From positions 11,878 to 75,877 of the forward strand of contig JALHIN010000005.1 of NCBI GenBank assembly GCA_022839995.1: a stretch of 64,000 nucleotides of DNA. Reading direction: 5' to 3'. Origin of the DNA: Synergistota bacterium. GTDB lineage: Bacteria; Synergistota; Synergistia; Synergistales; 79-D21. Below the pieces are notes generated by a model. That model was not told the origin of the DNA. It ran no database searches and saw nothing but the letters and a program-made list of their open reading frames with translations. Shown here in pieces: positions 1 to 64,000 of the stretch. Both the position numbers and the translations under genes were made by a program. Numbering within the stretch: position 1 is the stretch's first letter; the number at the start of each line of letters is the position of its first letter.

Positions 1-144
1 CCGGTCCAGGTTTTCCTGCATGCGGGCCGAAGTCTCCCGGATTTCCCGGGCGGTTTCAGAGATCCGGCTATGGCAGAACAGGAGGCCGACTGCACCGATT
101 CCGAACAGGATCAGCAGGGTCAGGGTGTTGAATTCAAAGTTCAT
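1..144 (-). CDS. hypothetical small membrane protein, N-terminal 48 codons only (gene runs off the left edge)
   Basis: ATG at 144-142 with GGAGGAGG about 8 nt upstream. Translation MNFEFNTLTLLILFGIGAVGLLFCHSRISETAREIRETSARMQENLDR has one clear TM helix and stays open to position 1. Absent from the ORF track because it is truncated. Confidence 0.5.
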   Translation of the reverse strand, partial: MNFEFNTLTLLILFGIGAVGLLFCHSRISETAREIRETSARMQENLDR

Positions 145-212
145 AACCGATGCCTCCTCCACTCGAGGATTCGATTAGGAAATGATTTTTTTAGCAGCAC
201 ACCTATCATACC

Positions 213-1547
213 ATGCAGAATCGTTTTAGAAGCACTGTCAATCGTACAAGCGGATTGGAGGATTCTTCCTTGGACCGACTCCCTGGAGCAATACGGCTGC
301 ACGTTCTTTTCGGATTCCTCGTCACGGCCTACCTTCTCAGTTTCTTCTTCAGGGTCTCTGCAGCAGTGGTCCTGCCGAGACTGGCTTCCGAGATCGGGAT
401 GTCGGCCGCAATGACGGGCTTCATTTCCAGCCTCTACTACTACGCCTATGCTTTTGTCCAGCCGCTCTGCGGGTCCCTGAACGACCGCTGGGGGCCACTG
501 CGTGTGGTGGGTACCGGACTGGCCGTTACCGCGGCCGGTGCCTCCATCTTCATGTTTGCTTCAACCCCAGCGGCGCTCGCCGCGGGGCGCCTCCTGACCG
601 GCCTTGGGCTAGCCCCGATGTTTTCCGGCGCTCTCGTTTACCAGTCAACGGCCTTTTCTCCCCGTCGCTACGCTTTCTACTCATCCGTCACCATTGCGGC
701 GGGAAACCTGGGTGCGGTCATTTCGGTCGGGCCGCTCGGAGCTGCGATCGACCGGTGGGGCCGGGGGCCGGTGTTTCTGTTCCTGTCGGCCTTGAGCCTT
801 TTCATGGCAGGACTCCTGTTTCTGAATGCAAAAGCCGATCCCGTGAGGGGGGCGAACCGAGCTTCGCGCCTGCCTGAAACGCCGTTTTTCTCCCACCTGA
901 AGACGGGCTTCTCCACCCTGGCGGCTTCCAGGGAGTGCCGATGCCTGGCGACCCTCTGGGGGATTTCGGTCGCAGCCATGCTGGCCTTCCAGGGGCTCTG
1001 GTCCGTAACCTGGTACCAGACCGCCTACGGGGTCGAGGCCGGGGTCGCCCGGAACTGGGCCGGTGCGGTCGGCATCGGGATCATGGTGGGGACGCTCCTG
1101 GCCGGGCGCTTCTCCTCGGGCCCCGGCGGGCGGCTGAGGAGCATCGGGTGGGGATTGTCGATGAACCTCGGGGCCTGGACTGCGCTCTGGCTCGGGATCG
1201 TCCTGCGCCTTCCCCTGCCGGTGACCGGGAGCCTCGGTTGCCTTCTCGGCGGGGCCACCGGCTTCCTGGTCGTCCATTTCGCCTCCGCCCTGAACGAGAT
1301 GACCCCTCGCGAGAGGGCTGGATCCGTCCTGGGGGTGGTCAACATGCTGGTCATGGTGAGCGTGATCGCCTTCCAGTGGGGAACCGGTGCGATCCTGGGC
1401 CGGTTCCCAGGGTCCGGGGCCGCTCCTTCCTCCCCCCTCGGGTTTTCGGTGACGTTCGGGGTCGTGATCGCCCTGGTGGCGGCAAGCTCCATCGCTTTCA
1501 GGGGGATGCGGAATTTCCCGGAAGCGGTCAGGAGGGGATCGGAATGA
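213..1547 (+). CDS. MFS transporter
   Basis: 444-aa ORF with about 12 hydrophobic helices and MFS-like loop motifs (GSLNDRWGPLRV). The start is uncertain because there is no clear SD at 213. The stop overlaps the next start (ATGA). Confidence 0.85.
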   Translation: MQNRFRSTVNRTSGLEDSSLDRLPGAIRLHVLFGFLVTAYLLSFFFRVSAAVVLPRLASEIGMSAAMTGFISSLYYYAYAFVQPLCGSLNDRWGPLRVVGTGLAVTAAGASIFMFASTPAALAAGRLLTGLGLAPMFSGALVYQSTAFSPRRYAFYSSVTIAAGNLGAVISVGPLGAAIDRWGRGPVFLFLSALSLFMAGLLFLNAKADPVRGANRASRLPETPFFSHLKTGFSTLAASRECRCLATLWGISVAAMLAFQGLWSVTWYQTAYGVEAGVARNWAGAVGIGIMVGTLLAGRFSSGPGGRLRSIGWGLSMNLGAWTALWLGIVLRLPLPVTGSLGCLLGGATGFLVVHFASALNEMTPRERAGSVLGVVNMLVMVSVIAFQWGTGAILGRFPGSGAAPSSPLGFSVTFGVVIALVAASSIAFRGMRNFPEAVRRGSE

Positions 1548-2860
1548 AAAAAAGGGCGTTGCTGCTGGCCCTGGTGGTCGCGTGTTCTCTTTTCGCACCG
1601 GCCGATGCCGGGGTGATCCGTTCGGAAAAGGCGGACGAGTGGGGCGGGATGGCCGGCCTGGGGAAAAAGTCCTTCCGCTTCGTGGTTTTTGGAGACACCC
1701 AGCCCCTGGGGCCGGGTCGAAGCCTCTCTCCTCTCTTGGAAAGGCTCCTTCGGGAAATTTCCTGGCTGGGGCCGGATTTCGTCATCCACCTGGGGGACGG
1801 TATCTCGGGCTACGGGGATTCCCTCGAGGAGGCCCGGCAGGAGTTTGCCGCGCTGAAAGAGAAGATCGACCGGCTTCTCCCGGGGATCCCGGTCCTGGCC
1901 GTCCCGGGCAACCATGACCAGGCAACGCCGGGGGCTCTGGCGGCCTACCAGGAAACCTTCGGTTCGCTGCTATACTATGATTTCCCTTACGGAAGCGCTC
2001 GGTTCGTTGTCCTCAACGGGAATTTCCCGGCATGGATGGCCCCCAGGGGGAAGGATTTCGGTTTCTTCAACCTCAACGACGGCATGCACGTGCTGCCGAT
2101 GGCCGACTGGACCCGGGAAGCCTTCAGCCGGGGAGGGAAGATGCTGTTCGTCTTCCTCCACACGCCGCCTTACCCGGCGTATACTCCTCCCCCCGGCAAC
2201 GGAACCCACGGTTTCCTCACGCAAGCCAACCGGGACGCTTTCGTGGCCCTACTCCCAAAAGGGAGGACGAAAGCGGTTTTCTCAGGACACGAGCACCTCT
2301 TTTACGTGGAAGAGCACGAGGGCATCAAGTTTTTCACGGTCGGCACCGGCGGGGGTCCCCTTTCGGGCCCCGTGACGGGTCCTGCCGGGGTGAATGCGGG
2401 AATCCCGCCAAAGTTCAACATCTTGAAAGGAGATCCCGAGGTCGACCAAGGCGGCGGGCGTCCGAAAGGGCTTTTCAGGTCCGGGGCCCTGGGGATTTTC
2501 GGATTCCTGCTTGTCAAGGTGGAAGGAGACCGGCTTGCCTATGATTTTGTCGTTCCGTTCACCTTGGAGGTGGAGTACCCCGAGGGGAACGACGGGATCT
2601 CGCCCCGGTCGAGGGCCGTCCTGGAAAACCGGAGCCGATTGACGCAGGTGATGAAAGGAGTCACCTTCCTGATGCCCGCTTCTCCCGCCGGTTACAGCCT
2701 GAAGGCCACGGCCAGGAACGGGGATCGAACGGCGGTCGAAATCGGGCCGGCCCCGGAAATCCTGGAAGCCACACCCGCGGCCCCCGGGAAGACCCTGGTC
2801 CGTGTCCAGGCGACGGTTCCTCCCTCAATGGCAATCGACCTCGAGATTGAGGCAAGGTAG
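1544..2860 (+). CDS. secreted calcineurin-like metallophosphoesterase with a C-terminal extra domain
   Basis: MKKRALLLALVVACSLFAPADA signal peptide. Metallophosphoesterase motifs are present: FVVFGDTQP, HLGDGIS, VPGNHD, GHEH. The 935 start in the ORF track is a spurious extension across the MFS gene. Confidence 0.85.
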   Translation: MKKRALLLALVVACSLFAPADAGVIRSEKADEWGGMAGLGKKSFRFVVFGDTQPLGPGRSLSPLLERLLREISWLGPDFVIHLGDGISGYGDSLEEARQEFAALKEKIDRLLPGIPVLAVPGNHDQATPGALAAYQETFGSLLYYDFPYGSARFVVLNGNFPAWMAPRGKDFGFFNLNDGMHVLPMADWTREAFSRGGKMLFVFLHTPPYPAYTPPPGNGTHGFLTQANRDAFVALLPKGRTKAVFSGHEHLFYVEEHEGIKFFTVGTGGGPLSGPVTGPAGVNAGIPPKFNILKGDPEVDQGGGRPKGLFRSGALGIFGFLLVKVEGDRLAYDFVVPFTLEVEYPEGNDGISPRSRAVLENRSRLTQVMKGVTFLMPASPAGYSLKATARNGDRTAVEIGPAPEILEATPAAPGKTLVRVQATVPPSMAIDLEIEAR

Positions 2861-2862
2861 AC

Positions 2863-2888
2863 GCAGAGGCCCCCAAGGGGGCCTCTGC
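2863..2888. terminator. GC-rich perfect hairpin after the phosphoesterase gene (no clear U-tract)
   Basis: gcagaggccccc / gggggcctctgc inverted repeat immediately after the stop at 2860. There is no T-run on either side, so terminator function is uncertain. Confidence 0.4.
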
Positions 2889-3229
2889 TCCATAAGCCAG
2901 GCTCTCGCGGGCGGGTCTTATGCTCCTCCGGGAACTGCCGGCCGCGCGAGGCGGGCATGAAAACCGGGGTTAAAAGGATAGGCCCGGAAAAGCGCTTTTC
3001 AGGACTTGCTCCAGGGTGACATCCCGGCGAAGTTCTGGATGCTGCTGCGCCAGGTCGCCGTCGCAAAGGTGTTCGATCTGGCTCTCGGAAAGGAAATGAG
3101 GATATGAACCGGTTCGCTTGCCAGGGGCAAAGGGCACTCTTGTCATGGAGCAGGCCTCCCTCGGGAAAGGATAACGGAATGAAGCTTTCCAAGGGAAATG
3201 ATGACAGAAAGAATCCATTTTGTCAACTG

Positions 3230-3952
3230 TCAGTTTTCTTTTCCGGAAATTCCGTGGGTCCGGATTTCCTCCAGCTGCTCCAGGGCCTCTCCCAGGTGGC
3301 GCCGCAGGGCGGCCATGGCTCCTTCCGAATCTCCCCTGGCGATCGAATCGACGAGAAGTTCGTGTTCGTGAAGGATCTTCCCGGACATGCCCGAATACCG
3401 CAACAGCAGGCTGCGGCTTTTGACGATCTGCCTTTCCATCGTCGAGGTCAACCCTTCGTAAACGCGCGTGAGGACGGGGTTATGGGCGGCCCCGACGACG
3501 AGGGCATGGAGGAGGGAATCCCAGTAGGCTCCGGAGGAGGCCCCCCCATCGGAGGCGGTATGGACTTCCCGGAGGTGGGCAACGCACCTTTGCATCTGCT
3601 CGAGTTCGCGTTCCGTCCTTCTCCGGGCCGCTAGCCCGGCTGCCGGCACTTCCATCACCAGGCGCATTTCCATGAGGTGCACCAGGAGTTCTTCGGGCCA
3701 AAGGCTCAGTGTTTTCAGGCTGACCGCGAAATCCTCCCCTTGCGGGGCCCGGACGAAAATACCCTGGCGCTCCCGGACTTCAAGGACCCCAAGAGCTTCC
3801 AGCGTGATGACGGCTTCCCGGAGAAGGGTCCGGCTGACCCCCAGTTCGCGGGCCAGGTCCCGTTCCGGAGGAAGCCGGCCACCCTTCAAACGCTCCGGTT
3901 CTTCGATCCACTTGGAAAGCTTTCGAACGACTGCCTCCCGCTTGTTCTCCAT
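3230..3952 (-). CDS. GntR-family (FadR/FCD-type) transcriptional regulator
   Basis: 240 aa from MENKREAVV. N-terminal winged HTH (ERDLARELGVSRTLLREAVITLEALGVL) followed by an all-helical FCD-like C-terminal domain. Only the last 240 codons of the 749-aa track ORF are credible. Confidence 0.85.
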   Translation of the reverse strand: MENKREAVVRKLSKWIEEPERLKGGRLPPERDLARELGVSRTLLREAVITLEALGVLEVRERQGIFVRAPQGEDFAVSLKTLSLWPEELLVHLMEMRLVMEVPAAGLAARRRTERELEQMQRCVAHLREVHTASDGGASSGAYWDSLLHALVVGAAHNPVLTRVYEGLTSTMERQIVKSRSLLLRYSGMSGKILHEHELLVDSIARGDSEGAMAALRRHLGEALEQLEEIRTHGISGKEN

Positions 3953-4043
3953 CCCGCCCCGATTCCCCTTTCGTTCATTAAAAGACAACCGTTGGTTCCC
4001 CTTTTCAGTTTCATGGACCCATGATAAACTATAGGTCAGATTT

Positions 4044-4067
4044 TTGGTAGGTCCTTGGTAGGACCAA
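4044..4067. promoter_or_regulatory. putative GntR/FadR-type operator
   Basis: TTGGTAGGTCC followed directly by the perfect palindrome TTGGT-AGG-ACCAA (4055-4067). It lies 20 nt upstream of the dctP start in the regulator/dctP divergent region. This matches the general tnGTnnnACna FadR-subfamily operator pattern. Confidence 0.45.
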
Positions 4068-4087
4068 TATTGAGGAGGTGTGCAGGA

Positions 4088-5056
4088 ATGAAAAAGTGTT
4101 TTTCCGTTTTCCTGGTGGCACTGTTCCTGGTTTCCATGGCTGCTTCCGCGTTCGCTATGGAAATCAAGCTGGCACACGTCGTGAACGAGAAGGACTCGTT
4201 CCACCTGGCTGCAGAGAAATTCAAGGCTCTCACCGAGAAATACACGAACGGTTCGGTGAAGGTGACGATTTTTCCCAACGCCAAGCTCGGAGACGAAAGG
4301 ACCTTGCTGGAGCGTATGAAGATGGGCATCGTCGACGCAGGGATCATCACGAACGGTCCCATCATCAACTTCGTTCCCCGTTTCGGGGCCATCGACCTGC
4401 CTTTCCTGTTCCGGAGCCCTGAACACGCCTACAAGGTCCTCGACGGGCCCATCGGTCAGGGGCTCTTCGCCGAACTGGAGAAGCAGGGATGGAAAGGGTT
4501 GGCCTGGGCCGAGCGCGGTTTCCGCAACCTGACGAACAGCAAGCGGCCTGTCAACTCTCCGGACGACATCAAGGGGCTGAAGATCCGCGTCATGCAGAAC
4601 CCGGTCTATGTCGATTCCTTCAAGGCCCTCGGCGCCAACGCGGTGCCCATGGCCTGGACGGAAGCTCTCACGGCCCTCCAGCAGGGAACGATCGACGGCC
4701 AGGAGAACCCCCTGAACGTCATCGTCGCCTTCAAGCTCAACGAAAGCCAAAAATACATGGCCATCACGCGTCACGCCTATGCCCCGGCCCCGATCCTCAT
4801 GAGCATGGTCACCTGGAAGAAGCTCAGTGCCGACCAGCAGAAGGCCGTCCTGAAGGCCGCCCAGGAAGCTGCGGTTTACGAGCGGTCCTTCAACAACGCC
4901 AGCGAAAAATTGTGGATCCAGGAGCTGGAGGGTAAGGGCATGAAGGTCACCACTCCGGACCTGAAGCCGTTCCTTGCCGCAGTGAAGCCGGTTTATGACA
5001 CGTATACCCCGAAGTTCGGGAAGGATTTCATCGCGGCCATCCAGAACACCAAGTAG
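4088..5056 (+). CDS. dctP: TRAP transporter substrate-binding protein (DctP family)
   Basis: MKKCFSVFLVALFLVSMAASAFA signal peptide followed by a typical DctP-family sequence (IKLAHVVNEKDSFH..., FPNAKLGDERTLLERMKMGIVD). GAGGAGG SD 9 nt upstream of the ATG at 4088. Confidence 0.9.
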   Translation: MKKCFSVFLVALFLVSMAASAFAMEIKLAHVVNEKDSFHLAAEKFKALTEKYTNGSVKVTIFPNAKLGDERTLLERMKMGIVDAGIITNGPIINFVPRFGAIDLPFLFRSPEHAYKVLDGPIGQGLFAELEKQGWKGLAWAERGFRNLTNSKRPVNSPDDIKGLKIRVMQNPVYVDSFKALGANAVPMAWTEALTALQQGTIDGQENPLNVIVAFKLNESQKYMAITRHAYAPAPILMSMVTWKKLSADQQKAVLKAAQEAAVYERSFNNASEKLWIQELEGKGMKVTTPDLKPFLAAVKPVYDTYTPKFGKDFIAAIQNTK

Positions 5057-5066
5057 GTGAAAACCC

Positions 5067-5576
5067 TTGAATCGGACCGGGCAGGAGGAGGGGGCTTCCC
5101 GCCCCCTCCTGCAAATTCTCAGTGATTCGGTGAACCGGCTAAGCGAACGCCTTCTGTTCTTCCTGATGCTCCTGATGATCGGCGTGACGACGGCCCAGGT
5201 GTTCTTCCGGTTCTTTTTCGAGGCCCTCACCTGGTCGGAGGAACTCTCCTGCTTCCTGCTCGTCCTGGCCTCCCTCCTTGGTGCGGCCGTCGCCTTCAAG
5301 CGCGGCAGCCACATCGCGGTGAGTTTCGTGACGCAGAAGCTCTCTCCGGTCCTGCAGAAAGGGGTGGCGGTCCTGGTCAACCTTCTCGGGATCCTCTTTT
5401 TCGCCATCGTGGCAGGGTACGGGGCGGTCCTCATGAAGACCGAGGCGAGCCAGACGACGCCTGCCATGATGATTTCCATGTCCTGGATCTACGCGATGTA
5501 CCCGGTCCTGGGGGCGGTCATCATCCTTCACCTGGCTGCCGGGATTGGCGAGATTCTGAAGGGAGGACGTTCCTGA
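5067..5576 (+). CDS. dctQ: TRAP transporter small permease (DctQ family)
   Basis: 169 aa with four hydrophobic helices, positioned between dctP and dctM. TTG start with AGGTGA SD. Confidence 0.8.
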   Translation: MNRTGQEEGASRPLLQILSDSVNRLSERLLFFLMLLMIGVTTAQVFFRFFFEALTWSEELSCFLLVLASLLGAAVAFKRGSHIAVSFVTQKLSPVLQKGVAVLVNLLGILFFAIVAGYGAVLMKTEASQTTPAMMISMSWIYAMYPVLGAVIILHLAAGIGEILKGGRS

Positions 5577-6859
5577 TGGGCTGGGTCATCTTCGGATCCT
5601 TCTTCCTCCTGATGCTCATCGGGGTTCCCATCGGCCTTTCCATCGGGCTCGCGGCTCTCGTCGTCTTCCTGGCGAGCGGGATTCCCCTCCAGATGGTTCC
5701 ACAGACGCTCCTGGAGGGGAACAATTCCTTCGCCCTCGTGGCGGTTCCCTTTTTCGTCCTGGCTGGAGACATCCTCGCGAGGGGCGGGATTTCCGAACGC
5801 ATCGTCGCGTTCGCGGAAGCCACGCTGGGCAGGATCCGCGGAGGTCTTTCCATCGTCTCGGTGCTGGCGTCCATGTTCATCGCTGCGATCTCCGGCTCCG
5901 GGGCGGCCACGACGGCTGCCGTCGGATCGGCGCTTTTGCCCGAACTCAAAACGAAAAAATACGACGTCGATTTTTCTGCTGCCCTCATTGCCTCGGCGGG
6001 AACGATCGGGGTGGTCATCCCTCCCAGCGTCCCGATGGTCTTGTACGCGGTCATCGCGGGAGAATCCGTGGCAAAGCTTTTCATGGCCGGGTTCATCCCC
6101 GGCGCCCTCATGGGAGGCGGGCTCATCGCCTATGCCCTCTGGATCGCGAACAGGCGCGGTTACCCGGCCGGTGAAAGACTTCCCGGGGCGGAAGTCGGCC
6201 GGCGCTTTGTGTCCGCCCTGTGGGGGCTCATGACCCCCGTCATCATCCTTGGCGGGATCTTCACGGGGGTCTTCACTCCGTCCGAGGCGGCGGCCATCGC
6301 CGTGGACTACACGCTCCTTGTCGCCTGGCTGGTCTACAGGTCGCTGGATTTCAGGAAGTTCTACGAACTCGTGGTCAACGCGGGTGTCACCTCCGCCCTG
6401 ATCATGTTCATCATCGCCACGGCGAAGCTGTTCGGCTGGGGGCTGGCGTTCTACCAGATCCCGGAGGCCATCGCGAAGACCCTCATGTCCGTCGCGGGCA
6501 ACAACACGTTCATGATTTACCTGATGATCAACGTGATCATCCTTCTCGCCGGGATGTTCATGGAGACCGCCTCGGCGCTGATCATCCTCACGCCGATCTT
6601 CCTGCCTGCGATCCTCGGGATCGGGGGGAACCTCATCCATTTCGGCCTTCTCATCACGATCGGCCTCGCGATCGGGATGGCCACGCCGCCCGTTGCGATC
6701 GACATCTACGTGGCCAGCGCGATCACCGGGCTTTCCATGGAAGAGATCAGCAAGCCGATCGTCCCCATGGTCCTGATCCTGGTGGCGGTGCTTCTCCTCT
6801 GCACCTACGTTCCCTCGCTCGTCCTGGTGCTGCCTCGCCTGTTCATGGCGGGGGTCTGA
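5576..6859 (+). CDS. dctM: TRAP transporter large permease (DctM family)
   Basis: 427-aa polytopic membrane protein. The start overlaps the dctQ stop. DctM-like sequence throughout. Confidence 0.9.
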   Translation: MGWVIFGSFFLLMLIGVPIGLSIGLAALVVFLASGIPLQMVPQTLLEGNNSFALVAVPFFVLAGDILARGGISERIVAFAEATLGRIRGGLSIVSVLASMFIAAISGSGAATTAAVGSALLPELKTKKYDVDFSAALIASAGTIGVVIPPSVPMVLYAVIAGESVAKLFMAGFIPGALMGGGLIAYALWIANRRGYPAGERLPGAEVGRRFVSALWGLMTPVIILGGIFTGVFTPSEAAAIAVDYTLLVAWLVYRSLDFRKFYELVVNAGVTSALIMFIIATAKLFGWGLAFYQIPEAIAKTLMSVAGNNTFMIYLMINVIILLAGMFMETASALIILTPIFLPAILGIGGNLIHFGLLITIGLAIGMATPPVAIDIYVASAITGLSMEEISKPIVPMVLILVAVLLLCTYVPSLVLVLPRLFMAGV

Positions 6860-6886
6860 CCCTTGAGAAAGGAAGTGTGAAAGTCA

Positions 6887-8557
6887 ATGCGTAGCGACAG
6901 CGCAAAGAAAGGCATCGAAAGAGCCCCTCACCGTTCCCTCATGAAGGCTTCCGGCTACACCGACTGGGAGATCGAACGCCCCTGGGTCGGCGTGGTCAAC
7001 GCCTACAACGCGATCATTCCCGGGCACGTCCACCTGAACCGCCTGGCTGCCGCCGTGAAGGCCGGCGTCTACTCTGCCGGGGGATTGCCCATCGAGTTTC
7101 CCGTTATCGGCGTTTGCGACGGTATCGCCATGAACCACGCCGGGATGAAGTTCTCCCTCCCGAGCCGTGAGCTGATCATGGATTCCATCGAGGTCATGGC
7201 GCAGGGGCACGCCCTGGACGCCCTCGTCATGGTGACGAACTGCGACAAGATCATCCCGGGCATGGCCATGGCCGCCGCCCGGCTGAACATTCCCACCGTG
7301 GTTATCAGCGGGGGGCCCATGATGGCGGGCATCCTGAAGGGGCGCGATGTAGACCTCAACACCGTCTTTGAAACGGTCGGCAAGTGCATCGCCGGTAGCG
7401 CCACCGAGGAAGAGCTGATGGAGGTGGAAAACGTGGCCTGCCCGGGCTGCGGATCCTGCGCGGGGATGTTCACCGCCAACACGATGAACTGCATGATGGA
7501 AGCCCTGGGGCTGGCCCTTCCCGGCAACGGCACGATTCCGGCCGTCATGGCCGAGCGGGAGCGCCTGGCGAAGGACGCGGGGCGCGCGATCATGGCCCTC
7601 CTCGAGAAGAACATCCGTCCCCGTGACATCCTCACGATGGAAGCCTTCGAAAACGCCGTCGCGGTCGACCTCGCCCTGGGCGGATCCACGAATACTGCCC
7701 TTCACCTGCCGGCGATCGCCCATGCAGCCGGGCTTGAACTGCCCCTGGATCTCTTCAACACCATCGGGCAGGAGGTTCCCCACCTCTGCAGCATGAGCCC
7801 GGCGGGACCCCACCACATCCAGGATCTCTATCGCGCAGGCGGGGTCCAGGCCGTGATGGCCAGGCTTTCCGAAAAAGGCCTCATCAAGGGGGGCTGCATC
7901 ACTGTCACGGGGCGGACCGTCTCGGAAAACCTCAGCAAGGTATCGGTGCGAGACGAGACCGTGATCCGGCCGCTTGAGAACCCTTACCACGCCCAGGGGG
8001 GGTTGGCCTTCATCAAAGGCTCCCTCGCTCCTGGCGGCGGCATCGTCAAGCAGTCCGCCGTGGCGGAGGAGATGCTTCGGCACAAGGGGCCGGCCCGGGT
8101 CTTTGACGGCGAGGAAGCGGCCTTCAAGGCGATCCGCGGCCAGCAGATCAGGCCCGGTGACGTGGTGGTGATTCGCTACGAAGGGCCGAAGGGCGGTCCC
8201 GGGATGCGGGAAATGCTGACCCCCACTTCTTCCCTGGCCGGCATGGGGCTGGACAAGTCGGTCGCTCTCATCACGGATGGACGATTCTCCGGCGCAAGCC
8301 GGGGTGCCGCCATCGGCCACGTCTCGCCGGAGGCGGCTGCTGGAGGGCCCATCGCCCTGGTCCGAGAAGGGGACATCATTTCGATAGACATCCCCGGGAA
8401 AAGGCTGGACCTTCTGGTCGACGAGGCGGAGCTCGAGCGCAGGAAAGCCGAATGGAAACCCTGGGCGCAGCCGGTCGAAAGTGCGTTCCTCAACCGTTAC
8501 AGGGCATTTGTCACCTCGGGGGTCACGGGCGCGGTCCTGGAGGAAGGTCGAAAATAG
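6887..8557 (+). CDS. ilvD: dihydroxy-acid dehydratase (IlvD/Edd family)
   Basis: 556 aa. N-terminus [24 protein letters not shown], plus [21 protein letters not shown] and [19 protein letters not shown] motifs typical of short-form IlvD. Only 27 nt after dctM. Confidence 0.88.
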
Positions 8558-8575
8558 CGGGGCGAAGGAGACCGG

Positions 8576-8606
8576 GAGGGGCCGCCGAGGCGGCCCCTCC
8601 TTTTTT
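8576..8606 (+). terminator. rho-independent terminator after ilvD
   Basis: gaggggccg-ccgagg-cggcccctc hairpin followed by TTTTTT. Confidence 0.8.
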
Positions 8607-8630
8607 GTTTGCCCTGGAGGGTCGCTTACA

Positions 8631-9209
8631 ATGAATTGGAGAAGCCGGGAGGTGGTTCGCTTGGAGGGTTCGGAAAGGAGAACGCCGGTGCTGGAGAAGG
8701 GCCTGCTGCAGGTCTACACGGGAAACGGCAAGGGGAAGACCACCGCAGCGTTGGGATTGGCCCTCCGGATGTCCGGACACGGGGGGCGCGTGGCGGTCAT
8801 CCAGTTCATGAAAGGCTGGGACTTTTACGGGGAGATCGAGGCCCTGAAAAGGATCCCGGGTTTGCGTCACGAGAGGACAGGGACCCCGGATTATGTCCGG
8901 CGCGGGCAGGAAAGCCCGGTCGACCGAAGCGAGGCGAAGAGGGGCCTGGATTTGGCGCGGGAATGCCTGGGCGGGGAGTTCGACCTGGTGGTGCTGGATG
9001 AGCTGAACGTCGTCCTGGACTTTGGCCTCCTGGAGCTGGAACCGGTCATGGAGCTGCTTCGGTCGCGCCCTCCCCACGTGGAAGTACTCGTCACCGGCAG
9101 GGGGGCACCGCAGGCTCTCCTGGAAGCTGCCGACCTCGTGACCGAGATGAGGGAGGTCCGCCATCCCTACACAAAGGGGGTTGTTTCCAGGCGGGGGATC
9201 GATTACTGA
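8631..9209 (+). CDS. cobO: cob(I)yrinic acid a,c-diamide adenosyltransferase (CobO/BtuR type)
   Basis: LQVYTGNGKGKTTAALGLALR P-loop, IQFMKG and VLDE motifs. The start is taken at ATG 8631, downstream of the terminator. The track start at 8481 overlaps ilvD. Confidence 0.8.
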   Translation: MNWRSREVVRLEGSERRTPVLEKGLLQVYTGNGKGKTTAALGLALRMSGHGGRVAVIQFMKGWDFYGEIEALKRIPGLRHERTGTPDYVRRGQESPVDRSEAKRGLDLARECLGGEFDLVVLDELNVVLDFGLLELEPVMELLRSRPPHVEVLVTGRGAPQALLEAADLVTEMREVRHPYTKGVVSRRGIDY

Positions 9210-9236
9210 AGCGAAAAACGCCGTGGGAGAAAAGGG

Positions 9237-9261
9237 GGGGAACCGGCTGAGCCGGTTCCCC
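9237..9261. terminator. hairpin between convergent cobO and tctA
   Basis: ggggaaccggc-tga-gccggttcccc. On the minus strand it is followed by a CCCTTTTCTCCC pyrimidine/U-rich run. Confidence 0.55.
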
Positions 9262-9279
9262 CACAACCTTTGTGAAACG

Positions 9280-10800
9280 CTAGTCGATAGGGATATCCAC
9301 CGATTTTTCCCTTTTCTTCCGGGCCCGCCAGTCGGAAATGAACGGCCAGGCCAGCGAAATGACGGCCGCGATGAGCAGTCCGTTGGAGATCCCGGAGCGG
9401 AAGAAGATCGAAAGTGACCCGTTCGAGAGCATGAGGGACTGCCGGAACGAGGACTCCATCGAGGCTCCGACCACGGAAGCCAGGATGAGGGGAGCGGTGG
9501 GAACCTTGAACTTCTTCATGAGGTAGCCGACGAACCCGAGGCCGACAAGGAGGTAGAAGTCCATGATGCTGAAGTTGATCGTGTAGACCCCGAGGAATGC
9601 GAGAACCACGACCAGGGGATAAAGGACCTTCGGGGGGATCGACAGCACCCGTACGAGGAGGCCCGCAAGAGGGATGTTGATGAACGCGCAAGCGATATTC
9701 CCCAAGAACATACTGGCGATGATGCCCCAGGCGACGTTCGGGTACTGCTCGAAAAGGAGGGGGCCGGGCTGGAGGCCAAGGATCAGCAGTGCGCCCAGCA
9801 TGACTGCGGTCGTTCCCGAGCCGGGGACGCCAAGGGTCATCATGGGAATCATCGCACCGACCGAGCAGGCGTTGTTCGCGGCTTCAGGGGCAGCCAGGCC
9901 CTCGATGGCTCCCTTGCCGAACTCCTCGGGATGTTTCGAGATCTGCTTTTCGTTGTTGTAGGCCATCAGGGCCGCGATCGTCGCCCCTGCGCCCGGGAGG
10001 ACCCCGACGAAGAATCCGACCGGGGTCTGGCGCAGGATGGGACCGATGCTGCGTTTCCACTGGGCCATGGAGATCCAGATTTTGCCGAACTTCGTCTGGA
10101 CGGGTTTTACCGTCTGCTGCGCGATGTGCTCCAGGTTCACGAAGACCTCGCTGATGCCGTAGATGCCAATGATGACCACGACGAAGTCGATCCCCATCTG
10201 CAACTCTTGGGAACCGAAGGTGAAGCGGGGGACACCGGACTGGAAGTCCAGCCCCACCGTCGTGAACATCAGGCCGAGCACGAGGGAGATGATCCCCTTG
10301 AGGAGGGCTTCCTTGGAGATGGCCGCCGTGGCCGCCAGGGCGAACACCATCAGGCAGAAGTACTCCGGCGGCCCGAACCGGAGGGCGAAGCGGGCGACGG
10401 GCAGGGCGACGAAAACGAAGGCGATTGTCGCGATGAGCCCTCCGATGAACGAGGCGATGGCCGAGATGGCAAGGGCGGCTTCCGCCTGGCCGCTGCGGGC
10501 CATGGGATAGCCGTCGAAGCAGGAGGCTACGGCGGCGCCGTCGCCGGGAACGTTCAGCAGGATCGAGCTCCGCGACCCGCCGAACATGGCCCCGTAATAG
10601 ATGGCACACATGGCGATCAGGGCGGTGTCCGGCCTCATGCCGAAGGTCAGGGGCAGGAGGAGGGCGATGCCCGTGGAGGGGCCGAGTCCCGGAAGCATGC
10701 CTAGAATCGTTCCCAGGATGGAGCCGCCGAGCAGCCAGGCCAGGTTGAGGGGGGTCAGGGCGACGGCGAAACCTTGCATCAGGTGAGCAAATACTTCCAT
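9280..10800 (-). CDS. tctA: tripartite tricarboxylate transporter permease TctA
   Basis: 506-aa polytopic protein with a TctA-like sequence (GMLPGLGPSTGIALLLP, GVLPGAGATIAA). Follows tctB and tctC. Confidence 0.9.
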   Translation of the reverse strand: MEVFAHLMQGFAVALTPLNLAWLLGGSILGTILGMLPGLGPSTGIALLLPLTFGMRPDTALIAMCAIYYGAMFGGSRSSILLNVPGDGAAVASCFDGYPMARSGQAEAALAISAIASFIGGLIATIAFVFVALPVARFALRFGPPEYFCLMVFALAATAAISKEALLKGIISLVLGLMFTTVGLDFQSGVPRFTFGSQELQMGIDFVVVIIGIYGISEVFVNLEHIAQQTVKPVQTKFGKIWISMAQWKRSIGPILRQTPVGFFVGVLPGAGATIAALMAYNNEKQISKHPEEFGKGAIEGLAAPEAANNACSVGAMIPMMTLGVPGSGTTAVMLGALLILGLQPGPLLFEQYPNVAWGIIASMFLGNIACAFINIPLAGLLVRVLSIPPKVLYPLVVVLAFLGVYTINFSIMDFYLLVGLGFVGYLMKKFKVPTAPLILASVVGASMESSFRQSLMLSNGSLSIFFRSGISNGLLIAAVISLAWPFISDWRARKKREKSVDIPID

Positions 10801-10812
10801 TTCCGATCCCCC

Positions 10813-11262
10813 CTACGGCAGGTTGATCTGGAATAGCTTGACGAACACGTACCAGGCCCCGAACGTGAAGCCCAGGGTGAGGATCGTGTTGATTTTCCAC
10901 GCTTTGGGCCCGTTGATCAGAAAGAGGAGGGCCCCCAGGAAGATCAGCGTGGCGAGAATGAAGCCCAGTCTCTCGAAGATGAGGGCGTAGAGGATGCAGA
11001 GCCCGGCCGTTCCGAAGATGAGCTTGAGGCTCGCGGCCTGGAAATTGGGGCGCTTGACCCCTTCCAGGTTTGTCAGGCCTTTTTTGGCTTCGAGGACGAC
11101 CAGGAGGAGTCCCAGGCCGGCCATGAGAATGCCGAGTCCCACGGGAAAGTACACCGGGGCCCAGGGGTTGCCGATCATGGCCTTCGGAAGGTGGAAGGCC
11201 TGAATGGTGTAGACGATGCCGATGAAGATTGCTGACAATCCGACCAGTGCATTGGGTCGCAT
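10813..11262 (-). CDS. tctB: tripartite tricarboxylate transporter small subunit TctB
   Basis: 149 aa with four TM helices, lying between tctC and tctA. Confidence 0.8.
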   Translation of the reverse strand: MRPNALVGLSAIFIGIVYTIQAFHLPKAMIGNPWAPVYFPVGLGILMAGLGLLLVVLEAKKGLTNLEGVKRPNFQAASLKLIFGTAGLCILYALIFERLGFILATLIFLGALLFLINGPKAWKINTILTLGFTFGAWYVFVKLFQINLP

Positions 11263-11286
11263 GGGATCACTCCTTGAAGGTAAAGG

Positions 11287-11318
11287 AAAGGCGGGCTCGG
11301 CCGGCCGGGCCCGCCTTT
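11287..11318 (-). terminator. intercistronic hairpin between tctC and tctB (possible partial terminator or mRNA stabiliser)
   Basis: On the minus strand: aaaggcgggc-(12 nt)-gcccgccttt followed by CCTTTACC. Located between the tctC stop (11332) and the tctB start (11262). Confidence 0.4.
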
Positions 11319-11331
11319 GCAGGCGGAAGGT

Positions 11332-12330
11332 TTACTGTGCCTTCAGCATTCCGATCTCGCCAAGCAGGGTTTTGTACTCGGCATTGGTCTTTTCAAGGAA
11401 TTTTGCAAAATCCGCGGAGTTCATGTAGACCTGGGTCCAACCGTTGCGAGTTGCGATTTCACGCCATTCCGGGGTCTTCACCATCTTGGCAAGAGCTTCT
11501 TCCATGTACTTCACGGCGTATGCCGGCATGTTCTCCGGGCCGAAAATGCCGCGCCAGTTGATGAATTCCGCGTCGATGCCGGATTCCCTCAGGGTCGGGA
11601 CCGTCATCATGGGACCGGACTTGATGCGGTTCGGGGCGGAGATGGCCAGGACACGAATATCCCCCGATTGCATCGGGCCGACGGTTTCGGCCATTCCCGT
11701 GGAAAGAAGGTCGATGTGTCCGCCCATCAAGGCTGCGATTCCTTCACCGCCCTGGAAGGCGATGTATTGAATGGCCTTCAGGTCCTTCACGCCAGCCGCC
11801 TTTGCGGCCACGAGGAACTGGATGTGGTCCATGCTGCCCATGGCGGAGGTGCCGCCGATCTTCACGCTCTTGGGATCCTTCTTGATTGCTTCCATGACAT
11901 CCTTGATGCTCTTGAACTTCGAGTTCTTGGGCACCGCGTAGGCCCCGTAGTCGTTGATCAGCATTGAAATGGGCGTCAGGTTCTTGTAGCTCAGCGGAGT
12001 GGAGCCCGTAAGGTTGATGAGAAGGAGAGGCGGGGAATAGACGACGATCGTGTCGTCACGCCCTTTCTTTTTCTGAAGGTAGGCAAGCGCCACGCCTCCG
12101 CCGCCGCCGGGCTTGTTGATGACGGGCATGGGAACGGTGACGAGTTTCTTTTCCGTCAGGACTTTCGTTGTCATCCGCATTGTCGTGTCCCAGCCGCCGC
12201 CGGGTCCGGCCGGCGCGATGCTCTCGATGGGCTTCGTGGGATAGGCTGCAGAAGCCATGCCCGCAAACAGGGCGCTGAGGACCAGTGCAGCAAGGATCAG
12301 GAACAGGGTTTTGCGCATCATGCTCTTCAT
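11332..12330 (-). CDS. tctC: tripartite tricarboxylate transporter substrate-binding protein TctC (Bug family)
   Basis: Signal peptide MKSMMRKTLFLILAALVLSALFAGMASA. Bug/TctC-like sequence (YPTKPIESIAPAGPGGGWDTTMR, NKPGGGGGVA). Confidence 0.9.
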   Translation of the reverse strand: MKSMMRKTLFLILAALVLSALFAGMASAAYPTKPIESIAPAGPGGGWDTTMRMTTKVLTEKKLVTVPMPVINKPGGGGGVALAYLQKKKGRDDTIVVYSPPLLLINLTGSTPLSYKNLTPISMLINDYGAYAVPKNSKFKSIKDVMEAIKKDPKSVKIGGTSAMGSMDHIQFLVAAKAAGVKDLKAIQYIAFQGGEGIAALMGGHIDLLSTGMAETVGPMQSGDIRVLAISAPNRIKSGPMMTVPTLRESGIDAEFINWRGIFGPENMPAYAVKYMEEALAKMVKTPEWREIATRNGWTQVYMNSADFAKFLEKTNAEYKTLLGEIGMLKAQ

Positions 12331-12421
12331 TTGGATACCCCCCTTATTGGTTTTTCCCGGAAAAACGCGGAATACGGTCGTCGTGGCTCGCTCTCAGGAC
12401 GGCTCTTTTCGATCCCCCCGT

Positions 12422-13132
12422 TCATTTCCCGTTGAGATGCCGGTCGGGCGCAGGACGGGAAAAGCCCTTGAGGTAGGCTTCAAGAGCCCCCCGGATGTGT
12501 TCCCTGGTTAGGGCTTCCGCCCTCTTTTCGTCCCGGTCCCGGATGGCTTCGAAGATCTGCCTGTGCTCCCGTCGGACAAGTTCCCTTCGTGAAGGAATGG
12601 CGAGGGTGACCCTCCGGAATCGCTCAAGGTAATCCTTGTAGGTATTGATGAGCTGGATCAGCCTCGGCATGTGGCACGCCTCGATGACCGCTTCCGAGAA
12701 AACCCGGTTGGCTTCGAAGATTTCCGAAGCGCTGACTTCTCCTCCCATCTCACAAAGACGGTCGATTTCGTCCATCGCTTTTTCCAGGTTTCGGATTTCT
12801 TCATCGGTGGCACGCCTGACTGCCTGGACGGCAGCCAAGGCTTCCATGGCTTCCCGGATGGCATAGATCTCGAGAATTTCCTCTTCGCTGAAGCCCTTCA
12901 CTACAACGCCCTTCCGGGGCTGGTGCTCCACGAGCCCTTCGGCCTCGAGCTTTCGTATGGCCTCTCGAACGGGCATGCGGCTAACGTTGAGGGTTTCCGC
13001 CAGGTCACTTTCGACGAGCCGCTCCCCGCGGGGCAGCGAACCGTCGAGGATGGCTTGCCGAAGGGATTCGTACACGACGTTTCGAATCGGTGTCAGCAGG
13101 TTCGGGTCAATTGCTTGAAGGTCGATTGTCAA
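12422..13132 (-). CDS. GntR-family (FCD-type) transcriptional regulator of the citrate locus
   Basis: HTH ESDLAETLNVSRMPVREAIRKLEAEGLV followed by an FCD-like domain. The preferred start is TTG at 13132, with a GGGGGA SD 7 nt upstream. The 13231 start in the track would run into the citD promoter region. Confidence 0.8.
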   Translation of the reverse strand: MTIDLQAIDPNLLTPIRNVVYESLRQAILDGSLPRGERLVESDLAETLNVSRMPVREAIRKLEAEGLVEHQPRKGVVVKGFSEEEILEIYAIREAMEALAAVQAVRRATDEEIRNLEKAMDEIDRLCEMGGEVSASEIFEANRVFSEAVIEACHMPRLIQLINTYKDYLERFRRVTLAIPSRRELVRREHRQIFEAIRDRDEKRAEALTREHIRGALEAYLKGFSRPAPDRHLNGK

Positions 13133-13154
13133 GCGCGATCCCCCTTTTGGGATA

Positions 13155-13213
13155 CGGGATCCAATATCCCGGATCCTATGGTAAAATTTACTCGTTTTTC
13201 CGTGGGTTGTCAA
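13155..13213. promoter_or_regulatory. divergent overlapping promoters plus an inverted-repeat operator (citD side and gntR-tct side)
   Basis: Plus strand: extended -10 TGgTAAAAT (13179-13187). Minus strand: perfect -35 TTGACA (13213-13208), 17-nt spacer, -10 TAAATT (13190-13185). Inverted repeat CGGGAT-ccaat-ATCCCG at 13155-13171. Confidence 0.5.
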
Positions 13214-13237
13214 TTTAAGAAGCGTCTTCAAAGGGGC

Positions 13238-13519
13238 GTGGTGGAATTGGTTTTGGAGATCGCACAGGCAGGAACCCTTGAATCCGCCGATTGCTTGGTG
13301 ACCGTGGCCCCGGCAGAGGAATTCGGGCTGGATTACCGGGGGGGAAACCGGAAGATTTACGGAGAAAGGACGCGGAAACTCGTGCTGGAAACCCTAAAAC
13401 GCTTCGGTTTTTCCGGGGTACAGGTTACCATCCAGGACCAGGGGGCCCTGGAACTGGTGATCCGTGCGAGGCTTGAAACGGCCCTCAAACGGGCGACGAG
13501 GGGGGGCATGGCCTCATGA
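13238..13519 (+). CDS. citD: citrate lyase acyl carrier protein (gamma subunit)
   Basis: AQAGTLESADCLVTV (prosthetic-group Ser context) and DQGALELVIRARLETAL are typical CitD motifs. GTG start after an AAAGGGG SD. The stop overlaps the citE ATG. Confidence 0.8.
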   Translation: MVELVLEIAQAGTLESADCLVTVAPAEEFGLDYRGGNRKIYGERTRKLVLETLKRFGFSGVQVTIQDQGALELVIRARLETALKRATRGGMAS

Positions 13520-14403
13520 GAGCCATGAGATCGATGCTTTACATCCCTGGAAATGCCCCGGGCATGATCCAGAACGCGGCCGTATTCGGGGCCGATTTGA
13601 TCATGATCGACCTGGAAGATGCCGTCGCGCTGGCAGAGAAAGACGCGGCCCGGGATATCGCGGCCGGTTTCCTCCGGCATTACGATTTCGGCGACCTTCC
13701 GGTTGTGGTCAGGATCAACGGCGCCGATACGTCGTTTTTCGAGGCGGACCTCGAATCGATCGTCCCGTTGCAACCCTTCGCCATCCGATTGCCGAAGTGC
13801 CAGGCCCCTTCCGATGTCCTGCTGGCCGACGCGAAGATGATGGAAATCGAAGAAAAGGCAGGGCTTCCGGCAGGCTCGGTCCCGATTCATGCCATGCTCG
13901 AGTCGGCTCGAGGGATCGAACATGCTTACGCGATTGCCACGGCTTGCCCCCGCGTCAGGGCCCTGACGCTGGGGGGGCAGGATTTGACTGCAGACCTGGG
14001 CATCCAGAAAACGCGGGAAGGGTGGGAATTTTTCTACGCCCGAAGCCGGGTCGTCATGGCTGCCAAAGCTGCAGGCATCGATGCCTTCGATACGGTATGG
14101 ACTGATTTCAACGACCCGGAAGGGCTTTTCCGCGAAGCGAAACAGATTGTGGAGCTGGGCTTTACCGGGAAGGCAGCCATCCATCCCAGCCAGGTGCCGA
14201 TCATCCACAGGGCCTTCCGCCCGGACGAAAGGGAAGTCCGAAAGGCGGAGCGCATCCTCGCAGCGGCTGAGGAAGCAGAGCGCCAGGGCCGGGGAGTGGT
14301 CGCCGTGGATGGGAAAATGGTGGATGCCCCGATCATTGCAAGGGCGCGACACCTCATCAGCCTGGCGGGCCTTTATGGAATGGAAGGAGGGGAGGAACGA
14401 TGA
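13516..14403 (+). CDS. citE: citrate (pro-3S)-lyase beta subunit / citryl-CoA lyase
   Basis: 295 aa of the HpcH/HpaI-CitE family (RSMLYIPGNAPGMIQNA, DLIMIDLEDAV, IHPSQV). Confidence 0.9.
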   Translation: MRAMRSMLYIPGNAPGMIQNAAVFGADLIMIDLEDAVALAEKDAARDIAAGFLRHYDFGDLPVVVRINGADTSFFEADLESIVPLQPFAIRLPKCQAPSDVLLADAKMMEIEEKAGLPAGSVPIHAMLESARGIEHAYAIATACPRVRALTLGGQDLTADLGIQKTREGWEFFYARSRVVMAAKAAGIDAFDTVWTDFNDPEGLFREAKQIVELGFTGKAAIHPSQVPIIHRAFRPDEREVRKAERILAAAEEAERQGRGVVAVDGKMVDAPIIARARHLISLAGLYGMEGGEER

Positions 14404-15965
14404 ACTTCGTGAAAAATGCAGCGGGGAGGCTGGTCCCCACGGAAGTCCACGGCATCGGAGCCTTTGCCCCTTACAGAGGGGCCCTCTCCCGGATCCTGGA
14501 AGGCAATCCCTCACCCTCCGCCTTCCCGAAGCGAAAACCGGAGCCGCCATGCCGGAGCAAGGTCGCCCCGAGCCTGAAGGCGGCGATCGAGAAATCGGGC
14601 CTCGAGAACGGCATGACGGTTTCTTTTCACCACCACCTCCGCAACGGCGATAAAGTCATCCCCCTCGTGCTTGAAACCCTCCTCCAGATGGGCTTCAGGG
14701 ACCTTACCTTCGCCCCCAGCTCGATTCCCGACTCGCACGACTGCGTGGCGGACTACGTCCGCAAGGGGCTCATCCGGAGGATCTGGACTTCCGGGGCCCG
14801 CGGCGAGGTAGGCCGCATGATCTCCCGGGGTGAGATGGGGGAAATGGTCATCATCCGGAGCCACGGGGGAAGGGCGAGGGCGATCGAGGAAGGTTCCATC
14901 CAGATCGATGTGGCCTTCCTGGCCGCCCCGGCCTGTGACGCGCTGGGCAACTTTACCGGCTGCATCGGCAAGTCCGCCTGCGGCTCGCTGGGCTACGCCA
15001 TCACCGACGCCCGTTTCGCCCGCCATGTCATCGCCGTGACGGACAACCTCGTGGAGTATCCCCTCCATCCCCACGTCTCGGTGCCCCAGTACCTGGTGAA
15101 CCAGGTCGTAGTGGTGGACAGCCTGGGCGATCCGGCTAAAATCGCCACCGGGGCGGCCCGTATCACGCGTAACCCGCTGGACCTGAAAGTCGCGGAAAAC
15201 GCCTACCGCCTGCTCTCGGCATCAGGAATCCTGGCCCCCGGATGTTCTTTCCAGGTCGGTGCCGGAGGGGCAAGCCTCGCCGTGGCGGCGTTCGTGCGCG
15301 ACCACATGAGGGAAAAGGGAATCCAGGGCAGCTTCGGGCTGGGCGGCATCTCGGGCTACATGTCCCAGATGCTGGAAGAGGGCCTTTTCCGGGGTCTTTT
15401 CGACGTCCAGAGTTTCGATTCCTCCGTGACCGGTTCGATGGTCAGGAACCGCTCCCACATGGAGATCGACCCCTCGTGGTATGCCAATCCGATGAACCAG
15501 GGATGCCTGGTCCACAACCTGGACGTTGTCATCCTCGCGGCTCTTGAAGTGGACACGGATTTCAATGTCAACGTCCTCACCGGGAACGACGGATACCTGC
15601 GAGGGGCATCGGGAGGTCACAGCGACACCGCCGCGGGTGCAAGGGTGGCGATCGTCGTGGCGCCTTCCTTCAGGGGAGGAGTCCCGACCATCAAGGACAG
15701 GGTTCAGACCATCGTGACCCCCGGAGAGACGGTGGACGCGATCGCAACGGAGCGGGGCATCTGCATCAACCCCAGGCGTGCGGATCTATGGGAGGCAGCG
15801 AGGAAGGCCAACTTGCCGATCAGGGAAATCACGGACCTGAAGAAGGAAGTCGAGCGCTTCACGGGGGTTCCCGAGCCTGTCGAACTGGACACGGACCGGG
15901 TTGTAGCCGTCGTGGAATACCGGGACGGAACGTTGCTCGACAGCATTTACCGGGTAAGGGAATAA
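14400..15965 (+). CDS. citF: citrate lyase alpha subunit / citrate CoA-transferase
   Basis: 521 aa with a CitF-like sequence. The start overlaps the citE stop. Confidence 0.9.
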   Translation: MNFVKNAAGRLVPTEVHGIGAFAPYRGALSRILEGNPSPSAFPKRKPEPPCRSKVAPSLKAAIEKSGLENGMTVSFHHHLRNGDKVIPLVLETLLQMGFRDLTFAPSSIPDSHDCVADYVRKGLIRRIWTSGARGEVGRMISRGEMGEMVIIRSHGGRARAIEEGSIQIDVAFLAAPACDALGNFTGCIGKSACGSLGYAITDARFARHVIAVTDNLVEYPLHPHVSVPQYLVNQVVVVDSLGDPAKIATGAARITRNPLDLKVAENAYRLLSASGILAPGCSFQVGAGGASLAVAAFVRDHMREKGIQGSFGLGGISGYMSQMLEEGLFRGLFDVQSFDSSVTGSMVRNRSHMEIDPSWYANPMNQGCLVHNLDVVILAALEVDTDFNVNVLTGNDGYLRGASGGHSDTAAGARVAIVVAPSFRGGVPTIKDRVQTIVTPGETVDAIATERGICINPRRADLWEAARKANLPIREITDLKKEVERFTGVPEPVELDTDRVVAVVEYRDGTLLDSIYRVRE

Positions 15966-15977
15966 CCGGACTAGCAC

Positions 15978-16010
15978 GACGGGGAAGGCGCTCCTTGCGC
16001 CTTCCCCGTC
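15978..16010. terminator. 14-bp hairpin between convergent citF and the GNAT gene
   Basis: gacggggaaggcgc-tcctt-gcgccttccccgtc. There is no strong T-run, and it overlaps the GNAT stop codon. Confidence 0.5.
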
Positions 16011-16506
16011 ATTCCCTGTCCTTGTCCAGCAGGTATTCGAGCAGCGGCAGGACGTGCTTCTCGTTTCCCGCGATCGTTTCCTTCCCTCCGGTGCGGACGG
16101 CCCCCATTTTCAGGTAGAAGCCTTCCGCCTTCGGTTCGGCGGTAATCGTCAGCCTGCGCGCACCGGCCTTTTTTGCTTCCCGGACGGCCTGCTCGAACAT
16201 CCACCGCCCCACTCCCCGCCCCTGGGCTTCCGGAAGGACCCAGAAGTGGTCCAGGTCCAGGGTGTCCGGCCTTTCCACCGGCATCAGTGAGAAAAAGCCG
16301 ACGGGAACCCGCTGCCCGTCCCGCTCCTCTTCGGCCACGAAATAGGCTTCCTCCAGGATGTGCTTTTCCAGGACCGTCAGGGGGCCGTTCCACTCGTCCA
16401 GGGTTTCCTCCGGGTAGCCCCAGCTGCGCTTCGAGGCATATGCCATTTCCGTCAGGGCCGGCCCCTCGTCGGTTCGGGCGGGGCGGAGGATCAGTCCGGT
16501 CCTCAC
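16009..16506 (-). CDS. GNAT-family N-acetyltransferase
   Basis: 165 aa. Acetyl-CoA binding motif region WVLPEAQGRGVGRWMFEQAVREAKKAGARRL. The start overlaps the yedF stop. Confidence 0.8.
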   Translation of the reverse strand: MRTGLILRPARTDEGPALTEMAYASKRSWGYPEETLDEWNGPLTVLEKHILEEAYFVAEEERDGQRVPVGFFSLMPVERPDTLDLDHFWVLPEAQGRGVGRWMFEQAVREAKKAGARRLTITAEPKAEGFYLKMGAVRTGGKETIAGNEKHVLPLLEYLLDKDRE

Positions 16507-17096
16507 GCGATCGTCAGCACCTTCGGGGCCGCCAGCAGGGCGTCGGTAATCTCCATCATGTTCGAAATGCAGCCGACTCCGACTTTTTCGGTCACGCCGA
16601 AATGCTTGGTGCAGGTTCCGCAGACAAGGATCGAAACGCCCTTGCCCTCCAGCTTCCGGAGGCTTTCGCAGGTCGAGGTGTCCTCCAGGGCCAGGAGGAC
16701 AGCTCCATTCATGAGGGCAACGACAAGAGGAGCTTCTTCCCGTTCCGCGAGATTGCTCAGGAAGGCTTTCATGAGCCCCTCCCCCAGGACCTCGTCCGGA
16801 AAACCGAGGACGCTTTTTTGCAGGAAGACCGCGTAGCCTTTCTCCGCGCCCTGGGCTTTCTCGGTCCTGGCCGAGGGCGAGGCGCTGGGGGAACCGAGTC
16901 CGCGGATGACGAAGTCCGCCCCGTGCAGTTCTTCTGTAACGGAAAATCCCTGGCTCTCGAGGAAACGTTTGACGTTGGAAGCCGAAACGGCGTTGTCGAC
17001 CAGGATTTCCAACTTCGATGCCCCTTGCTCGATGGCCTTCTTGACCAGTACGACCGGCTGCGGGCAGGGTTTCCCTCGCGCGTCGATCATTTCCAT
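16503..17096 (-). CDS. yedF: YedF-type sulfurtransferase-like selenium metabolism protein (TusA/SirA domain plus DsrE-like domain)
   Basis: N-terminal MIDARGKPCPQPVVLVKKAI (TusA CPxP motif). The C-terminal half has the VCGTC motif and DsrE-like character. About 197 aa, as in YedF. Confidence 0.7.
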   Translation of the reverse strand: MEMIDARGKPCPQPVVLVKKAIEQGASKLEILVDNAVSASNVKRFLESQGFSVTEELHGADFVIRGLGSPSASPSARTEKAQGAEKGYAVFLQKSVLGFPDEVLGEGLMKAFLSNLAEREEAPLVVALMNGAVLLALEDTSTCESLRKLEGKGVSILVCGTCTKHFGVTEKVGVGCISNMMEITDALLAAPKVLTIA

Positions 17097-17309
17097 GGAT
17101 CGAACCTCCCCTTTCTGGAGATGCTTCTCCTGGCGGAATCGCTTCCTCCTTGAATCAGTTTATCGCGGGAGAGCCTGTTTTTCACAGGGGGAGGGAAACG
17201 GAAGGGGCCGTTTCTCCGAAAGAAACCTCCTCGGGTGGGGGAATTTCCGGCAGGACAGACTTTCGCCATGGTTGGTACAATTCGGTGGAAGTTTCGGGGG
17301 AGGGTTTGG

Positions 17310-18368
17310 ATGGAGTGGTTTTTGGGTTTCCTTCGACTTTTCGCGATCGGGGTTCCGGGATTTTTGGTTCTTCGCCTGTTTCGACTGCCCGCCGCGGCGA
17401 TGATGGGCGCGATGCTTTCTGCCGCACTGTTTGCCCTCAAGGACCTGGGGCTTTCCGAGGCGCCTGCTGGAGCCAACCTGGTCCTGCAGATCGTCCTGGG
17501 GTTGTTCATCGGCGTGCGGGTTAACCGAGAAACACGCCTCGAGTTTGCCGGGAGCGCCCCCGTCGCTCTTCTCGCCAGCGCCTGGTGGCTGAGCCTTCCC
17601 CTGGGGCTCGGGTGGCTGGTGACGAGATGGTTCGGGCTGGATCTTTCGACGTCCCTGCTGGGGACCGTGCCCGGGGGGATAGCGGAGATGAGCCTCCTTG
17701 CCCTGACGCTGAAAGCGGACGCCGCCCTGGTGGCCCTGATGCAGTTTTTCCGCCTGGCGGCGGTTCTGGTCGGCATGCCCTTCCTTTCGGCCTGGATCAA
17801 CCGGAGAGTGGGTGGCGGGAGGCAGGGCCAGAAGAAACCGGCTTGTTCGTCCCGGGACGAGAAAAGTCCGTTTCCCCGGCGGAAGGGCATGGTCCTGGCC
17901 CTGACCCTGGCCGTTCTCGGAGGACTTGCGGGGTCTTGGGCCGGGCTTCCCGCGGGAGCGTTCGTGGGAGCCATGACCTTCACGGGGATCGCTTCGGTTT
18001 CGGGTTTGCGGCTATGTCCCTTGCCCGCGGGCTTTCGGACAACGGCACAGGTGGGGCTCGGGGCTCTCATCGGCCTGAATGTCAATCCTGAAGTCATCGG
18101 GACCCTCCAGCGCATGCTCCTTCCGACCCTTGCCATAACGGCCGTCATGATCGCCTGGGGGATCCTCCTCGCCTTGCTGGTGAGGAGAAAAACGGGCTGG
18201 GACCTCATGACCTGCCTCATTGCCACCTGCCCGGGAGGGATCACCCAGCTGTCTTCCATCGCAGAGGAACTGGGGGCCGATCCCCTTCGGGTGAGTCTGC
18301 TGCACCTGGTGCGACTCTTTACGATCTTCCTGGTTCTGCCGCCCCTCATCACCCGGATCCTGGCGTAG
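17310..18368 (+). CDS. AbrB-family membrane protein (duplicated AbrB/AmoA-like domain)
   Basis: Polytopic protein with an internal duplication and two GGIAEMSLLA / GGITQLSSIA motifs. ATG 17310 has a GGGGAGGG SD. The track start at 17235 is probably an extension. Confidence 0.75.
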   Translation: MEWFLGFLRLFAIGVPGFLVLRLFRLPAAAMMGAMLSAALFALKDLGLSEAPAGANLVLQIVLGLFIGVRVNRETRLEFAGSAPVALLASAWWLSLPLGLGWLVTRWFGLDLSTSLLGTVPGGIAEMSLLALTLKADAALVALMQFFRLAAVLVGMPFLSAWINRRVGGGRQGQKKPACSSRDEKSPFPRRKGMVLALTLAVLGGLAGSWAGLPAGAFVGAMTFTGIASVSGLRLCPLPAGFRTTAQVGLGALIGLNVNPEVIGTLQRMLLPTLAITAVMIAWGILLALLVRRKTGWDLMTCLIATCPGGITQLSSIAEELGADPLRVSLLHLVRLFTIFLVLPPLITRILA

Positions 18369-19563
18369 GGGCATGACCGGGGCACTTGGTCTAGACTCAA
18401 AAGGGCCGCCTCCGAGCCCGTAAAAGACGGCGCCGGGCTGCCCCGGAGAAATCCCCTTGGTCCTTTCCCATTTCCGTTCAAACCGCGACGACCTTCGTTT
18501 CATTCCCGCTCCCGAAGACGCCATGGTCCGAAAAAAACTCCTGGTCGTTTTTCGGGCAGCCTCAGGGGACTGGATTTTCCCTTCCAGGACAGGGATCTGC
18601 CGGGGAAAAGGGCACCGGGCCCTTCGCCAGCGTCTGGTGATCCCATTCGTCGCTTCCGTGTTCGGGGACTTCCCCACTCTCGTGGAGGCAGTTTCGTTTC
18701 GGACCCGGGATGTCTTCTTCCTGCCGCCCTACAAAACTTCCCGCGTGGATGACCCGAAGGACTGGATCTCCCTGGGGGGTCCCCTGATGGTGGGTGTCCG
18801 GATCGGCTTGACGTCGGGAAGACTTCGCGAACGGGAAGCCCTGGCTGTTTCCCCAGGAAAGGGCCAGAGCCCTTCTCAACCGGCTGACCGGGCGCCTGCT
18901 CGCGATTCCCGGACTCCCCGAGATGGCGGAAACGCTTTGCGCCGAGATCGAGAGCGTCTTTTCCCCTCGATTTGCCCGTTTCCCCCTGGTGGAAAGTGAG
19001 GGCAGGAGAACCCTCCTCTTTGTGGCATGAAGGCCGAACTTGAAATGGACCCGCTGGAGCAGTCGGGAAAGATCCGTGAGTTGCGGGCGTTCGTGAGCGC
19101 TGCGACCTTTGCGGATCTCACGGCGGCAGGTGGGACTTGCTCAGGGAATCGTTAGTTAGGGCCCTCGACATCCTGGAGAACGGGGTTCTGCCCGACTCGC
19201 CCGAGGGAAGGGAATCCAGGCCAGGCAGGGATCGCGAAATGGTGTGCGAAGATTTTTTCCTGGAAATAGAGTGATGAATCATGCTGGTGCCTTTGGGGGA
19301 TTTGAAGGGGGAAAACGGCTCCTTCTCTTTTGACAAGGAGGGACATTTGCGATTGATCTTTTCAGATCAATCGGTCATAGTGGACGGCACCGAAGGCGTT
19401 TCAATTTCCGGAGAGGGGAAGGCGCAAAGGGAAAGTGAGGCACAAAAGTGGATGAAGGCGCACTGTCCTTTGCGGGCCTGATTGCCCGGCGGGGCATGGG
19501 GCGCGGCTCATCCGGGAAACCAGGGGAGGCGTTTGCCCTATAGCCTTCAGGACTTACACTTCA

Positions 19564-20865
19564 TTGGCAACGGAAAGAAAGATCGTAATCGGGTTCCTGG
19601 CGCTCATCGGCACAGGAACTGTTGCTATTTTATTGCTTAATGCCAATTCACGGCCCCTTACCTTCGTCGATGCGCTTTTCACAGCGACATCCGCCGTTTG
19701 CGTGACGGGGCTTACGGTCGTTGACACCGGAAAGGATCTTACAACCGCTTCTCAGCTTGTCCTCCTGCTGCTGATCCAGCTTGGAGGTCTTGGCGTGATG
19801 ACGGCAACAACTGCTCTTTCCCTTCTGATGAGGGAGAGGATAGGGCTGCGGCAGCGCATGTTCTTTGCCGGGGGCTTCGGGTTGGACTCCCCTTCGGGGG
19901 TGATCCGGCTCTTGATACGGATCCTCTCCCTGACGTTCGCCATCGAGGCGATTGCGGTTTTTCCCCTTTACTGGGGTTTCAGTCGTGCAGGTCTTTCACC
20001 CGAACAGTCCCTGTACAATGCGGTTTTCCACAGCGTGAGCGCCTTCTGCAACGCAGGTTTCTCCCTTTTTTCGGAGAACCTGGAAGGTTTCTCAAGCGGT
20101 ATCCTCGTGCCCGGAACGGTTATGGTCCTTGTCGTATTGGGAGGCTTGGGGTTCATTGTTCTTTCCGAATTGGAGGAGACTTTCCGGGAACCTGCAAGAA
20201 TCTCGGTGCACTCAAGGCTGGTCCTGTTGACGACGGCTGGGCTTGTCCTTTTCGGGACGGCCTTGTTGCTTCTTTGCGAGTGGAATCGTTCCCTCGAGTC
20301 GATGGGGGTGGGGTGGAAGATCTGGAACGCGCTTTTCTCCAGCATCACTCCCCGAACGGCGGGCTTCGACACCGTCGCCCTGTCGACCTTTTCTTCCGCG
20401 GGACTTTTTGTCGTCACCCTGCTGATGATTGTGGGGGCTTCTCCAGGTTCGACGGGAGGCGGGTTCAAGACGACAACACTGGCTGTCCTGCTTGTCTCGA
20501 CATGGAACGTGCTCAAGGGGCGATCGGAAGTCCACTTGTGGAACAGGCGCATTCCCATCCGGGTCATCCAGAGGGCGATCACGATGATTGTCCTCTATCT
20601 TGGTATACTGGGCATAGGATTGATGACCCTGGTATTGCTCGAGCCTTTCCCCTTCCGTTCCCTGCTGTTCGAGACCGCTTCAGCCCTCGGGACGGTGGGG
20701 TTGTCGCTGGGGATCACCTCTCAATTAAGCGATCCCGGCAAGCTTGTGCTCGTACTCCTGATGTTCTGGGGCCGTGTGGGCATTATCACGTTCCTATACG
20801 GCCTCGTGAAGCGTGAGGCAAGAGGAAAGATTTCCTATCCTGATGCGGAAATCCCGGTGGGTTAG
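19564..20865 (+). CDS. ktrB: TrkH/KtrB-family K+ transporter membrane subunit
   Basis: 433 aa with repeated pore-loop motifs (TSAVCVTGL, CNAGFSL, TPRTAGF, SLGTVGLSLG). TTG start. Confidence 0.85.
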   Translation: MATERKIVIGFLALIGTGTVAILLLNANSRPLTFVDALFTATSAVCVTGLTVVDTGKDLTTASQLVLLLLIQLGGLGVMTATTALSLLMRERIGLRQRMFFAGGFGLDSPSGVIRLLIRILSLTFAIEAIAVFPLYWGFSRAGLSPEQSLYNAVFHSVSAFCNAGFSLFSENLEGFSSGILVPGTVMVLVVLGGLGFIVLSELEETFREPARISVHSRLVLLTTAGLVLFGTALLLLCEWNRSLESMGVGWKIWNALFSSITPRTAGFDTVALSTFSSAGLFVVTLLMIVGASPGSTGGGFKTTTLAVLLVSTWNVLKGRSEVHLWNRRIPIRVIQRAITMIVLYLGILGIGLMTLVLLEPFPFRSLLFETASALGTVGLSLGITSQLSDPGKLVLVLLMFWGRVGIITFLYGLVKREARGKISYPDAEIPVG

Positions 20866-20877
20866 GGAGGGAAAAGC

Positions 20878-21537
20878 GTGAAGAACGAGGAGAAAGTCAT
20901 CCTGGTCGTTGGGCTTGGACGTTTCGGACAGGCCCTCTGCAAGACTCTCGTGGAGCAGAAGCACCAGGTCATCGCCGTGGATCGTTCACGGCAATGCGTC
21001 GAGGAAATGGCCGATGTGGTGGATCTCTCCGTCCAGGCGGATGCAACCGACGAGGAGGCCCTCTCCAAGGTTGGAGCCAAGGAAGCCGACATCGCCGTCG
21101 TGGCGATTGGGCAAAACATTGAGGCCAGTATCTTGGCGACAACCATCCTGAAAGACTTCGGGGTATCGCATGTCGTATCGCGGGCGCAAAATGCCGTTCA
21201 TGCCCGGGTTCTTGCCCGGGTTGGGGCCAACCGTGTTGTTTTCCCGGAGCGGGACATGGGGGAACGTCTGGCCTTCCTGCTGGTCCATCCATGGATGTCC
21301 CACTTTGCCCAGTTGCCGGGATCTCGCTTTTACGTGGGAGAAGTCCGGCCCCTGCCCGAAATGGAAGGGAAAACCCTTTTGGAACTGGATTTTCGGACAC
21401 GGTACAATGCGGTTGTCCTGAACGTGAACCGGTCGGGGGAAATGTTCATCCCCCGTGCGGATACGGTGATCGAAGCGGGTGACAGGATCCTCGTCGCGGG
21501 GCTCAGGGAAGACTTGCAGAAATGGGTGGCGGAGTGA
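20878..21537 (+). CDS. ktrA: TrkA/KtrA-family K+ uptake regulatory subunit (single RCK)
   Basis: VGLGRFGQAL Rossmann motif and a C-terminal TrkA-C domain. GTG start with a GGGAGGG SD. Confidence 0.85.
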   Translation: MKNEEKVILVVGLGRFGQALCKTLVEQKHQVIAVDRSRQCVEEMADVVDLSVQADATDEEALSKVGAKEADIAVVAIGQNIEASILATTILKDFGVSHVVSRAQNAVHARVLARVGANRVVFPERDMGERLAFLLVHPWMSHFAQLPGSRFYVGEVRPLPEMEGKTLLELDFRTRYNAVVLNVNRSGEMFIPRADTVIEAGDRILVAGLREDLQKWVAE

Positions 21538-21555
21538 AATGGGAGAACGGGTTTC

Positions 21556-21584
21556 TTGCTTTTTGGGGAAAGGTTGTTTATAAT
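21556..21584 (+). promoter_or_regulatory. near-consensus sigma70-type promoter
   Basis: TTGCTT (21556-21561), 17-nt spacer, TATAAT (21579-21584). Confidence 0.6.
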
Positions 21585-21590
21585 CGTCCC

Positions 21591-21804
21591 AATTTCGTGG
21601 GAGGTGCCTTCATGGCCCGTATGCCTGTTTCGAAAAATTGTTGTTGTCGGTGGATTCTCTCCTGATCCACCGCGGCCCGCAGGGTCGCGGCGGCACCATT
21701 CGCTGCGGCCGGGGCTGCTAGGGCAACCGGTTCCTCCCATAATTAGGAGAACTCCCGTATCGAAAAAGCGATCGGGCTGGCCGCAAGGTCAGCCCGATTT
21801 TTTT
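21591..21804 (+). ncRNA. candidate structured RNA (6S-like rod or cis-regulatory leader of cysE-cysK), class unassigned
   Basis: It starts about 7 nt after the TATAAT. The 5' AAUUUCGUGGGAGG pairs with the 3' CCUCCCAUAAUU (21733-21744). Internal perfect hairpins are CGGUGGAU...AUCCACCG and CCGCGGCCC-GCA-GGGUCGCGG. It ends in an intrinsic terminator. No credible ORF is present. Confidence 0.45.
21771..21804 (+). terminator. rho-independent terminator immediately upstream of cysE
   Basis: atcgggctg-(10 nt)-cagcccgat followed by a run of 7 T. Confidence 0.75.
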
Positions 21805-21828
21805 CGTCTACGAGAGGAGGAGCATCGA

Positions 21829-22527
21829 ATGGGGATTTTCAAAACGCTTGTCGAAGATTTCAAGGCGGTCAAAAAACGAGATCCCGCGATTCCGGGCGGA
21901 GTTCGGGGTTTTTTCGAGGTGATCCTTTGCACTCCCGGCTTTCAGGCCGTGGCGGCTCACCGCCTGATCCATTTTCTTCATGTCCGCCTTCGGATTCCGG
22001 TGCTTCCCCGCTTCCTCGGCCTCATCGTTCGCTGGTGGACGGGGACCGAGATTCATCCCGGAGCCAGGATCGGCAAGGGGGTTTTCATCGATCACGCGGC
22101 GGGAGTGGTTATCGGAGAGTCGGCGGTTGTGGGGGACAACGTAACCCTTTTTCAGGGAGTGACCCTTGGAGCCACGGGCAACGAGAAAACCTGGAAACGG
22201 CACCCGACCCTGGAAACCGGGGTGTTTGTGGGAAGCGGAGCCCGCATCCTGGGGCCGGTCACGGTGGGAAAGAACGCTCGTATCGGGGCAGGAAGCGTTG
22301 TCCTCAAGGACGTTCCATCCAATGCCACGGTCGCCGGCGTTCCGGCTCGGGTCGTCAGATCGGAAGGACAAAGGGTCGCGCCGCCTTTGGAAAAGGCCGA
22401 GGCCAGGATCGAGGCCCTCGAGGGCATGGTTCGGGAACTCCAGCAGGAAGTCTGGAGGCTGCGGGAAGCGACGGTTTTCTGCAGGACCTCGTCCGGGTCG
22501 AAAGAGAAGAAGAGGGGGGTGGCCTGA
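21829..22527 (+). CDS. cysE: serine O-acetyltransferase
   Basis: The MGIFKTLVEDFKAVKKRDPA N-terminus and hexapeptide repeats (GARIGKGVFIDHAAGVVIGESAVVGDNV) identify the family. GAGGAGG SD. The track start at 21556 is spurious. Confidence 0.9.
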   Translation: MGIFKTLVEDFKAVKKRDPAIPGGVRGFFEVILCTPGFQAVAAHRLIHFLHVRLRIPVLPRFLGLIVRWWTGTEIHPGARIGKGVFIDHAAGVVIGESAVVGDNVTLFQGVTLGATGNEKTWKRHPTLETGVFVGSGARILGPVTVGKNARIGAGSVVLKDVPSNATVAGVPARVVRSEGQRVAPPLEKAEARIEALEGMVRELQQEVWRLREATVFCRTSSGSKEKKRGVA

Positions 22528-22528
22528 G

Positions 22529-23455
22529 ATGCGTTTTCGGGTGGATTCGCTGGTGGGTTTTTCCCTTGTGGGAGGAACGCCGATAGCGCGGATCGAAGCG
22601 GGCGGCGGATCGGAAATCTGGGTCAAGATGGAAGGGAACAACCCTGGGGGATCGATCAAGGACCGCGCGGCCTGGGGCATGTTGAGGAAGGCTGAACAGG
22701 ACGGCTTCCTCCGGGAAGGCGCGGTGATCGTCGAACCGACTTCTGGGAATACCGGGATCGCCCTGGCGATGCTGGGAAGGTCCCTTGGCTTGCGGGTGAT
22801 CCTGACGATGCCCGAATCGATGTCTGCCGAAAGGCGGGCCGTACTTTCGGCCTACGGGGCGGAGCTGATCCTCACCCCCGCCGGGGAAGGGATGGGAGGA
22901 GCGGTCAGGAAGGCCGAGGAACTGGTGAGGGAGTCTGAACGATGCTTTATGCCCGGGCAGTTCGATAACCCGGGGAACCCGTGGGCACACCAGGTTACAA
23001 CAGGTCCCGAGATCCTGGAGGCCCTGAAAGGCCAAACTCCCTACGCCTTCGTGGCAGGCGTAGGTACTGGAGGAACCCTTTCAGGGGTTGGAAGAAGCCT
23101 GAAATCGGCCTTTCCCCGTATCCGGATCGTCGCCGTGGAACCGGCGAAAAGCCCCGTCCTCGGCGGCGGCGAGCCCGGGACCCACGGAATCCAGGGGATC
23201 GGCGCGAACTTCGTCCCGAAGAACCTGGACCTCTCCATCGTGGACGAAATCAAGATAGTAACCGACGAGGCGGCTTTCGACACGACTCGGTGGCTGGCCA
23301 GGGAAAAGGGACTTTTCTGCGGGATCTCCACCGGGGCTAACGTCGCGGCTGCCTTCGAGGTCGCGGCAAGGATGCCGGAACCGGGGATCGTGGTCACGGT
23401 TTCCCCCGACCGCGGGGACAAGTACCTCAGCACGGGCGTTTTCGGGCCGGGGTAG
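22529..23455 (+). CDS. cysK: cysteine synthase A (O-acetylserine sulfhydrylase)
   Basis: KMEGNNPGGSIKDRAA (PLP lysine), EPTSGNTGIALA and GVGTGGTLSG motifs. ATG one nt after the cysE stop. Confidence 0.9.
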   Translation: MRFRVDSLVGFSLVGGTPIARIEAGGGSEIWVKMEGNNPGGSIKDRAAWGMLRKAEQDGFLREGAVIVEPTSGNTGIALAMLGRSLGLRVILTMPESMSAERRAVLSAYGAELILTPAGEGMGGAVRKAEELVRESERCFMPGQFDNPGNPWAHQVTTGPEILEALKGQTPYAFVAGVGTGGTLSGVGRSLKSAFPRIRIVAVEPAKSPVLGGGEPGTHGIQGIGANFVPKNLDLSIVDEIKIVTDEAAFDTTRWLAREKGLFCGISTGANVAAAFEVAARMPEPGIVVTVSPDRGDKYLSTGVFGPG

Positions 23456-23458
23456 GCC

Positions 23459-24910
23459 TTATTTTCGCCAGGTCCCGGGGACGAACAGCATGAGCACGGT
23501 GAACAGTTCCAGGCGCCCCAGGAGCATGCAGAGGGAGAGGACCAACTTGCCCGCCTGGGGAACCGCCGCGTAGTTGTCCATCGGCCCTACGATCCCCAGG
23601 CCGGGCCCGATGTTGCCCAAGGTCGCCGCGACGGAGGAGATGGCCGAGACCAGGTCCAGGCCCATTCCGGCCATGACGAGGGAGGCTCCCACGAAAAGGG
23701 TCATGTAGACGAAGAAGAAGACCGCGACGGAGTTCATCGCTTCCCGCTCGACGACCTTGCCGCCGACTCGCGGAACGATCACGGCCCGCGGGTGAAGGAG
23801 CCGAAGGATTTCGGCCTTGGCCTGCCTGGCGAGCAGGAGAACCCGGATGTTTTTCATGCCGCCCCCCGTGGAGCCCGCGCAGCCCCCGATGAACATCAGG
23901 ACCAGGAGGAGCAGCTGCGCGTAGGCAGGCCACCTCTCGAAATCCGCGGTAACGAAGCCGGTCGTGGTCAGGATGCTGACGACCTGGAAGGCGGAGTAGC
24001 GAAGCGCATCGCTAAGCGAGGCATAGGTTTTCCCGGCAAGGAGAACCGTCATGATCGTGGCGGTCCCGAGGAGCGCAACCAGGGCGTAGAAGCGGAATTC
24101 CTCGTCCTTCCAGAAGATCGAAAGGCGCCCGCGGAGCGCGAAGTAATGAAGGGTGAAGTTGGCTCCCGCCAGGAACATGAAGGCGGTGATGATCCAGTCG
24201 ACAAAGGGGCTTCGATAGAAACCGACGCTCAGGCTCTTCGGAGAAAACCCCCCCGTGGCCATGGTCCCGAAAGTGTGAGTGAGGGCTTCGAAAAGGCTCA
24301 TCCCGGCGAACAGAAGGAGGATCGTCTCGGCAACCGAGAGGATGACGTAGACGCCCCACAGGAGGAGGGCCGTCTGTTGGATCCGTGGCGTGAGCTTCTC
24401 CGGCACCGGTCCGGGGACTTCCGCCTTGAACAGCTGCATTCCGCCGACGCCGAGGAAGGGGAGGATGGCCAGGCTTAGGACGATGATCCCCATTCCTCCG
24501 AGCCAGTGCGTCAGGCTTCGCCAGAAGAGGATGCCCCTTGAGTTGGCCTCGATGTTCGTCAGAACCGAGGCCCCGGTGGTGGTGAATCCTGACATGGCCT
24601 CGAAGAAGGCGTCGGTGTAGGTGGAGACCGAACCGTGGAGGTAGAAGGGCAAGGCCCCGATCGCCGAGCAGAGGATCCAGGAAAGGCTCACGACGGCAAA
24701 GGCCTCCCTCGGTCCCAGGTCCGAGGCCTTCGCGTCTCGGCCCAGGCAAAACAGCACCCCCGAAATGGCGAGGCCAACCCCCAGGGAAGCCCCCAGGTCC
24801 AGGAGGTCGGAGGAACCGTCCCAGGCGGCCCACGCCATTCCCCAGAGGAGAAAGAGGGAAACGACGGTCGTGATCAAGCTGAGAACCTTGGCTACGATGG
24901 CGGGGCGCAT
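23459..24910 (-). CDS. trkH: TrkH-family K+ uptake membrane protein
   Basis: 483-aa polytopic protein with TrkH-like pore loops (MSGFTTTGAS, TMATGGFS, TTTGFVT, CAGSTGGGMK). Confidence 0.9.
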   Translation of the reverse strand: MRPAIVAKVLSLITTVVSLFLLWGMAWAAWDGSSDLLDLGASLGVGLAISGVLFCLGRDAKASDLGPREAFAVVSLSWILCSAIGALPFYLHGSVSTYTDAFFEAMSGFTTTGASVLTNIEANSRGILFWRSLTHWLGGMGIIVLSLAILPFLGVGGMQLFKAEVPGPVPEKLTPRIQQTALLLWGVYVILSVAETILLLFAGMSLFEALTHTFGTMATGGFSPKSLSVGFYRSPFVDWIITAFMFLAGANFTLHYFALRGRLSIFWKDEEFRFYALVALLGTATIMTVLLAGKTYASLSDALRYSAFQVVSILTTTGFVTADFERWPAYAQLLLLVLMFIGGCAGSTGGGMKNIRVLLLARQAKAEILRLLHPRAVIVPRVGGKVVEREAMNSVAVFFFVYMTLFVGASLVMAGMGLDLVSAISSVAATLGNIGPGLGIVGPMDNYAAVPQAGKLVLSLCMLLGRLELFTVLMLFVPGTWRK

Positions 24911-24913
24911 GTC

Positions 24914-26278
24914 TCAGTCCGTCCCCAGGGCGGTCAGGGCCTTCTGCAGGTGATCCCTCGAGGAGAAGAACAGGAGGTGGTCGTTTTCCTTCAGGACGGT
25001 GCTGCCCTTTGGGACGAAGACTTCCGTTCCCCTTTCCACCAGGGCCAGGATCACGCCTTTGGGGAGCCCCAGGTCCATCACCTTTTGCCCGACCGCCGGC
25101 GAACCGGCAGTGAGCGTGATTTCTCCCATTTCCGCGTCAATCTGGTCGATGACCGACACGGAGCCTATCCCTCTAGGATAGCGAATCCGGTGCAGGATGG
25201 TCGAGGCGAGGGCCTCGTTCGGGTTAACCAGGGCATCGGCCTGGAAGGCATCCTGGAGGTTTATGTAGCTGCTTTTCCGGATCACGGCGATGGTTTTGCG
25301 GGCACCCAGTTTTCGGCCCATGGCCGACAGGACCAGGTTCATCTCGTCGTTGGCCGTGGTGCAAACGAAGCCGTCCGCTTCCTCGATCCCCTCGTATCGG
25401 AGCAGGTCGCTGTCTGAGGCGTCGCCGTGAAGGATCGTCGTCTTGCCGAGTTCCCGGGCCAGGACCTCGCATTTTTCGAGGTCCCGGTCGATCAGGCGGA
25501 TATCGATCTTCTGGAAGTTCTGTTCAAGGCGCTGCGCCACCTGGAAGCCGATTTTTCCACCGCCCACAATGAACACCCGCCGGAGCGGGCGGGCCGATTT
25601 CCCCGTGAAGAGTCCCGCGACCCGGTCCCGTTCCTCCCTGAGGGTGGCGACATAGCACAGGTCTCTCTCCAGGAGCACGCTGTCGCCCGAGGGGACAAAG
25701 CCTCCCGTCCCCCGCTGGACATAAACGATGATGGTCCGAAGGTCCTTGTACTCCAGGGTCAAGTCCTTCAGCGGCCGTCCCAAAAGCGGGGATTCCTTCG
25801 AGAGGGTAAAGCCGTAAATACCGGCTTTTTCCTGCATCAGGGCCGCTGCATGGAAGGAGGCGCCGACCTGCAGCAGTTCCTGGATCTCGCGGGCTACGCT
25901 CCTTTCCGGTGAGATCAAAAGGTCGACGTTCAAGTCCCGCGCCCAGGACTGGGTGTCGGTGAACTCGATGCTCCGGACGCGGGCCATCGTCTGGGGGACA
26001 CCGCTTTTCTTGGCGATCCAGCAGGCAAGGATGTTCACCTCGTCCCGGTCGGTGGCCCCGATCAAAAGGTCGATCCCTCCCTCTTCCCCAAGGCCGGCTT
26101 CCTCGAGGACCTGGGGCCGGGCTCCGTTGCCACGGACGACCCGGGCGTCGAGCTCTTCGTCGATTTGCTGGGCCCGGTCTTCGTCTCGTTCCACGATGGT
26201 CAGGTCGTGCCCGTCTCGGATAAGCTCCTTTGCGACATTCCGGCCGACTTCGCCGGCCCCGACCAGGATGATCCTCAT
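24914..26278 (-). CDS. trkA: Trk system NAD-binding protein TrkA (double RCK)
   Basis: 454 aa with two Rossmann motifs (ILVGAGEVGRNVA; IVGGGKIGFQVA), each followed by a TrkA-C domain. Confidence 0.9.
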   Translation of the reverse strand: MRIILVGAGEVGRNVAKELIRDGHDLTIVERDEDRAQQIDEELDARVVRGNGARPQVLEEAGLGEEGGIDLLIGATDRDEVNILACWIAKKSGVPQTMARVRSIEFTDTQSWARDLNVDLLISPERSVAREIQELLQVGASFHAAALMQEKAGIYGFTLSKESPLLGRPLKDLTLEYKDLRTIIVYVQRGTGGFVPSGDSVLLERDLCYVATLREERDRVAGLFTGKSARPLRRVFIVGGGKIGFQVAQRLEQNFQKIDIRLIDRDLEKCEVLARELGKTTILHGDASDSDLLRYEGIEEADGFVCTTANDEMNLVLSAMGRKLGARKTIAVIRKSSYINLQDAFQADALVNPNEALASTILHRIRYPRGIGSVSVIDQIDAEMGEITLTAGSPAVGQKVMDLGLPKGVILALVERGTEVFVPKGSTVLKENDHLLFFSSRDHLQKALTALGTD

Positions 26279-26282
26279 CGTC

Positions 26283-27278
26283 TCAATCCTCCACGTAGTC
26301 CGCCGGATCCACCACCCCTAAGGGAGGTTCTCCGGCGAGAAATCGGCAGACGTTATCGACGGCTGCCTTCAGGGCGACCGGGAAGATTCCCTTGACCAAG
26401 TTCGAGTTGTGAGGGGAACCGAGGAAGTTTTCCAGCTCGAAAAAGGGGTACTGGAGCCTGAATTCACCGTGCGTGGCGGGTTCGACCCACCAGGTGTCGA
26501 TGCCGGCCCGGAAGGAGGGGTTGGCCTTCAGATGAACGTACAGGGCTTCCTCCTGGACCAGCGCCCCGCGGGCCACGTTCACGAGGATGGCGTCTTCCCT
26601 CATCCACTCCAGCTCTCTTTTTCCGATCAAGCCTCGCGTCCTCCGCGTGAGGGGAAGGCTCAGAACGACGACGTTGGCGTCGCGAACGGCTTCCTCGAGC
26701 TGTTCCAGGGTTCCGATCCAGTCGACGGGTTCCAGGGTCCGGCCTGTCGTGTTGACTGCCCGGATCTCCATTCCAAGGCACCGGAAAAGGCGGGCCGTCG
26801 CTTTGCCGATCCCCCCGAAGCCGAGGATGGCGGCAGAAGCTTTGCGGAACCACAGGCTTTCCCGGCTGTTGTCGAATTCCCCGCGAGCCAGCTTCGCGTG
26901 AAGGGGCAAAAGGTTCTTCCCCAGGGCCAATGCCATGCACAGGGCATGTTCGGCAAGCGGTTCCGCCCAGGCCCCCGCGTTGCTGCATAGGACCGCCTGC
27001 TTGGGCATGAGGGGGAAGGGCAGGGCATCCACCCCGGCCAGGAGGGACTGGAAGAGCCTGAGTTTTTTGAGGAAAAGCAGTTCCGGCGAGGAGATTTCCC
27101 TCCCGAGGATGAAGCTTAGGAGGACATCCGCGGATTCGAGCGCGGCCTTCCGTCTTTCGGGGTCAGTGAGGTCCTTGAGAAAAACCAGGCGGGAAAATTC
27201 TCCCAGTTCCCTGCCAAGCAGAGCTCGGGCTTCGCTGTCGGCTGGGAAACTGACCACGACCACAGGGTTTCGTTCCAC
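26283..27278 (-). CDS. D-isomer-specific 2-hydroxyacid dehydrogenase family protein
   Basis: ILGFGGIGKATARL NAD motif and the VNVARG...D and GSPHNS catalytic-region motifs. The preferred start is GTG 27278, with a GGGGAGGAAG SD. The track start at 27494 overlaps the divergent gene. Confidence 0.8.
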   Translation of the reverse strand: MERNPVVVVSFPADSEARALLGRELGEFSRLVFLKDLTDPERRKAALESADVLLSFILGREISSPELLFLKKLRLFQSLLAGVDALPFPLMPKQAVLCSNAGAWAEPLAEHALCMALALGKNLLPLHAKLARGEFDNSRESLWFRKASAAILGFGGIGKATARLFRCLGMEIRAVNTTGRTLEPVDWIGTLEQLEEAVRDANVVVLSLPLTRRTRGLIGKRELEWMREDAILVNVARGALVQEEALYVHLKANPSFRAGIDTWWVEPATHGEFRLQYPFFELENFLGSPHNSNLVKGIFPVALKAAVDNVCRFLAGEPPLGVVDPADYVED

Positions 27279-27375
27279 GGCGCTTCCTCCCCTGAAGGGC
27301 TTGCGGGATTTCCCCTGGGCGGGGACAATGCCAATCATAGACCAATTATGCCTTCGGGAGAAAGGGGAAGGGAAG

Positions 27376-27957
27376 ATGATCGGTCGTTTTTGCGTCAAAA
27401 GAGCCGGCAAGATTCTTTTCGCCGCCGCTTTGGTCCTGGTCCTTTCGGCGGCCTTGGCGGCCGCAGCGGAGTTTTCGGCCGAGATGGTCATCAAGGGCCC
27501 CGACGGGCAGGCGATGAACGGGAAAGTGTTCGTGAAGGGTCAGAAAATCCGGCAGGAGATGCAGCAGAACGGTGAAACGGTGGTCACGATCCTCCGGTTG
27601 GACCGGCGGCTTTCCTGGATTCTCCTGGTAGACGAGAAAGCCTACTTGGAGATGAAGATGAGGGAAAGCTCCGAGGACCCCTCCCTGGTAGAGAAGGCCG
27701 ACCCGGCGAAGGTCAGGCGCCTGGGGAAGGAAACGGTCAACGGCTTCCTCTGCGAGAAGGTCCAGGTCACCGACAATGGGACCGTGGTCACCCAGTGGAT
27801 CTCGGAGGAGCTCGCCTGGCCCATCAAGGGCGAAGTGAAATCTCCCAAGGGGATCTCGTCCCACGAGTACAGGAACATCAGGAAGGGCGGCGTTTCGGAT
27901 TCCCTTTTCGAGATCCCCCAGGGGTTTCAGAAAATGGCCGTGCCCGGGATGCAGTAG
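27376..27957 (+). CDS. secreted hypothetical protein (LolA-like / DUF4412-like by eye)
   Basis: Signal peptide MIGRFCVKRAGKILFAAALVLVLSAALAAAA, a beta-rich body and a C-terminal SLFEIPQGFQKM. Family naming is tentative. Confidence 0.55.
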   Translation: MIGRFCVKRAGKILFAAALVLVLSAALAAAAEFSAEMVIKGPDGQAMNGKVFVKGQKIRQEMQQNGETVVTILRLDRRLSWILLVDEKAYLEMKMRESSEDPSLVEKADPAKVRRLGKETVNGFLCEKVQVTDNGTVVTQWISEELAWPIKGEVKSPKGISSHEYRNIRKGGVSDSLFEIPQGFQKMAVPGMQ

Positions 27958-27965
27958 GGAGAGGC

Positions 27966-29417
27966 CTATCGGCTAGGGGGAATCCACTCCAGGGAGGCTT
28001 GTCCCTCCAGTCGGACCAGGAGTGCGAGCCCGTCCTTCGTGACCGCAACCGAGTCCAGGACGACCTGCCTGGCCGTCCCCCTCAGGGTGAGCCCGCTTCC
28101 GATTTCCTGCTTTTCCAGGAACCTGCCCAGTGTTCTTGAGGCCTCGGCCGCCGGCCCGGAAAGGGGAAAGACGGCAGCTTGCCGGAGGGTTTCAAGCAGA
28201 AGGGGCCGTCCGATCCAGGCGGCTGCCCGGACGAGCCCTGCCGCGGTCCCCTTGTCGAAATCGACGGAATCCAGCCGGATAACCTGCCGCTTGGCATCCC
28301 AGGCCGGCATCCCGAGGATGTAGACCGTTCCCGCCCGGCGGGAGGAGAAGATCCCGGCGCCCTCCAGCGCCTCTATATCCACTGCAAAGACCAGCCGGTT
28401 GCCGTTTGCCGAAACCGAAACCTTCCCGATCCTGAGTCTCCTCCCCTCCCCCATGGAAAGGGAACGGTTCGAGACCTCCTGTTCGAGCCTGCGGTTGAGA
28501 GCGTCGTAGCCGAGAAAGACGGGGAGCTCGATCGCGAATCCGGACCGGGTTTTCCCCGAAGCGGAGGTCGCGGCGGGGGGCAGGGGGACCGCCCTCGGGG
28601 GTTCGGGTTTGAGCGTCGAGAGGGTCAATCGGGCTTCAAGCCCCGCTTCCAAAAGGGCCCGTTCCGGGCCGATCCGAACGGGGGGCAGACTGACCGAAAG
28701 CGGGTGGACGGTCAGCCACAAATCCGGCGAGGCTGAGACGAGCCTGGGTTGCTGGATCTCCCGCCAGAATTCCTCCGCCCGTTCCCTGAGCTTCAGGGAT
28801 TCGTTGAGGGCCGCGTCGATCCTTGGGAGGGCTTCCTCGATCCGGGCCCTCAGAAACTCGTCTGCGGCCCCCTGGAAGGTTACCCGGACCCCGAGGAGGG
28901 TCGCGGTCGGCGGGCGGCGCCATTTCACGTGGATGCGCGCCTGGGTTTGGACTTTCCAGTCGGAGGTCACCGAAGGCCTTGCCGAGATCTCGACGGTGGC
29001 CGCTCCTTCCGCGGAAAGGGAGACGGGCACGGAGAGCCCCAGGGCGGTTGCCGAGCCGTTCAGGCGGGCCTTGAAGGCGATGGGCACCGAAAGGACGAGA
29101 CGGTCGCCGTCGAGATGGACGTCGGGATCCCCGTCCCTTCGGACGAGGTAGGTCCCGCGCCCATCGAAGAGGCTCTCCCTTACCGGGCTGGCCCCGCTGA
29201 TCTCCTCGGGCAGCCTGGCTTGGGCAAGGGTTTCCAGCTCCCCCACCGAAACCGAAAAGGGAACGGAAAGGGTGGACACCGGGGGTTCGGGCAGCGGGTT
29301 TGCCGGTATCGGCACCGGCGGAGTCACGCCGAGAGGCTTGCTTCCGAAGGAAAAGAACCAGGCTCCCCCGGCGGCAGCTGCCAGGAAAAGGATAAGCAGG
29401 ACGAATCCCTTGCGCAT
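27966..29417 (-). CDS. membrane-anchored or secreted hypothetical protein (possibly DUF4403-like)
   Basis: 483-aa ORF with an N-terminal anchor MRKGFVLLILFLAAAAGGAWFF and good coding character. No catalytic motif recognised. Confidence 0.55.
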   Translation of the reverse strand: MRKGFVLLILFLAAAAGGAWFFSFGSKPLGVTPPVPIPANPLPEPPVSTLSVPFSVSVGELETLAQARLPEEISGASPVRESLFDGRGTYLVRRDGDPDVHLDGDRLVLSVPIAFKARLNGSATALGLSVPVSLSAEGAATVEISARPSVTSDWKVQTQARIHVKWRRPPTATLLGVRVTFQGAADEFLRARIEEALPRIDAALNESLKLRERAEEFWREIQQPRLVSASPDLWLTVHPLSVSLPPVRIGPERALLEAGLEARLTLSTLKPEPPRAVPLPPAATSASGKTRSGFAIELPVFLGYDALNRRLEQEVSNRSLSMGEGRRLRIGKVSVSANGNRLVFAVDIEALEGAGIFSSRRAGTVYILGMPAWDAKRQVIRLDSVDFDKGTAAGLVRAAAWIGRPLLLETLRQAAVFPLSGPAAEASRTLGRFLEKQEIGSGLTLRGTARQVVLDSVAVTKDGLALLVRLEGQASLEWIPPSR

Positions 29418-29548
29418 GAACCTTCCCTCCTCGACCTCATTTTATCCCGAAAGAAGACAGGATCCGGAAAAAGCGCGATACAATAGGCAAATGAAAACAA
29501 CCCCGGCGAGAGCCGGGTCAGACCGCGAAAAGAAAGGGTGGTTGCAGG

Positions 29549-30811
29549 ATGAGCCGGATTTGCGACGTGAGCGCCATGGAAATCCTGGATTCGAGGGGCA
29601 ATCCCACGATTCGGGTGTTCGTGGAGCTGGACAGCGGAGCGAGGGTAAGCGCGTCCGTTCCCTCGGGAGCCTCGACCGGCGAGAACGAGGCCGTCGAACT
29701 CCGTGACGGGGACAAGGGGCGTTTCGGGGGAAAGGGCGTTCTGAAGGCCGTCACGAACGTCAACGAGATCCTTGGGCCGGCCCTTCTCGGGATGGATCCG
29801 ACGCGGCAGGGGCAGATCGACCGAATGATGATCGAGATGGACGGGACGCCCAACAAGGCCAAGCTGGGAGCCAACGCAATCCTCGGCGTTTCGATGGCCG
29901 TGGCCCGGGCTGCGGCGATGGACTGCGGATTGCCCCTCTATGCCTACCTCGGAGGTTGCGGGGCCCGGCGCCTTCCCGTCCCGATGATGAACGTCATCAA
30001 TGGCGGCAAGCACGCCGAAAACAGCGTCGACCTCCAGGAGTTCATGCTCTTCCCGGTGGGTGCCCCGACGTTCGCGGAGGCCCTGAGGTACGGCGCGGAA
30101 ACCTTCCATGCCCTGAAGGGCATCCTGAAAAAGCACGGGTATTCGGTGGGCGTGGGCGACGAGGGTGGGTTCGCCCCCAACCTGAAGAGCAACGAAGAGG
30201 CGGTCGAGCTGATGGTCAAGGCGATCGAGGCCGCCGGCTTCGAACCCGGCCGGCAAGTGGCCATCGCCCTGGATCCCGCCGCGAGCTCCTTCTGGGAGGA
30301 CGGTTCCTACAACCTGGCAAAGTCGGGGCAGGGGCGGCGGACTTCCGATGAGATGGTGGACATGTACGCCGAATGGGTGGACAAGTACCCCATCCTCAGC
30401 ATCGAGGACGGGCACGCGGAGGACGACTGGAAAGGCTTTGCGGCCCTCACGAAAAGGATCGGCGACCGGGTCCAGATCGTGGGTGACGACATCTTTGTCA
30501 CGAACACCCGGTTCATCGCCCGGGGCATCGAGGAGAAATCGGCCAACGCGGTCCTGATCAAGCTCAACCAGATCGGTACGGTCACCGAAAGCATCGAGGC
30601 CATCGAGATGGCCCGCAAGGCCGGTTGGGGATACGTCATCTCCCATCGCTCCGGGGAGACGGAAGACACATTCATGGCCGATTTCGCCGTGGCCATGGGC
30701 GGGGGGCAGATCAAGACGGGTTCCGCCTGCCGCAGCGAACGGATCGCAAAGTACAACCGCCTCCTGGAGATCGAGGCGGAACTGGACGACGCGGCGGTTT
30801 TCGGGCGATAG
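29549..30811 (+). CDS. eno: enolase (phosphopyruvate hydratase)
   Basis: [33 protein letters not shown] and [11 protein letters not shown] motifs. Confidence 0.95.
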
Positions 30812-30837
30812 CCCGCGGGAGGCCGAAAAATCCGAGA

Positions 30838-30873
30838 GAGGGCCGGCGGAAAATTCCGCCGGCCCTCTTTTTT
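30838..30873 (+). terminator. rho-independent terminator after eno
   Basis: gagggccggcgg-aaaattc-cgccggccctc followed by TTTTTT. Confidence 0.8.
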
Positions 30874-30876
30874 CTA

Positions 30877-30905
30877 TTGCAAAGTAAAAAGTCATACTTT
30901 ATACT
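30877..30905 (+). promoter_or_regulatory. promoter of the merR-RND operon with an inverted repeat in the spacer
   Basis: TTGCAA (30877-30882), 17-nt spacer, TATACT (30900-30905). Inverted repeat AAAGTA-n8-TACTTT (30881-30900) sits between the -35 and -10, the classical MerR-family operator position. Confidence 0.6.
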
Positions 30906-30948
30906 TGCCCACACTTGAACCTACAGCCGGTGACGGGGAGTGACCGCG

Positions 30949-31683
30949 ATGCCTCGCGAAAAGGCCCGAAAAGGGTTGAAAATGAAGGAGCTGGAGGAGA
31001 TGACGGGAGAAAGCCGGGGAACGATCCTCTACTGGATTTCCCAGGGGCTGCTGCCGGCTCCGCTCAAGACGAGCGCGAACATGTCCTGGTACGACCCCAG
31101 GTACCCGAAGCTCATCGAAGCCATCCGACTCCTGCAGAAGCGGATGAACTACTCCATTTCGGATATCCGGGCGTACGTGGAACAGAAGGGAGGGCCCCTG
31201 GGCCTCCTTTCGGCACGGGAACAGATCGACGATTTCCTCTTCGGGGGAACGAGCCCGACGATGGTCCGCATGGGCCGGGAAGAGCTGCTCGAGTCCGCAG
31301 GAATCGACTCCGAAACCCTGGACCGCATGCTGGAACTGGGGATCCTTCGGCCGGAATCCCCCGGGGAGTTCGACGAGGGGGACCTGAACGCAGCCTTGAA
31401 AGTGAAGTCTTTGGTGTCCCTCGGCATTCCCCTGGAGGACCTTGCCTTTTACGGGAAAACTGCCGACACCGTGGCCCGGCTGGAAGCGGAAATGGTCCGA
31501 AGGGAATGGAAGGCGGCTCCCCCGGAAGAGCCCGAGGAGGCCAGGCAGAAAGCGCAGAGGGAATTGAGCTTTGCGAGACAGTATTACTTCGGAAGGGCTT
31601 TTCGCAGGGAGATCGAGAAGGTCGTGCATGCGTTCGGAAAGCCGCCGCTGGAGGCGGCGCGGAGAGGAGGGCAGGGACAATGA
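30949..31683 (+). CDS. MerR-family transcriptional regulator with a long C-terminal domain
   Basis: HTH MKELEEMTGESRGTILYWISQGLLP. Start choice lies between 30940 (GTG), 30949 (ATG, GGGGAG SD) and 30982. The stop overlaps the tolC-like ATG. Confidence 0.75.
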   Translation: MPREKARKGLKMKELEEMTGESRGTILYWISQGLLPAPLKTSANMSWYDPRYPKLIEAIRLLQKRMNYSISDIRAYVEQKGGPLGLLSAREQIDDFLFGGTSPTMVRMGREELLESAGIDSETLDRMLELGILRPESPGEFDEGDLNAALKVKSLVSLGIPLEDLAFYGKTADTVARLEAEMVRREWKAAPPEEPEEARQKAQRELSFARQYYFGRAFRREIEKVVHAFGKPPLEAARRGGQGQ

Positions 31684-32978
31684 AGCGGCTTTTTCCGTTC
31701 CGGGTCATCGTCGTTCTTGGAGCGTTGCTGGCGGCGCCCTTTCCGTCCTTGGGCGCGACAATGCTCGACAGCGGGGGATACCTGGCGCTGGTGGCGGAAA
31801 AAAATCCCGAGCTGGCGGCGTCGGCCTCGCGAGTCGAGGCTTTATACCGGATCGTGGAAGTGGTGACCGGCTCGACGCGGCCTCGCTTGGGGCTGGTGGC
31901 CGCTACCGCCAGGACCCTCCGGGAGGGCGAGGGGGAAAGCACCCTATCCCTGAGCCTGGGAAAACGGCTGGATCTTTGGGGGCTTGACGCGCTCAAAATC
32001 CGCCAGGCGGAACTGGCCGCCCAGCTCCAGGAAGCCCGGCATGCGGAATTTGCCGCATCCCTGATGCGGGAAGCCGAGACGGCCTACTGGAACGCCGCTG
32101 CCGGGAAGAGCACGGCGGCTCTCTATTCTTCGCTGCTGGCCCAGCGGGAAGAGGACCTTCGGGTGGCCCGCCTTCGGTTCGAGCAGGGAACTGCAGCGAA
32201 GCTGGACGTGTTTCGTGCGGAGGTCCAGGTGGAAAAGACCCGGGCGGCAAAAACCGAAGCGGAAGCGGCCCTGCGGGATGCCCTCTCCCTGATGGCCCGA
32301 CTTGCGGGAGGAGAGCAGGTCGAGCCCTCCGAGGCCCCTTCCCGGTTCGACACCGCCCTTTCCGCGGACCTGGATGCAGCCTGGAAGGCCCGGCCCGAGG
32401 CACGAAGTGCGGCTCTCGAAAAGGAGGCGGCCGCCGTTTCGACCCGGATTGCCTCTCTCGGCATGCATCCCGTCCTGGATGCGTCCCTTGCCTCGACGCT
32501 CCTCTCCGACTCAAGGAACGCAGTGCCTCCCGAGTCCGACCTGCTGCTTTCCTTCCGGCTGGAGCTGCCGCTTTATGACGGAGGCCAGGTCCGTTCCGAG
32601 AAGGAATCGAAGAAGTTTCTTGAAAAGTCCGCGTCCTACGAAGAAGCGGCCTTGCGGGCGAAGGTCGCCATGGAACTGGAACAGGCTTCGAGCCGGCTGG
32701 TGAAGGCCCAGGCTCTGGAGAAAAGCCGGAAGAAGGAGGCCGAGCTGGCTTCCGAGGAGCTGCGGATCACGCGGCTCAGGTACAGGACGGGGGTCGGGTC
32801 CCAGCTGGAGCTTCTCGATGCCCAGGTGCGGGAACAGGCCGCAAGGACGGCCTACCTGGACGCCCTGCGGGAAATGGCCGTCGCCCGGGCGGAGCTCTCC
32901 TACGCCCTCGGCCTGAGTGTCCCTCCCCGGGCGGGAACCGGGGAAAGACCGGCCGGAAAGGAGTATCCGAGCCCATGA
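31680..32978 (+). CDS. TolC-family outer membrane efflux protein
   Basis: Signal peptide MKRLFPFRVIVVLGALLAAPFPSLGA, with two repeated coiled-coil/beta halves typical of the OEP family. The track start at 30915 is spurious. Confidence 0.85.
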   Translation: MKRLFPFRVIVVLGALLAAPFPSLGATMLDSGGYLALVAEKNPELAASASRVEALYRIVEVVTGSTRPRLGLVAATARTLREGEGESTLSLSLGKRLDLWGLDALKIRQAELAAQLQEARHAEFAASLMREAETAYWNAAAGKSTAALYSSLLAQREEDLRVARLRFEQGTAAKLDVFRAEVQVEKTRAAKTEAEAALRDALSLMARLAGGEQVEPSEAPSRFDTALSADLDAAWKARPEARSAALEKEAAAVSTRIASLGMHPVLDASLASTLLSDSRNAVPPESDLLLSFRLELPLYDGGQVRSEKESKKFLEKSASYEEAALRAKVAMELEQASSRLVKAQALEKSRKKEAELASEELRITRLRYRTGVGSQLELLDAQVREQAARTAYLDALREMAVARAELSYALGLSVPPRAGTGERPAGKEYPSP

Positions 32979-34078
32979 GAACGCTGAAGGAACTGGTGAA
33001 GGACCGGAAAACCCTGGCCTGGATGATCATCGCGGGTCTTGCCCTGGGGGTCCTGGTTTTCCGCATCGCTTTCCCCCAAAAGAAGGCTCCGGCCGTATCG
33101 GTTTCCGCGATCCGCGCGGAGAAGGGCCTCCCCGTCACGATCCTGGTCGCGGAATCCAGGGCCCTGGATATCCGCCGCAGCTACTATGGACAGGTCCGAT
33201 CGGCAAGGATCCAGGAGGTGACGGCTTTCCTCCGGGAAATCGTCGATTCCGTCCGGGTCGAAGTGGGCGACCGAGTCCGCGCGGGAGAGATCCTGGCCGT
33301 GCTTTCCGGAGGGGAACAGGCCGCAGCGGCCGCGGCTGACCGCGCTTCCGTAGAGGAAGCCAGGAAAGACGTCGAGCGGATGAAGGTCCTCTTTCGGGAG
33401 GGCGCCGTCTCCAGGGCCGAGCTGGATCAGGCCGTGGTGCGTCTCAAGGGGCTCGAGGCGTCTCTTTCGGCCTCCAGCAACCGGTCTGCGCGGACGGTCG
33501 TTCGGGCAAAGATCGACGGGGTGGTGACCGAAAGGCATGCCGAAGCGGGCGAGATCGCCGAACCCGGAAGGGTCCTGCTTGTCGTCCAGGACACGGCGGA
33601 ACTCGAGATCGAGGTGCTCCTTCCCCAGGCCGACCGGCTGTACATCGTCGGGGGGACGGACGTGGAGGTCCCCCTGGAGGACCGGATCGTCCGGGGAAGC
33701 GTGAAACGCCTGGATCCGGCGGCGGATCCCAGGACAGGTTTGTTCAGGGCCATCATCGCAATGCCTCCCGACCGGGCGCTTTTGCCCGGCTCCACGGTTG
33801 AAGCCAGGATCCTGGTCAAGCGGAGCCTGGGAGGGGTCGTCCTGCCGTCGGGGATTGTCCAGAGAGAAGGGGACGAGAGTTTCGTCTACGTGGTTTCCGG
33901 TGATGTCGTCCAGCGGCGGGTCGTGAGTCTCGGCGAAGGGGCGGACGGGCTGATCGAGATCCGGTCCGGGCTGAAACCCGGGGAAACCATCGTGGCCGAG
34001 GGATCCTCGGCCCTTTATGACGGGGCCCGGGTCTGGATCCAGGAGGACGGGCCCGCCTCGGGCGAGGCAACCCCATGA
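32975..34078 (+). CDS. efflux RND transporter periplasmic adaptor subunit (MFP/HlyD family)
   Basis: N-terminal anchor, lipoyl-like motif (VGDRVRAGEILAVL), coiled coil and beta-barrel domains. Overlapping start/stop with its neighbours. Confidence 0.9.
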   Translation: MRTLKELVKDRKTLAWMIIAGLALGVLVFRIAFPQKKAPAVSVSAIRAEKGLPVTILVAESRALDIRRSYYGQVRSARIQEVTAFLREIVDSVRVEVGDRVRAGEILAVLSGGEQAAAAAADRASVEEARKDVERMKVLFREGAVSRAELDQAVVRLKGLEASLSASSNRSARTVVRAKIDGVVTERHAEAGEIAEPGRVLLVVQDTAELEIEVLLPQADRLYIVGGTDVEVPLEDRIVRGSVKRLDPAADPRTGLFRAIIAMPPDRALLPGSTVEARILVKRSLGGVVLPSGIVQREGDESFVYVVSGDVVQRRVVSLGEGADGLIEIRSGLKPGETIVAEGSSALYDGARVWIQEDGPASGEATP

Positions 34079-37000
34079 ACCTGATCCGCTTCTGCGTCCG
34101 AAGGCCGGTCTTCACCTGGGTTACGGTCATCCTGGCCGCCCTTTTGGGGCTGTACGGCTTCTTCAAGCTGGGCGTGGCCCTCTACCCGAAGGTGGATATC
34201 CCGGTCATCGTCATCTCGGCGACGTACCGGGGAGCGAGCCCCTCCGAGATCGAGTCTTTGGTCAGCAAACCCCTGGAGGATGCGGTCTCGGAGGTGGACG
34301 GGGTCGACAAGATCGAAAGCTACTCCATCGAAGGCGTTTCCTTCGTGGTCGCCGAAATGAAGCTCGACGTGAACCTCTCGGAAGCCGTGGTGGACGTCTC
34401 CAACCGGATCAAGGCGGCCCGGTCGAAACTGCCTTCCGAGGTGGACGACCCCGTGGTTGAAAAGGTGGACATCAACGCGGAACCGTTCATGGTGGCCGTC
34501 TTTACCACCGACATGGACGGGAAGAAGGCCCGCGACATCCTGGAAGACAAGGTCAAGAGGCGCCTTACCCGGGTTGAAGGGATCGCCCAGGTGGCGCTGG
34601 TCGGCGGCGAGGAGCGGGAAATCCATGTCCTCCTGAATCCCGTTGCCGTGAAGAATTTCAACCTCTCCCCCGTCATGGTGGCTTCCATCGTGAGGGCCAA
34701 CAATCTGACGAACCCTGCGGGGTACATTGCCCAGGAGAACCAGGAAATCACCCTTCGGTACAAGGGAGAGGCTCCCGATGTCCGGGCCCTCGGAGAAATC
34801 CAGATCCCGCTGGGTGACGGGGCTTCCGTCCGGCTTCAGGACGTGGCCCGAATAGAGGACGGGGCTAAGGACCTGAGGGAGTTTGCGAGGTTTGACGGAA
34901 AACCTGCCTTTCAGCTGCAAATCAAGGCAAGGCCGAACGCGAACATCGTCGAGGTTGGACGGGGTGTCCGGAAGGAACTGGAAAGGATCCTCCCGACCCT
35001 GCCGAAGGGGTTCCGACTCGACATTCCCTACGACAACTCGAAGTTCGTCTCGAACTCAGTCCGGAACGTCATCCGCGACATGATCACGGGGACGCTTCTC
35101 ACGGCCTTGGTCCTTTACCTTTTTCTCCGCCGGCTTTCCGCCACCGCGGTCGTTGCCATCGCGATGCCGACCGCGGTCCTCGCGACCTTCATTCCCATGA
35201 TGATCCAGGGGTATACCCTGAACATGATGAGCACCCTGGGACTTGCTCTCTCCATGGGGGTGCTGGTGAACAACTCGATCCTGGTCCTGGAAAACATCAC
35301 GCGGTTCCGGGACTTGGGCTTCGAACCGATCGAAGCCGCGGAAAGGGGAACCGCAGAAATCTCCCTTTCCGTTTTGGCCACGACGGGGACGAACCTCGGG
35401 GTTTTCCTGCCCGTGGCATTCCTGCCGGGAGTGGCGGGGCAATTCCTGGTCCAGTACGCCATGGTCATCGTTTATGCCACGCTTTTCTCCCTCTGGGTTT
35501 CCCTGACCCTGACCCCGATGCTGGCTGCCCGGATGTCCCAGGCACCCCCTACCCCTCTTTCCTGCCGCCTCTGCGGCTGGTGGGAGTGGCTTTACGAAGG
35601 GCTCGAAAACCTGCACCACCGGCTGGTGGCCGCTGCAGTGGGGCGTCCCTGGAGAACCCTCCTGGTCACGGCGGGTGTCCTGGTCCTGGTTTTTGCCCTC
35701 GCCCCCCGGCTGGGATCCGAGTTTTTCCCAAGGGTGGATGAAGGGGTCGTGAGCATCAGCGTCGAGCTTCCTGCCGAAAGTTCCCTTGCCAGGACGGAGC
35801 GTACCGTCAGGAGGATCGAAAAATTCGTGCTGGAGCAGCCCCACGTGAAAGACGTGGTAGTTTCCGTGGGCGGGAGCGGAGCGAGGACCGGAGTGAACCT
35901 GGGAAGCGTGGAAGCCTACCTGGACGACGACCCGAAACGGCCTTCCACGTTCGAGTTCGCGGACCGTATCCGGCCTTTCCTGGCTTCTCTTCCGGATGCC
36001 ACGCTGAGCGTCCAGGCCGTCAAGACGAGTTTTTCCCGGGGCAAGCCTCTCCAGATCGTCGTTACTGGAGAGGACACGGACACCCTCAGCCAGGTCGCGG
36101 GAGAGGTCATGAAGAGGATCCGATCGGTGCCCGGGGTCGTCGACGTAGACCTAGACTGGCGGATCGGGAGGCCCGAACTCGCCATGGACCCGATCCGCTG
36201 GCGCATGGGACGCCTCGGAGCCGACGCGGCTTCCGTTTCCTCGAACGTCCGTGGGTACATCACCGGCTTGGAGGCAGGCAAGTACCGGGAAGGCGGCCTG
36301 GAATACGACATCCTGGTGAAAATGGAGCCGGAGAGAACGAAAAGCGTTTTTTCGGCCCCGGACCTTCCGGTCATGACGGCCCTGGGATCCGTTCCCCTGA
36401 AGGAGTTGACCCGCTTCTCCTACGAGGCCGGGCCGACCCGGATCGTGCGCAAGGACCGGATCCGTTCGGTGACCGTCGAAGCCGACGTAGTGGGCCGAAC
36501 GGTCGGAGAGGCGTTCCAGGAGATCCGCCAGGGCTTGAAGGAGCTGTCGGTTCCACCCGGGTATTCCGTGAAGTACGAGGGAGACGTGGAAGCGATGCAG
36601 GAAACCTTCAGGGACATGGGGATCGCCTTCGGGCTGGCGGTGGCCATCACGTTCCTCATGATCGCGGCCATCCTCGAATCCTGGGCTTTCGCGTTCATCA
36701 TCATCCTGACGGTTCCCCTGTCGGCCATTGGCGTCATCCCTGCCATGGTCGCGACGAACACGGCGGTGAGCCTATACGCGCTCATGGGGTTGGTCATGCT
36801 GGTCGGCCTGGTGGTCAACAATGCCATCGTCATCGTGGATTTCGCCGAAGGCCTGCGGAGGTCGGGGGAAAAGGCCGCCGAGGCCATCGTCGAAGCCTGC
36901 CGGGTGCGGTTCCGGTCCATCCTGATGGCCGACCTGACCTCGATTTTCGCCATGATCCCGCTGGCGCTGGGGATGGGCGAAGGGGGGGCCTTGCGGGCCC

Positions 37001-37170
37001 CGATGGCGGTCGTGGCGATCGGCGGGCTTTTTGCCGGGGGTGGCCTGGCGCTTTTCGTCATCCCTCCCGTTTACCGGCTTTTCTGGGAGAGGCGCGAGAA
37101 AATGCCGGTCCAGCGCAGGGGTCGTTGGAGGGAAGTCCTCTTGGCTTTCCTCCGGCGTCCTAGGGATTGA
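34075..37170 (+). CDS. RND efflux permease (AcrB/AcrD/AcrF family)
   Basis: 1031 aa with 12 TM helices, two large periplasmic loops and an AcrB-like sequence. Confidence 0.95.
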   Translation: MNLIRFCVRRPVFTWVTVILAALLGLYGFFKLGVALYPKVDIPVIVISATYRGASPSEIESLVSKPLEDAVSEVDGVDKIESYSIEGVSFVVAEMKLDVNLSEAVVDVSNRIKAARSKLPSEVDDPVVEKVDINAEPFMVAVFTTDMDGKKARDILEDKVKRRLTRVEGIAQVALVGGEEREIHVLLNPVAVKNFNLSPVMVASIVRANNLTNPAGYIAQENQEITLRYKGEAPDVRALGEIQIPLGDGASVRLQDVARIEDGAKDLREFARFDGKPAFQLQIKARPNANIVEVGRGVRKELERILPTLPKGFRLDIPYDNSKFVSNSVRNVIRDMITGTLLTALVLYLFLRRLSATAVVAIAMPTAVLATFIPMMIQGYTLNMMSTLGLALSMGVLVNNSILVLENITRFRDLGFEPIEAAERGTAEISLSVLATTGTNLGVFLPVAFLPGVAGQFLVQYAMVIVYATLFSLWVSLTLTPMLAARMSQAPPTPLSCRLCGWWEWLYEGLENLHHRLVAAAVGRPWRTLLVTAGVLVLVFALAPRLGSEFFPRVDEGVVSISVELPAESSLARTERTVRRIEKFVLEQPHVKDVVVSVGGSGARTGVNLGSVEAYLDDDPKRPSTFEFADRIRPFLASLPDATLSVQAVKTSFSRGKPLQIVVTGEDTDTLSQVAGEVMKRIRSVPGVVDVDLDWRIGRPELAMDPIRWRMGRLGADAASVSSNVRGYITGLEAGKYREGGLEYDILVKMEPERTKSVFSAPDLPVMTALGSVPLKELTRFSYEAGPTRIVRKDRIRSVTVEADVVGRTVGEAFQEIRQGLKELSVPPGYSVKYEGDVEAMQETFRDMGIAFGLAVAITFLMIAAILESWAFAFIIILTVPLSAIGVIPAMVATNTAVSLYALMGLVMLVGLVVNNAIVIVDFAEGLRRSGEKAAEAIVEACRVRFRSILMADLTSIFAMIPLALGMGEGGALRAPMAVVAIGGLFAGGGLALFVIPPVYRLFWERREKMPVQRRGRWREVLLAFLRRPRD

Positions 37171-37642
37171 GCCGCCAAATCGCGGCATTGAGGATCGCGG
37201 CGAAAGCCACCCAGGCCAGGTAGGGTGTCATCAGCCAGGCCGCAGCAGGGGAAATCGGCCTGAAGACGACGATCGTGGCCGCTATGGCGGCCAACAGCGC
37301 CACGATGTCCACAAGGGCCAGCAGGGGAGATTTCAGCCCGAAAAAGAGGACAGACCACAGGGCGTTCAAGACGAGCTGCAGGAAAAACAACGAAAGGGCG
37401 GCCCGTACGGAGGGACTGGAAAGGCTGCCCCGTTTCCACACCAGCCAGGCGGCGATTCCCATCAGAGTGTAGAGAAAAGTCCAAACCGGGCCGAAAACCC
37501 ATCCTGGCGGGTTGAAGGAAGGTTTAACCAGGCCAGGGTACCAGGATTGAAGGCCTGAGGCGGTAAAGAGCGATCCGAACATCCCGGCGGCCTGGCAGAT
37601 CAGGATGCAGGCCGCGAGGCGCAGGAAATCCGAGCGGTTCAT
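37160..37642 (-). CDS. tspO: TspO/MBR tryptophan-rich sensory protein
   Basis: 160 aa, 5 TM helices, Trp-rich motifs (WYPGLVKPSFNPPGWVFGPVWTFLY, WSVLFFG). Its 3' end overlaps the RND gene by 11 nt (convergent). Confidence 0.85.
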   Translation of the reverse strand: MNRSDFLRLAACILICQAAGMFGSLFTASGLQSWYPGLVKPSFNPPGWVFGPVWTFLYTLMGIAAWLVWKRGSLSSPSVRAALSLFFLQLVLNALWSVLFFGLKSPLLALVDIVALLAAIAATIVVFRPISPAAAWLMTPYLAWVAFAAILNAAIWRLNP

Positions 37643-37713
37643 GGGATGTCACCCCTCCCTCGAAGGAATGTTTTAAAATAATATCATACGAAAAAACAAG
37701 AACGGACGGGGGG

Positions 37714-38403
37714 GTGGCCTTGAAGCCTGCATTCCTTGAAGGGGAACTGTCGCCCGCCGAAGCAGTGGCCCTGCAGCTCGAACTGGCAGGGAAGGTCGTC
37801 CCGGAAGACGGATTTTCCGGGATGCCCCTCAGTGTGGCAGGTGTCGACGTTTCGATCCGCAAGTCCCCCGGGGGGGATCGGGCCATCGCTTGCATCGCGG
37901 TGATGGAATGGGGAACCTGGCGGGTTCTCTCGGTTGCCGTCGCCGAGGACCGGGTGCGCTTTCCCTACATTCCGGGCCTTCTTTCCTTTCGCGAACTCCC
38001 GGTGATCCTCAAGGCGGCGGAACGTCTTTCGGAGTGGCCAGGGCTTTTCATGGTGGACGGGGCCGGAATGGCCCACCCCAGGTTTTTCGGCCTTGCCTGT
38101 CACCTGGGGGTCGTCTCGGGGTGCCCGTCCGTCGGGGTGGCCAAGAGCCGGCTGGTCGGAACCCATGATCCTCTCCCGGAAGGCCGGGGCTCGCGTGTTC
38201 CCCTGCTTGTCGGCGGGAGGGTGGCGGGAACCGTCCTCCGGTCGCGCTCCGGTGTTCGCCCTCTCTACGTGAGCCCCGGCCATCTCGTTTCCCTGGAAAC
38301 CAGCGCGGATCTTGTCCTGGCCTCGTGCACCCGCTTCCGGCTTCCCGAGCCGGTTCGGGCGGCCCATAAGCTGGCAGGGGATCAAAACCTTCTGTATTCT
38401 TAA
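37714..38403 (+). CDS. nfi: endonuclease V (deoxyinosine 3' endonuclease)
   Basis: VAGVDVS, FPYIPGLLSFRELP and MVDGAGMAHPRFFGLACHLGV motifs. TTG start. Confidence 0.85.
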   Translation: MALKPAFLEGELSPAEAVALQLELAGKVVPEDGFSGMPLSVAGVDVSIRKSPGGDRAIACIAVMEWGTWRVLSVAVAEDRVRFPYIPGLLSFRELPVILKAAERLSEWPGLFMVDGAGMAHPRFFGLACHLGVVSGCPSVGVAKSRLVGTHDPLPEGRGSRVPLLVGGRVAGTVLRSRSGVRPLYVSPGHLVSLETSADLVLASCTRFRLPEPVRAAHKLAGDQNLLYS

Positions 38404-38491
38404 TACCCCGAACTCTTGCAAAAGGTCGGGGTGTCGTTGATGATACGAAAGCAAAAAGCCATCCCAATTTTTCAAAAGAGGTGACCTGTGC

Positions 38492-39391
38492 GTGCTGATC
38501 ACGATCGCGGATCCGTTTGACCCTTCCCTTCCCCAGAAACTGGGCGAGTTCGGGGAAGTGGCGACAGGACTGGACCGGCTGGAAGAGACCGACGTCCTCC
38601 TGGTCCGGAGCAAGACGAAGGTGACGCGGGAAATGCTGGAAAGGGCCCCGAAGCTGAAGCTGGTCATCCGGGGAGGAGTGGGAATCGACACGATCGACAC
38701 GAAAGCGGCTGCCGAGCGGAAAGTTCTGGTTAAGAACACCCCGAAGGCTTCCTCGATCACGGTGGCGGAACTGGCTTTTGCCCTCATGCTGGCGGCTCCG
38801 ACGCGCCTCATCGAGGCCCACATCAGCATGTGCCAGGGGAAATGGGAAAAGAACGAACTGAAGCGCACGGAGCTTTTCGGCAAGAACCTGACGTTGATCG
38901 GGCTGGGGAACATCGCTAGCGAAGTGGCCAAGAGGGCTATCGCTTTCGGCATGAAGGTCTACGCCTATGATCCGCTCGTACCGGCGCAGCGGGCGGAGGA
39001 ACTGGGTGTCACGCTCGTAGCGGACCTGAAGGAGGCCCTTTCCAAGGCCGATTACGTTTCGATTCACGTTCCGCTCGTGGAGGGCACGAAAAACCTCATC
39101 AACAAGGAAACACTTTCGGTCATGAAGAAGGGCGCCGTCCTGGTGAACACGGCCAGGGCAGGCGTCATCGTTGCGGAGGATGTCCTCGAGGCGCTCGAGA
39201 GCGGACAGCTGTCCTACTACTGCGCGGACGTCTGGCCAACGGATCCGCCCTCCCCGGACTACCCCATCCTGAAGTCCAGCCGGGTCTTCATGGTGCCGCA
39301 CCTCGGAGCCAACAGCAAGGAAAACCTTCTTCGCATCGGCGAGGAGGTTTGCTCCATCATTCGCGAAGCCCAGAAGGAAGGAGTGTTGTAA
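38492..39391 (+). CDS. serA: D-3-phosphoglycerate dehydrogenase, short form (no ACT domain)
   Basis: 2-hydroxyacid dehydrogenase fold (GLGNIASEVAKRA, NTARAG, PHLGANS). Operon context with serC. GTG start. Confidence 0.8.
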   Translation: MLITIADPFDPSLPQKLGEFGEVATGLDRLEETDVLLVRSKTKVTREMLERAPKLKLVIRGGVGIDTIDTKAAAERKVLVKNTPKASSITVAELAFALMLAAPTRLIEAHISMCQGKWEKNELKRTELFGKNLTLIGLGNIASEVAKRAIAFGMKVYAYDPLVPAQRAEELGVTLVADLKEALSKADYVSIHVPLVEGTKNLINKETLSVMKKGAVLVNTARAGVIVAEDVLEALESGQLSYYCADVWPTDPPSPDYPILKSSRVFMVPHLGANSKENLLRIGEEVCSIIREAQKEGVL

Positions 39392-39392
39392 G

Positions 39393-40478
39393 ATGCCCCG
39401 CAAACTCAATTTCCACGCCGGCCCCTCGACGCTTCCGCTGGAAGTCCTGGAGGAACTCCAGGAAAACATGGTCGACTTCCAGGGAACGGGCCTGTCCCTG
39501 ATCGAGGAAAGCCACCGAAGCGCCAACTACGAAGCCGTTCACAACGGTGCGATCCAGCTGTTCCGTGAACTTTTCTCCGTGCCGGAGAACACCGACATCC
39601 TGTTCCTCGGGGGAGGCGCAACCCTTCAGTTCGCCATGATCCCGATGAACTTCCTACCGCAGGGGAAAACGGCCGAGTACGTGGCGACAGGAACCTGGTC
39701 GAAAAAGGCCATCGAGGACGCGAAGAAGCTTGGTAGCGTCCGGGTCGTCTTCGACGGGAAGGAGAGCGGCTACACGACCCTGCCGGATCCCTCCTCCATG
39801 AAGGTCGATCCTGATGCGGCCTACCTCCACATCACGGCCAACGAAACGATCGGCGGCCTCGAGTGGAAGGACTGGCCCGAAACGGGCGACGTTCCGCTGG
39901 TCTGCGACATGTCCAGCGACATCCTGAGCCGGCCGGTCCCCGTGGAGAAGTTCGCCCTGATCTACGCGGGGGCCCAGAAGAACCTGGGACCCGCCGGGAC
40001 GACCGTCGTCATCCTCAGGAAAGACATGCTCGACCGGATTCCCGATACGCTTCCGGCCTACCTGAGCTACAAGAACCACGCGGCCAACAATTCCCTCTAC
40101 AACACGCCGCCCGTTTTCGCCATCTGGACGATCAAGCTGGTCCTCGAGCACATGAAGAAAAACGGCGGGCTGGCTGCCGTGGCCGAGCGCAACCTGAAGA
40201 AGGCCGGGCTCGTGTACGGGGTCATCGATTCCAGCGGGGGATTCTACCGTTCGCCGGTCGATGCCCGGTACCGTTCGAACATGAACATCGTCTTCCGGCT
40301 CCCGACGGAAGAGCTTGAGAAGAAATTCATCGACGAGGCCAAGGCCGCCGGCATGATCGGGCTGAAGGGACACCGCAGCGTCGGCGGGTGCCGGGCTTCT
40401 CTCTACAACGCCATGACCCTCGAAGGCGCGGAAGCGCTGGCGGCCTTCATGAAGGAATTCGCGGCGAAGAACGGCTAG
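39393..40478 (+). CDS. serC: 3-phosphoserine/phosphohydroxythreonine aminotransferase
   Basis: The N-terminal MPRKLNFHAGPSTLPLEVLEE is SerC-like. The YAGAQKNLGPAG motif carries the PLP lysine. Confidence 0.9.
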   Translation: MPRKLNFHAGPSTLPLEVLEELQENMVDFQGTGLSLIEESHRSANYEAVHNGAIQLFRELFSVPENTDILFLGGGATLQFAMIPMNFLPQGKTAEYVATGTWSKKAIEDAKKLGSVRVVFDGKESGYTTLPDPSSMKVDPDAAYLHITANETIGGLEWKDWPETGDVPLVCDMSSDILSRPVPVEKFALIYAGAQKNLGPAGTTVVILRKDMLDRIPDTLPAYLSYKNHAANNSLYNTPPVFAIWTIKLVLEHMKKNGGLAAVAERNLKKAGLVYGVIDSSGGFYRSPVDARYRSNMNIVFRLPTEELEKKFIDEAKAAGMIGLKGHRSVGGCRASLYNAMTLEGAEALAAFMKEFAAKNG

Positions 40479-40487
40479 GGGTCGACG

Positions 40488-41759
40488 ATGGAAGACGTCA
40501 AGGTTCGACTCGAAAAGATCGGCATCGGGCTCCCGGAAATCCTGCTCCCGAAGGCCGGGACGGACCTGTCGAAATGGTCGGTGGTGGCCTGCGACCAGTT
40601 CTCGTCCGAGCGCCACTACTGGGAGCAGGTGAAGGAGATCGTGGGCGACGCCCCGTCGACCCTGCGCCTGATCCTGCCCGAATGCTACCTCGAGGACGGG
40701 GACACGGAAGCCCGTGTCGCAAAGATCAACGAGGAAATGGTGCGGGTTCTCGAAACCGTGCTCGAACCCCATGAAAACGGGTTTGTCCTCATCGACCGCA
40801 AGACCGCCCATGCCGGTTCACGCAAGGGGCTTGTCCTTGCGGTGGACCTCGAGGCCTACAGTTTCGAGGCAGGGGCCGCCTCGCTGATCCGCCCGACCGA
40901 AGGAACGATCCTGAAAAGGCTTCCTCCCCGCATGGCCATCCGCCGGGGGGCGACCCTGGACCTCCCGCACATCCTGCTTCTGCTCGACGATCCGGGCAGG
41001 ACGGTCATCGAGCCTCTCTTTGCCGCCAGGGAAAAGTTCCGCAAGCTCTACGAGTTCGAACTCATGCAGGGCGGGGGGGCGATCACGGGTTGGCACGTCC
41101 CTGCGGAGGCCCTGGAAGGCGCGGTGTCCGCACTGGAAAACCTGGCTCGCGGCGGATTCCTCTTCGCCGTGGGGGACGGGAACCACTCCCTGGCCGCCGC
41201 AAAGAGCCTCTGGGAGGAGAAGAAGGCTGCCGGGGCGAGCTTTGACGATCCGGCCCGGTGGGCTCTCGTGGAGGTGGAGAACATCCACGACGAGGGGCTG
41301 CACTTCCACCCGATCCACCGCGTGCTTTTCGGAGTGGACGCAGGCGCCTTGCTGGAAGAGATGAAGGAGGCGTTGTCCGGAAGGGTCGAGGAGGGGCTTG
41401 CCGAGCCGACCCCGAAGACCCCGGCCGGGCACGTCATCGGGGTGCTCACCGAGAAGGGCGATGCCCGCTTCGTGTTCGACCCGAGGGAGGAACGCATGAC
41501 CGTGGAATTCTTCCAGGAATTCCTTGACGCCTACCTGGCGAAGCATCCCGAGGTGTCGATCGACTACATCCACGGGGAGGAAGCCGTACGGGAAATGGGG
41601 ACGAAACCCGGCAACGCGGGGTTCTACATGCCCCCTCTCGACAAGTCCTCCTTCTTCAGGCGGATGGTCGAAGTGGGGCCCTACCCGAGGAAGACCTTCT
41701 CCATCGGAGAAGCCACCGAGAAACGATATTACCTGGAAAGCCGGAAACTGGTCCGGTAG
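40488..41759 (+). CDS. DUF1015 family protein
   Basis: 423 aa. WSVVACDQF and VGDGNHSLAAAK motifs as I recall them for DUF1015. Nine nt after serC. Confidence 0.75.
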   Translation: MEDVKVRLEKIGIGLPEILLPKAGTDLSKWSVVACDQFSSERHYWEQVKEIVGDAPSTLRLILPECYLEDGDTEARVAKINEEMVRVLETVLEPHENGFVLIDRKTAHAGSRKGLVLAVDLEAYSFEAGAASLIRPTEGTILKRLPPRMAIRRGATLDLPHILLLLDDPGRTVIEPLFAAREKFRKLYEFELMQGGGAITGWHVPAEALEGAVSALENLARGGFLFAVGDGNHSLAAAKSLWEEKKAAGASFDDPARWALVEVENIHDEGLHFHPIHRVLFGVDAGALLEEMKEALSGRVEEGLAEPTPKTPAGHVIGVLTEKGDARFVFDPREERMTVEFFQEFLDAYLAKHPEVSIDYIHGEEAVREMGTKPGNAGFYMPPLDKSSFFRRMVEVGPYPRKTFSIGEATEKRYYLESRKLVR

Positions 41760-41775
41760 AAATGCCTGGAACGCG

Positions 41776-41807
41776 AAAGGGGACCCCCGAGGGGTCCCCT
41801 TTTTTTC
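41776..41807 (+). terminator. rho-independent terminator after the serA-serC-DUF1015 operon
   Basis: aaaggggacccc-cga-ggggtcccctttttttt. Confidence 0.85.
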
Positions 41808-41905
41808 TTCCCTAGGAAACGCCATGCGGTGCTATACTTTTCTATGATGGTTTTTTAATTGGCTGTCATCTAGAGAAAAAACGATCGAAAAGGGGGGCTT
41901 TTTTC

Positions 41906-42736
41906 ATGAGAAGGATTCCGAGACTGTCGCTGCTGTTGCTCGTCGTTTCGCTCCTTGCCTTTGCCGGTGCGGCCTGGGGGGTGAGCGCCCTTTCCCTGGA
42001 TTATCCTGGAGAAGGGGCCGACTCCGTCAGCACGAGCTTCAATTTATAGTGGACCCTCACGCATGATGTCGACGTGACCAGCCCGGATCTCGCCAGTTAC
42101 GACCTTTACCTGTCCAAGACGCTGTCGGGCCTTGGCACGAGTCCGTTGTCCCTGGGTATGACCTTCGCCGGATATGCCGGAACGGCTCCGTCCGGTACGC
42201 TTGACGAGGATTCCCTCTATTTCTGGAAGGTCGTCGCCCACACGCCCTCGGGGGACGTCGGTGCGACAAGTTTCTTCATGACCCAGGGCGAGGACGCCAG
42301 CTTGGTGCTGAAGAGCCCATCGAACGGCCAGATCGGGGTTGCCCCCCAGAACGTCGAATTCAAGTGGGAATTCGACTCCGGGAACGAAAGCCTGACCGCT
42401 TCGGATGTCACCTTCGACCTGTACCTCTCGGACAAATACGAGACCATTTTCGACGGGGCGCCGAAGAGGTCGGGGATAGTGGCCCTTGATCCCGACGTTG
42501 TCGACGGGGTCTTCAGCGTGACGATCAACCAGTCGGTCGGTTACGGCAAGCACTACTGGACGGTTGTCGCCCATGTGGCCGGCGATGGGGATTTCACCAC
42601 CTCCCCGCATTCCTTCACGACCCTCTCCGAGGCCTCCGACCCGAACCTGTCGGGCGGCTGCTCCGCGGCTCCGCTGGGCGGGCTGGCGGCCATGGCCCTC
42701 TTGGCAGGCCTGGCTTTGGTGAAGCGCCGCAACTAG
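41906..42736 (+). pseudogene. secreted two-repeat (FN3-like) protein with a Synerg-CTERM-like sorting tail, interrupted by one in-frame TAG at 42047-42049
   Basis: ATG 41906 with an AAGGGGGG SD gives signal peptide MRRIPRLSLLLLVVSLLAFAGAAWG. The same frame continues after the TAG into the 42074..42736 track ORF. The C-terminus SGGCSAAPLGGLAAMALLAGLALVKRRN has motif, TM segment and basic cluster. Confidence 0.6.
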
Positions 42737-42757
42737 AGCTGAAGCCTCAAACCGAAA

Positions 42758-42805
42758 GCAAAAGAGAGGGACCCGGGCTGAGATGCCCGGGTCCCTCTCT
42801 TTTGC
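42758..42805. terminator. bidirectional terminator (21-bp perfect stem) between convergent genes
   Basis: gcaaaagagagggacccgggc-tgagat-gcccgggtccctctcttttgc. The arms carry A/T-rich ends that give U-runs in both directions. Confidence 0.8.
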
Positions 42806-42820
42806 TTGGCTGTCCTTTTC

Positions 42821-45181
42821 CTAGAAGCCTTCCTGGGCCGTGCGGGCGATGATCTCCTCCTGGTGGTACTGGTCCAGGTCCACGAAGTAGTCGCTGTAGC
42901 CCGCCACCCGGACGAGGAGGTCGCGGTAGTTCTCCGGGTGCTTCTGGGCATCTCGCAGGGTGTCGGAGTCCACCACGTTGAACTGCATGTGGTGACCCCC
43001 CAGGCGGAAGTACGTGCGGATCAGCTGGCAGAGGGCATCGACTCCCTCTTCCCCCGCAAGGACGGAGGGAAGGAACCTCTGGTTCAGCAGCGTGCCGCCC
43101 GACTTGACCTGGTCCATCTTGGCCAGCGATTTCACGACGGCCGTCGGACCGTGGCGGTCGGCCCCGTGGGACGGGGAAGTCCCGTCGGATTCGGGCAGGT
43201 GCGCGAAACGCCCGTTGGGCGTGGCCCCGAGCTTTTTCCCGAAGTAGACGTGGCAGGTCGTGGAGAGCATGTTCAGGTGGTAGGTCGGGCCCTTGGGGCT
43301 GTGCTGCCCTTCGATGGTCCTAAACAGGGAATCGTAAACCCGCTGCATGATCGAATCGGCGTAATCGTCGTCGTTGCCGAAGAACGGAGTCTTGTTCCAG
43401 ACGAACTGCCTCAGGGGTTCGTCGCCTTCCCAGTTCTTCCTGAGGGCTTCGAGGAGGGTCTTCATGGGGATCGTGTTGTCCTCGAAGACGTGCTTCTTCA
43501 GCACCGCCAGGCTGTCCGTGATGGTGCCGATGCCGCAGCACTGGATGTAGTCGGAGTTGTAGCGGGCCCCGCCGTCGTAGTAGTCGCGGCCGTTCTTGAT
43601 GCAGTCGTTGATCACCACGGAAAGGAAGGGGGCCGGGGCGTAGGTGGCAAACATCCGCTGCAGGAAGTTGTCGACCTCGATCTTCGTTTCGACCACGTAG
43701 CGCAGCTGCTTCTCGAAGGCCGCGTAGAGTTCGTCGAAAGTGGCGAAGCTTTCCGGGTCGCCCGTTTCCAGCCCGACCTTCTTGCCGGTGAGGGGATCCA
43801 CGCCGTTGTTCAGGGTCAGTTCGAGGATTTTCGGAACGTTGAGATAGCCGTGGAGGATGTAGGCTTCCTTGCCGAAGGCTCCCGTTTCAACGCATCCGCT
43901 GGTGCCTCCTTCGCGGGCGTCCTCGGGAGTCTTTCCGACGCGGATCTGTTCCGCGATGACCATGTCCGCGTTGAAAACCGAGGGGTAGCCGGAGCCGCGG
44001 CGGATCACCTTCGCGGCGAACTTCAGGAACGCGTCGGGGGTTTTGGCGCTGATCTGGACGCTCACCTGCGGCTGCAAAAGCTGGAGTTCGTCCAGGACCT
44101 CCAGGATCAGGGTCGAAACCTCGCTCGACCCGTCGGTGCCGTCCGCCTTCAGCCCTCCCAGGTTGATCTGGGTGAAGTCGTTGTAGGTGCCGCTTTCCGC
44201 GGCCGTGACGCCGACCTTCGGGGGAGCCGGGGTGTTGTTCACCTTGATCCAGAAGCAGGAAAGCAGCTCTCGGGCTCCTTCCCGGTCCAGGATCCCCTCC
44301 GCGAGGTCTTTCTCGTAGAAAGGAGCGAGGTGCTGGTCAAGGTGCCCCGGGCTCATGGCATCCCAGCCGTTGAGTTCGGTGATCGTCCCGAGATGGACGA
44401 ACCAGTACATCTGCAGGGCTTCCCAGAAATTCCGCGGGGCATGGGCGGGGACCCAGCGGCAGACCGAGGCGATCTTCAGGAGCTCGGCCTTGCGCCGCGG
44501 ATCCTTTTCCTCGGCGGCCATCTTCTCCGCCAGGTCCGCGTGACGCTCCGCGAAGAGGATCGCCGCGTCGCAGGAGATGTCCATGGCGGTCAGTTCTTCG
44601 GCTTTCTCCGTGGCATGGGGGTCGTTGAGATAATCGAGGCGTGCCTTGCTCTCGGCGATCTCCCTCTTGAAGTCGAGCATGCCCTTTCGGTAGATGGTCC
44701 CGTCCAGGGCCGTGTGTCCAGGGGCCCTCTGCTCCATGAACTCCGTGAAAAGGCCGGCTTCGTACAGGGCCTTCCATTTCCCGGGGATCTGGGCAAAGGC
44801 CTTGTCGCGCATGCTCCGTCCCCGCCAGTAGGGGATGACCTTCTCCGCGTAGAGGTCGATGTCTTCCGGGGAAACGGAATAGCTCGTCATCTTCCGGGAG
44901 TTGAGGATTTCCAGGTCCTCCCGGGAATGGCAATTGAGCTCGGGGAAGGTGGACACCGCCTTGGGAGCCGGTCCCCGTTCCCCGACGATCAGCTCGTCCG
45001 GGCCGATGTAGATCGTCTTTTTCTCGCAGAGGTTCTTGAAATTCATCGCGCGCATGACGGGAGTCGAGAATTTCCCCGCGTTTTCCTGGTAGAACTCGGT
45101 TACCAGAAGGGCCCGTTCGATGGAGATGGACGGGTGGGTTTCGAAACTTTCCTTCCTGAGCCTGGCAATGCGGTCGTTCAT
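42821..45181 (-). CDS. glycyl-radical enzyme, PFL2/eliminase class (candidate trans-4-hydroxy-L-proline dehydratase)
   Basis: 786 aa from MNDRIARLRKESF (AGGAGGG SD). Cys-loop GGTSGCVETG and C-terminal glycyl radical motif RVAGYSDYF. The track start at 45298 overlaps the activase gene. Confidence 0.9.
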   Translation of the reverse strand: MNDRIARLRKESFETHPSISIERALLVTEFYQENAGKFSTPVMRAMNFKNLCEKKTIYIGPDELIVGERGPAPKAVSTFPELNCHSREDLEILNSRKMTSYSVSPEDIDLYAEKVIPYWRGRSMRDKAFAQIPGKWKALYEAGLFTEFMEQRAPGHTALDGTIYRKGMLDFKREIAESKARLDYLNDPHATEKAEELTAMDISCDAAILFAERHADLAEKMAAEEKDPRRKAELLKIASVCRWVPAHAPRNFWEALQMYWFVHLGTITELNGWDAMSPGHLDQHLAPFYEKDLAEGILDREGARELLSCFWIKVNNTPAPPKVGVTAAESGTYNDFTQINLGGLKADGTDGSSEVSTLILEVLDELQLLQPQVSVQISAKTPDAFLKFAAKVIRRGSGYPSVFNADMVIAEQIRVGKTPEDAREGGTSGCVETGAFGKEAYILHGYLNVPKILELTLNNGVDPLTGKKVGLETGDPESFATFDELYAAFEKQLRYVVETKIEVDNFLQRMFATYAPAPFLSVVINDCIKNGRDYYDGGARYNSDYIQCCGIGTITDSLAVLKKHVFEDNTIPMKTLLEALRKNWEGDEPLRQFVWNKTPFFGNDDDYADSIMQRVYDSLFRTIEGQHSPKGPTYHLNMLSTTCHVYFGKKLGATPNGRFAHLPESDGTSPSHGADRHGPTAVVKSLAKMDQVKSGGTLLNQRFLPSVLAGEEGVDALCQLIRTYFRLGGHHMQFNVVDSDTLRDAQKHPENYRDLLVRVAGYSDYFVDLDQYHQEEIIARTAQEGF

Positions 45182-45186
45182 GCCTT

Positions 45187-46092
45187 TCACCCTCCTATGA
45201 GGACATTGAGTCCAAATGACTTCAGGCTTTGCGCCGCGGCTTCCTGCGCCTCCGCGCTGGGCGGAAGGGTGTCCGGAAGGCGGTAGGCGATTCCCCACTT
45301 CGCGTACTTGTTGCGGCCCGCGGCATGGTACGGGAGCAGGTGTACGGAAACGACTCCTTTCAGGGCCGCGACGAACCGGCCCGTCTGCCGCAGGTTTTCT
45401 TCATCGTCGTTGATTCCGGGGATCAGGGGGATCCGGATTGCGACCCGGGCCCCCGAATCGGTGAGCGCCTTCAGGTTTTCCAGGATCAGGGTGTTGTCGA
45501 CGCCGGTGTAAAGCTTGTGTTTCTCGGGATCCATGTGCTTGATGTCGTAAAGGAAGAGGTCGGCCAGGCGGGCGGTCTCCAGCAGGACCGAGGTCTGGGC
45601 GAAGCCCGTGGTGTCCACTGCCGTGTGGATCTGCAGTTTCCGGCAGCCTTCCAGGAGCTCCCAGAGGAAATCCGGCTGGAGGAGCGGCTCGCCGCCGGAA
45701 AAGGTGGCCCCGCCGCCGGATTCGTCGTAGAAGGGGATGTCTTTCCGGATAACCTCCAGCACCTCGCCCGAAGTCATCACGCGCCCCACCCTTTCCCGGG
45801 CGGTGGACGGGCAAGCATCCGCGCAGGCTCCGCAGCCGGTGCAAAGGGAAGGGTCGGCGAAGAAACCTTCCGGCGTGGCAGTGATGGCTCCGAGGGGGCA
45901 AGCCTTGAGGCAGGCTCCGCAGCCGATGCACCTCTCGGGCCGGTACAGGACGGCGGGCTGGGGAGAAATGCTCTCTGGGTTGTGGCACCACCAGCAGGAC
46001 AACGGGCAACCCTTCAGGAACACGGTTGTGCGGATGCCGGGCCCGTCGTGGATGGAATACTTTTTGAAGTCGAACACGATGCCGCTTTTCAT
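45187..46092 (-). CDS. glycyl-radical enzyme activating protein (radical SAM with two auxiliary ferredoxin-type clusters)
   Basis: CPLSCWWCHNPE radical-SAM cluster, then CIGCGACLKACP and CTGCGACADACP. Preferred start is ATG 46092, with an AAAGGGGAA SD. It ends 5 nt before the GRE start. Confidence 0.9.
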   Translation of the reverse strand: MKSGIVFDFKKYSIHDGPGIRTTVFLKGCPLSCWWCHNPESISPQPAVLYRPERCIGCGACLKACPLGAITATPEGFFADPSLCTGCGACADACPSTARERVGRVMTSGEVLEVIRKDIPFYDESGGGATFSGGEPLLQPDFLWELLEGCRKLQIHTAVDTTGFAQTSVLLETARLADLFLYDIKHMDPEKHKLYTGVDNTLILENLKALTDSGARVAIRIPLIPGINDDEENLRQTGRFVAALKGVVSVHLLPYHAAGRNKYAKWGIAYRLPDTLPPSAEAQEAAAQSLKSFGLNVLIGG

Positions 46093-46165
46093 GGCAGGTT
46101 CCCCTTTTTGAAAACCCACTTTCGGGGCTTTCGCTGATACATCATATATCAGTTGGGGAAACCCG

Positions 46166-47335
46166 TCAAGCCTCGCGGCGAAAAGCGCCGAGCTTTTGCA
46201 GCTCGAGGGCTGACCGCAGCATCAGGATTCCCCTGGCATCCCGAAGGTCCAGGCCCGTCAGGCGCCCGATTTTCTGCAGCCGGTAGGACAGGGTGTTCCG
46301 GTGGATGGAAAGAGACCGGGCAACCCGGGCCGGCTCGAAAGGCCGGTCGCACCAGGCCAGGAAGGTCCGAACGAGGTCCCTGGAATCGGGACAGGCGAGG
46401 AGGTCCTTCAGGACGGTTTCGCAAAAGGCCGATGCGCGGTCCTTCGGAATAGTGGACAGGAGGGATTCCATCCGGAGTTCGCCGATGAAGAAGACCCGTT
46501 CGGCCGTGTCCTTCCCGGCGGAAAGGCGGGCGGCCTCGAGGGCGGTCCGGTAGGCTTCGCCCAGGAGGGCTGCCGATGTGGCGATCTCGCCGATTCCGAT
46601 CCAAACCGGAAGCCCCTCCCCCTCAAGGGAAAGTGCCAAAAGCCGGGCGGTTTTCCGAACCTCCCCGAGGGGGTCCTTTTCTTTCGCGGCAAGCCCCAGG
46701 AAAGCAAGGACGACGAGTTTTTCGTCTCCGAGGCGGGTGACGATGTCCTGCGGGTGCGAAAAGAACTTGCGGCCGAGGGCTTGCGCCTCCAGCCGCCTGT
46801 TCAGGGGCACATCCTCGGGGCGGAGGAGCTCCGCCACCAGGACCGCACGGGGCGACCGCAGGTCGTAGCCGAGTTCCCGGCCCCGCATCACCGGGAGGGA
46901 CTCGTCTGCTTTCCGGGGATCGAAAGCGGCGATCTCCAGGATCAACTCCTGGAGGGCCTGTTCCCGCATCATCGCTGAGCGGACCAGGGCGTTCTCCCGG
47001 AGAAGGAGTTCGGCCTGTTTCTGCACGAGACGACCGTACCGGGAGACTTCCTCGGGGGGCCCGGCGATGGCGATGGAGCCGACGACCCGGCCCGCAAGAG
47101 AAATTGGAAGGGTGATCCCCGGGCGGACCCCTTCCGGGAGGTTTTGGGCCTCTTCCTGGGTCGTGATTTCCGGGCGGCGCGTCCGGATGACTTCCAGCGA
47201 AGGACTGTGAAGAGAACCGAGGCGGGACGGGTCGCTCGATCCGATCACGAGACCTTTTTCGTCGGTCAGGAGAACGCTGTAACCGGCGATCTCCGAGGTG
47301 TTTTCTGCAAGTTCCTGTGCGCAGGCCCGCAGCAT
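46166..47335 (-). CDS. CdaR/PucR-family transcriptional regulator (diacid-recognition-type N-domain plus PucR HTH)
   Basis: N-terminus MLRACAQELAENTSEIAGYSVLLTDEKGLVIGSSDPSRLGSLHSPS. C-terminal HTH LSIHRNTLSYRLQKIGRLTGLDLRD. ATG 47335 has an AAAGGAGA SD. Confidence 0.85.
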   Translation of the reverse strand: MLRACAQELAENTSEIAGYSVLLTDEKGLVIGSSDPSRLGSLHSPSLEVIRTRRPEITTQEEAQNLPEGVRPGITLPISLAGRVVGSIAIAGPPEEVSRYGRLVQKQAELLLRENALVRSAMMREQALQELILEIAAFDPRKADESLPVMRGRELGYDLRSPRAVLVAELLRPEDVPLNRRLEAQALGRKFFSHPQDIVTRLGDEKLVVLAFLGLAAKEKDPLGEVRKTARLLALSLEGEGLPVWIGIGEIATSAALLGEAYRTALEAARLSAGKDTAERVFFIGELRMESLLSTIPKDRASAFCETVLKDLLACPDSRDLVRTFLAWCDRPFEPARVARSLSIHRNTLSYRLQKIGRLTGLDLRDARGILMLRSALELQKLGAFRREA

Positions 47336-47384
47336 CGTCAGTCTCCTTTCATTTGTGCAGAAAGACAAAAATCAATGCATTTCC

Positions 47385-47393
47385 TGCGATAAT
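47385..47393 (+). promoter_or_regulatory. possible extended -10 element for the grdE-like operon
   Basis: TGcGATAAT in the AT-richer 185-bp divergent intergenic region. There is no good -35. Confidence 0.3.
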
Positions 47394-47520
47394 TCTAGGT
47401 CAAAAGCCTAATGAAAGCGAGGGAAGAAAACGGATACACTAAGCTGAAAGAAGTTCTGCTGCCTGGGTGTAAAGGCGAAGCTTCAAAGAAAAAGCGGAAC
47501 AAGCGAAGGGAGGGGCCCGA

Positions 47521-48807
47521 ATGAGGCTGGAACTGCACGAAGTCCAGATTTCGGATATCCAGTGGGGGCAGAAGACGGAAGCCGTCGATCACGTGCTTCG
47601 GGTGAACCGTGAAGAGGCCGAGAGCGCGGTTTCCGGCGATGAGCGCTTTGCGTCGGTTCGGCTTGACCTGGCGCGCCCGGGGGAGAGCGTCCGGATCATT
47701 CCCGTCAAGGATGTGGTGGAGCCGCGGGTCAAGTTGAAGGGAGGACGAGGGTATTTCCCGGGTTTCTTCGCTCCGCCGGAAACCGCGGGGGAAGGGGTCA
47801 CGCTGGTCCTCAAGGGGGCGGCCGTGGTGACCTGCGGGCCGATCGTGGCTTTCCAGGAAGGGTTCATCGATATGTCGGGAACGGGTGCCGAATATACGCC
47901 GTTCTCGAAAACCCACAACCTGGTCCTGACGGTCGAACCGGTGGAAGGACTGGGAAAGCATGCCTACGAAGAGGCCCTGAGGCTGGCGGGCCTGAAGCTC
48001 GCCCTGTACCTGGCGGAGTCCTGTCGAGAGGCGAAGGTCGACAGGGTCCGCGTTTTCGAAAAGGGGTCCATCCAGGAGGAGAACGAGAAATACCCGGACC
48101 TGCCGCGGATCCTCTACATCTGCATGGCCATCACCCAGGGCCTGCTTCACGACACGTTCCTCTACGCGGCCGACATGAAGACCGTTCTGCCCACCCTCCT
48201 GCATCCCAACGAGGTGCTGGACGGGGCTCTCGTTTCGGGCAACTGCGTTTCCGCCTGCGACAAGAACACGACGTTCCACCACGTCAACAACCCGGTGGTG
48301 GAGGCTCTCTACAGGCGCCACGGGAAGGACCTGAACTTCCTGGGCGTCGTTCCGACGGTGGAAGACGTCCGGCTGGCCGGCAAGGAGAGGGCCTCTTCGA
48401 TGAACGCGGCACTGGCCAAAAACCTGGGAGCTCACGGGGTCATCGTCACCGAGGAAGGGTACGGCAACCCGGACACGGATCTCTGCCTGAACGCAAGGAA
48501 ATGCGAGAACCTCGGGATCCGCACCGTCGTGATTTCCGACGAAGCCGCCGGGACGGACGGTTCAAGCCAGGGCCTGGCGGACGCAACGCCCGAAATGAGC
48601 GCGTTCGTTTCCTCGGGGAACGTCAACGAGATGATCGAGGTGCCTCCCATGCAGACGGTGCTCGGGCATCCCGAATCGATCGCGAACCTGTCCGGCGGCG
48701 CGGCGGAAAGCCTGAGGCCGGACGGAAGCATGTTCGTGGAACTGCAGGCCGTGATCGGGTCCACCTGCGAACTCGGCTTCAGCCGCATCGGCTGCGAATG
48801 GATCTAG
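47521..48807 (+). CDS. grdE: glycine/sarcosine/betaine reductase component B alpha/beta proprotein (GrdE family)
   Basis: 428 aa, with GNC at residues 240-242. Cys242 is where I recall the self-cleavage and pyruvoyl-forming Cys of GrdE. GGGAGGGG SD. Confidence 0.88.
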   Translation: MRLELHEVQISDIQWGQKTEAVDHVLRVNREEAESAVSGDERFASVRLDLARPGESVRIIPVKDVVEPRVKLKGGRGYFPGFFAPPETAGEGVTLVLKGAAVVTCGPIVAFQEGFIDMSGTGAEYTPFSKTHNLVLTVEPVEGLGKHAYEEALRLAGLKLALYLAESCREAKVDRVRVFEKGSIQEENEKYPDLPRILYICMAITQGLLHDTFLYAADMKTVLPTLLHPNEVLDGALVSGNCVSACDKNTTFHHVNNPVVEALYRRHGKDLNFLGVVPTVEDVRLAGKERASSMNAALAKNLGAHGVIVTEEGYGNPDTDLCLNARKCENLGIRTVVISDEAAGTDGSSQGLADATPEMSAFVSSGNVNEMIEVPPMQTVLGHPESIANLSGGAAESLRPDGSMFVELQAVIGSTCELGFSRIGCEWI

Positions 48808-48818
48808 GCGAGGGAGGA

Positions 48819-50141
48819 ATGAGCACGATGACGATACGGGTTGTCCACTACATCAACCAGTTTTACGCCGGGCTGGGCGGCGAAGAGGCGGCCAACGCGC
48901 TTCCCGAGAGCCGCGAAGGAGCCGTCGGGCCCGGAATGCAGCTGCAAGCCCTCTTCGGGGAGAAAGCAAGGATCGTCGGGACCGTCGTCTGCGGTGACGG
49001 AACCTACGGCGAGCGGACGGAGGAAGCCCGCTCGGAATGCCTTCGGCTCATCGAAGATTTCCGGCCGGACCTTTTCGTCGCCGGGCCCGCTTTCAACGCC
49101 GGCCGGTACGGGTTTGCATGCGGGGACATCTGCTCCACGGTCGGAAAGAAGCTGGGCATTCCCACGGTAACGGCTCTCTACCCGGAAAATCCCGGCGTGG
49201 AGCTTTTCGCGAAGAACACCGTTATCGTCCAGGCGGCGGATAGCGCGAGGGGCATGAAGCCCGCCCTGGAAGGACTGGCCCGCATCGGTCTCAAGCTGGC
49301 CGCCGGTGAGCCGCTGGGTCCGGCAAGGCTGGAAGGGACGATCCCCCGGGGGATCCGGAAGAATTTCTTCTTCGAAAAAAACGGGGCCGAGCGGGCGGTG
49401 GAAATGCTGCTGGAAAAGATCGCAGGCAGGCCCTTCCGAACGGAGTACGAGATGCCGGTCTTCAAGCGGATTCCGCCGGCTCCTCCCATCAAGGACCTGA
49501 AAAAGGCCACCATCGCGCTGGTCTGCTCAGGGGGGATCGTTCCCAGGGGGAACCCGGACCATATCCGGGTCTCTTCCGCCGAAACCTACGGGAAGTACGA
49601 TATTTCCAAGCTGGACGACCTGACCCCGGAAACCTACGAGTCAATCCACGGCGGCTATGACCGGGTTTGGGCCAACGAGGACCCGGACGTGGTCCTCCCG
49701 GTCGACCTCATGCGGGAACTCGAGCGGGAAGGAGTTTTCGGGAAGCTGTATGATTGGATCTATACGACGACGGGAACCGGGACGGCCGTCTCCCACGCGG
49801 AGCGTTTCGGGCGCGAGATCGGGGCCCAGTTGAAAGAGGCGGGCGTCGACGGGGTGATCCTCACATCCACCTGAGGCACCTGCACTCGATGCGGCGCATC
49901 GATGACCCGGGAAATCGAGAAGGCGGCGGGGATCCCCGTCGTCCAGATTGCCACCATCGTCCCGATCATGCTGACGGTTGGATCCAACCGGATCGTTCCG
50001 GGTGTGGCGATTCCCCACCCCGTTGGAGACCCGGCGAAGGGGCCGGAAGCGGACAGGAAGGCCAGGCGAGAACTTCTCCTGAAAGCTCTGGAAGCCATGA
50101 CGACCCCGATCACCGAGCAGACCATTTTCGAAAGGAAGTGA
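48819..50141 (+). CDS. grdB: glycine/sarcosine/betaine reductase component B selenoprotein (GrdB family), Sec encoded by TGA at 49872-49874
   Basis: Track ORFs 48501..49874 and 49902..50141 are in the same frame, separated only by the TGA. The junction reads ILTST-U-GTCTRCGA, the GrdB selenocysteine motif. ATG 48819 with a GGGAGG SD. Confidence 0.9.
49886..49902 (+). promoter_or_regulatory. candidate bacterial SECIS hairpin
   Basis: tcgatgc-ggc-gcatcga is a perfect 7-bp stem starting 11 nt after the UGA, the spacing known for bacterial SECIS elements. Confidence 0.6.
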
Positions 50142-50155
50142 CCTCCTCGACACCC

Positions 50156-51673
50156 ATGAAAAGATCGACCACGCTGATGCCGGTTTCAAAGAACCCGCCG
50201 GCCAAAGTCCGGGACAAGGGGCTCATCCGGCTGGCCAAGGCCGGTGCGGCTGCCTACGATGCCTCGAGGGACCGGATCCTCTGGCTTCCCCTGGGGAAGG
50301 CGATGCTGGAACGGTTGGGAAGCGGGCTTTCCTCCCGCTTCCAGTCCGCCGGTGCCCAACCCGTGGACTGCGGCCAGGGAGAAGGAGGAACCCTCCCGGT
50401 CGCGGTTCGGGTCCTGAAGACCGTCGACCAACTCCCCCTCGCCCTCATGGAGAAAAGCGGGGATTCGATCCTGCTGGAAGGATTCGATCCCGAGGGTTCC
50501 CTGCCCGGGTGGCCGGTTTACGCGGAACGCCTCCTCTCCTTCCTCCAGGAGAGGGGGATGGAACTCTCCGTGTTCCAGGAGGCCCTGCCTTTCGGTGAAA
50601 GGACGGTCATCGCCTGCGGCTGCGACGGGGATGCGCGGGGTGCCCGAGAGTCGCGGACATGTCCCGCCTGCGGATGGACGGCCTCGGTCGACACTTTGCT
50701 CCCGCCGGAAACGCCGCCCGACGAAGAGGAAAGGCCTCTGGAAGCCGTCCTGACTCCGGGCGCGACGACCATCGCGGAGCTTTGCAGGCAGCTGGGATGT
50801 CCCCCGGACCGGACCATCAAGACGATGTTCTATGCCGCGGAAAAGGAAGGCAGGACGTTCGTGGCGGCGGCCCTGGTCCGCGGAGACCGGGCGGTCAACG
50901 TCACGAAGCTTTCCCGGGCCCTGGACGGTGCAGTGGTGAGAAGGGCCGAAAGCGTCGACCTCAAGCAGGCCGGTTGCGACGTGGCGGGATTTTTGGGACC
51001 TGTCGGCCTGCCAGGGACGGTTCAGGTGATTGCCGACCTGTCCGTTGCGGGAACGAAGAACCGCGTGATCGGGGCCAACCGCCCCGAGACCCACTTCACC
51101 GGCGCCTGCTGGGGAAGGGATTACGAGGCACCCGTGGCGGACATCTCCGGGTTGGAGCCCCAAGCCCCTTGCCCGGCCTGCGGAAAACCCGTGGAAAAGG
51201 GGTGGGTCCGGGTTGTTGCCGAATTTGCCAAGGGTCACCCGGCCCTGCCCGCTTTCCCTTCGCTGGGGTACCTGGACGAAAACAGGAAGCGCAAGCTGCC
51301 TGAGGTTTGGCGGGGCCGGATCCAGCTGGAAGCGATCGCCCTGGGTGCTGCGGGGGATGGGGACCGGCCGTTCCGCCGGGGCCTCAGTCCAGCCGACCTC
51401 CTCGTCCTTCCGCTCGAAACGGGCGGGACGGAGGCGGCCAAGGCCGCGGAAAGCCTGGCGGAGAAACTGGAACGAAACGGCTGGGCCGTCCTCCTGGACG
51501 ACCGGGTGCTTCCCGACGGGGTGCGTCTTGCGGAAGCCGCGCTGGTCGGTACTCCGCTGCAGGTCCTCGTCGCGGACGGGCAGGAGGCGGAAGTGATCGG
51601 CGGCGGGGGGAGCCTTGGTCGGGTTTCCCTGGAGGGGGTAGAATCCCTCCTGGAGCCGTTGAGGCTGGATTAA
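50156..51673 (+). CDS. prolyl-tRNA synthetase paralogue retaining the INS (editing) and anticodon-binding domains but lacking class II catalytic motifs
   Basis: 505 aa. The ProRS-like N-terminus (MKRSTTLMPVSKNPPAKV...LAKAG...WLPLG) is present. The INS domain is present (TIAEL, TIKT, LVRGD, GFLGPVG, GAN, WGRD). The HGTP-type C-terminal domain is present (LLVLPL...LLDDR...G). The motif 2 (fRDE) and motif 3 (GIGxxR) regions are not recognisable. Confidence 0.75.
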   Translation: MKRSTTLMPVSKNPPAKVRDKGLIRLAKAGAAAYDASRDRILWLPLGKAMLERLGSGLSSRFQSAGAQPVDCGQGEGGTLPVAVRVLKTVDQLPLALMEKSGDSILLEGFDPEGSLPGWPVYAERLLSFLQERGMELSVFQEALPFGERTVIACGCDGDARGARESRTCPACGWTASVDTLLPPETPPDEEERPLEAVLTPGATTIAELCRQLGCPPDRTIKTMFYAAEKEGRTFVAAALVRGDRAVNVTKLSRALDGAVVRRAESVDLKQAGCDVAGFLGPVGLPGTVQVIADLSVAGTKNRVIGANRPETHFTGACWGRDYEAPVADISGLEPQAPCPACGKPVEKGWVRVVAEFAKGHPALPAFPSLGYLDENRKRKLPEVWRGRIQLEAIALGAAGDGDRPFRRGLSPADLLVLPLETGGTEAAKAAESLAEKLERNGWAVLLDDRVLPDGVRLAEAALVGTPLQVLVADGQEAEVIGGGGSLGRVSLEGVESLLEPLRLD

Positions 51674-51811
51674 TAAGTACCCGAGAGGGGGCGGGGGCAA
51701 AGAGCTTCGCCCCCCCAGTTGATATTTCAGCGGGCAAAAGCGTCGCGTCTTGACTGCATTAAGGCCCCTATCTATACTCGAAGGAAATTCGGTTCAGGAG
51801 GTGTTTTGTGG

Positions 51812-52966
51812 ATGAAGAAGGCTTTAATCATCGCGCTTTTCGTCGTCATGGCTCTTTCTTCCGTCGCATTGGCGGCCACTCCGATCAAGATCGGCTACCT
51901 GGCCAACCTCACGGGTGACGCAGCCACGTGGGGGGTTCACGAGAAGAACGGGGCGATCCTGGCCATCGAAGAAATCAACAAGAAGGGCGGAGTCCTGGGC
52001 CGTCCCCTGGAACTCGTCGTCTACGACGTCAAGGCCAAGGCAGAAGACGCCATCAGCGCCGCTCGGCGCCTGATCCTGGAGGACAAGGTCGTCGCCATCG
52101 GCGGAACGAACTTCAGCGGCCTGAACATCGCGACGGTTCCTATCATCGAGCAGTACAAGGTCCCCCAGATCGGGAGCTACCCGACCAACCCGGCCGTGAC
52201 GGTGGATCCGAAGACCGGCAAAGTCCGCCCCTACTCCTTCCGGATCTGCTTCACGGATCCCTACCAGGGCAAGGTTATTGCCGAGTACCTCTTCAACAAG
52301 CTGGGAATCAAGGAAGCGGCGATCATCCATGACATCGGCAGCGACTACTCCGAGGGGCTGACCGAATACTTCATCAAGACCTACACGGGGCTCGGCGGCA
52401 AGGTCGTCTCCAACCAGGCTTTCCGCAGCGGTGACGTGGACTTCCGCGCCCAGCTGACCAACGCAAAGCAGAGCGGAGCCAAGGCCCTCGTCATGCCGAA
52501 CCTCTACAAGGAAATGTCCCTGATGATGAAGCAGTCCTGGGAACTCGGGTGGAAGCCGGTCTTCATCGGCGGCGACGGCTTCAGCATGAACATGTTCGAA
52601 ATCGCCGGGCCGGCCATGGAAGGCAGCTACTGGATCTACCATCTCAGCTTCGACGACCCGATCCTGAAACCCCTCTATGAAAAATACGAGGCGCGCTTCA
52701 AGGAGAAGCCGACGGAGATCGTCAACACCGTGGCAGCGTACGACATCATCTACTGGATCGCCGACGCCATCAAGAGGGCCGGCAAGGCGGAAGGACCTGC
52801 CGTCCGGGATGCCATCGAGAACACGAAGAACCTGAAACTCCTCCATTTCACCCTGACCGTGGACAAGGCGACCCACAATCCCTTGAACAAGCCTGCCGCC
52901 ATCCTGAAGGCAACCGGCGGGAAGATGGTCTTCCTCGAGACCTACAAGCCCCAGAGCAATTTCTAG
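51812..52966 (+). CDS. ABC transporter substrate-binding protein, branched-chain amino acid (LivK/Peripla_BP_6) type, with no adjacent permease or ATPase
   Basis: Signal peptide MKKALIIALFVVMALSSVALA followed by TPIKIGYLANLTGDAATWG... typical of the LivK-like family. Confidence 0.85.
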   Translation: MKKALIIALFVVMALSSVALAATPIKIGYLANLTGDAATWGVHEKNGAILAIEEINKKGGVLGRPLELVVYDVKAKAEDAISAARRLILEDKVVAIGGTNFSGLNIATVPIIEQYKVPQIGSYPTNPAVTVDPKTGKVRPYSFRICFTDPYQGKVIAEYLFNKLGIKEAAIIHDIGSDYSEGLTEYFIKTYTGLGGKVVSNQAFRSGDVDFRAQLTNAKQSGAKALVMPNLYKEMSLMMKQSWELGWKPVFIGGDGFSMNMFEIAGPAMEGSYWIYHLSFDDPILKPLYEKYEARFKEKPTEIVNTVAAYDIIYWIADAIKRAGKAEGPAVRDAIENTKNLKLLHFTLTVDKATHNPLNKPAAILKATGGKMVFLETYKPQSNF

Positions 52967-52981
52967 TTCCCTTCGACCTCC

Positions 52982-53014
52982 AAAAAAAGCGGGGCCCCTT
53001 GGGGCCCCGCTTTT
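52982..53014. terminator. bidirectional rho-independent terminator
   Basis: AAAAAAA-gcggggcc-ccttgg-ggccccgc-TTTT between convergent genes. Confidence 0.8.
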
Positions 53015-53033
53015 CGATTCCTTTCCCGTGTCC

Positions 53034-54617
53034 CTAGAAGGCAGGCCAGCCTGGCAGCTCGCCGTGGGTGACATACCCTCCCGCGAGGGTGAGTCGGGCC
53101 TTGACTTCCCTTAGATCCATGGGGTCGGCCTTGAAGATGTCGCGGTCGAGGATCGCCAGGTCAGCCAGGTAGCCGGGGGCGATCCGGCCTCTGCGGCCTC
53201 CCTCTCCAACAGCGACCGCCCCGTTGACGGTCCAGAGTTCCAGCGCTTCGTCCAGGGTCAGTTTCTGGTGGGGCTGCCATCCCTCCTCCGGCTTCCCGTC
53301 GTCTCCCACCCTGCAGACGGCCCCCCAGACCCCCCGCCAGGGGGATGGCGGTTCGACGGGGCAGTCGCTGGAACCCGTGACGACGAGCCCGGAATCGACG
53401 AAGGACTTCCAGGGATAGCTCCACGGGATCCTTTCCTCGCCCAGGCGGGCCGTCGCCATGGAAATCTCGCTCGGGACGAAGGCCGGCTGGACGTCCAGGA
53501 CGACCCCCAGTTTTTTGAGGGCCTCCAGTTGGTCCGGGCGGCAGATCATGACGTGGTTGATCCGGTGCGGCAGGCCGCAGGGACAAGGTCCCTCCGCGTA
53601 GGCCGCTTCCACGGCGCGGATGGCCTGGTCGAGCGCCCTGTCGCCGATGGCATGGATGAGCATCTGCAGGCCTCTTTTGTGGGCTTCCTTCACCGTGGCC
53701 ATCAAGGCCCCTTCTTCATGGTTGAGCAGGCCGCACGTCGACGGATCGTCGGCGTACGGGGCACCGAGAGCCGCGGTTCGTCCTCCCAGCGAACCGTCGA
53801 GGAAGAGCTTGAACCCCCCGTAGCGGATCCAGTCGTCTCCAAGTCCGCTCATGACGTTCCACTGGGGCATCCGGTCCTCGTAAAGGACGACTCGAACGGG
53901 CAGCCGCCGTTCCAGCCGGAGGCGCTGGAACGGCGCGAGGTCGTCGGCCAGTCCATAGCCGGAAGCGCTGCAGGTCTGGATCTCGGTCACGCCGAAGCCG
54001 GCGAAATCCCTGCAGGCTTCCTCGATCATCCCCAGGGTCCTGCCGGTTTCCGATCTCCAGGCCTCCATCGCCTTGAGGACCGGGGCGACCTCGGTTTCCA
54101 GGAGGATCCCGTCTCCCCACTGGTCTTCGGGTATGCCCGAGGCAGCCAGAGCGGCGCTGTTGGCCACCTGCACGTGCGTGCAGACGCGCGTCAGGAGGAT
54201 GGGCCTGTCGATGCCCGCGGCGTCCAGGTCGTGGCGGGTCGGGGCCCTGTTCTCGGCCCAGTAGGCATCGTTGTAGCGCACCCCGTGGATCCAGTCGCCG
54301 GGCCGGGTTCCGGCTGCGGCGTCCCGGAGGGCCTGGAGGGCTTCGGCCAGGGATTTCGTCTCGAAGAGGGAGACCCCGGCCCTTTGCTTGGAGTAATAGA
54401 GAAGGTGAAGGTGTGCGTCGGTCATCCCCGGGATCACCGTTTCACCTGCCAGGTCCAGGGTCTGCGCGCCTCTCGCGCATTCATGGTTTTGTACCTCCGC
54501 GGACGATCCGACGGCGAGGATCCGCTCCCCCCGTACAAGGACGGCCTCCGCTCGCGGGTTCCTGCGGTCGGCAGTCCAGACCGTACCTCCGCGGATCAAC
54601 AGGCACTTTTCATCCAC
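53034..54617 (-). CDS. YtcJ-like metal-dependent amidohydrolase (Amidohydro_3)
   Basis: PGMTDAHLHLLYYS metal-binding motif, IHAIGDRA and HRINHV. The preferred start is GTG 54617, with a GGAGGAGGG SD. The track start is 54656. Confidence 0.85.
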   Translation of the reverse strand: MDEKCLLIRGGTVWTADRRNPRAEAVLVRGERILAVGSSAEVQNHECARGAQTLDLAGETVIPGMTDAHLHLLYYSKQRAGVSLFETKSLAEALQALRDAAAGTRPGDWIHGVRYNDAYWAENRAPTRHDLDAAGIDRPILLTRVCTHVQVANSAALAASGIPEDQWGDGILLETEVAPVLKAMEAWRSETGRTLGMIEEACRDFAGFGVTEIQTCSASGYGLADDLAPFQRLRLERRLPVRVVLYEDRMPQWNVMSGLGDDWIRYGGFKLFLDGSLGGRTAALGAPYADDPSTCGLLNHEEGALMATVKEAHKRGLQMLIHAIGDRALDQAIRAVEAAYAEGPCPCGLPHRINHVMICRPDQLEALKKLGVVLDVQPAFVPSEISMATARLGEERIPWSYPWKSFVDSGLVVTGSSDCPVEPPSPWRGVWGAVCRVGDDGKPEEGWQPHQKLTLDEALELWTVNGAVAVGEGGRRGRIAPGYLADLAILDRDIFKADPMDLREVKARLTLAGGYVTHGELPGWPAF

Positions 54618-54674
54618 GCGACTCCCTCCTCCGTGATGTGCGCAAGTTCGCTTCATTATAGCAAAGACATCCTG

Positions 54675-56024
54675 TCAGGGTTTCCCCTGCAGTTCTTTCA
54701 CCGCTTGCCGGATTTCCGCGACTTCCTTGCCCAGTTCGGCGGCGAGATCCTTCAGGGGCTTGTCGGAGGGCAGGTCCAGGGGCCAGCCCGCTTTTTCGAG
54801 AACCTTCCGTTCCTCCACTCCGTACGTTTCGGCCACCTGTCGCAGGGTCATGGAACCCTTGATTTCCTCGGGGTTCGCGGGAGAAGGAGGCGGCACCGGG
54901 GCCCGGCTTTCCTTTTGGGCCGCAAACCAGGCCTGCAGGGTTTCCCTGAAAGCTTCGTCGTCGGTGATTTCCTTGATCGGCTTATCCAGCGGGGTGTCGG
55001 CCGGAAGTCCCGTGATCGCCAGGACCTTTTCGGCCGGCAGACCGACCGTTTCGGAAACCTTCTCCACCGTCATCCATCCGAAGACCGCGCTTGCAGGGTC
55101 TTCGGCAATCACGGCCGCAGGGGGCGGTGCGTAGGTCGACCAGAGGTTCGCGGCGCGGGCCAGGCCATAGCCGCCCAGGTAAAGGCCGACTCCTAGCAGC
55201 CCGATGGCGGTCACGGAGAGGGCTTTCGATCGCGTGCCGAAGAAAAGGGCTTTCTCCCGGGGGCAGGCTTCGACACATCGTCCGCAGGCCAGGCATTCGG
55301 CCGAGGTCGTCACGTCCGTGGATTCGGGGTTAAGCCTGACCGGGCAGGACTTGCCGCAAAGGTGGCAGTGAATGCAGTGTTCCTCGGATCGCCGCACCTT
55401 GAAAAGGGACAGTTTCTGGAGGGGGGCCAGCAGCGCCCCCAGGGGGCAAAGGTATCGGCACCAGAAGCGCTCGACGAAGAGGCTGGCGCCGATGACTGTG
55501 ACAAATAGCACCACGAAGGACCATGGCGCTTCGGCCATTCCCTCAAGACCCGCCGAGAGGTGCATCCAGGCGACCCACGGGTCGTAGGGCCTCCAGGCTA
55601 GGGTGCCGAGTTTCCACGTGAAGGCGATGATCATGGCGAAGACGGCATATTTCAGGAAGCGCAACTGGCGGTCGAGCGGTTCGGGCATTTCACGCGGCCT
55701 GATTCCCAGCCGGCGGGAGATTTTCGCCGTCCACTCGCCGATTGTCCCGAGGGGACAGATCCAGCCGCAGAAAACCCGACCGAAGAGGAGCGTGGCAAGT
55801 GCGACGATGACGAGGAGGATCAGGGAGCTTGGGGCGACGCGGCGAAGCCAGGTTCCCGAGGCCAGGAGGGAATACAGGCTTTCCATCCCGCCGAGAGGGC
55901 AAAGGGCATCCACCGGGGGAACGCCAGTGGGACCCCCGCCCACGACCTGGTGCCGGTAACCCGTCCAGGTCATGAAAGCCAGAAAGGCAAACTGGATCAG
56001 CATTCTCAGTCTCATGGGATTCAT
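54675..56024 (-). CDS. membrane polyferredoxin (NapH/MauN-like 4Fe-4S protein) with a C-terminal tandem-repeat domain
   Basis: TM helices with CGWICPLG and CRYLCPLG motifs, plus CIHCHLCGKSCP and CLACGRCVEACP clusters. Two roughly 38-aa repeats lie at residues 315-352 and 389-426. Confidence 0.8.
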   Translation of the reverse strand: MNPMRLRMLIQFAFLAFMTWTGYRHQVVGGGPTGVPPVDALCPLGGMESLYSLLASGTWLRRVAPSSLILLVIVALATLLFGRVFCGWICPLGTIGEWTAKISRRLGIRPREMPEPLDRQLRFLKYAVFAMIIAFTWKLGTLAWRPYDPWVAWMHLSAGLEGMAEAPWSFVVLFVTVIGASLFVERFWCRYLCPLGALLAPLQKLSLFKVRRSEEHCIHCHLCGKSCPVRLNPESTDVTTSAECLACGRCVEACPREKALFFGTRSKALSVTAIGLLGVGLYLGGYGLARAANLWSTYAPPPAAVIAEDPASAVFGWMTVEKVSETVGLPAEKVLAITGLPADTPLDKPIKEITDDEAFRETLQAWFAAQKESRAPVPPPSPANPEEIKGSMTLRQVAETYGVEERKVLEKAGWPLDLPSDKPLKDLAAELGKEVAEIRQAVKELQGKP

Positions 56025-56184
56025 CCTCCGTCCTCCCCTTCGGGGTCTATTTGAACCCCCAATCCCTATTGTCTTCGATTCATTTTATCAGAATCAACGG
56101 CCGGGACACCCAGGTGCAGATTTTTCTTTCGGCCGGCTTGCATTAAACTGGAAGCCAGAAATTCAAGTCGAGGAGGTCTGTCCC

Positions 56185-57165
56185 GTGACCATCAACCCAT
56201 CGATCACCGATGTCCTTCGTGCATACCGATTCCTCAGGCACAGGATCCGCCATACCCCTGTCGAACGCTCGTTTTCCCTGAGCGAACGCACCGGCGCACA
56301 GGTGTACGTCAAATGGGAAAACACGCAGTTCTGCGGCTCGTTCAAGATCCGGGGAGCCCTGAACAAGATGTTTTCCCTGACTCCCGAGGAGCGGGCGCGC
56401 GGAGTGGTGACGCCTTCGAGCGGCAATCACGGCCAGGGCGTGGCCTTCGCGGCTTCCCAGCTGGGCGTGAAGGCCGTGGTTTGTGTCCCTGGGGCCTGTC
56501 CCCGGACGAAGCGGCAGGCGATCCGGCGCCTGGGGGGCGAGTGGGTCGATCTCAGGGTGGTCGGCGAGCTCTACGACGATGCGGAACACGAGGCTCACCG
56601 CCTGGCGGAAACGGAAGGGATGACTTTCGTTTCCTCATACGAGGACGCCGCAGTGATCAGCGGCGCTGCGACCGTGGGCCTGGAATTGATGATGGACGAG
56701 CCCGAGCTGGACGTGCTCCTCGTGCCCGCGGGAGGAGGCGGCCTCATGAACGGGGTAGCCCTGGCCGCAAAGGCGCTGCGCCCGGGAATCCGCGTCTGGG
56801 GAGTCCAGTCCGTGGCCTCACAGCCGTGGGTCGCCTCCTGGGAAGGAGGGAAAGTCGTCGAGGTCGTTTACGAGGACTCTCTCGCGGACGGATTGACCGG
56901 ATCGATTCCCCAGAGCCTGCTGGACCTGGCGAAAACACGGATGGAGGGCTGCTTCGCCGTGACCGAGGAAGAGATCGCCCAAGCCATCGCCTTCCTGCAC
57001 GCCGAGCACCACCAGGTGGTGGAAGGCGCGGGAGCCGTGGGTGTTGCGGCCCTCCTCTCGGGGAAGGTCCCGGAGGTCCTATCGGGACTTCGGGTCGGGG
57101 TCGTCATCTCGGGAGGAAACATCGACCACGGGAGGCTGATGGCCGTACTCCAGCGCTGGGGATAG
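56185..57165 (+). CDS. PLP-dependent threonine/serine dehydratase family protein (no ACT domain)
   Basis: FCGSFKIRGALNK (PLP lysine), SSGNHGQGVA and GGGGLMNG motifs. GTG 56185 with a GAGGAGG SD. Confidence 0.85.
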   Translation: MTINPSITDVLRAYRFLRHRIRHTPVERSFSLSERTGAQVYVKWENTQFCGSFKIRGALNKMFSLTPEERARGVVTPSSGNHGQGVAFAASQLGVKAVVCVPGACPRTKRQAIRRLGGEWVDLRVVGELYDDAEHEAHRLAETEGMTFVSSYEDAAVISGAATVGLELMMDEPELDVLLVPAGGGGLMNGVALAAKALRPGIRVWGVQSVASQPWVASWEGGKVVEVVYEDSLADGLTGSIPQSLLDLAKTRMEGCFAVTEEEIAQAIAFLHAEHHQVVEGAGAVGVAALLSGKVPEVLSGLRVGVVISGGNIDHGRLMAVLQRWG

Positions 57166-57166
57166 C

Positions 57167-60100
57167 TCAGTTCCCGTTCCCCGGCTTCAGGATCTGCTTG
57201 ATGATCTGTTCGAGCAGCTGGTCGCCGATCTGGGTTCCGGGATCCTCGCTGGTCCTGGAACCCCCTTCGCCGGTGGGAACGGTGATGGTGATCCGCATCT
57301 GGTCCAGGTCCTGTTTCCCGGAGGGATCGGAGGGCGAGGTGGGGATCGGGCTTTCCTTCGGGTGCTGGATCACCTTCAGGTTCCCGATGGTCGGTTTCCG
57401 CCAGGGGCCCTTGAGGTCGAAGCTGACTTCCTGGAAGTCCCGGCGGGTTGCTCCCCCGAGGACCCCCCTGAGAAACTGCTGCAGGGTGGCGGTGGACCAG
57501 GAACCGTCGGAGGAAAGGAGCCCTTCAAGCCCCCCGAGGAGGAGGTTGAGCCCCCTTACGTTGATTTCCCCGTAGCTTTTCAGGTCGAGGTTGCCTCCCT
57601 CACCGATCGAGCCGTCCACCGAGAGGTACCGGTAGAAGCGGTCGCCCGGAACGGCGTTGGCGCGGGTCCCCGGGAGAAGGAACACGGACTTGCCGTCGAT
57701 GTTGAAGTTCGCGTTGACCGAGCTGTAGCGGATGGAGGGGCTCCCGGTGATGGGAACGAGGCTTTTCAGGGCCGTAAACCCTTCGACGGCACCGTCTTTT
57801 ACCTTTAGCAGCCCGTGGCCGTCCATTAGGAAGGCCTTGCCGTACTCGTTGGAAATACGGAAATCGAGATCGGCTTTCCCGGAAATGGTCCCTTCCGTTT
57901 TCAGGGCGTCTTTCAGCGCAGGGGCCAGGTTGGCTCCCCGCACGGTCATCCTGGCCCCCCACCTGGCCTTTCCCATTTCCAGGGATCCCGCGGCTTTGAC
58001 TTCGCCCCCGTAGGCTTTTGCCGTTCCGCTTTCGACCGTGATGAAATCGTCGGTGGTGACGAAAGGAGCGTCGACGTCCGTGAGATGGAACCCCCAGATC
58101 TCCAGGGACGGGGACTTCAGCCTGCCGGACCCCTGGAAGCCGTCGGCGCTGATCCTGCCCGAAATCCTGGCATCCACGGCACCTTTCAGGATCCCCCTTG
58201 CCCCGCTGATGAACCTGGGAACGAGGTCCTGGAGTTCGAGCTTCGATCCTTCCATCGTAAAGGCGAGCTCAAATCCCTCCTTGCCCCTCACGATTGTTCC
58301 GCAGCCGCTCATGGGAGAGTCTCCGACCAGCGCCCTGGCCTCGTGGATCTGAAGAGCCTCCCCGGTCGACGTCCCCTCCCCCTTGACCTGGACCTGCCGA
58401 AACAGCAGGCCGGAAAGGTTCAGTTCGGGAACCTGCACGGTAAGGGACACCACGGGTCTACCGGAAGGGCCGCGGACGGTCGCCTCGGCCAAAGCGAGCC
58501 CCTTCAGGGGAAGAGCCAGGCTATAGCGGTTCGTGATCTCCTTCAGGTCCAGGCCTTCGGCGGACGCCTTCAGGTCCAGTTCGGCGGGCTGAGATGCCGT
58601 TGCCCTTCGGATTTGGCCGACTCCCTTCACCAGTCCCCCGATGATCTCTCCTTCCAGCCGTTCCAGCTGGATCCGGTTCTCACTGCCTGCAAGGCTGAAG
58701 CGGAAGCCCTTGACTGCAAGGCCGGCGGCGGAAACGGATTCCGAAGAGCCTTCCGCGTTCCAGGACGGGGTGGATAGTGCCCCCTTCAGGCCGAAGCGTC
58801 CCTCGATTTTCCCGGAAACCGGGATCGGAAGCAGACCCTCCAGGAAGGGGGCGATCTCCGTGCCGGAAAACCCGCCCTTCAGGTCGGCTTCAGGCCTGGA
58901 GGAAATTTTCGTGATCCTCCCGGAAAGGGAAAGGGTCCCTCCCCTTTCCGACATGGATAGGATTTCCAGGGTGTCCTGGCCGAACCGGAAAGAGAGGTCG
59001 AATTCCCTGGAAGGAAGCGAGGAAGCCAGGCGGGCCCGGATTCCTCCCAGGCTGGCTTCGAGGGAAGGTGCCCTGGCGCTCCCGGAAAGGCGGTAGGAGC
59101 CGCCGATTTTCCCGCTGAGCCCCATGGGGCGAAGCGCCGCTAAACGACCTGAAATCCGGTCCGCATCGACAGCCGAAACCTGACCGGAAAGAGCCAGGCG
59201 GGGCTGTGGAGTGAAGAGCCCTTCCACCTGTCCCGACAGGCTCACTTTTCCGCCCTGCCAGAGGAAGGTCCCTTCGTGGATCCGGGCGTTCTTGCCGTCG
59301 CTGGTGAAGGGGAGCCGCAGTCCCAGTAGCGGTTCACCGAGGGCCTCGAGCCTTTCGGAACGGAGCTGGCCCTCGTACCGCAGGGCAGAGACGGGGCCCA
59401 AAAGGCGGATTTCCCCTGCGAGGACCCCTTTGCCCTTCAATTCGGCAAGTCCCTTGAAGCGCGTTGAAAGTCTGTTAAAATCGACCCCCTGGAGCCTGAG
59501 GCGAAGGTCCAGCTCGACCCGCGGCTTGATCCGGACGGGTCCCCTGGCTTCGATCTCGGAATCCAGCCACTTCCCCGAAAGGTCGAGGTTGCCGGTCCGT
59601 CCCTCCTCCACGGTGAAGGCGGCCCGGGCGGCTGTGAGGTCCTGGCTGGCGACCGTCATGGCCGCCGCTTCGGCCTCCACTTTTCCGGAAAGGGCCCGGA
59701 GGGGCCCCTCCAGGTCGACGGAAACCGTGCGGGCCTGTCCTTTCAGGAAATCGATCCAGGGCAGTACGGCTTTCCAGCGGGAGACTTCCATGTCTTTCCC
59801 GGAAACCCGGAGCGACCAGGGCACGGGGGCCTGGGAGAAATCGGCGGAGACGGTTCCCGTGAGGGGATGGCCGAAGGCGTTTCCGGCCATTTCGTCGAAG
59901 GAAAGGACCTTTCCGTCGAACGACCATCGGCTTTTCAGGTTCTCGAAATCGATCCCGGCCACGCGACCGGAACGGAGGGAAAGGTTCCCCCCGTAGCGCA
60001 GGTTCGGCCACTTCCCTTCCACTCGAAATTCCGTCGTCAGCGGGCCGAAAAATCGTTCTCCCATGGTCGGCCAGAAATTCCGGAAGCTCGCGAGTTCGAC

Positions 60101-60775
60101 TCCCGAGAGGCGGACGAGGAGTCCCAGGTTCGGGCGGACCGTGCCGAAGACCTCAATGCGGCCTTTCCCGAACTCCATCTCGAGGTTTTCGATCTGGGCA
60201 AGCCCCCCGACCAGGCGGTACCTGCCTCGGCCCGTCGCTTCCACCCCGTTGACCTCGGTCCGAAACGCCGCGTCGATTGCAAAGTCCGAGATCTTGAGGG
60301 TGCTCTTGCGGATGTTGACCCCGCCGAACCGGGTCCGGACGAGGCAATCGTCCAGGCGGACCGCATCGAGGGGAAGGTTGAGACGGTCGCTGTCCTGCCG
60401 GAATTCGGGCAGGATCTCCCTCAGGCGGTCGAGATCCACGTCCGCCCCGCGGATATCCAGCCTCCGGATGAAAATACGCCGTTGTAAAATCGAGGGAAGG
60501 TCCTGCCGGAAGGTCAGTTCGGTGGCGGAAAGGACGGGCAGTCCCTCGCGCGAGAGCACGATGTCCCGGGCCCGGTAGCCGACGACGGGATTGCCGCTCA
60601 TGGAACCGATGTACAGGTCCGCCCCGAGGCGGCTTTTCGCCCCCTGGACCGCGAGATTGCGCACGATGCCCTCGCCGTAGGGCATTCGGACTGCCGCGAC
60701 GGCGAGGAGTGCGGGGATCAGGATCAGGAAGGCCCAGAAGGCCAGTTTTGCAGGGGAGCTGTTTTTGCCGTGCAT
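57167..60775 (-). CDS. TamB/AsmA-like translocation and assembly module protein (DUF490-type C-terminus)
   Basis: 1202 aa with an N-terminal anchor, then a long beta-rich repetitive body typical of TamB. Confidence 0.75.
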   Translation of the reverse strand: MHGKNSSPAKLAFWAFLILIPALLAVAAVRMPYGEGIVRNLAVQGAKSRLGADLYIGSMSGNPVVGYRARDIVLSREGLPVLSATELTFRQDLPSILQRRIFIRRLDIRGADVDLDRLREILPEFRQDSDRLNLPLDAVRLDDCLVRTRFGGVNIRKSTLKISDFAIDAAFRTEVNGVEATGRGRYRLVGGLAQIENLEMEFGKGRIEVFGTVRPNLGLLVRLSGVELASFRNFWPTMGERFFGPLTTEFRVEGKWPNLRYGGNLSLRSGRVAGIDFENLKSRWSFDGKVLSFDEMAGNAFGHPLTGTVSADFSQAPVPWSLRVSGKDMEVSRWKAVLPWIDFLKGQARTVSVDLEGPLRALSGKVEAEAAAMTVASQDLTAARAAFTVEEGRTGNLDLSGKWLDSEIEARGPVRIKPRVELDLRLRLQGVDFNRLSTRFKGLAELKGKGVLAGEIRLLGPVSALRYEGQLRSERLEALGEPLLGLRLPFTSDGKNARIHEGTFLWQGGKVSLSGQVEGLFTPQPRLALSGQVSAVDADRISGRLAALRPMGLSGKIGGSYRLSGSARAPSLEASLGGIRARLASSLPSREFDLSFRFGQDTLEILSMSERGGTLSLSGRITKISSRPEADLKGGFSGTEIAPFLEGLLPIPVSGKIEGRFGLKGALSTPSWNAEGSSESVSAAGLAVKGFRFSLAGSENRIQLERLEGEIIGGLVKGVGQIRRATASQPAELDLKASAEGLDLKEITNRYSLALPLKGLALAEATVRGPSGRPVVSLTVQVPELNLSGLLFRQVQVKGEGTSTGEALQIHEARALVGDSPMSGCGTIVRGKEGFELAFTMEGSKLELQDLVPRFISGARGILKGAVDARISGRISADGFQGSGRLKSPSLEIWGFHLTDVDAPFVTTDDFITVESGTAKAYGGEVKAAGSLEMGKARWGARMTVRGANLAPALKDALKTEGTISGKADLDFRISNEYGKAFLMDGHGLLKVKDGAVEGFTALKSLVPITGSPSIRYSSVNANFNIDGKSVFLLPGTRANAVPGDRFYRYLSVDGSIGEGGNLDLKSYGEINVRGLNLLLGGLEGLLSSDGSWSTATLQQFLRGVLGGATRRDFQEVSFDLKGPWRKPTIGNLKVIQHPKESPIPTSPSDPSGKQDLDQMRITITVPTGEGGSRTSEDPGTQIGDQLLEQIIKQILKPGNGN

Positions 60776-60838
60776 CGGGCACCTCTTCGAAAAGAATGCG
60801 ACGGCTCCATTTTACCTTACCGGAAAGAAGGGCGGGGC

Positions 60839-61672
60839 ATGGACATGGACGGGAAAGAAGGGCATCCTGAGCGAACGGCCAAGTGGCTTGAACTTCTTTG
60901 CCTGTTGCGGGAAAGGGAAAACGCCGTCGTCCTCTTTTCGGGGGGCGTCGACAGCACCCTTTTGGCCACAGCGGCTTTTCTCGCCCTCGGGGACTGGGCC
61001 GTGGCCCTCACGTTCCGCTCTCCCCTGGAAGACCCCTCCGAGGCAAGGCGGGCTTTCTCGGCGGCTGAACGGATCGGCATCCGCCACGTCATCCTGGAAT
61101 CGGAAGACCTTGAAGTCCCAGAAATCGCGGGCAACAGGCCGAACCGGTGCTACGCCTGCCGAAAACACCGGGACAGGCTGGCCCTGGCGTGGGCCCGACA
61201 GCACGGGTTTACCTCGGTCGTCGACGGCCTGACCCTTTCCGACCTGGAAGAGGACCGCCCGGGAAGGAAGGCCTCGGACGAGGACGGAATCGGTCATCCC
61301 CTGCTGGAAGCAGGCCTCGGCAGGGAGGAGATCCGCGAGATCTCCCGGTTGCTGGGCATCGAGGGGTGGGATCGTCCCGGGAGTCCATGCCTGGCGACCC
61401 GGTTTCCGTTCTTCACCAGCCTCAGCGAAGATACGCTCAGGCAGGTGGGCAGGGCCGAGGGGGGCATCGCCGAGCTGGGCTTTACCCTGGTCCGGGTGCG
61501 CTTCTTGCCGGGGCTGGGGGCGGTGGTGGAAACGGACGATCCCTCCGGAGTCGCCGCCCAGAGGGAGAAAGTGCTTCGAATCCTGAAAGACGAGGGGTTC
61601 CCCGCGGCCTACCTCGACCTGGAAGGGTACGCGAGGGGGAAAATGGGCCGCCTCGGTGCCACTGGGCGCTAG
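60839..61672 (+). CDS. larE: PP-loop ATP pyrophosphatase, LarE-like (sacrificial sulfur transferase family)
   Basis: VLFSGGVDST PP-loop and the GSPCLATRFP cysteine motif. About 277 aa. Confidence 0.75.
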   Translation: MDMDGKEGHPERTAKWLELLCLLRERENAVVLFSGGVDSTLLATAAFLALGDWAVALTFRSPLEDPSEARRAFSAAERIGIRHVILESEDLEVPEIAGNRPNRCYACRKHRDRLALAWARQHGFTSVVDGLTLSDLEEDRPGRKASDEDGIGHPLLEAGLGREEIREISRLLGIEGWDRPGSPCLATRFPFFTSLSEDTLRQVGRAEGGIAELGFTLVRVRFLPGLGAVVETDDPSGVAAQREKVLRILKDEGFPAAYLDLEGYARGKMGRLGATGR

Positions 61673-63285
61673 CCCATGTAGGGGCGTCTCCAGTCGAGCG
61701 GAGGCACGGTCGTTTCCTTGACGGTCCTGGGTGAAAGCCACCGCGTGATGTTGTTCAGGAAGCCGGCCTTGTCGTTCGTCCCCGAATGCCTGGAACCGCC
61801 GAAGGGTTGCCGGCCGACGATGGCTCCGGTCGGCTTGTCGTTGATGTAGAAGTTCCCGGCCGCGAACCGCAGGGTGCAGGCCGCCTTGTCGATGGCTCCC
61901 CGGTCCCGGGCGAAGATCGACCCGGTGAGGGCGTAGGGAGTGCTGGAGTCGCAAAGCGCAAGGATCGCCTCGTAACGGTCGTCGGGGTAGACGAAGACGG
62001 TGACGACCGGCCCGAAGATCTCTTCCTTCATCAGCTTCCCGTGCGGGTTTTTCGTGACGTACAGGGTCGGTTCCACGAACCAGCCCTCAGCGTCCCGGTA
62101 TCCTCCCCCGAAGATCCTTTCGTACTCTTCAGGATGGAGGGCCGCGTGTTCGATGTAGCGGACGACCTTCCGGTACGCTTCCCCGTCGATGAGAGCTCCC
62201 ATGAAGCAGTTCAAATCGTCGGTCGGCCCGAGGCGCAACCCGGGGACTTCCTCCAGGAGGAGCTCCCGTATCCTCGGCCAGAGGCTTTCGGGGACATAGG
62301 CCCTGGAAAGGGCAGAACATTTCTGCCCCTGGTATTCGAACCCGCCCCGGATCAGGCTCACGGCGACGGCCCTGGGGTCCGCGGAAGGGTGAACGACCGC
62401 AAAATCCTTTCCTCCCGTTTCCCCGACGACACGGGGGAAGGACCGGTAAAGGTCGACGTTTGCACCGATTGTCCTCCAGAGCGTCATGAAGGTGTCGTAG
62501 CTTCCCGTAAAATGCAGGCCGGCGAAATCCGGGTGTTCCAGGATCCGGGAAACGAGCCGGCTGGAAAAGGGGACGAAGTTGACGACGCCGCCGGGCAGCC
62601 CGGCTTCTTCGAGGACCTTCATGATTTCCCAGTTGCAGGCGATGGCGGCCCGAGACGGTTTCCAGACGGCAACGTTTCCCGCCATGGCCGGGGCCGTCGG
62701 CAGGTTCCCCGCGATGCTGTAGAAATTGAAGGGACTGACCGCAAAAACGAACCCTTCGAGCGGACGCCAGTCGAAGCGGTTGATTTCGCCCCCGGACTGC
62801 TCGGGCTGCATCCCGTACAGCAGGTGGAGGTACCAGGCGTTGAACCGCCAGAAATCCACGAGCTCCGCGAGGTCGATTTCCGCCTCGTAGGGGGTCTTGG
62901 AAAGGTTCAGCATGATGGAGGCGATGTTTTGCGTCCGTTTCGGACCCGCCAGGAGGTCGGCTGCTTTCTGGAAGACGGCCGCACGATCCCTCCAGGGCAT
63001 CAAGGACCAGCTTTTCCAGGCCTGCAGGGCGGATTCCACGGCCGCGTCGATTTCCCTTTCTCCCGCCAGGCGGGCACGTCCCAGGACCAGGCGGTGGTCG
63101 GCGGGAGATCGGATCTCCAGGATTTCTCCCTCCCAGGACCGTTTCCCGTCGATATAGAGGGGAATTTCCTCGGGGGAGCTCTTCAACCGGTCGAGTTCAA
63201 AGAGAAGGCGCTCCCTTTCCTCGGATCCCGGCCGGTAAGGGGGGATCGAATCGACGTCATTTTTGGGCTTTTCCGGTTGCCACAT
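61669..63285 (-). CDS. pruA: L-glutamate gamma-semialdehyde (1-pyrroline-5-carboxylate) dehydrogenase
   Basis: 538 aa from MWQPEKPKND (GGAGGG SD). Aldehyde dehydrogenase core (ETGGKD, QGQKCSA) with the long N-terminal region typical of the P5CDH (ALDH4-type) family. Confidence 0.85.
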   Translation of the reverse strand: MWQPEKPKNDVDSIPPYRPGSEERERLLFELDRLKSSPEEIPLYIDGKRSWEGEILEIRSPADHRLVLGRARLAGEREIDAAVESALQAWKSWSLMPWRDRAAVFQKAADLLAGPKRTQNIASIMLNLSKTPYEAEIDLAELVDFWRFNAWYLHLLYGMQPEQSGGEINRFDWRPLEGFVFAVSPFNFYSIAGNLPTAPAMAGNVAVWKPSRAAIACNWEIMKVLEEAGLPGGVVNFVPFSSRLVSRILEHPDFAGLHFTGSYDTFMTLWRTIGANVDLYRSFPRVVGETGGKDFAVVHPSADPRAVAVSLIRGGFEYQGQKCSALSRAYVPESLWPRIRELLLEEVPGLRLGPTDDLNCFMGALIDGEAYRKVVRYIEHAALHPEEYERIFGGGYRDAEGWFVEPTLYVTKNPHGKLMKEEIFGPVVTVFVYPDDRYEAILALCDSSTPYALTGSIFARDRGAIDKAACTLRFAAGNFYINDKPTGAIVGRQPFGGSRHSGTNDKAGFLNNITRWLSPRTVKETTVPPLDWRRPYMG

Positions 63286-63315
63286 TCCATCCTTCCCTCC
63301 TTTCCCTACCCGACT

Positions 63316-63343
63316 ATAGTACACGAAAAGGGCAAAGGGTCAA
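63316..63343 (-). promoter_or_regulatory. candidate sigma70 promoter of pruA
   Basis: Minus strand TTGACC (63343-63338), 16-nt spacer, TACTAT (63321-63316). Confidence 0.45.
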
Positions 63344-63404
63344 CGCGTCAGGAAAAGATATGCTTTAACAAGGTGGAAGAAGAACGCGTTATCCTGTACG
63401 TTAA

Positions 63405-63433
63405 TGTGGACATGTGGAAAACCCTGTGGATAA
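63405..63433. repeat. three same-orientation TGTGGAnAn repeats, two matching the DnaA-box consensus
   Basis: TGTGGACAT (63405-63413), TGTGGAAAA (63413-63421) and TGTGGATAA (63425-63433; the reverse complement is TTATCCACA). A degenerate opposite-orientation TTATCCTGT lies at 63389-63397. Confidence 0.4.
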
Positions 63434-63441
63434 CCTCGCGC

Positions 63442-64000
63442 TTACGGTCTAACGGGGGGAATGACCGAAAGGATCTGCGCCGGGTCGCTGACGTGGATTT
63501 CCGCCCCGCGGTAAGAAGCCTGGACCTTTCCCAGGACCCGGATCCTGGCTCCCAGGAGTGCCTTGACAGGGCCGAAAAGGCCGGGCGGTTCGTCGTACAG
63601 GACGAGGTCGGTGCGGCTCCCCTTTTCGAACAGCCGCCAACTGCTTTTCGAGCGGCGGATCCCGTCGACCCGCATCTCGAGGGTGAGGAACGAGCCCGCC
63701 AGGAGGGGTAGGTCGGCCCAGACCTGTTTCGGGCTGAAAAGTCGTCCGTAGGCCACTCCCCAGAACCCCTTTCCTCGATCGCGGGCGCTCAGCAATGCAG
63801 CATGGATCCGTTCGGCGTAGCGAACATTGGGCGGAAGGGTGAAGGGCAGGGCGAATCCTTCCGCCACAAGCCTTTCGTTCACCATGAGGGGGCCGTTCGG
63901 TCGATCGATCCAGACGATGGCCAACAGGCGGCCAAACCGGTCTCGAGCCTGGACGTCGGTTTCGAGGCGGACCCTCCTGCCCAGGACCAGGTCCCTGTTG
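63442..64000 (-). CDS. thermonuclease (SNase-like) family protein, C-terminal part (gene continues past the right edge)
   Basis: The frame stays open upstream of the track start at 63924 (...DRFGRLLAIVWIDRPNGPLMVNERLVAEGFA...), a typical SNase motif region. Confidence 0.7.
   Translation of the reverse strand, partial: NRDLVLGRRVRLETDVQARDRFGRLLAIVWIDRPNGPLMVNERLVAEGFALPFTLPPNVRYAERIHAALLSARDRGKGFWGVAYGRLFSPKQVWADLPLLAGSFLTLEMRVDGIRRSKSSWRLFEKGSRTDLVLYDEPPGLFGPVKALLGARIRVLGKVQASYRGAEIHVSDPAQILSVIPPVRP

Follow-up and report, generated by a model that had tools for sequence, protein, structure and literature searches.

A probable leader-peptide transcription attenuator with cysteine codons upstream of cysE-cysK in Synergistota

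Introduction

The classical transcription attenuators of Enterobacteria are trpL, hisL, pheL, thrL, leuL and ilvL, and the Rfam database holds Trp, His, Leu and Thr leaders. To our knowledge, cysteine is absent from the textbook list of amino acids whose genes are under leader-peptide transcription attenuation. In Firmicutes, cysE and cysES are often preceded by T-box leaders. These bind uncharged tRNA directly and do not need translation.

Cysteine codons have been implicated in regulation elsewhere. In mycobacteria, leaderless short ORFs encoding polycysteine precede operons for cysteine metabolism, and stalling relieves repression (Canestrari et al. 2020, bioRxiv 10.1101/834739). Such ORFs had been predicted earlier (Seliverstov et al. 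2005, PMC1262725). The uORFC-8-2 motif, upstream of cysS in Rhodobacterales, has been predicted to attenuate transcription by way of the ribosome (Brewer et al. 2021, PMC8632094). Attenuator products may also act in trans, as reported in Sinorhizobium for rnTrpL, an attenuator-derived sRNA, and peTrpL, a leader peptide (PMC7968998, PMC7298713).

Here, we describe the leader of cysE-cysK in a Synergistota bacterium. We propose that it is very probably a ribosome-mediated leader-peptide transcription attenuator, coupling cysE-cysK to the supply of charged tRNA-Cys. This type of switch is known. For cysteine genes in Synergistota it has apparently not been described previously; our literature search, made largely outside subscription journals, found no cysteine attenuator for Synergistota or for cysE.

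Results

A short ORF with three cysteine codons precedes cysE-cysK

The window, which is the whole stretch of DNA that was analysed, is 64,000 nt long. Its positions are used throughout. The features of the promoter, leader ORF and downstream genes are as follows.

21556-21561, + strand: promoter −35 element TTGCTT, read from the sequence
21579-21584, + strand: promoter −10 element TATAAT, read from the sequence, after a 17 nt spacer
21599-21604, + strand: Shine-Dalgarno (SD) sequence GGGAGG of the leader ORF, 7 nt 5' of the ATG at 21612
21612-21665, + strand: leader-peptide ORF of 17 codons plus UGA, encoding MARMPVSKNCCCRWILS, from ORF reading; relatives retain its frame, length and stop position
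21639-21647, + strand: putative regulatory codons UGU UGU UGU (three Cys), from reading of the leader ORF
21815-21820, + strand: cysE SD sequence AGGAGG
21829-22527, + strand: cysE, serine O-acetyltransferase, 232 aa, with hexapeptide repeats; homologs are named serine O-acetyltransferase
22529-23455, + strand: cysK-like PLP-dependent enzyme, 308 aa (PALP domain, E 2e-72)

The −10 hexamer is a perfect match to the consensus. Conversely, the −35 hexamer has only 3 of 6 positions in common with TTGACA and, because of this, the promoter was not listed by a consensus promoter scan. Both hexamers, and their spacing, are invariant among relatives; the sequence of the spacer is variable. Hence, we retained the promoter, which is present as an initial annotation of the DNA had described it (near-consensus, TTGCTT-17-TATAAT). 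The sequence suggests that transcription would start near A21591. The resulting leader, up to the terminator, would be ~214 nt long and structured. Its fold is more stable than expected by chance (z = −5.3; none of 200 shuffled sequences was as stable). Downstream, the cysK-like gene starts 1 nt past the cysE stop codon and so the two genes are likely co-transcribed.

The initial annotation found no credible ORF in this transcript. This was wrong, since the SD-led ORF at 21612-21665 has its own ribosome binding site, start codon and stop codon (GGGAGG, ATG at 21612 and TGA at 21663-65). Given the putative start site, it would be preceded by a 21 nt 5' UTR carrying the SD sequence. The segment previously described as an A/U-rich unpaired stretch is codons 6-12 of the ORF, including UGU UGU UGU. 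Thus, a run of codons for the operon's own amino acid lies upstream of cysE-cysK. UGU is the rare Cys codon; the long frames of the window contain 45 TGT and 288 TGC codons, and TGT accounts for 0 of the 9 Cys codons in four neighbouring genes. The leader uses this rare, wobble-read codon three times. Other runs of three TGY codons in the window have no start codon or SD, or are inside other genes, and were rejected.

Conservation of the cysteine codons in Synergistota

In 12 of 12 Synergistota lineages sampled (the window, L001, L002, L081, L084, L085 and L087-L092), cysE is preceded by a short ORF containing 3-4 Cys codons in a row, with a terminator downstream of the ORF. The terminator is at the same position in all of them. 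Some Synergistota leaders cannot be aligned in sequence; their ORFs encode CCCRWI, CCCCTFGG, CCCCMEDP, CCCAGGCFT and CCCTETAK. Among 78 cysE loci from outside the Synergistota there were 2 apparent matches and neither was genuine, both being out-of-frame ends of the upstream gene. Poly-Cys matches upstream of Chamaesiphon cysE were discarded on these grounds. Even counting the 2 spurious matches, the difference between Synergistota and controls has a Fisher p of ~3e-13.

We also scanned metagenomes using the H1/H2 structural motif (see below) without the Cys codons. All 27 leaders found encode C-C/I-C-R-W-I in frame with an SD sequence and start codon. Wherever the 3' sequence was long enough to tell, cysE lies 180-275 nt downstream of the leader, usually as cysE-cysK. 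The element is in the sense orientation to cysE throughout, and the genes upstream of the element differ between lineages.

The subgroup alignment has GGGAGG or GGGGGG at the leader SD. Codons 2-9 of the leader are highly variable, with no indels or stops. Conversely, the stretch of ~160 nt that begins at the Cys codons and runs to the terminator is nearly invariant, while the CysE proteins are 76-94% identical. Within C-C-C-R-W-I, the Arg codon varies synonymously, and a base pair is lost when CGG becomes AGG. Apart from the Cys run, the leader peptide is not conserved across Synergistota.

Overlapping helices link the cysteine codons to a terminator

Folding of the leader identified the elements listed below.

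21648-21672, + strand: helix H1, CGGUGGAU/AUCCACCG, 8 bp, 21648-55 with 21665-72; minimum-free-energy folding and alignment of 30 sequences
21667-21693, + strand: helix H2, 9 bp, 21670-78 with 21682-90, extendable to 21667/21693
21672-21718, + strand: helix H3 (21683-93 with 21700-10) and its lower extension (21672-78 plus 21680 with 21711-18); minimum-free-energy fold
21704-21785, + strand: predicted antiterminator AT1, UGCGGCCGG, 21704-12 with 21777-85; −15.6 kcal/mol from folding
21733-21740, + strand: anti-SD-like sequence CCUCCCAU; paired in the minimum-free-energy fold with the leader SD region GUGGGAGG, 21597-21604
21754-21776, + strand: local hairpin AT2, 21754-62 with 21769-76; −9.9 kcal/mol from folding
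21770-21804, + strand: intrinsic terminator, 13 bp stem (21770-82/21787-99), loop GCAA and U7 at 21798-21804; −24.9 kcal/mol from folding

H1 begins immediately 3' of the Cys codons, and the UGA stop codon of the leader is at the H1 3' arm. H2 overlaps H1 at 21667-72 and H3 at 21682-93. Indeed, H1, H2, H3, AT1 and the terminator share segments pairwise, so that mutually exclusive helices connect the Cys codons to the terminator. Two perfect hairpins, of 8 and 9 bp, had been described in the initial annotation. Both exist, as H1 and H2, but the 9 bp helix contains one G.U pair and is not perfect. Furthermore, because 21670-21672 are common to both, the hairpins cannot both form fully; they are alternatives and not co-existing modules. 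The energies are −17.8 and −20.9 kcal/mol for H2 and −33.7 kcal/mol for H3.

In the alignment of 30 sequences, 98% (H1), 93% (H2) and 87% (H3) of cells are paired. Changes in H1 are one-sided only (GC to GU, UG to CG). The same is true for H2, which has no compensatory pairs. At H3, 5 pairs have changed on both sides, and this helix beats slid controls and shuffles. H3 therefore has support from covariation. This support is weak for H1, H2 and AT1, in an alignment with low power owing to the near invariance of the closest relatives. According to the folding model, H3 is the predicted anti-antiterminator, holding a segment termed S4 (21700-21712).

The partner of S4 in AT1 (21777-85) comprises the loop of the terminator and the upper part of its 5' arm. 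A comparable duplex (−14 to −23 kcal/mol) is available in subgroups with differing terminator sequences. Statistical support for AT1 is modest (shuffle p 0.003-0.2). When S4 segments and terminators were exchanged among the subgroups, the duplex energies remained similar; this control does not discriminate because the S4 core is conserved. AT2 occupies the lower end of the 5' arm of the terminator. Our calculations indicate that the terminator displaces AT2 readily unless AT1 is present; the barrier to the terminator is ~17 kcal/mol from AT1 plus AT2 and ~2 kcal/mol from AT2 alone.

The long closing helix of the initial annotation was recovered in the minimum-free-energy fold. In the window subgroup its core, GGGAG/CUCCC, is kept and no covariation was found. 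The anti-SD box is absent from Acetomicrobium-type leaders. We retain the SD:anti-SD helix as a prediction, and it may have a role in the leader.

The terminator (stem 21770-21799 followed by seven T at 21798-21804) separates the leader ORF from cysE, the first structural gene. As the initial annotation had recognised, it is strong and ends 24 nt 5' of the cysE ATG at 21829. Its presence bears on translational attenuation, whereby stalling would free the cysE ribosome binding site from a sequestering helix, and the hairpin and U-run would be minor. Two anti-SD-like boxes (CCUCCC/CUCCC at 21733-38 and 21753-57) could pair with AGGAGG at 21815-20, and there is a precedent for cysteine in mycobacteria (Canestrari et al., bioRxiv 10.1101/834739). 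However, a GC-rich hairpin and U-run separate the leader ORF and cysE in every lineage. Moreover, the boxes fold onto the leader SD or within AT2, rather than onto the cysE SD, and Acetomicrobium-type leaders do not have them. Hence, we consider this arrangement very unlikely. Neither hallmark of the mycobacterial systems was found: the cysE SD (21815-20) is unpaired in predicted folds and a terminator is present, and the leader ORF would not be leaderless, as the −10 element ends at 21584 and the SD sequence, downstream of the putative start site, precedes the ATG at 21612.

Comparison with known RNA families

We searched Rfam with the whole window at the gathering score, and with 21450-21900 at E<=10 using permissive filters. 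No relevant family was found. The terminator gave rise to noise at E 2-8, in the form of matches to unrelated sRNA models. In particular, there was no cmscan match to the T-box (RF00230; Stem I specifier loop and T-box sequence) and no covariance model of SAM, another sulfur-related riboswitch or 6S RNA was matched. The initial annotation had been unable to match the RNA by eye to T-box, SAM-I, cobalamin, SRP, RNase P or tmRNA.

The result also bears on the possibility that a metabolite riboswitch (for cysteine, O-acetylserine or sulfide) or a T-box (for uncharged tRNA-Cys) drives the terminator, with the short ORF being incidental. The cysE gene is often under T-box control in Firmicutes, the leader is strongly structured (z = −5.3), and near invariance of ~160 nt exceeds the strict need of the helices alone. 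Against this, no riboswitch model was matched in the permissive search and the Cys-codon ORF is conserved across Synergistota, unlike the RNA core. In addition, an incidental ORF with a highly variable 5' half would not be expected to retain its SD and stop, its frame and its Cys run. Consequently, we regard a riboswitch or T-box as highly improbable. An attenuating leader or riboswitch for cysteine biosynthesis was one of two readings in the initial annotation; its first half stands, for cysE-cysK, and the sensor is very probably the ribosome on three Cys codons rather than a riboswitch.

The other reading, a stand-alone sRNA (6S-like or otherwise), or else a Cys-rich micropeptide gene that neighbours cysE by chance, is the least credible: termination would yield a discrete, stable 214 nt RNA, attenuator sRNAs and leader peptides are reported to act in trans in Sinorhizobium (PMC7968998, PMC7298713), and the CCCRWI motif is conserved with either Arg codon, but Rfam contains no 6S or other sRNA match, the element has a fixed sense position 180-275 nt upstream of cysE in every lineage irrespective of the genes upstream, and it contains a conserved ORF whose peptide, beyond the Cys run, is not conserved across the phylum.

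A model for attenuation by ribosome position

We propose the following sequence of events for a leader-peptide attenuator. Transcription would begin at ~21591, and a ribosome would load at the SD and AUG (21599-21614) and translate the 17-codon leader. When cysteine is plentiful, the ribosome would pass the three UGU codons and reach UGA (21663-65), covering the H1 3' arm and segment S2. Segment S3 would then pair with S4, forming H3, which would later be extended. S4 would thereby be kept from the terminator. With S4 sequestered, the 13 bp terminator (21770-21799 plus U7) could form and transcription would end 24 nt before cysE. If there is no translation, H1 is expected to form, followed by H3, again leading to termination. 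Conversely, when Cys-tRNA is scarce, the ribosome would stall at 21639-21647 and its footprint would melt the H1 5' arm. The freed H1 3' arm and S2 could pair with S3, which is H2, leaving S4 free. S4 would form AT1 with the loop and the upper 5' arm of the terminator, and RNA polymerase would read into cysE-cysK.

We modelled the ribosome by folding only the RNA downstream of the ribosome edge. Plain thermodynamic folding of the truncated leader, including the 5' region, gave the antiterminator in every state and did not discriminate between them. With the RNA 3' end at 21790 and a stalled ribosome (edge at 21653-21665), P(AT1) was 0.70-0.95. When H1 was allowed, or the ribosome was at the stop codon, P(AT1) was 0.04-0.08. 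Similarly, P(H2) was 0.72-0.97 with a stalled ribosome and <=0.04 otherwise. With the RNA 3' end at 21794 and beyond, the terminator was favoured at equilibrium in nearly all states. This requires the switch to be a kinetic one. When the ribosome is stalled, H3 becomes the minimum-free-energy fold at intermediate transcript lengths (21720-21782), and the estimated barrier from H2 to H3 is only ~7.7 kcal/mol. Hence, the calculation does not guarantee that H2 would last until the terminator arm has emerged. A simple three-state calculation predicted the same stall-dependent switch in L001, L002, L085, L098, L115 and L087; it did not reproduce the switch in L103, L090, L089, L091 and L092.

Discussion

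Our data point to a leader that very probably senses tRNA-Cys charging by means of the translating ribosome. There may be a further layer, although this seems unlikely. Thus, the near invariance of ~160 nt of RNA, and the conservation of C-C-C-R-W-I despite a synonymous Arg change that costs a base pair, led us to consider a nascent-peptide arrest motif, an RNA pocket for a sulfur metabolite such as cysteine, O-acetylserine or sulfide, or action of the 214 nt RNA or Cys-rich peptide in trans.

The leader-peptide attenuator proposed here has several implications. Known cases involving cysteine are the translational short ORFs of mycobacteria and the cysS uORF of Rhodobacterales; here, the arrangement is terminator-based and precedes the committed genes cysE-cysK. 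Conservation extends across Synergistota and includes several types of leader between which no alignment is possible. The regulatory mini-gene is so far unannotated and can be added by annotators. A conserved 'orphan' structured intergenic region would also be explained without a new riboswitch, and the leader would provide a compact, naturally occurring sensor of Cys-tRNA charging. For motif hunting there is a caution: when a structured leader has no Rfam match, the first step should be to look for a short ORF that contains codon runs.

The classical attenuators of Enterobacteria share with this locus an SD-led short ORF, a run of codons for the end product, the use of rare codons, and overlapping helices with a terminator before the first biosynthetic gene. 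In both, the position of the ribosome selects the terminator or antiterminator, as predicted for the present case. The differences are the Cys codons, the cysE-cysK genes and the occurrence in Synergistota. There is also one extra alternation (H1, H2, H3, AT1, terminator) beyond the 1:2 / 2:3 / 3:4 scheme, and no Rfam leader resembles this one in sequence or by covariance model.

The Firmicutes cysE/cysES T-boxes are alike in regulated function, in the tRNA-Cys charging signal and in the terminator/antiterminator output. Conversely, there is no T-box match at our locus, which has a Cys-codon ORF instead. In common with uORFC-8-2, the leader combines tandem Cys codons with a terminator whose stem is followed by a U-run. 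However, uORFC-8-2 has two Cys codons, at positions 14-15 and inside the first stem, is found in alpha-proteobacteria, is unrelated in sequence and structure, and controls cysteinyl-tRNA synthetase rather than cysteine biosynthesis. Finally, the mycobacterial polycysteine ORFs also have consecutive Cys codons in a short ORF upstream of cysteine metabolism genes. Those ORFs are leaderless, with an AUG at the 5' end, the case that has been characterised acts translationally by unmasking a downstream SD, and no conserved intrinsic terminators were found with them. In contrast, the Synergistota ORF follows a predicted 21 nt 5' UTR with an SD sequence and has a canonical terminator downstream.

A cysteine-codon ORF precedes cysE

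The cysE gene is preceded by an intergenic interval with the following features.

Features of the cysE locus
19564-21537, + strand: trkH-trkA pair
21538-21828: intergenic interval between the trkH-trkA pair and cysE
21556-21584: promoter read from sequence (TTGCTT, 17-nt spacer, TATAAT)
21770-21799: terminator stem of 13 bp, with seven U at 21798-21804
21815-20: cysE Shine-Dalgarno (SD) sequence, AGGAGG
21829-22527, + strand: cysE, its ATG 24 nt past the U-run
22529-23455, + strand: cysK-like gene, directly after cysE

The stem and U-run bear out the intrinsic terminator that the initial annotation placed upstream of cysE. The structured RNA proposed there also holds: a G+C-rich stretch is present, and the RNA of ~21585-21810 has a folding energy of -105.6 kcal/mol, far better than shuffles (z = -5.3). 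The promoter had been called near-consensus. Both hexamers and their spacing are present, and are invariant among relatives with a variable spacer sequence. However, just three of the six -35 bases agree with the consensus and, because of this, the hexamer was missed by a promoter scanner.

The transcript had been said to contain no credible ORF. However, an ATG 7 nt past GGGAGG (21599-21604) starts a 17-codon frame (21612-21665) with the product MARMPVSKNCCCRWILS*. What had been taken for an A/U-rich unpaired stretch is codons 6-12 of this ORF, closed by UGU UGU UGU (21639-21647). The 8-bp hairpin starts at the nucleotide right after the UGU run, and the leader stop codon lies at its 3' arm. 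All three Cys codons are TGT, which is rare in the window: long GC3-rich frames contain 288 TGC and 45 TGT, and trkH, trkA, cysE and cysK contain nine TGC and no TGT. A rare, wobble-read regulatory codon is typical of attenuators, and trp, his, phe, thr, leu and ilv are textbook cases of leader-peptide attenuation. Judged by sequence, a mini-ORF with its own SD and consecutive codons for the pathway product, followed by overlapping helices and a terminator, is classical attenuator anatomy.

Four other TGY x3 runs in the window (3040, 3408, 6506 and 41931) were rejected as leaders; they have no start codon or SD, or lie inside other genes. No stop codon interrupts the cysE frame anywhere in the leader, as far back as the -35 box (21556-22527). 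Since homologs start at 21829, the open frame is apparently mechanical and not an N-terminal extension. A 483-aa ORF on the - strand (23459-24910) borders cysE-cysK opposite trkH-trkA. Its counterpart at a syntenic locus (L081) is named TrkH, placing the cysteine genes between two potassium-uptake loci.

Cysteine-codon leaders occur across Synergistota

By protein homology, the CysE of the window falls within Synergistota. The nearest genome contigs by CysE, at 86% and 80% identity, come from Synergistaceae MAGs, and farther homologs are named Acetomicrobium, Cloacibacillus, Thermanaerovibrio and Aminobacteriaceae. The cysE contexts were compared over this range. In every Synergistota lineage sampled, a short ORF containing a run of Cys codons, then a hairpin and U-run, lies upstream of cysE.

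Leader peptides at other cysE loci
L001: MVRPVFQSSCCCRWILS
L002: MTRMPVSKNCCCRWIDS
L081: MARASAMKNCCCRWILS
L084: MARLSVLKNCCCRWIAN
L085 (Acetomicrobium): MGKKSLFFGVCCCRWIAF
L090: MFRSFTVCCCCRWIGKP
L087 (Cloacibacillus-type): MRNIRTGNYVKKDCCCCTFGGKNVRPEVPCP
L088: MARMMKKSAFVTVKTKFCCCCMEDPKG
L089: MKMSREVCTAYIGCCCCTSLDLKIVRPMWSCA
L091: MRANTIVLIGFSLIGCCCAGGCFT
L092: MMIKTFICCAYMLCCCTETAK

The leaders of L087, L088, L089, L091 and L092 have nothing alignable with that of the window. What precedes the leader varies by lineage (trkA, a glycosyltransferase, an opposite-strand AhpC, glnA, dctM or eamA); therefore, the leader travels with cysE. Control loci from the same scan, 78 cysE regions outside Synergistota and mainly cyanobacterial, gave two apparent CCC matches and no genuine leader (0/78). 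Both matches, upstream of Chamaesiphon cysE by ~190-300 nt (L037, L062), are a short frame, SFGCYSCCCQSLVD*, which arises when the 3' end of the preceding gene (GCTGCTGCT) is read out of frame. With these false matches counted in, Fisher p is ~3e-13 for Synergistota versus control loci, a value that overstates independence because the lineages are related. At L090, a second run (TGT TGC TGC, 1437-1445) follows the leader terminator and precedes the cysE start; it may be a second uORF in tandem or have arisen by chance.

Overlapping helices are conserved in the leader

The predicted helices are H1, H2 and H3 (successive and mutually exclusive, H3 being the anti-antiterminator), AT1 (antiterminator), AT2 (local hairpin on the base of the terminator 5' arm) and the terminator.

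Helices of the leader
H1: 21648-55 / 21665-72, -11.1 kcal/mol
H2: 21670-78 / 21682-90, extendable to 21667/21693, -17.8 to -20.9 kcal/mol
H3 + extension: 21683-93 / 21700-10, with 21672-78 and 21680 / 21711-18, -33.7 kcal/mol
AT1: 21704-12 / 21777-85 (terminator 5' arm top and loop), -15.6 kcal/mol
AT2: 21754-62 / 21769-76, -9.9 kcal/mol
Terminator helix: 21770-82 / 21787-99, -25.5 kcal/mol

Neighbouring helices alternate because they share strands. Thus, the two perfect hairpins of the initial annotation, which both use 21670-21672, are alternatives; the features it listed exist, but it overlooked the ORF and took the hairpins for modules that form together.

Metagenome contigs were searched with GGTGGATN{6,8}TGATCYACCGCGGC, which represents H1 and the start of H2 without the Cys codons. 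Nine of the 36 matches were unrelated coding sequence. The other 27 were leader ORFs, each with an in-frame start codon, ending ...CCCRWIxx* (...CICRWIIS* in four). Wherever enough 3' sequence was available, a cysE homolog, usually in a cysE-cysK pair, followed 180-275 nt downstream. A variant leader ending ...KTNVCICRWIIS* occurs at L103:9701-9937(-), L111, L112 and L093, upstream of cysE-cysK. Here, Cys-Ile(AUA)-Cys replaces the three Cys codons, a rare Ile codon splitting two Cys; the H1/H2 core is kept and the start is probably GTG.

An alignment of the subgroup that includes the window (14 sequences) showed leader codons 2-9 to be highly variable, with no indels or stops, and the Cys codons to the terminator to be near-invariant. 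This pattern would be expected if the 5' half is only translated and the 3' half forms several overlapping helices. The Cys codons are followed by an Arg codon (21648-21650) that is CGG in 26 of 30 leaders and AGG in four. The change is synonymous, yet breaks the terminal H1 base pair, which hints that the peptide tail R-W-I itself is perhaps under selection.

Helix conservation was scored on 30 aligned sequences drawn from four sequence subgroups. H1 and H2 were 98% and 93% paired. Their changes were one-sided only, so both are conserved but not proven by covariation. H3 with its extension was 87% paired, with five pairs altered on both sides, above slid and shuffled controls. An AT1 duplex (-14 to -23 kcal/mol) is found in all subgroups despite different terminators (GAUCGGGCUGGCC, AGAGGGCUUUCGC, GGCGGGUUUACCC); the loop variants GCCAUA, GCCACG, GCCGCA and GUCACG all keep complementarity to S4, the segment 21700-21712 that is held by H3 or free for AT1. 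AT1 is the least secure helix, because shuffle p-values were 0.003-0.2 and swapping between subgroups did not discriminate.

A long closing helix had also been described. It is predicted in the minimum-free-energy fold, where the leader SD (21597-21604) pairs with CCUCCCAU (21733-40), and is conserved in the subgroup; however, it shows no covariation and is missing from Acetomicrobium-type leaders. Speculatively, it might restrict leader translation to one round. Anti-SD-like boxes CCUCCC (21733-38) and CUCCC (21753-57) flank an SD-like AGGAGA (21745-50). Compared with the rest of the subgroup, the window, L099 and L100 have 3-4 nt inserted in this region (21733-21757).

Ribosome stalling is predicted to favour read-through

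The ribosome was modelled by deleting RNA under its cover and folding the RNA emerged from polymerase. In the main fold the 3' end was 21790, with the terminator 5' arm out and the 3' arm barely out. When the edge of the ribosome lay at 21653-21665, with its A site on Cys1-3, P(AT1) was 0.70-0.95 and P(H2) 0.72-0.97. With H1 free to form, or the ribosome at the stop codon, P(AT1) was 0.04-0.08, P(H2) at most 0.04 and P(H3) 0.89-0.94. The computed passage from the AT1+AT2 state to the terminator gains only ~0.6 kcal/mol over a barrier of ~17 kcal/mol; that from the H3 state gains ~16 kcal/mol over a barrier of ~2. Therefore, these probabilities and barriers predict read-through on stalling and termination otherwise. 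A stalled ribosome would melt H1, favouring H2 and freeing S4; free S4 would favour AT1 and hence read-through. With the ribosome at the stop codon, or none, H3 would form, then the terminator, and transcription would end. The same switch is predicted for L001, L002, L085, L098, L115, L087 and, less strongly, L088; the simple ribosome-mask calculation did not reproduce it in L103, L090, L089, L091 or L092.

Under stalling, transcripts of intermediate length (21720-21782) have H3 as their minimum-free-energy fold, and the H2-to-H3 barrier is estimated at only ~7.7 kcal/mol. With a 3' end of at least 21794, the terminator is preferred at equilibrium in nearly all ribosome states. Therefore, the decision must be kinetic, governed by how fast the polymerase moves and by its pausing. 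H1 could serve as a pause hairpin, like helix 1:2 of the trp leader. The exact helix-by-helix pathway is slightly more likely than not the one proposed.

Comparison with known systems

Cys-rich leader peptides without terminators were predicted in Actinobacteria by Seliverstov et al. (PMC1262725). Mycobacterial leaderless polycysteine sORFs work translationally, unmasking a downstream SD (Canestrari et al., 10.1101/834739). In Rhodobacterales, a two-Cys-codon uORF with a terminator lies upstream of cysS (Brewer et al., PMC8632094). The screen of Stav et al. (PMC6429828) included a Synergistetes genome, Thermovirga lienii; 'cysE' and 'cysteine' are absent from its main text, and the supplements searched have no cysE entry and name cysteine only for an unrelated Clostridium uORF. 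The literature searched yielded no account of a Cys attenuator in Synergistota or upstream of cysE; its coverage is incomplete, so an earlier description is possible.

We infer expression behaviour throughout; on this footing, the element is very probably a Cys-responsive leader-peptide transcription attenuator. It would be a phylum-wide example of a known mechanism, for an amino acid with few documented cases. The initial annotation had offered an attenuating leader, a riboswitch or a stand-alone sRNA such as 6S RNA, and only the first of these is supported. Rfam gave no family at or above gathering score in the whole 64-kb window. At a permissive cutoff (E<=10), 21450-21900 matched neither T-box, SAM and 6S models nor any amino-acid leader, and gave only noise matches to unrelated sRNA models, mainly on the terminator; this speaks against a 6S-like sRNA. 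The element lacks the defining features of 6S RNA, riboswitches, T-box leaders and the mycobacterial leaderless translational class. Conversely, it has all the sequence-testable defining features of ribosome-mediated transcription attenuators.

Follow-up and report, generated by a model that had tools for sequence, protein, structure and literature searches.

A two-gene operon encoding a predicted trans-4-hydroxy-L-proline dehydratase and its activase in a Synergistaceae-type bacterium

Introduction

The trans-4-hydroxy-L-proline dehydratase HypD of C. difficile is the only HypD characterised both biochemically and structurally (PDB 6VXC/6VXE), and the roles of its active-site residues are documented by structure and mutagenesis (eLife 2020;9:e51420; PMC7077986). 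This well-studied, oxygen-sensitive radical enzyme dehydrates hydroxyproline, an amino acid of collagen, and is encoded alongside an activase, HypD-AE, which bears two auxiliary ferredoxin-type cluster motifs. Many clostridial genomes have proC, the gene for Δ1-pyrroline-5-carboxylate (P5C) reductase, beside hypD; HypD also occurs in Synergistetes, mostly without a neighboring proC, such absence of proC being usual among HypD genomes, and the possible oxidation of P5C to glutamate has already been described (Huang et al., 2018; PMC6219649). An adjacent proC is accordingly treated here as typical of Clostridia and not as a defining feature of HypD. Several distinct glycyl radical enzymes acting on hydroxyproline-type rings are now known (reviewed in PMC13450708); HpzG, HpyG and HplG are such enzymes and likewise have a C-x-E loop. 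The B12-independent glycerol dehydratase (1R8W) and the choline TMA-lyase CutC share with HypD the fold, the radical relay from glycine to cysteine and the C-x-E motif.

Here we describe a hypD locus in a 64-kb window (the whole stretch of DNA that was analysed, 64,000 nucleotides) from a Synergistaceae/Aminobacteriaceae-type bacterium. Features with coordinates are collected in Table 1.

Results

Anatomy of the activase-hypD operon

The 786-residue glycyl radical enzyme is translated on the minus strand from an ATG at 45181 to a stop at 42821, and an AGGAGGG ribosome-binding site stands 8 nt 5′ of this ATG, within the 3′ end of the activase gene. A GTG at 45298 was considered as an alternative start (825 aa) and rejected, as the longer frame overlaps the activase C-terminus, alignments with homologues begin at the first residue of the ATG-initiated product, and the ribosome-binding site precedes the ATG. 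The host DNA is GC-rich (about 62%), and the long open reading frame containing hypD has a GC3 of 0.85, typical for genes of this genome. The product combines the PFL-like and Gly_radical Pfam domains and displays both expected hallmarks, namely a C-terminal RVxG with the radical glycine G761 (RVAGYS within LVRVAGYSDYF) and C-x-E in the cysteine loop C430-V431-E432.

Table 1. Features of the hypD locus and one more distant gene, in window coordinates
Feature	Coordinates	Strand	Evidence
hypD, trans-4-hydroxy-L-proline dehydratase, glycyl radical enzyme, 786 aa	42821..45181	-	NF043068, Pfam, 6VXC, residue checks
Glycyl-radical-enzyme activating enzyme, radical SAM, 301 aa	45187..46092	-	TIGR02494, Pfam, Cys motifs, adjacency
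Sigma-70-like promoter match, TTGACG-17 nt-TATGAT, 49 nt 5′ of activase ATG	46141..46169	-	Consensus match only
Intrinsic-terminator-like hairpin, 20-bp stem, 13 G-C pairs, then T-rich tail	42758..42805	-	Sequence
CdaR/PucR-family transcriptional regulator (Diacid_rec, GGDEF_2, HTH_30)	46166..47368	-	Pfam and NCBIfam matches
P5C dehydrogenase	63324..61669		TIGR01236, 748.5 bits (cut-off 613.6)

The activase stop codon lies 5 nt ahead of the hypD ATG; this short gap, together with the ribosome-binding site placed in the activase gene, indicates that the two are probably translationally coupled. Numbered from the ATG at 46092, the activase carries the radical-SAM motif CX3CX2C as C29/C33/C36 and two CX2CX2CX3C motifs spanning C55-C65 and C84-C94, which bears out a preliminary description of this DNA that had credited it with two extra ferredoxin-type clusters; Pfam correspondingly recovers Radical_SAM and two Fer4 stretches. 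The protein passes the model for glycyl-radical enzyme activating proteins (TIGR02494; 358.7 bits, cut-off 174.35). The model for the HypD activase, NF043069, is still its best-scoring specific model, but the score of 363.6 bits is below the cut-off of 425; we therefore file it under the generic activase family and assign it to hypD by adjacency and that membership.

This adjacency is a recurrent one: an activase gene adjoins hypD in 73 of 80 related loci, directly upstream in 68 and downstream in 5, and clustering of the flanking open reading frames of these loci recovered it as the sole general recurrent partner. Genes for TRAP transporters and for GntR-type regulators each turned up in about 6-9 of the 80 loci, and no proC-like cluster stood out among the flanking frames. 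The promoter-like site lies ahead of the pair; behind it, 16 nt past the hypD stop, begins a strong terminator-like hairpin that closes the two-gene unit. The promoter-like match (10/12 positions) is the sole one between 41700 and 47600, a count not above the shuffled expectation of 0.8.

There is a negligible probability that the pair is decaying or silent and no longer has a function: both frames are intact, the GC3 is that of the genome, a ribosome-binding site, promoter-like site and terminator-like hairpin are all present, and close relatives align over the full length at 89-93% protein identity. We found nothing in support of such decay.

Curated models and solved structures place the enzyme in the HypD family

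The protein is a member of the curated trans-4-hydroxy-L-proline dehydratase equivalog family NF043068 (1203.3 bits, cut-off 1100), with query residues 2-784 aligned to positions 1-783 of the 784 in the model. HypD itself (6VXC/6VXE; 985 bits, E = 1.9e-295) is the top-scoring solved structure, in a gapless alignment with 53% identity over 781 residues, whereas each of the 34 other distinct PDB sequences scores at most 495 bits. These include glycerol dehydratase (495 bits), CutC (491), diol dehydratase (460) and IslA (422), as well as the hydroxyproline-type enzymes HpzG (8IOF; 462), HplG (7VUA; 456) and HpyG (8ID1; 441), the last three with less than half of the HypD score. Models for other glycyl radical enzymes were missed: CutC (TIGR04394) with 522.2 bits against 1050, sulfopropanediol dehydratase (NF048011 and NF048009) with 580.6 and 488.1 bits against 1000, PFL with 477 against 1109, and the indoleacetate and HPA decarboxylases by wide margins. 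All of these model and structure comparisons agree with the HypD identification first put forward in the preliminary description.

They also bear on the reading that the protein is some other glycyl radical 1,2-eliminase (a glycerol or propanediol dehydratase, choline TMA-lyase, or isethionate/DHPS lyase) whose residue match to HypD is a coincidence of numbering. The C-x-E loop, the radical glycine motif and the active-site histidine are indeed common across eliminases, and members of its cluster at 90% identity or more carry the generic public names 'glycyl radical protein' or 'PFL/glycerol dehydratase family'. Against this stand the wide misses of the CutC, sulfopropanediol dehydratase and PFL models, structure scores half of that of HypD, the presence of both HypD-specific aspartates, and a serine at position 330, where glycerol dehydratase and CutC have phenylalanine. 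As far as sequence can refute a function, this reading is already refuted, and we give it next to no credence.

The active site is that of C. difficile HypD

The nine residues initially listed, H156, D274, S330, F336, C430, E432, Y446, T641 and G761, are all present exactly as claimed, and the C. difficile counterparts that had been named for them agree with the residues described and mutated in the published work (His160, Asp278, Ser334, Phe340, Cys434, Glu436, Tyr450 and Thr645; PMC7077986). The constant offset of -4 between the two likewise holds. In the gapless alignment to 6VXC, query residues 3-783 pair with chain residues 27-807, and all 14 compared sites take their published numbers once the chain index is shifted by 20 residues to native numbering, most simply because the 809-residue chain carries a tag of that length. 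The -4 offset follows from this shift, which also implies that native C. difficile HypD has 789 residues and its radical glycine at Gly765, so that the lengths are similar, as had been proposed (786 aa here and an inferred 789 aa). Given the extent and significance of the alignment, the constant offset is a consequence of orthology without indels and not a chance coincidence to be scored in its own right.

Five further active-site residues of the C. difficile enzyme, F152, R156, W277, K326 and D339, are identical here, giving F148, R152, H156, W273, D274, K322, S330, D335, F336, Y446 and T641 (query numbering) as the substrate-binding and catalytic residues. The two proteins thus agree in the glycine loop, in the Cys-Val-Glu loop and in each of the 14 residues that contact the substrate or balance charge, an identity that takes in the whole catalytic apparatus. 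All 14 positions are invariant among 80 homologues with 68-93% identity, in which 206 of the 786 columns (26%) are invariant as background. An 'Asp292' mentioned once in eLife 2020;9:e51420 falls on a phenylalanine in both proteins, and we take it to be a slip of that paper.

The claim that the residues other than the cysteine, glutamate and glycine are HypD-specific stood in part when compared with four non-HypD enzymes, namely glycerol dehydratase, CutC, 6LON and HpzG. None of the four has either Asp274 or Asp335: the former corresponds to a gap in glycerol dehydratase and threonine in CutC, the latter to methionine and proline, respectively. Ser330 differs in glycerol dehydratase, CutC and 6LON and is retained in HpzG, while Tyr446 and Thr641 are replaced by phenylalanine and serine in glycerol dehydratase, the sole enzyme comparable at those sites. 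The specificity claim thus holds for Asp274, for Ser330 (HpzG excepted) and, against glycerol dehydratase, for Tyr446 and Thr641; it fails for His156, which is shared with glycerol dehydratase (His164), and for Phe336, a non-discriminating position with phenylalanine in CutC, tyrosine in glycerol dehydratase and tryptophan in 6LON.

The same residues speak to whether a member of the HypD clade might here have drifted in specificity to a similar compound, for instance a different stereoisomer of 4-hydroxyproline or a hydroxyproline with an N-methyl group, in the manner of the more recently described HpyG, HpzG and HplG. The existence of several such enzymes, the identity of just 53% to the characterised HypD, and a genomic context unlike the clostridial hypD-proC arrangement are all consistent with drift. 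However, none of the 14 first-shell and charge-balancing residues seen in the hydroxyproline-bound structure is altered, the HypD equivalog cut-off is passed, HpzG, HplG and HpyG lag far behind HypD in the structure comparisons, and a missing proC is usual among HypD genomes (PMC6219649). HpzG, moreover, is unlike the query at positions 273, 274, 322, 335 and 336: it has serine, methionine and threonine in place of Asp274, Asp335 and Phe336, and lacks equivalents of Trp273 and Lys322. We accordingly consider a drifted substrate highly improbable. Taken with the homology-based prediction of its chemistry, the locus is very probably an activase-then-hypD two-gene operon encoding an ordinary HypD.

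A regulator and a Grd-like selenoprotein operon are neighbors

Besides an activase scoring below the HypD-AE cut-off, the locus differs from that of C. difficile in its neighbors, a regulator of the CdaR type and a Grd-like selenoprotein operon. The regulator gene lies directly upstream of the activase on the same strand, where it is also found in the three loci closest to this one (L001, L002 and L034), and the Grd-like operon is divergently transcribed on its other side, across a 152-bp intergenic region (47369-47520). By its position, the regulator is a candidate controller of activase-hypD, of the Grd-like operon, or of both.

The Grd-like operon codes for a pyruvoyl proprotein of the Grd type, a 'protein B' that contains selenocysteine, a ProRS-like protein in which the class-II catalytic domain is not detectable, and an amino-acid-binding protein. 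The selenoprotein reading of protein B is based on a U-x-x-C-x-x-C motif, the conserved frame downstream and a full-length model match; the 70-nt fold around the in-frame UGA, inspected for a SECIS-like structure, shows no excess stability over shuffled sequence (z = +0.74). Protein B passes none of the glycine, sarcosine and betaine equivalog cut-offs. One could envisage a locus devoted to amino acids from collagen, with hypD as one half, in which the Grd-like reductase would act on a new hydroxyproline- or proline-linked substrate and not be an ordinary glycine reductase, but we regard this as unlikely. The adjacency of hypD and the Grd-like operon occurs only in the same three loci, and because it is confined to these near-identical relatives (89-93% identical) it carries no evidential weight. 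Rfam (at gathering thresholds) and tRNA scans of the whole window returned nothing, so neither operon's substrate is hinted at by a riboswitch, for example one responding to glycine.

Discussion

Predicted mechanism and fate of the product

The catalytic steps can be borrowed from C. difficile HypD, with the chemistry of the present enzyme predicted by homology. The radical-SAM activase would reductively cleave S-adenosylmethionine and take a hydrogen from Gly761, leaving a stable glycyl radical that would move to Cys430 during turnover. The resulting thiyl radical is expected to abstract a hydrogen from C5 of trans-4-hydroxy-L-proline, its carboxylate presumably held by Ser330, Tyr446 and Thr641 and its ring stacked on Phe336. 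Asp274, with His156, Glu432 and a water-bridged Asp335, would perform the acid-base steps by which the 4-hydroxyl leaves as water, and return of the hydrogen to C4 would yield (S)-Δ1-pyrroline-5-carboxylate.

As to what becomes of the P5C, this locus departs from the clostridial hypD loci, in that the host is Synergistaceae-type and not a Firmicute and proC is not adjacent. No match to proC was found among the open reading frames of the 64-kb window, and neither a proline reductase nor an obvious hydroxyproline transporter lies next to the activase-hypD operon. The window does encode a P5C dehydrogenase (Table 1), which at about 16 kb is too far away to be counted as linked to hypD. With no proC in the window and a P5C dehydrogenase at that distance, oxidation to glutamate, a possibility already described (PMC6219649), may be no less plausible than reduction to proline.

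Significance

Earlier publications already cover the family and its mechanism, as well as how widely it is distributed (Synergistetes included) and its frequent lack of an adjacent proC. This is a routine copy of HypD and nothing new, a textbook orthologue of the kind that up-to-date annotation pipelines would name by themselves. Since relatives of at least 90% identity are named only generically ('glycyl radical protein', 'pyruvate formate-lyase'), the hypD name nevertheless improves on their annotation. With HypD, the organism itself is likely to consume hydroxyproline derived from collagen or gelatin under anaerobic conditions.

Subfamily assignment and gene structure

The hypD product passes the NCBIfam equivalog for the dehydratase of Hyp (trans-4-hydroxy-L-proline; model NF043068, 1203.3 bits, cut-off 1100) and misses by wide margins the models for CutC (522 vs 1050), sulfopropanediol dehydratase (581 and 488 vs 1000), PFL (477 vs 1109), and the indoleacetate and HPA decarboxylases. 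Comparison with solved structures likewise recovered HypD as the best match (985 bits), followed by glycerol dehydratase (495), CutC (491), and 6LON (479), with diol dehydratase (460) and IslA (422) lower. The sole serious rivals would be the hydroxyproline-type glycyl radical enzymes that were described more recently (review: PMC13450708), namely HpzG (8IOF), HplG (7VUA), and HpyG (8ID1); at 462, 456, and 441 bits against 985 for HypD, none comes close. The enzyme is thus very probably a trans-4-hydroxy-L-proline dehydratase.

In this window of ~62% G+C throughout, the hypD ATG is preceded by AGGAGGG 8 nt upstream (see the feature table). An alternative start at GTG 45298 was rejected, as it would overlap the preceding gene and homologs align from residue 1 of the ATG form. 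The sigma-70-like match and the hairpin flanking the gene pair, both pattern matches only, are consistent with a compact two-gene activase-hypD unit.

Features of the hypD region and of the wider window (coordinates in the window)
Feature	Coordinates	Strand	Remarks
TctABC tripartite tricarboxylate transporter (-) and citrate lyase citD, citE, citF (+)	9280-15965		citrate-utilization cluster
GntR-type regulator	12422-13231	-	within citrate cluster
YedF-type protein	16503-17096	-
188-aa ORF	42044-42610	-	antisense to 220-aa ORF
220-aa ORF	42074-42736	+	between hypD terminator and DUF1015 gene
Hairpin	42805-42758	-	20-bp stem, T-rich tail; 16 nt past hypD stop
hypD	45181 (ATG) to 42821 (stop)	-	786 aa
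Activase	46092-45187	-	301 aa; stop codon 5 nt before hypD ATG
TTGACG-17 nt-TATGAT	46169-46141	-	sigma-70-like; 49 nt before activase ATG
CdaR/PucR-family regulator	47368-46166	-	directly upstream of activase-hypD
GrdE/GrdG-like proprotein	47521-48807	+	PF09338, 638 bits
Selenoprotein-B-like gene	48819-50141	+	in-frame TGA 49872-49874; motif S-T-U-G-T-C-T-R-C-G
ProRS-like paralog	50156-51673	+	505 aa; directly after selenoprotein gene
LivJ-type periplasmic amino-acid-binding protein	51719-52966	+	in or downstream of Grd-type operon
Amidohydro_3 family hydrolase	53034-54656	-
NapH-like polyferredoxin membrane protein	54675-56024	-
Threonine/serine-dehydratase-like PLP enzyme	55972-57165	+
P5C (L-glutamate gamma-semialdehyde) dehydrogenase	63324-61669	-	TIGR01236, 748.5 vs equivalog cut-off 613.6

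Active-site residues and their specificity

In Clostridioides difficile HypD, Cys434-Val435-Glu436, Asp278, Ser334, Thr645, Tyr450, Phe340, and His160 are substrate-binding or catalytic and were tested by mutagenesis; the same study reports Asp339 as strictly conserved in HypD and adds Phe152, Trp277, Arg156, and Lys326 (Backman et al., eLife 2020; PMC7077986). The preliminary description had placed nine active-site residues at a constant offset of -4 from the numbering of the C. difficile enzyme. That numbering agrees with the publication (PMC7077986), and all nine residues are present in the hypD product (H156, D274, S330, F336, C430, E432, Y446, T641, and G761 in RVAGYS); the observation is accurate and its interpretation as HypD correct. 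Five further sites match at the same offset (D335, F148, W273, R152, and K322). The offset does not vary, as no gaps occur in the alignment to the C. difficile HypD structure 6VXC (residues 3-783 vs chain 27-807; 415/781 identical, 53%). If chain index and native numbering are taken to differ by 20 residues, the published numbers are recovered at 14/14 compared sites; the simplest explanation is that the 809-residue chain carries a 20-residue tag, the native protein then being 789 aa. All 14 sites are invariant among 80 homologs from species-representative genomes (68-93% identity), against only 206 of the 786 columns overall.

Equivalents of HypD residues in other enzymes, from pairwise alignments (empty cells, position outside the alignment)
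Residue	Glycerol dehydratase (1R8W)	CutC (9F3W)	6LON	HpzG (8IOF)
H156	H164
W273	H	Q	S	gap
D274	gap	T	A	S
K322	R	E	Y	Q
S330	F333	F	Q	S
D335	M	P	H	M
F336	Y	F	W	T
C430, E432, G761	conserved
Y446	F
T641	S

The glycerol dehydratase alignment is validated by its Phe333, which agrees with the residue stated in the eLife paper (PMC7077986). The earlier view that all of these residues except C, E, and G are HypD-specific proves slightly too strong: His156 and an aromatic residue at 336 are common to other eliminases. Specificity holds for Asp274 and Asp335, which differ in all four enzymes compared, and for Ser330 against all but HpzG; for Tyr446 and Thr641 it holds in the one alignment that extends to them, that with glycerol dehydratase.

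The activase and the proposed reaction

The activase exceeds the cut-off of TIGR02494, the general model for activases of glycyl radical enzymes (358.7 bits vs 174); among specific models it scores best against that of the HypD activase (NF043069), where its 363.6 bits fall below the cut-off of 425. Beside the radical-SAM CX3CX2C motif (C29/C33/C36), it bears the two additional ferredoxin-type clusters ascribed to it earlier, seen as two CX2CX2CX3C motifs (C55-C65 and C84-C94) and two Pfam Fer4 stretches. On the model of its C. difficile homolog, HypD would receive its Gly761 radical from the activase, and the Cys430 thiyl would remove hydrogen from C5 of Hyp; departure of the 4-hydroxyl would be assisted by Asp274 together with His156, Glu432, and Asp335, and return of the hydrogen to C4 would yield delta1-pyrroline-5-carboxylate (P5C).

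Gene neighborhood

Divergently from the CdaR regulator and activase-hypD runs a Grd-type operon. In its GrdE/GrdG-like proprotein, the Asn-Cys pair of …SGNCVS… is a candidate self-cleavage site. Read through its TGA, the selenoprotein-B-like gene passes only the broad model TIGR01918; the equivalogs for GrdF (sarcosine; 626 vs 800), GrdB (glycine; 556 vs 602), and GrdH (betaine; 510 vs 775) are missed, and we therefore assign no substrate. A SECIS-like fold at this gene is not significant (z=+0.74), and GrdA, GrdC, and GrdD were not seen in the window. The YedF-type selenium-metabolism protein (TIGR03527, 174 bits vs cut-off 110) is in keeping with a host that produces selenoproteins (the Grd-like protein B, for example). 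The ProRS-like protein combines YbaK/INS editing (PF04073, 1.9e-20) and anticodon-binding (PF03129) domains with an N-terminus that by eye resembles that of ProRS; a class-II catalytic core was not detected in it, and a close NCBI relative is named just 'hypothetical protein'. It is 72-73% identical in L001 and L002, two of the closest related hypD loci, where most neighbors reach 85-95%. The Grd-type neighborhood is common to the three closest relatives only (L001, L002, and L034), so no reliable conclusion on a functional link to hypD can be drawn from it.

The region 51719-57165 looks like an amino-acid catabolism neighborhood, without an established link to hypD. Its NapH-like and PLP-enzyme ORFs, which lie on opposite strands, share a short overlap, and one of their predicted starts has therefore probably been set too far upstream. 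Past the hypD terminator, the 220-aa ORF, which has no Pfam or NCBIfam match, is probably the real gene of its overlapping pair, because L001 conserves it at 92% vs 71% for the antisense ORF; it was not detected in L002. In the citrate-utilization cluster, citF passes its equivalog cut-off, and citE scores 320 bits, under its cut-off of 443.

Distribution and the possible fate of P5C

HypD is known from eleven phyla, environmental Synergistetes included (Huang et al., 2018; PMC6219649), and our scan confirmed at least 560 relatives. Among the matches listed, the closest are from uncultured Synergistaceae/Aminobacteriaceae MAGs (93%, 91%, and 89% identity), followed by others at ~75-78%; further ones include many Desulfobacterales, Desulfomicrobium, Spirochaetes, and Bacteroidota. 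Of the 80 related loci, 68 have an activase gene directly 5′ of hypD, and five, of the Bacteroidota type, have it 3′. DctP/Q/M TRAP-transporter genes adjoin hypD in about nine of the 80 (L004-L012 and others), usually co-oriented with it and directly downstream, and GntR/FadR-type regulators recur beside it, upstream in most cases. In those lineages, the former are candidates for Hyp uptake and the latter for regulation; neither adjoins hypD in the window. In NCBI and IMG, members of the ≥90%-identical HypD cluster go by nothing more specific than 'glycyl radical protein', 'pyruvate formate-lyase/glycerol dehydratase family', or 'Pyruvate-formate lyase', and the ≥90%-identical activases by 'pyruvate formate lyase activating enzyme', although the glycyl radical enzyme passes the current HypD equivalog model.

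The window encodes an ordinary HypD ortholog with its activase, and nothing new at the family level. Some genomes have a dehydrogenase near hypD, which points to P5C being oxidized to glutamate (Huang et al., 2018; PMC6219649). The P5C dehydrogenase gene here agrees with such an oxidative route but lies ~16 kb from hypD, too far to count as linkage. Since the P5C reductase gene proC was not found among the window ORFs scanned, the P5C made by HypD might be oxidized to glutamate in this host.

Follow-up and report, generated by a model that had tools for sequence, protein, structure and literature searches.

A prolyl-tRNA synthetase paralogue of Synergistota with a degenerate charging site and a conserved editing domain: a putative trans-acting Ala-tRNAPro deacylase

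Why would a bacterium retain an almost complete prolyl-tRNA synthetase (ProRS) from which the charging site has disappeared, and why should such a gene stand directly behind the genes of a selenoprotein reductase? The question is raised by a gene in the stretch of Synergistota DNA analysed here (64,000 nucleotides, hereafter the window), the features of which are collected in Table 1. A first, sequence-only reading had described this gene as a ProRS-derived paralogue, and the assignment was confirmed along the whole length of the protein: positions 1-508 of the family profile align with residues 1-562 of the Enterococcus faecalis ProRS 2J3L (E 5e-92), and the AF2 model of the paralogue (pLDDT 91.5) has the fold of the bacterial type of ProRS (P-type, ProRS-B). 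The top Foldseek matches of this model were all P-type ProRS, with TM-scores of 0.73-0.75 to 2J3L/2J3M, and both profile alignment and Foldseek showed that the domain order of P-type ProRS, i.e. core, INS editing domain, core and anticodon-binding domain (ABD), is present in the paralogue.

Table 1. Features of the paralogue and of its neighbourhood, in window coordinates.
Feature	Position	Strand	Basis or remark
hypD (trans-4-hydroxy-L-proline dehydratase; probable start 45184) and radical-SAM activase (45187-46119)	42821..46119	-	NCBIfam models, synteny
Divergent PucR/CdaR-type regulator	46166..47368	-	kept with grdE/grdB in both grd-linked clades
grdE-like proprotein gene, component B alpha/beta, Gly/Sar/betaine reductase family	47521..48807	+	PF09338, 637.6 bits
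grdB-like selenoprotein B gene, directly upstream of the paralogue	48819..50141	+	domain models, Sec codon
ProRS-like paralogue gene, 505 aa and stop	50156..51673	+	translation, profile alignment, AF2 model, Foldseek, dN/dS
N-terminal catalytic half; motif-1 region retained, PTHEE loop and motif-2 loop deleted	50156..50650	+	profile alignment
First CxxC, C169/C172	50660..50671	+	invariant in family
INS/YbaK-type editing domain, aa 196-330	50741..51145	+	Pfam PF04073; conserved pocket residues
Second CxxC, C339/C342	51170..51181	+	invariant in family
C-terminal catalytic remnant, aa 347-410, VWRGRIQLEA at motif 3	51194..51385	+	profile alignment
Class IIa anticodon-binding domain, aa 411-505	51386..51670	+	Pfam PF03129

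The ATG of the paralogue at 50156 follows the stop codon of the grdB-like gene (50139-50141) after about 14-15 nt, and a search of the + strand between the two genes revealed no terminator-like sites. Two other frames were rejected as artefacts of the GC-rich sequence, namely a 639-aa ORF starting from TTG 49754 (every homologue begins with MKRS or MRLS) and a 504-aa antisense ORF at 50186-51700. No tRNA genes are present within the 64-kb window. In public databases, the members of the family are labelled as 'prolyl-tRNA synthetase', 'YbaK/EbsC family protein' or 'hypothetical protein'.

The catalytic site was examined by alignment to 2J3L, which bore out the earlier observation that the THEE segment is missing and that motifs 2 and 3 are replaced. 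A deletion of about 36 residues removes the PTHEE proline/ATP loop, a second deletion of about 18 residues removes the motif-2 loop (RDE...R.REF), and the remnant given in Table 1 occupies the motif 3 site (GCYGIGVSR in 2J3L). The former motif 2, motif 3 and proline-loop positions vary freely among family members. Mean pairwise identity in the N-terminal part is 0.42 at aa 1-60 and 0.25 at aa 111-165, and none of the 64 columns at aa 347-410 is invariant among the Synergistota paralogues (mean pairwise identity 0.28). The Pfam model tRNA-synt_2b (PF00587) does not match the paralogue, while PRK09194 and TIGR00409 score 134.9 and 79.7 bits, far under their equivalog cut-offs of 558 and 306.7. 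In the absence of motifs 2 and 3 and of the proline/ATP loop, the paralogue is predicted to be unable to form prolyl-adenylate or to charge tRNA, and its initial description as a non-aminoacylating ProRS relic holds. The class II catalytic core persists as a scaffold only, with its fold and its motif-1 region preserved.

Profile alignment, suggested at the outset as a check, showed the retention of INS as well as the loss of motifs 2 and 3. In agreement with the sequence-only reading, the editing domain is well preserved: Pfam tRNA_edit (PF04073) matches residues 200-319 with 73.6 bits (cut-off 25.5), and the strings TIAEL, TIKT, LVRGD, GFLGPVG, GAN, WGRD and ADI are all found in the paralogue. 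Residues K222, L209, G278, P282, G306, N308 and H313 are invariant in 26 of 26 aligned family members, I206 and T220 are shared by at least 90% of these 26, and nearly all degenerate relatives retain the pocket residues as well. On the basis of a P. aeruginosa alignment and of the E. coli sequence, we take I206, L209, T220 and K222 to be the counterparts of E. coli I263, L266, T277 and the catalytic lysine K279, and H313 corresponds to E. coli H369. The GXXXP loop of INS is found as G278..P282, and G306-A-N308 is also present. Judging from these residues, the INS hydrolytic site appears fully intact. The domain is of the cis-INS type, being matched by PRK09194 (positions 222-398), and the YbaK_EbsC model TIGR00011 gives 19.4 bits against a cut-off of 153. 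Two CPAC motifs flanking INS had also been pointed out as a possible four-cysteine metal site. They are indeed present, but they are not new, because most canonical P-type ProRS matches carry the same CxxC pair at the same positions (the first at about residue 224); the 4-Cys motif was therefore rejected as a novelty of the paralogue and is considered to be inherited from canonical ProRS.

The C-terminal ABD appears to be retained, as had been proposed. The HGTP_anticodon model (PF03129) matches residues 415-474 with 25.2 bits against 21, just 60 of the 94 profile positions being matched; the fold of the domain is predicted with a pLDDT of about 90, and the DDR motif is kept, D449 and R450 being invariant and D448 nearly invariant in the 26-member family alignment. 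The GvKF.DadL.G.P motif is canonical in the Thermovirgaceae-type clade and has diverged to DGVRLAEAALVGTP in the window clade, and the sequence divergence of the ABD is specific to the grd-linked clades described below.

The gene is under purifying selection, and is neither a chance match nor a pseudogene. Compared with four relatives, dN/dS is 0.16-0.20 (about 0.17) for the whole paralogue, 0.16-0.21 for the N-terminal half, 0.08-0.14 for INS (the lowest value) and 0.24-0.42 for the ABD, which is by this measure the least constrained domain in the window clade. Because the ABD is least constrained and diverged in this clade, and because it is entirely absent from some Synergistaceae forms of ~415 aa, anticodon-guided recognition may not be used in every lineage. 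Among 27 Synergistota sequences, 31 of the 135 INS columns are invariant. Constraint is distributed in the opposite way to that of working synthetases: the catalytic core is the most conserved region in canonical ProRS and the least conserved in the paralogue family (Table 2).

Table 2. Mean pairwise identity by region.
Group	Catalytic core	INS	ABD
Synergistota paralogues	0.28-0.34	0.60	0.36
100 degenerate clusters	0.28-0.29	0.46	0.40
31 canonical ProRS	0.59	0.45	0.43

Several functions had been listed for the relic on first reading. Trans-editing fits best, the INS pocket being the most constrained part of the protein, while the deletion of the proline-binding loop makes it improbable that the protein senses or carries proline. 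We consider it moderately probable that the paralogue is a dedicated trans-acting Ala-tRNAPro deacylase, analogous to the archaeal ThrRS-ed; both the deacylase activity and its substrate are inferred from conserved residues only. It has been reported that a full-length ProRS is able to edit released mischarged tRNA in trans, and that ThrRS-ed is an editing-only synthetase paralogue (PMC4787780, PMC11295145). In the mechanism that we envisage, the paralogue, which is probably dimeric, would rebind Ala-mischarged tRNAPro released by the active ProRS and would hold it via the ABD and the scaffold; the 3' end of the tRNA would be put into the INS pocket and the ester bond hydrolysed, resulting in trans-editing. 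The active ProRS of the host would be an INS-less enzyme of the archaeal/eukaryote type (E-type), and the old P-type copy would have been kept for proofreading only. If, on the other hand, a normal P-type ProRS with INS were present, there would seem to be little need for another Ala-tRNAPro editor, and it would be likelier that the substrate or the role has changed. In the grd/hypD-linked lineage, proofreading might be stepped up during the catabolism of proline-like amino acids, as the ratio of Ala to Pro changes. The same rationale has been proposed for PrdX in clostridial proline-reductase operons.

As for the genomic context, the grdB-like gene contains an in-frame TGA (Sec) at 49872-49874, in the context TST-U-GTCTRCG, with a sub-threshold SECIS_4 match directly after the Sec codon (49875-49905). 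The top NCBIfam model of the grdE-like gene is that of sarcosine GrdG (528 bits, under the cut-off of 780), and the closest models of the GrdE/GrdB-like pair are sarcosine reductase subunits. The assignment of hypD is above the cut-off of its model (NF043068, 1203 bits versus 1100), that of the activase is below (NF043069, 363 bits versus 425), and these two are context genes in the window clade only. In the window clade, six further loci have the paralogue next to grdE/grdB, and so do three loci of the Acetomicrobium clade, in the order grdE-grdB-grdA-grdX-paralogue; the paralogues of these two grd-linked clades share 38% identity. In the window lineage the paralogue is probably co-transcribed with grdE/grdB. 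Another, larger clade comprises 14 loci in which the paralogue is located upstream of orf145-dnaK-dnaJ-clpB (in 2 of the 14 the contig breaks off before the three genes have all been reached), and the remaining loci show neither the grd nor the dnaK-dnaJ-clpB context. No CIRCE (HrcA) operator was located in the vicinity of dnaK or of the paralogue at any of the loci, and Pfam had no usable match to the small conserved ORFs that flank the paralogue in the dnaK-linked clade. The possibility that the gene would be adjacent to grd genes in no related genome, raised when the locus was first read, is thus at variance with the two clades in which adjacency was found. The tie to GrdE/GrdB suggested at the same time is borne out, as gene adjacency, in these two related clades, but the association is absent elsewhere, 14 loci being beside dnaK-dnaJ-clpB instead; considered in its entirety, the paralogue family is no accessory of grd.

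These neighbours raise the question of whether the INS domain might be a deacylase with a shifted substrate, acting less on Ala-tRNAPro than on tRNAPro bearing a proline-like or small amino acid that would be abundant in the adjacent catabolism, such as sarcosine, glycine or serine. Sarcosine is an isomer of alanine, and hypD and a GrdE/GrdB pair closest to sarcosine reductase models are encoded next to the paralogue. Moreover, bacterial INS relatives are relaxed in specificity, and ProXp-ala also hydrolyses Ser-tRNA (PMC11295145). Nevertheless, this appears rather unlikely, considering that the alanine-specificity residues of E. coli INS (I263, L266, H369) are unchanged in the paralogue and that the pocket is the same in members found away from grd, while sarcosine mischarging of tRNAPro is speculation.

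A different explanation of the same context is that the paralogue is a non-catalytic regulator or adaptor of Grd/HypD, which would sense either a proline-related ligand or tRNAPro in its uncharged state and would regulate the reductase itself or the expression of its genes. The model for such a role would be HisZ, a non-aminoacylating paralogue of class IIa synthetases with a regulatory role for HisG and no hydrolytic domain. Both proteins have been retained after the loss of aminoacylation, and adjacency to grdE/grdB with probable co-transcription, the retention of this adjacency in two clades in spite of the 38% identity of their paralogues, and the ABD divergence specific to the grd-linked clades all speak for a regulatory function. 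However, the conserved part of the paralogue, unlike HisZ, is a hydrolase site, and constraint is strongest on the INS hydrolytic residues rather than on a new surface; in addition, the proline-binding loop is deleted, most members are away from grd (14 loci beside dnaK-dnaJ-clpB), and other phyla show the same degeneration without any grd context. We regard the regulatory role as distinctly unlikely.

The deacylase hypothesis calls for a separate active ProRS. In tblastn searches of the window and of 44 loci, for which the queries were canonical P-type ProRS (the entire protein or its N-terminal half) and the E-type enzyme from locus L034, the paralogues were the sole Synergistota matches; no active proS was found in the 64-kb window or in about 0.4 Mb of Synergistota loci. 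When proteins were searched with the E-type enzyme as query, all matches came from Chloroflexota and none from Synergistota. These results bear on the idea that the paralogue could be the heterodimer partner of a canonical P-type ProRS, supplying or boosting editing in the complex. Within the catalytic remnant, conservation is highest in the motif-1 region, which forms the dimer interface, and trans-oligomerisation of duplicated synthetases has a precedent in the T1-T2 ThrRS of Anabaena (PMC4787780); however, none of the Synergistota loci searched contains a canonical P-type ProRS, and such a partner would own an INS domain already, which makes the heterodimer very improbable. Finally, it is scarcely credible that the gene encodes an unusual but active ProRS, even if several sources annotate members as 'prolyl-tRNA synthetase', given that the TxE loop and motifs 2 and 3 are missing and their positions unconserved, or that it is decaying and functionless, given a frame intact in at least 21 species, a dN/dS of 0.16-0.20 and 31 invariant INS columns.

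The paralogue family was found in 21 Synergistota species genomes, where it is monophyletic, and the same degeneration pattern was observed in more than 100 other clusters, some of them in other phyla. The matches with E <= 1e-30 amounted to roughly 1,474 clusters. A single origin for all degenerate forms was rejected, because intact ProRS branch among them in a tree inferred from the INS and ABD columns. Among Anaerolineales, degenerate P-type copies occur in loci L030-L036, and E-type ProRS of 477-480 aa with PF09180 are found in Anaerolineae, Anaerolineales and Caldilineaceae. In one Chloroflexota contig an intact P-type gene is directly followed by an E-type gene; around P0046 and P0078, no P-type and E-type genes on the same contig were found. 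The evidence is circumstantial, but the Anaerolineales/Chloroflexota pattern fits displacement by the E-type enzyme.

Among known systems, P-type ProRS (E. faecalis 2J3L, E. coli ProS) is the homologue and the evolutionary source of the paralogue. Domain order, fold and INS active-site residues are shared, as is the CxxC...CxxC pair of many P-type members, but the paralogue is ~67 residues shorter and is devoid of the PTHEE loop, the motif-2 loop and motif 3. The same predicted job is performed by YbaK, ProXp-ala/PrdX, ProXp-x and ProXp-ST1/2, which have the YbaK fold, the conserved lysine and the GXXXP loop. PrdX is the most similar to the paralogue in its context, because some paralogue members are also located inside a selenoprotein Stickland-reductase gene cluster; Ahel et al. 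are said to have placed PrdX within such a cluster in 2003. The free-standing trans-editors of the INS superfamily are all single-domain proteins, according to a 2024 review, and either recognise the acceptor stem or rely on ProRS (PMC11295145). In contrast to these factors of about 150-170 aa, the paralogue has 505 aa and four regions, including the synthetase scaffold and the ABD. ThrRS-ed of Crenarchaeota is likewise derived from a synthetase and has editing and anticodon-binding domains without synthesis; it works in trans, on tRNA to which a distinct catalytic enzyme has attached the wrong amino acid (PMC11295145, PMC4787780). However, it belongs to another synthetase family and its editing fold is unrelated, so that the likeness is one of analogy and not of homology; moreover, the catalytic-only partner of ThrRS-ed is known, whereas that of the paralogue is hypothetical. 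Literature searches retrieved no paper on a catalytically dead ProRS with INS and anticodon-binding domains, and no paper on ProRS in Synergistetes.

In a wider and more tentative perspective, it is possible that a 'ProRS-ed' class has originated repeatedly in several phyla, takeover by the E-type enzyme being followed by loss of motifs 2/3 and of the proline loop from the P-type copy. It would represent the first known multi-domain, anticodon-guided INS trans-editor, and in one Synergistota sub-lineage it would have been recruited into selenoprotein Stickland-reductase/hydroxyproline operons, with proofreading co-induced and the PrdX arrangement repeated independently.

If the editing function proposed here for the paralogue holds, a whole synthetase stripped of synthesis would be a new architecture among the factors that secure the fidelity of proline codons, and retention of a synthetase purely for proofreading, after duplication or displacement, would be a recurrent route. 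In addition, where proS genes are counted automatically, a genome can appear to possess a ProRS although the protein concerned is unable to charge tRNA. The neighbouring genes, grdE/grdB with hypD in some loci and dnaK-dnaJ-clpB in others, suggest a connection between amino-acid fermentation, mistranslation and protein quality control.

The gene whose ATG lies 15 nt past the last base of the grdB-like stop codon encodes a degenerate copy of P-type (bacterial-type) prolyl-tRNA synthetase (ProRS), here called the paralogue; this basic observation of an earlier, sequence-only reading was confirmed by the translation, the spacing, the domain matches and a profile alignment. Pfam placed an aminoacyl-tRNA editing domain (INS) at residues 200-319 of the paralogue, with 73.6 bits, and matched part of an HGTP anticodon-binding domain (ABD) at residues 415-474; no class II core domain was recognized. 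Against two NCBIfam ProRS equivalogs the protein scored 134.9 and 79.7 bits (cut-offs 558 and 306.7, respectively); it is outside the ProRS equivalog family in a functional sense, and outside every free-standing ProXp family. Two further ORFs, an upstream extension and an antisense mirror of the gene, were rejected as frame artefacts of the 62-65% G+C.

Features of the window discussed in the text (window positions)
Feature	Position	Strand	Remark
Citrate-lyase subunit genes (HpcH/CitE-like, CitF)	13516-15965		
TRAP transporter (DctPQM)	4055-6859		
TctABC	9280-12330		
hypD (glycyl radical enzyme) and adjoining activase	42821-46119	-	divergent from the PucR-grdE-grdB-paralogue unit
grdE/grdB-like pair	47521-50141	+	'orphan' pair upstream of the paralogue
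TTG-started ORF	49754-50155	+	rejected; upstream extension overlapping grdB
In-frame TGA (Sec codon) of grdB-like gene	49872-49874		
SECIS_4 match	49875-49905		weak, sub-threshold
Paralogue gene	50156-51673	+	505-aa translation
Antisense ORF	50186-51700	-	rejected; 504 aa
ABD of the paralogue	51386-51670		

A profile of the paralogue family (from alignment A1, 26 members) aligned over its full length with the E. faecalis ProRS 2J3L (E 5e-92), leaving a gap of ~36 residues where the stretch that ends with the proline/ATP loop, PTHEE, is gone and one of ~18 residues where the motif-2 loop (RDE...R.REF) is gone, while the position of motif 3 (GCYGIGVSR) is occupied by VWRGRIQLEA in the paralogue. 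Column-by-column comparison with canonical sequences upheld the three losses in every member. As judged from these alignments, proline activation would be impossible for the paralogue, and the losses bear out its description as a non-charging ProRS relic. The AlphaFold model of the paralogue (pLDDT 91.5, pTM 0.89) gave only P-type ProRS as top structural matches (TM-score 0.73-0.75 to 2J3L/2J3M), and the predicted ProRS fold persists as a scaffold. Both CPAC motifs around INS, which the earlier reading had proposed as a metal site, are real and invariant in the family, but they are not new: an equivalent CxxC...CxxC pair (at ~224 and 392-400) is present in most canonical P-type ProRS recovered by search, from which they are inherited. 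Taken as a whole, that reading is supported in part. The paralogue fits a relic that no longer charges tRNA but would still edit; a proline-sensor role is judged unlikely, and the tie to grd genes is restricted to one lineage.

What selection guards most in the paralogue is the hydrolytic site. Among 27 Synergistota paralogues, mean pairwise identity was 0.60 in INS, 0.34 and 0.28 in the catalytic remnants and 0.36 in the ABD, the reverse of the order of conservation in 31 canonical ProRS (core 0.59, INS 0.45, ABD 0.43); 31 of 135 INS columns were invariant, and none in the motif-3 half of the core. Every A1 sequence has the INS residues K222, L209, G278, P282, G306, N308 and H313, and at least 90% share I206, T220 and A307. 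By alignment, INS residues of the paralogue presumably correspond to I263, L266, T277, K279, the GXXXP loop and H369 of the E. coli enzyme, which make up the known alanine pocket and catalytic site; at the level of these residues, the alanine-type pocket is intact. Within the 'DDR' motif of the ABD, D449 and R450 do not vary in A1, and D448 is nearly invariant. Comparison with four relatives gave dN/dS values of 0.16-0.20 overall, 0.08-0.14 for INS, 0.16-0.21 for the N-terminal remnant and 0.24-0.42 for the ABD, the least constrained domain, all approximate because dS (~0.8-1.3) is near saturation. The gene is functional, and even the dead core is still under constraint, strongest in the motif-1 region.

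In ProRS, INS deacylates Ala-tRNAPro, with tRNA specificity conferred by the ABD through recognition of G35 and G36 (PMC11295145), and mischarged tRNA, once released, can be recaptured and edited by the full-length enzyme (PMC4787780). We infer that the paralogue would most likely act as a dedicated trans-acting Ala-tRNAPro deacylase. This editing option, already among those considered in the sequence-only reading, is supported by the intact INS pocket, the lowest dN/dS in INS, and the retained scaffold and ABD fold. The paralogue would work most like ThrRS-ed of crenarchaea, an editing-only synthetase paralogue (PMC11295145, PMC4787780).

In the window, the Sec codon of the grdB-like gene is in the typical context TST-U-GTCTRCG and is followed by the SECIS_4 match. 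The grdE-like gene lies upstream, as does a divergently oriented PucR/CdaR regulator. The pair matches best the models of GrdG and GrdF, subunits of sarcosine reductase, both well below cut-offs, and no grdA, grdC, grdD or thioredoxin genes were found within the window. With 1203 bits, the glycyl radical enzyme exceeds the 1100-bit cut-off of the NCBIfam equivalog HypD (trans-4-hydroxy-L-proline dehydratase); a hydroxyproline-to-proline route adjoins a tRNAPro-related gene. On the + strand, no terminator-like site separates grdB from the paralogue, and the gene after the paralogue has a promoter-like site ahead and a strong terminator-like site behind. The genes of the window for citrate lyase, the TRAP transporter and the tripartite tricarboxylate transporter TctABC represent ordinary organic-acid metabolism, without a tie to the paralogue.

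Full synteny (hypD, activase, PucR, grdE, grdB, paralogue, Peripla_BP_6 binding protein, amidohydrolase) was observed in six further loci of the window clade. The three loci of the Acetomicrobium clade (L013, L014, L017) represent a second grd context, differently built, with PucR beside grdE, grdB, grdA, grdX, paralogue and SNF-transporter, and with both grdB and grdA being Sec genes (e.g. L017:6330-13004); between the two clades, the paralogue is only 38% identical, and GrdE 71%. Because these two clades and the grd-less lineage L001 group together by neighbour joining (tree without support values), grd adjacency is probably a single ancient arrangement retained in a sub-lineage. In the Thermovirgaceae-type clade, a 145-aa ORF follows the paralogue in all 14 loci (L003, L004, L008, L018-L020, L022-L029; e.g. 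L003:8001-15864), and dnaK, dnaJ and clpB come next as far as contigs extend (all three in 12 loci); no CIRCE operator was found in these loci. In the remaining lineages, the neighbours are unrelated. The grd link is real for the window lineage but not a family property. The hypD/grdEB placement has a parallel in the proline-reductase operon of C. sticklandii, which contains the ProXp-ala gene PrdX and in which editing need has been proposed to rise when the Ala/Pro balance shifts. The dnaK-dnaJ-clpB placement would suit a protein quality-control function. In both cases this is no more than an association.

Divergence of the ABD motif GvKF.DadL.G.P is confined to the two grd-linked clades (DGVRLAEAALVGTP and NSKLDDSVEMGIP); the dnaK-linked clade keeps the canonical motif AGVKFSDAELIGLP. 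Synergistaceae forms of ~410-420 aa (P0032, P0034, P0036-P0039, P0130, P0186) keep the dead core and INS and have no ABD at all; three of them (P0036, P0038, P0039) also miss the second CxxC. Because such ABD-less forms exist, tRNA recognition may differ between lineages. It is less probable but conceivable that in the grd-linked clades the protein acts on a different substrate or has a regulatory function, considering the diverged motif, the low constraint on the ABD and the existence of the ~415-aa forms.

As a further step, the active ProRS of the bacteria that carry the paralogue may lack INS. The support is circumstantial and comes entirely from Chloroflexota: degenerate P-type copies occur in Anaerolineales, E-type (archaeal/eukaryote-type, INS-less) ProRS is carried by Anaerolineae, Anaerolineales and Caldilineaceae, and on one Chloroflexota contig (L034:9332-12496) an intact P-type proS (motif 2 FRDEPRPRAGTIRVREF) is immediately followed by an E-type proS, a tandem that could be the starting state for one synthetase displacing the other. 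E-type ProRS has been reported in ~22% of bacteria, and Bacillus has both types (PMC11229370).

A first protein search returned ~40 clusters, about 500 aa long and lacking PF00587, the named ones being Synergistales or Synergistaceae, and a species-genome scan located the family in 21 Synergistota species, including Acetomicrobium hydrogeniformans, Thermovirgaceae and one complete genome ('Bacterium M3-1'); a related degenerate P-type group is carried by Anaerolineales. Public names are inconsistent (hypothetical protein, YbaK/EbsC family protein, prolyl-tRNA synthetase), NCBIfam has no model for the family, and our literature searches found no description of it. In an exhaustive profile search over 1.84 billion representative proteins, PTHEE, motif 2 and motif 3 were degenerate, in many different states, in well over 100 of the best 150 clusters (500-590 aa; protein set P0121-P0260, clusters at 50% identity). 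All the degenerate clusters among these 150 keep K279 (E. coli numbering), the GXXXP loop and GAN..H, and almost always DDR; at least one of them comes from Armatimonadota and carries the annotation proline--tRNA ligase. In a tree on INS and ABD columns, the Synergistota paralogues form a single clade, while degenerate and intact ProRS forms are interspersed, and the loss of synthesis with INS and ABD retained therefore looks recurrent.
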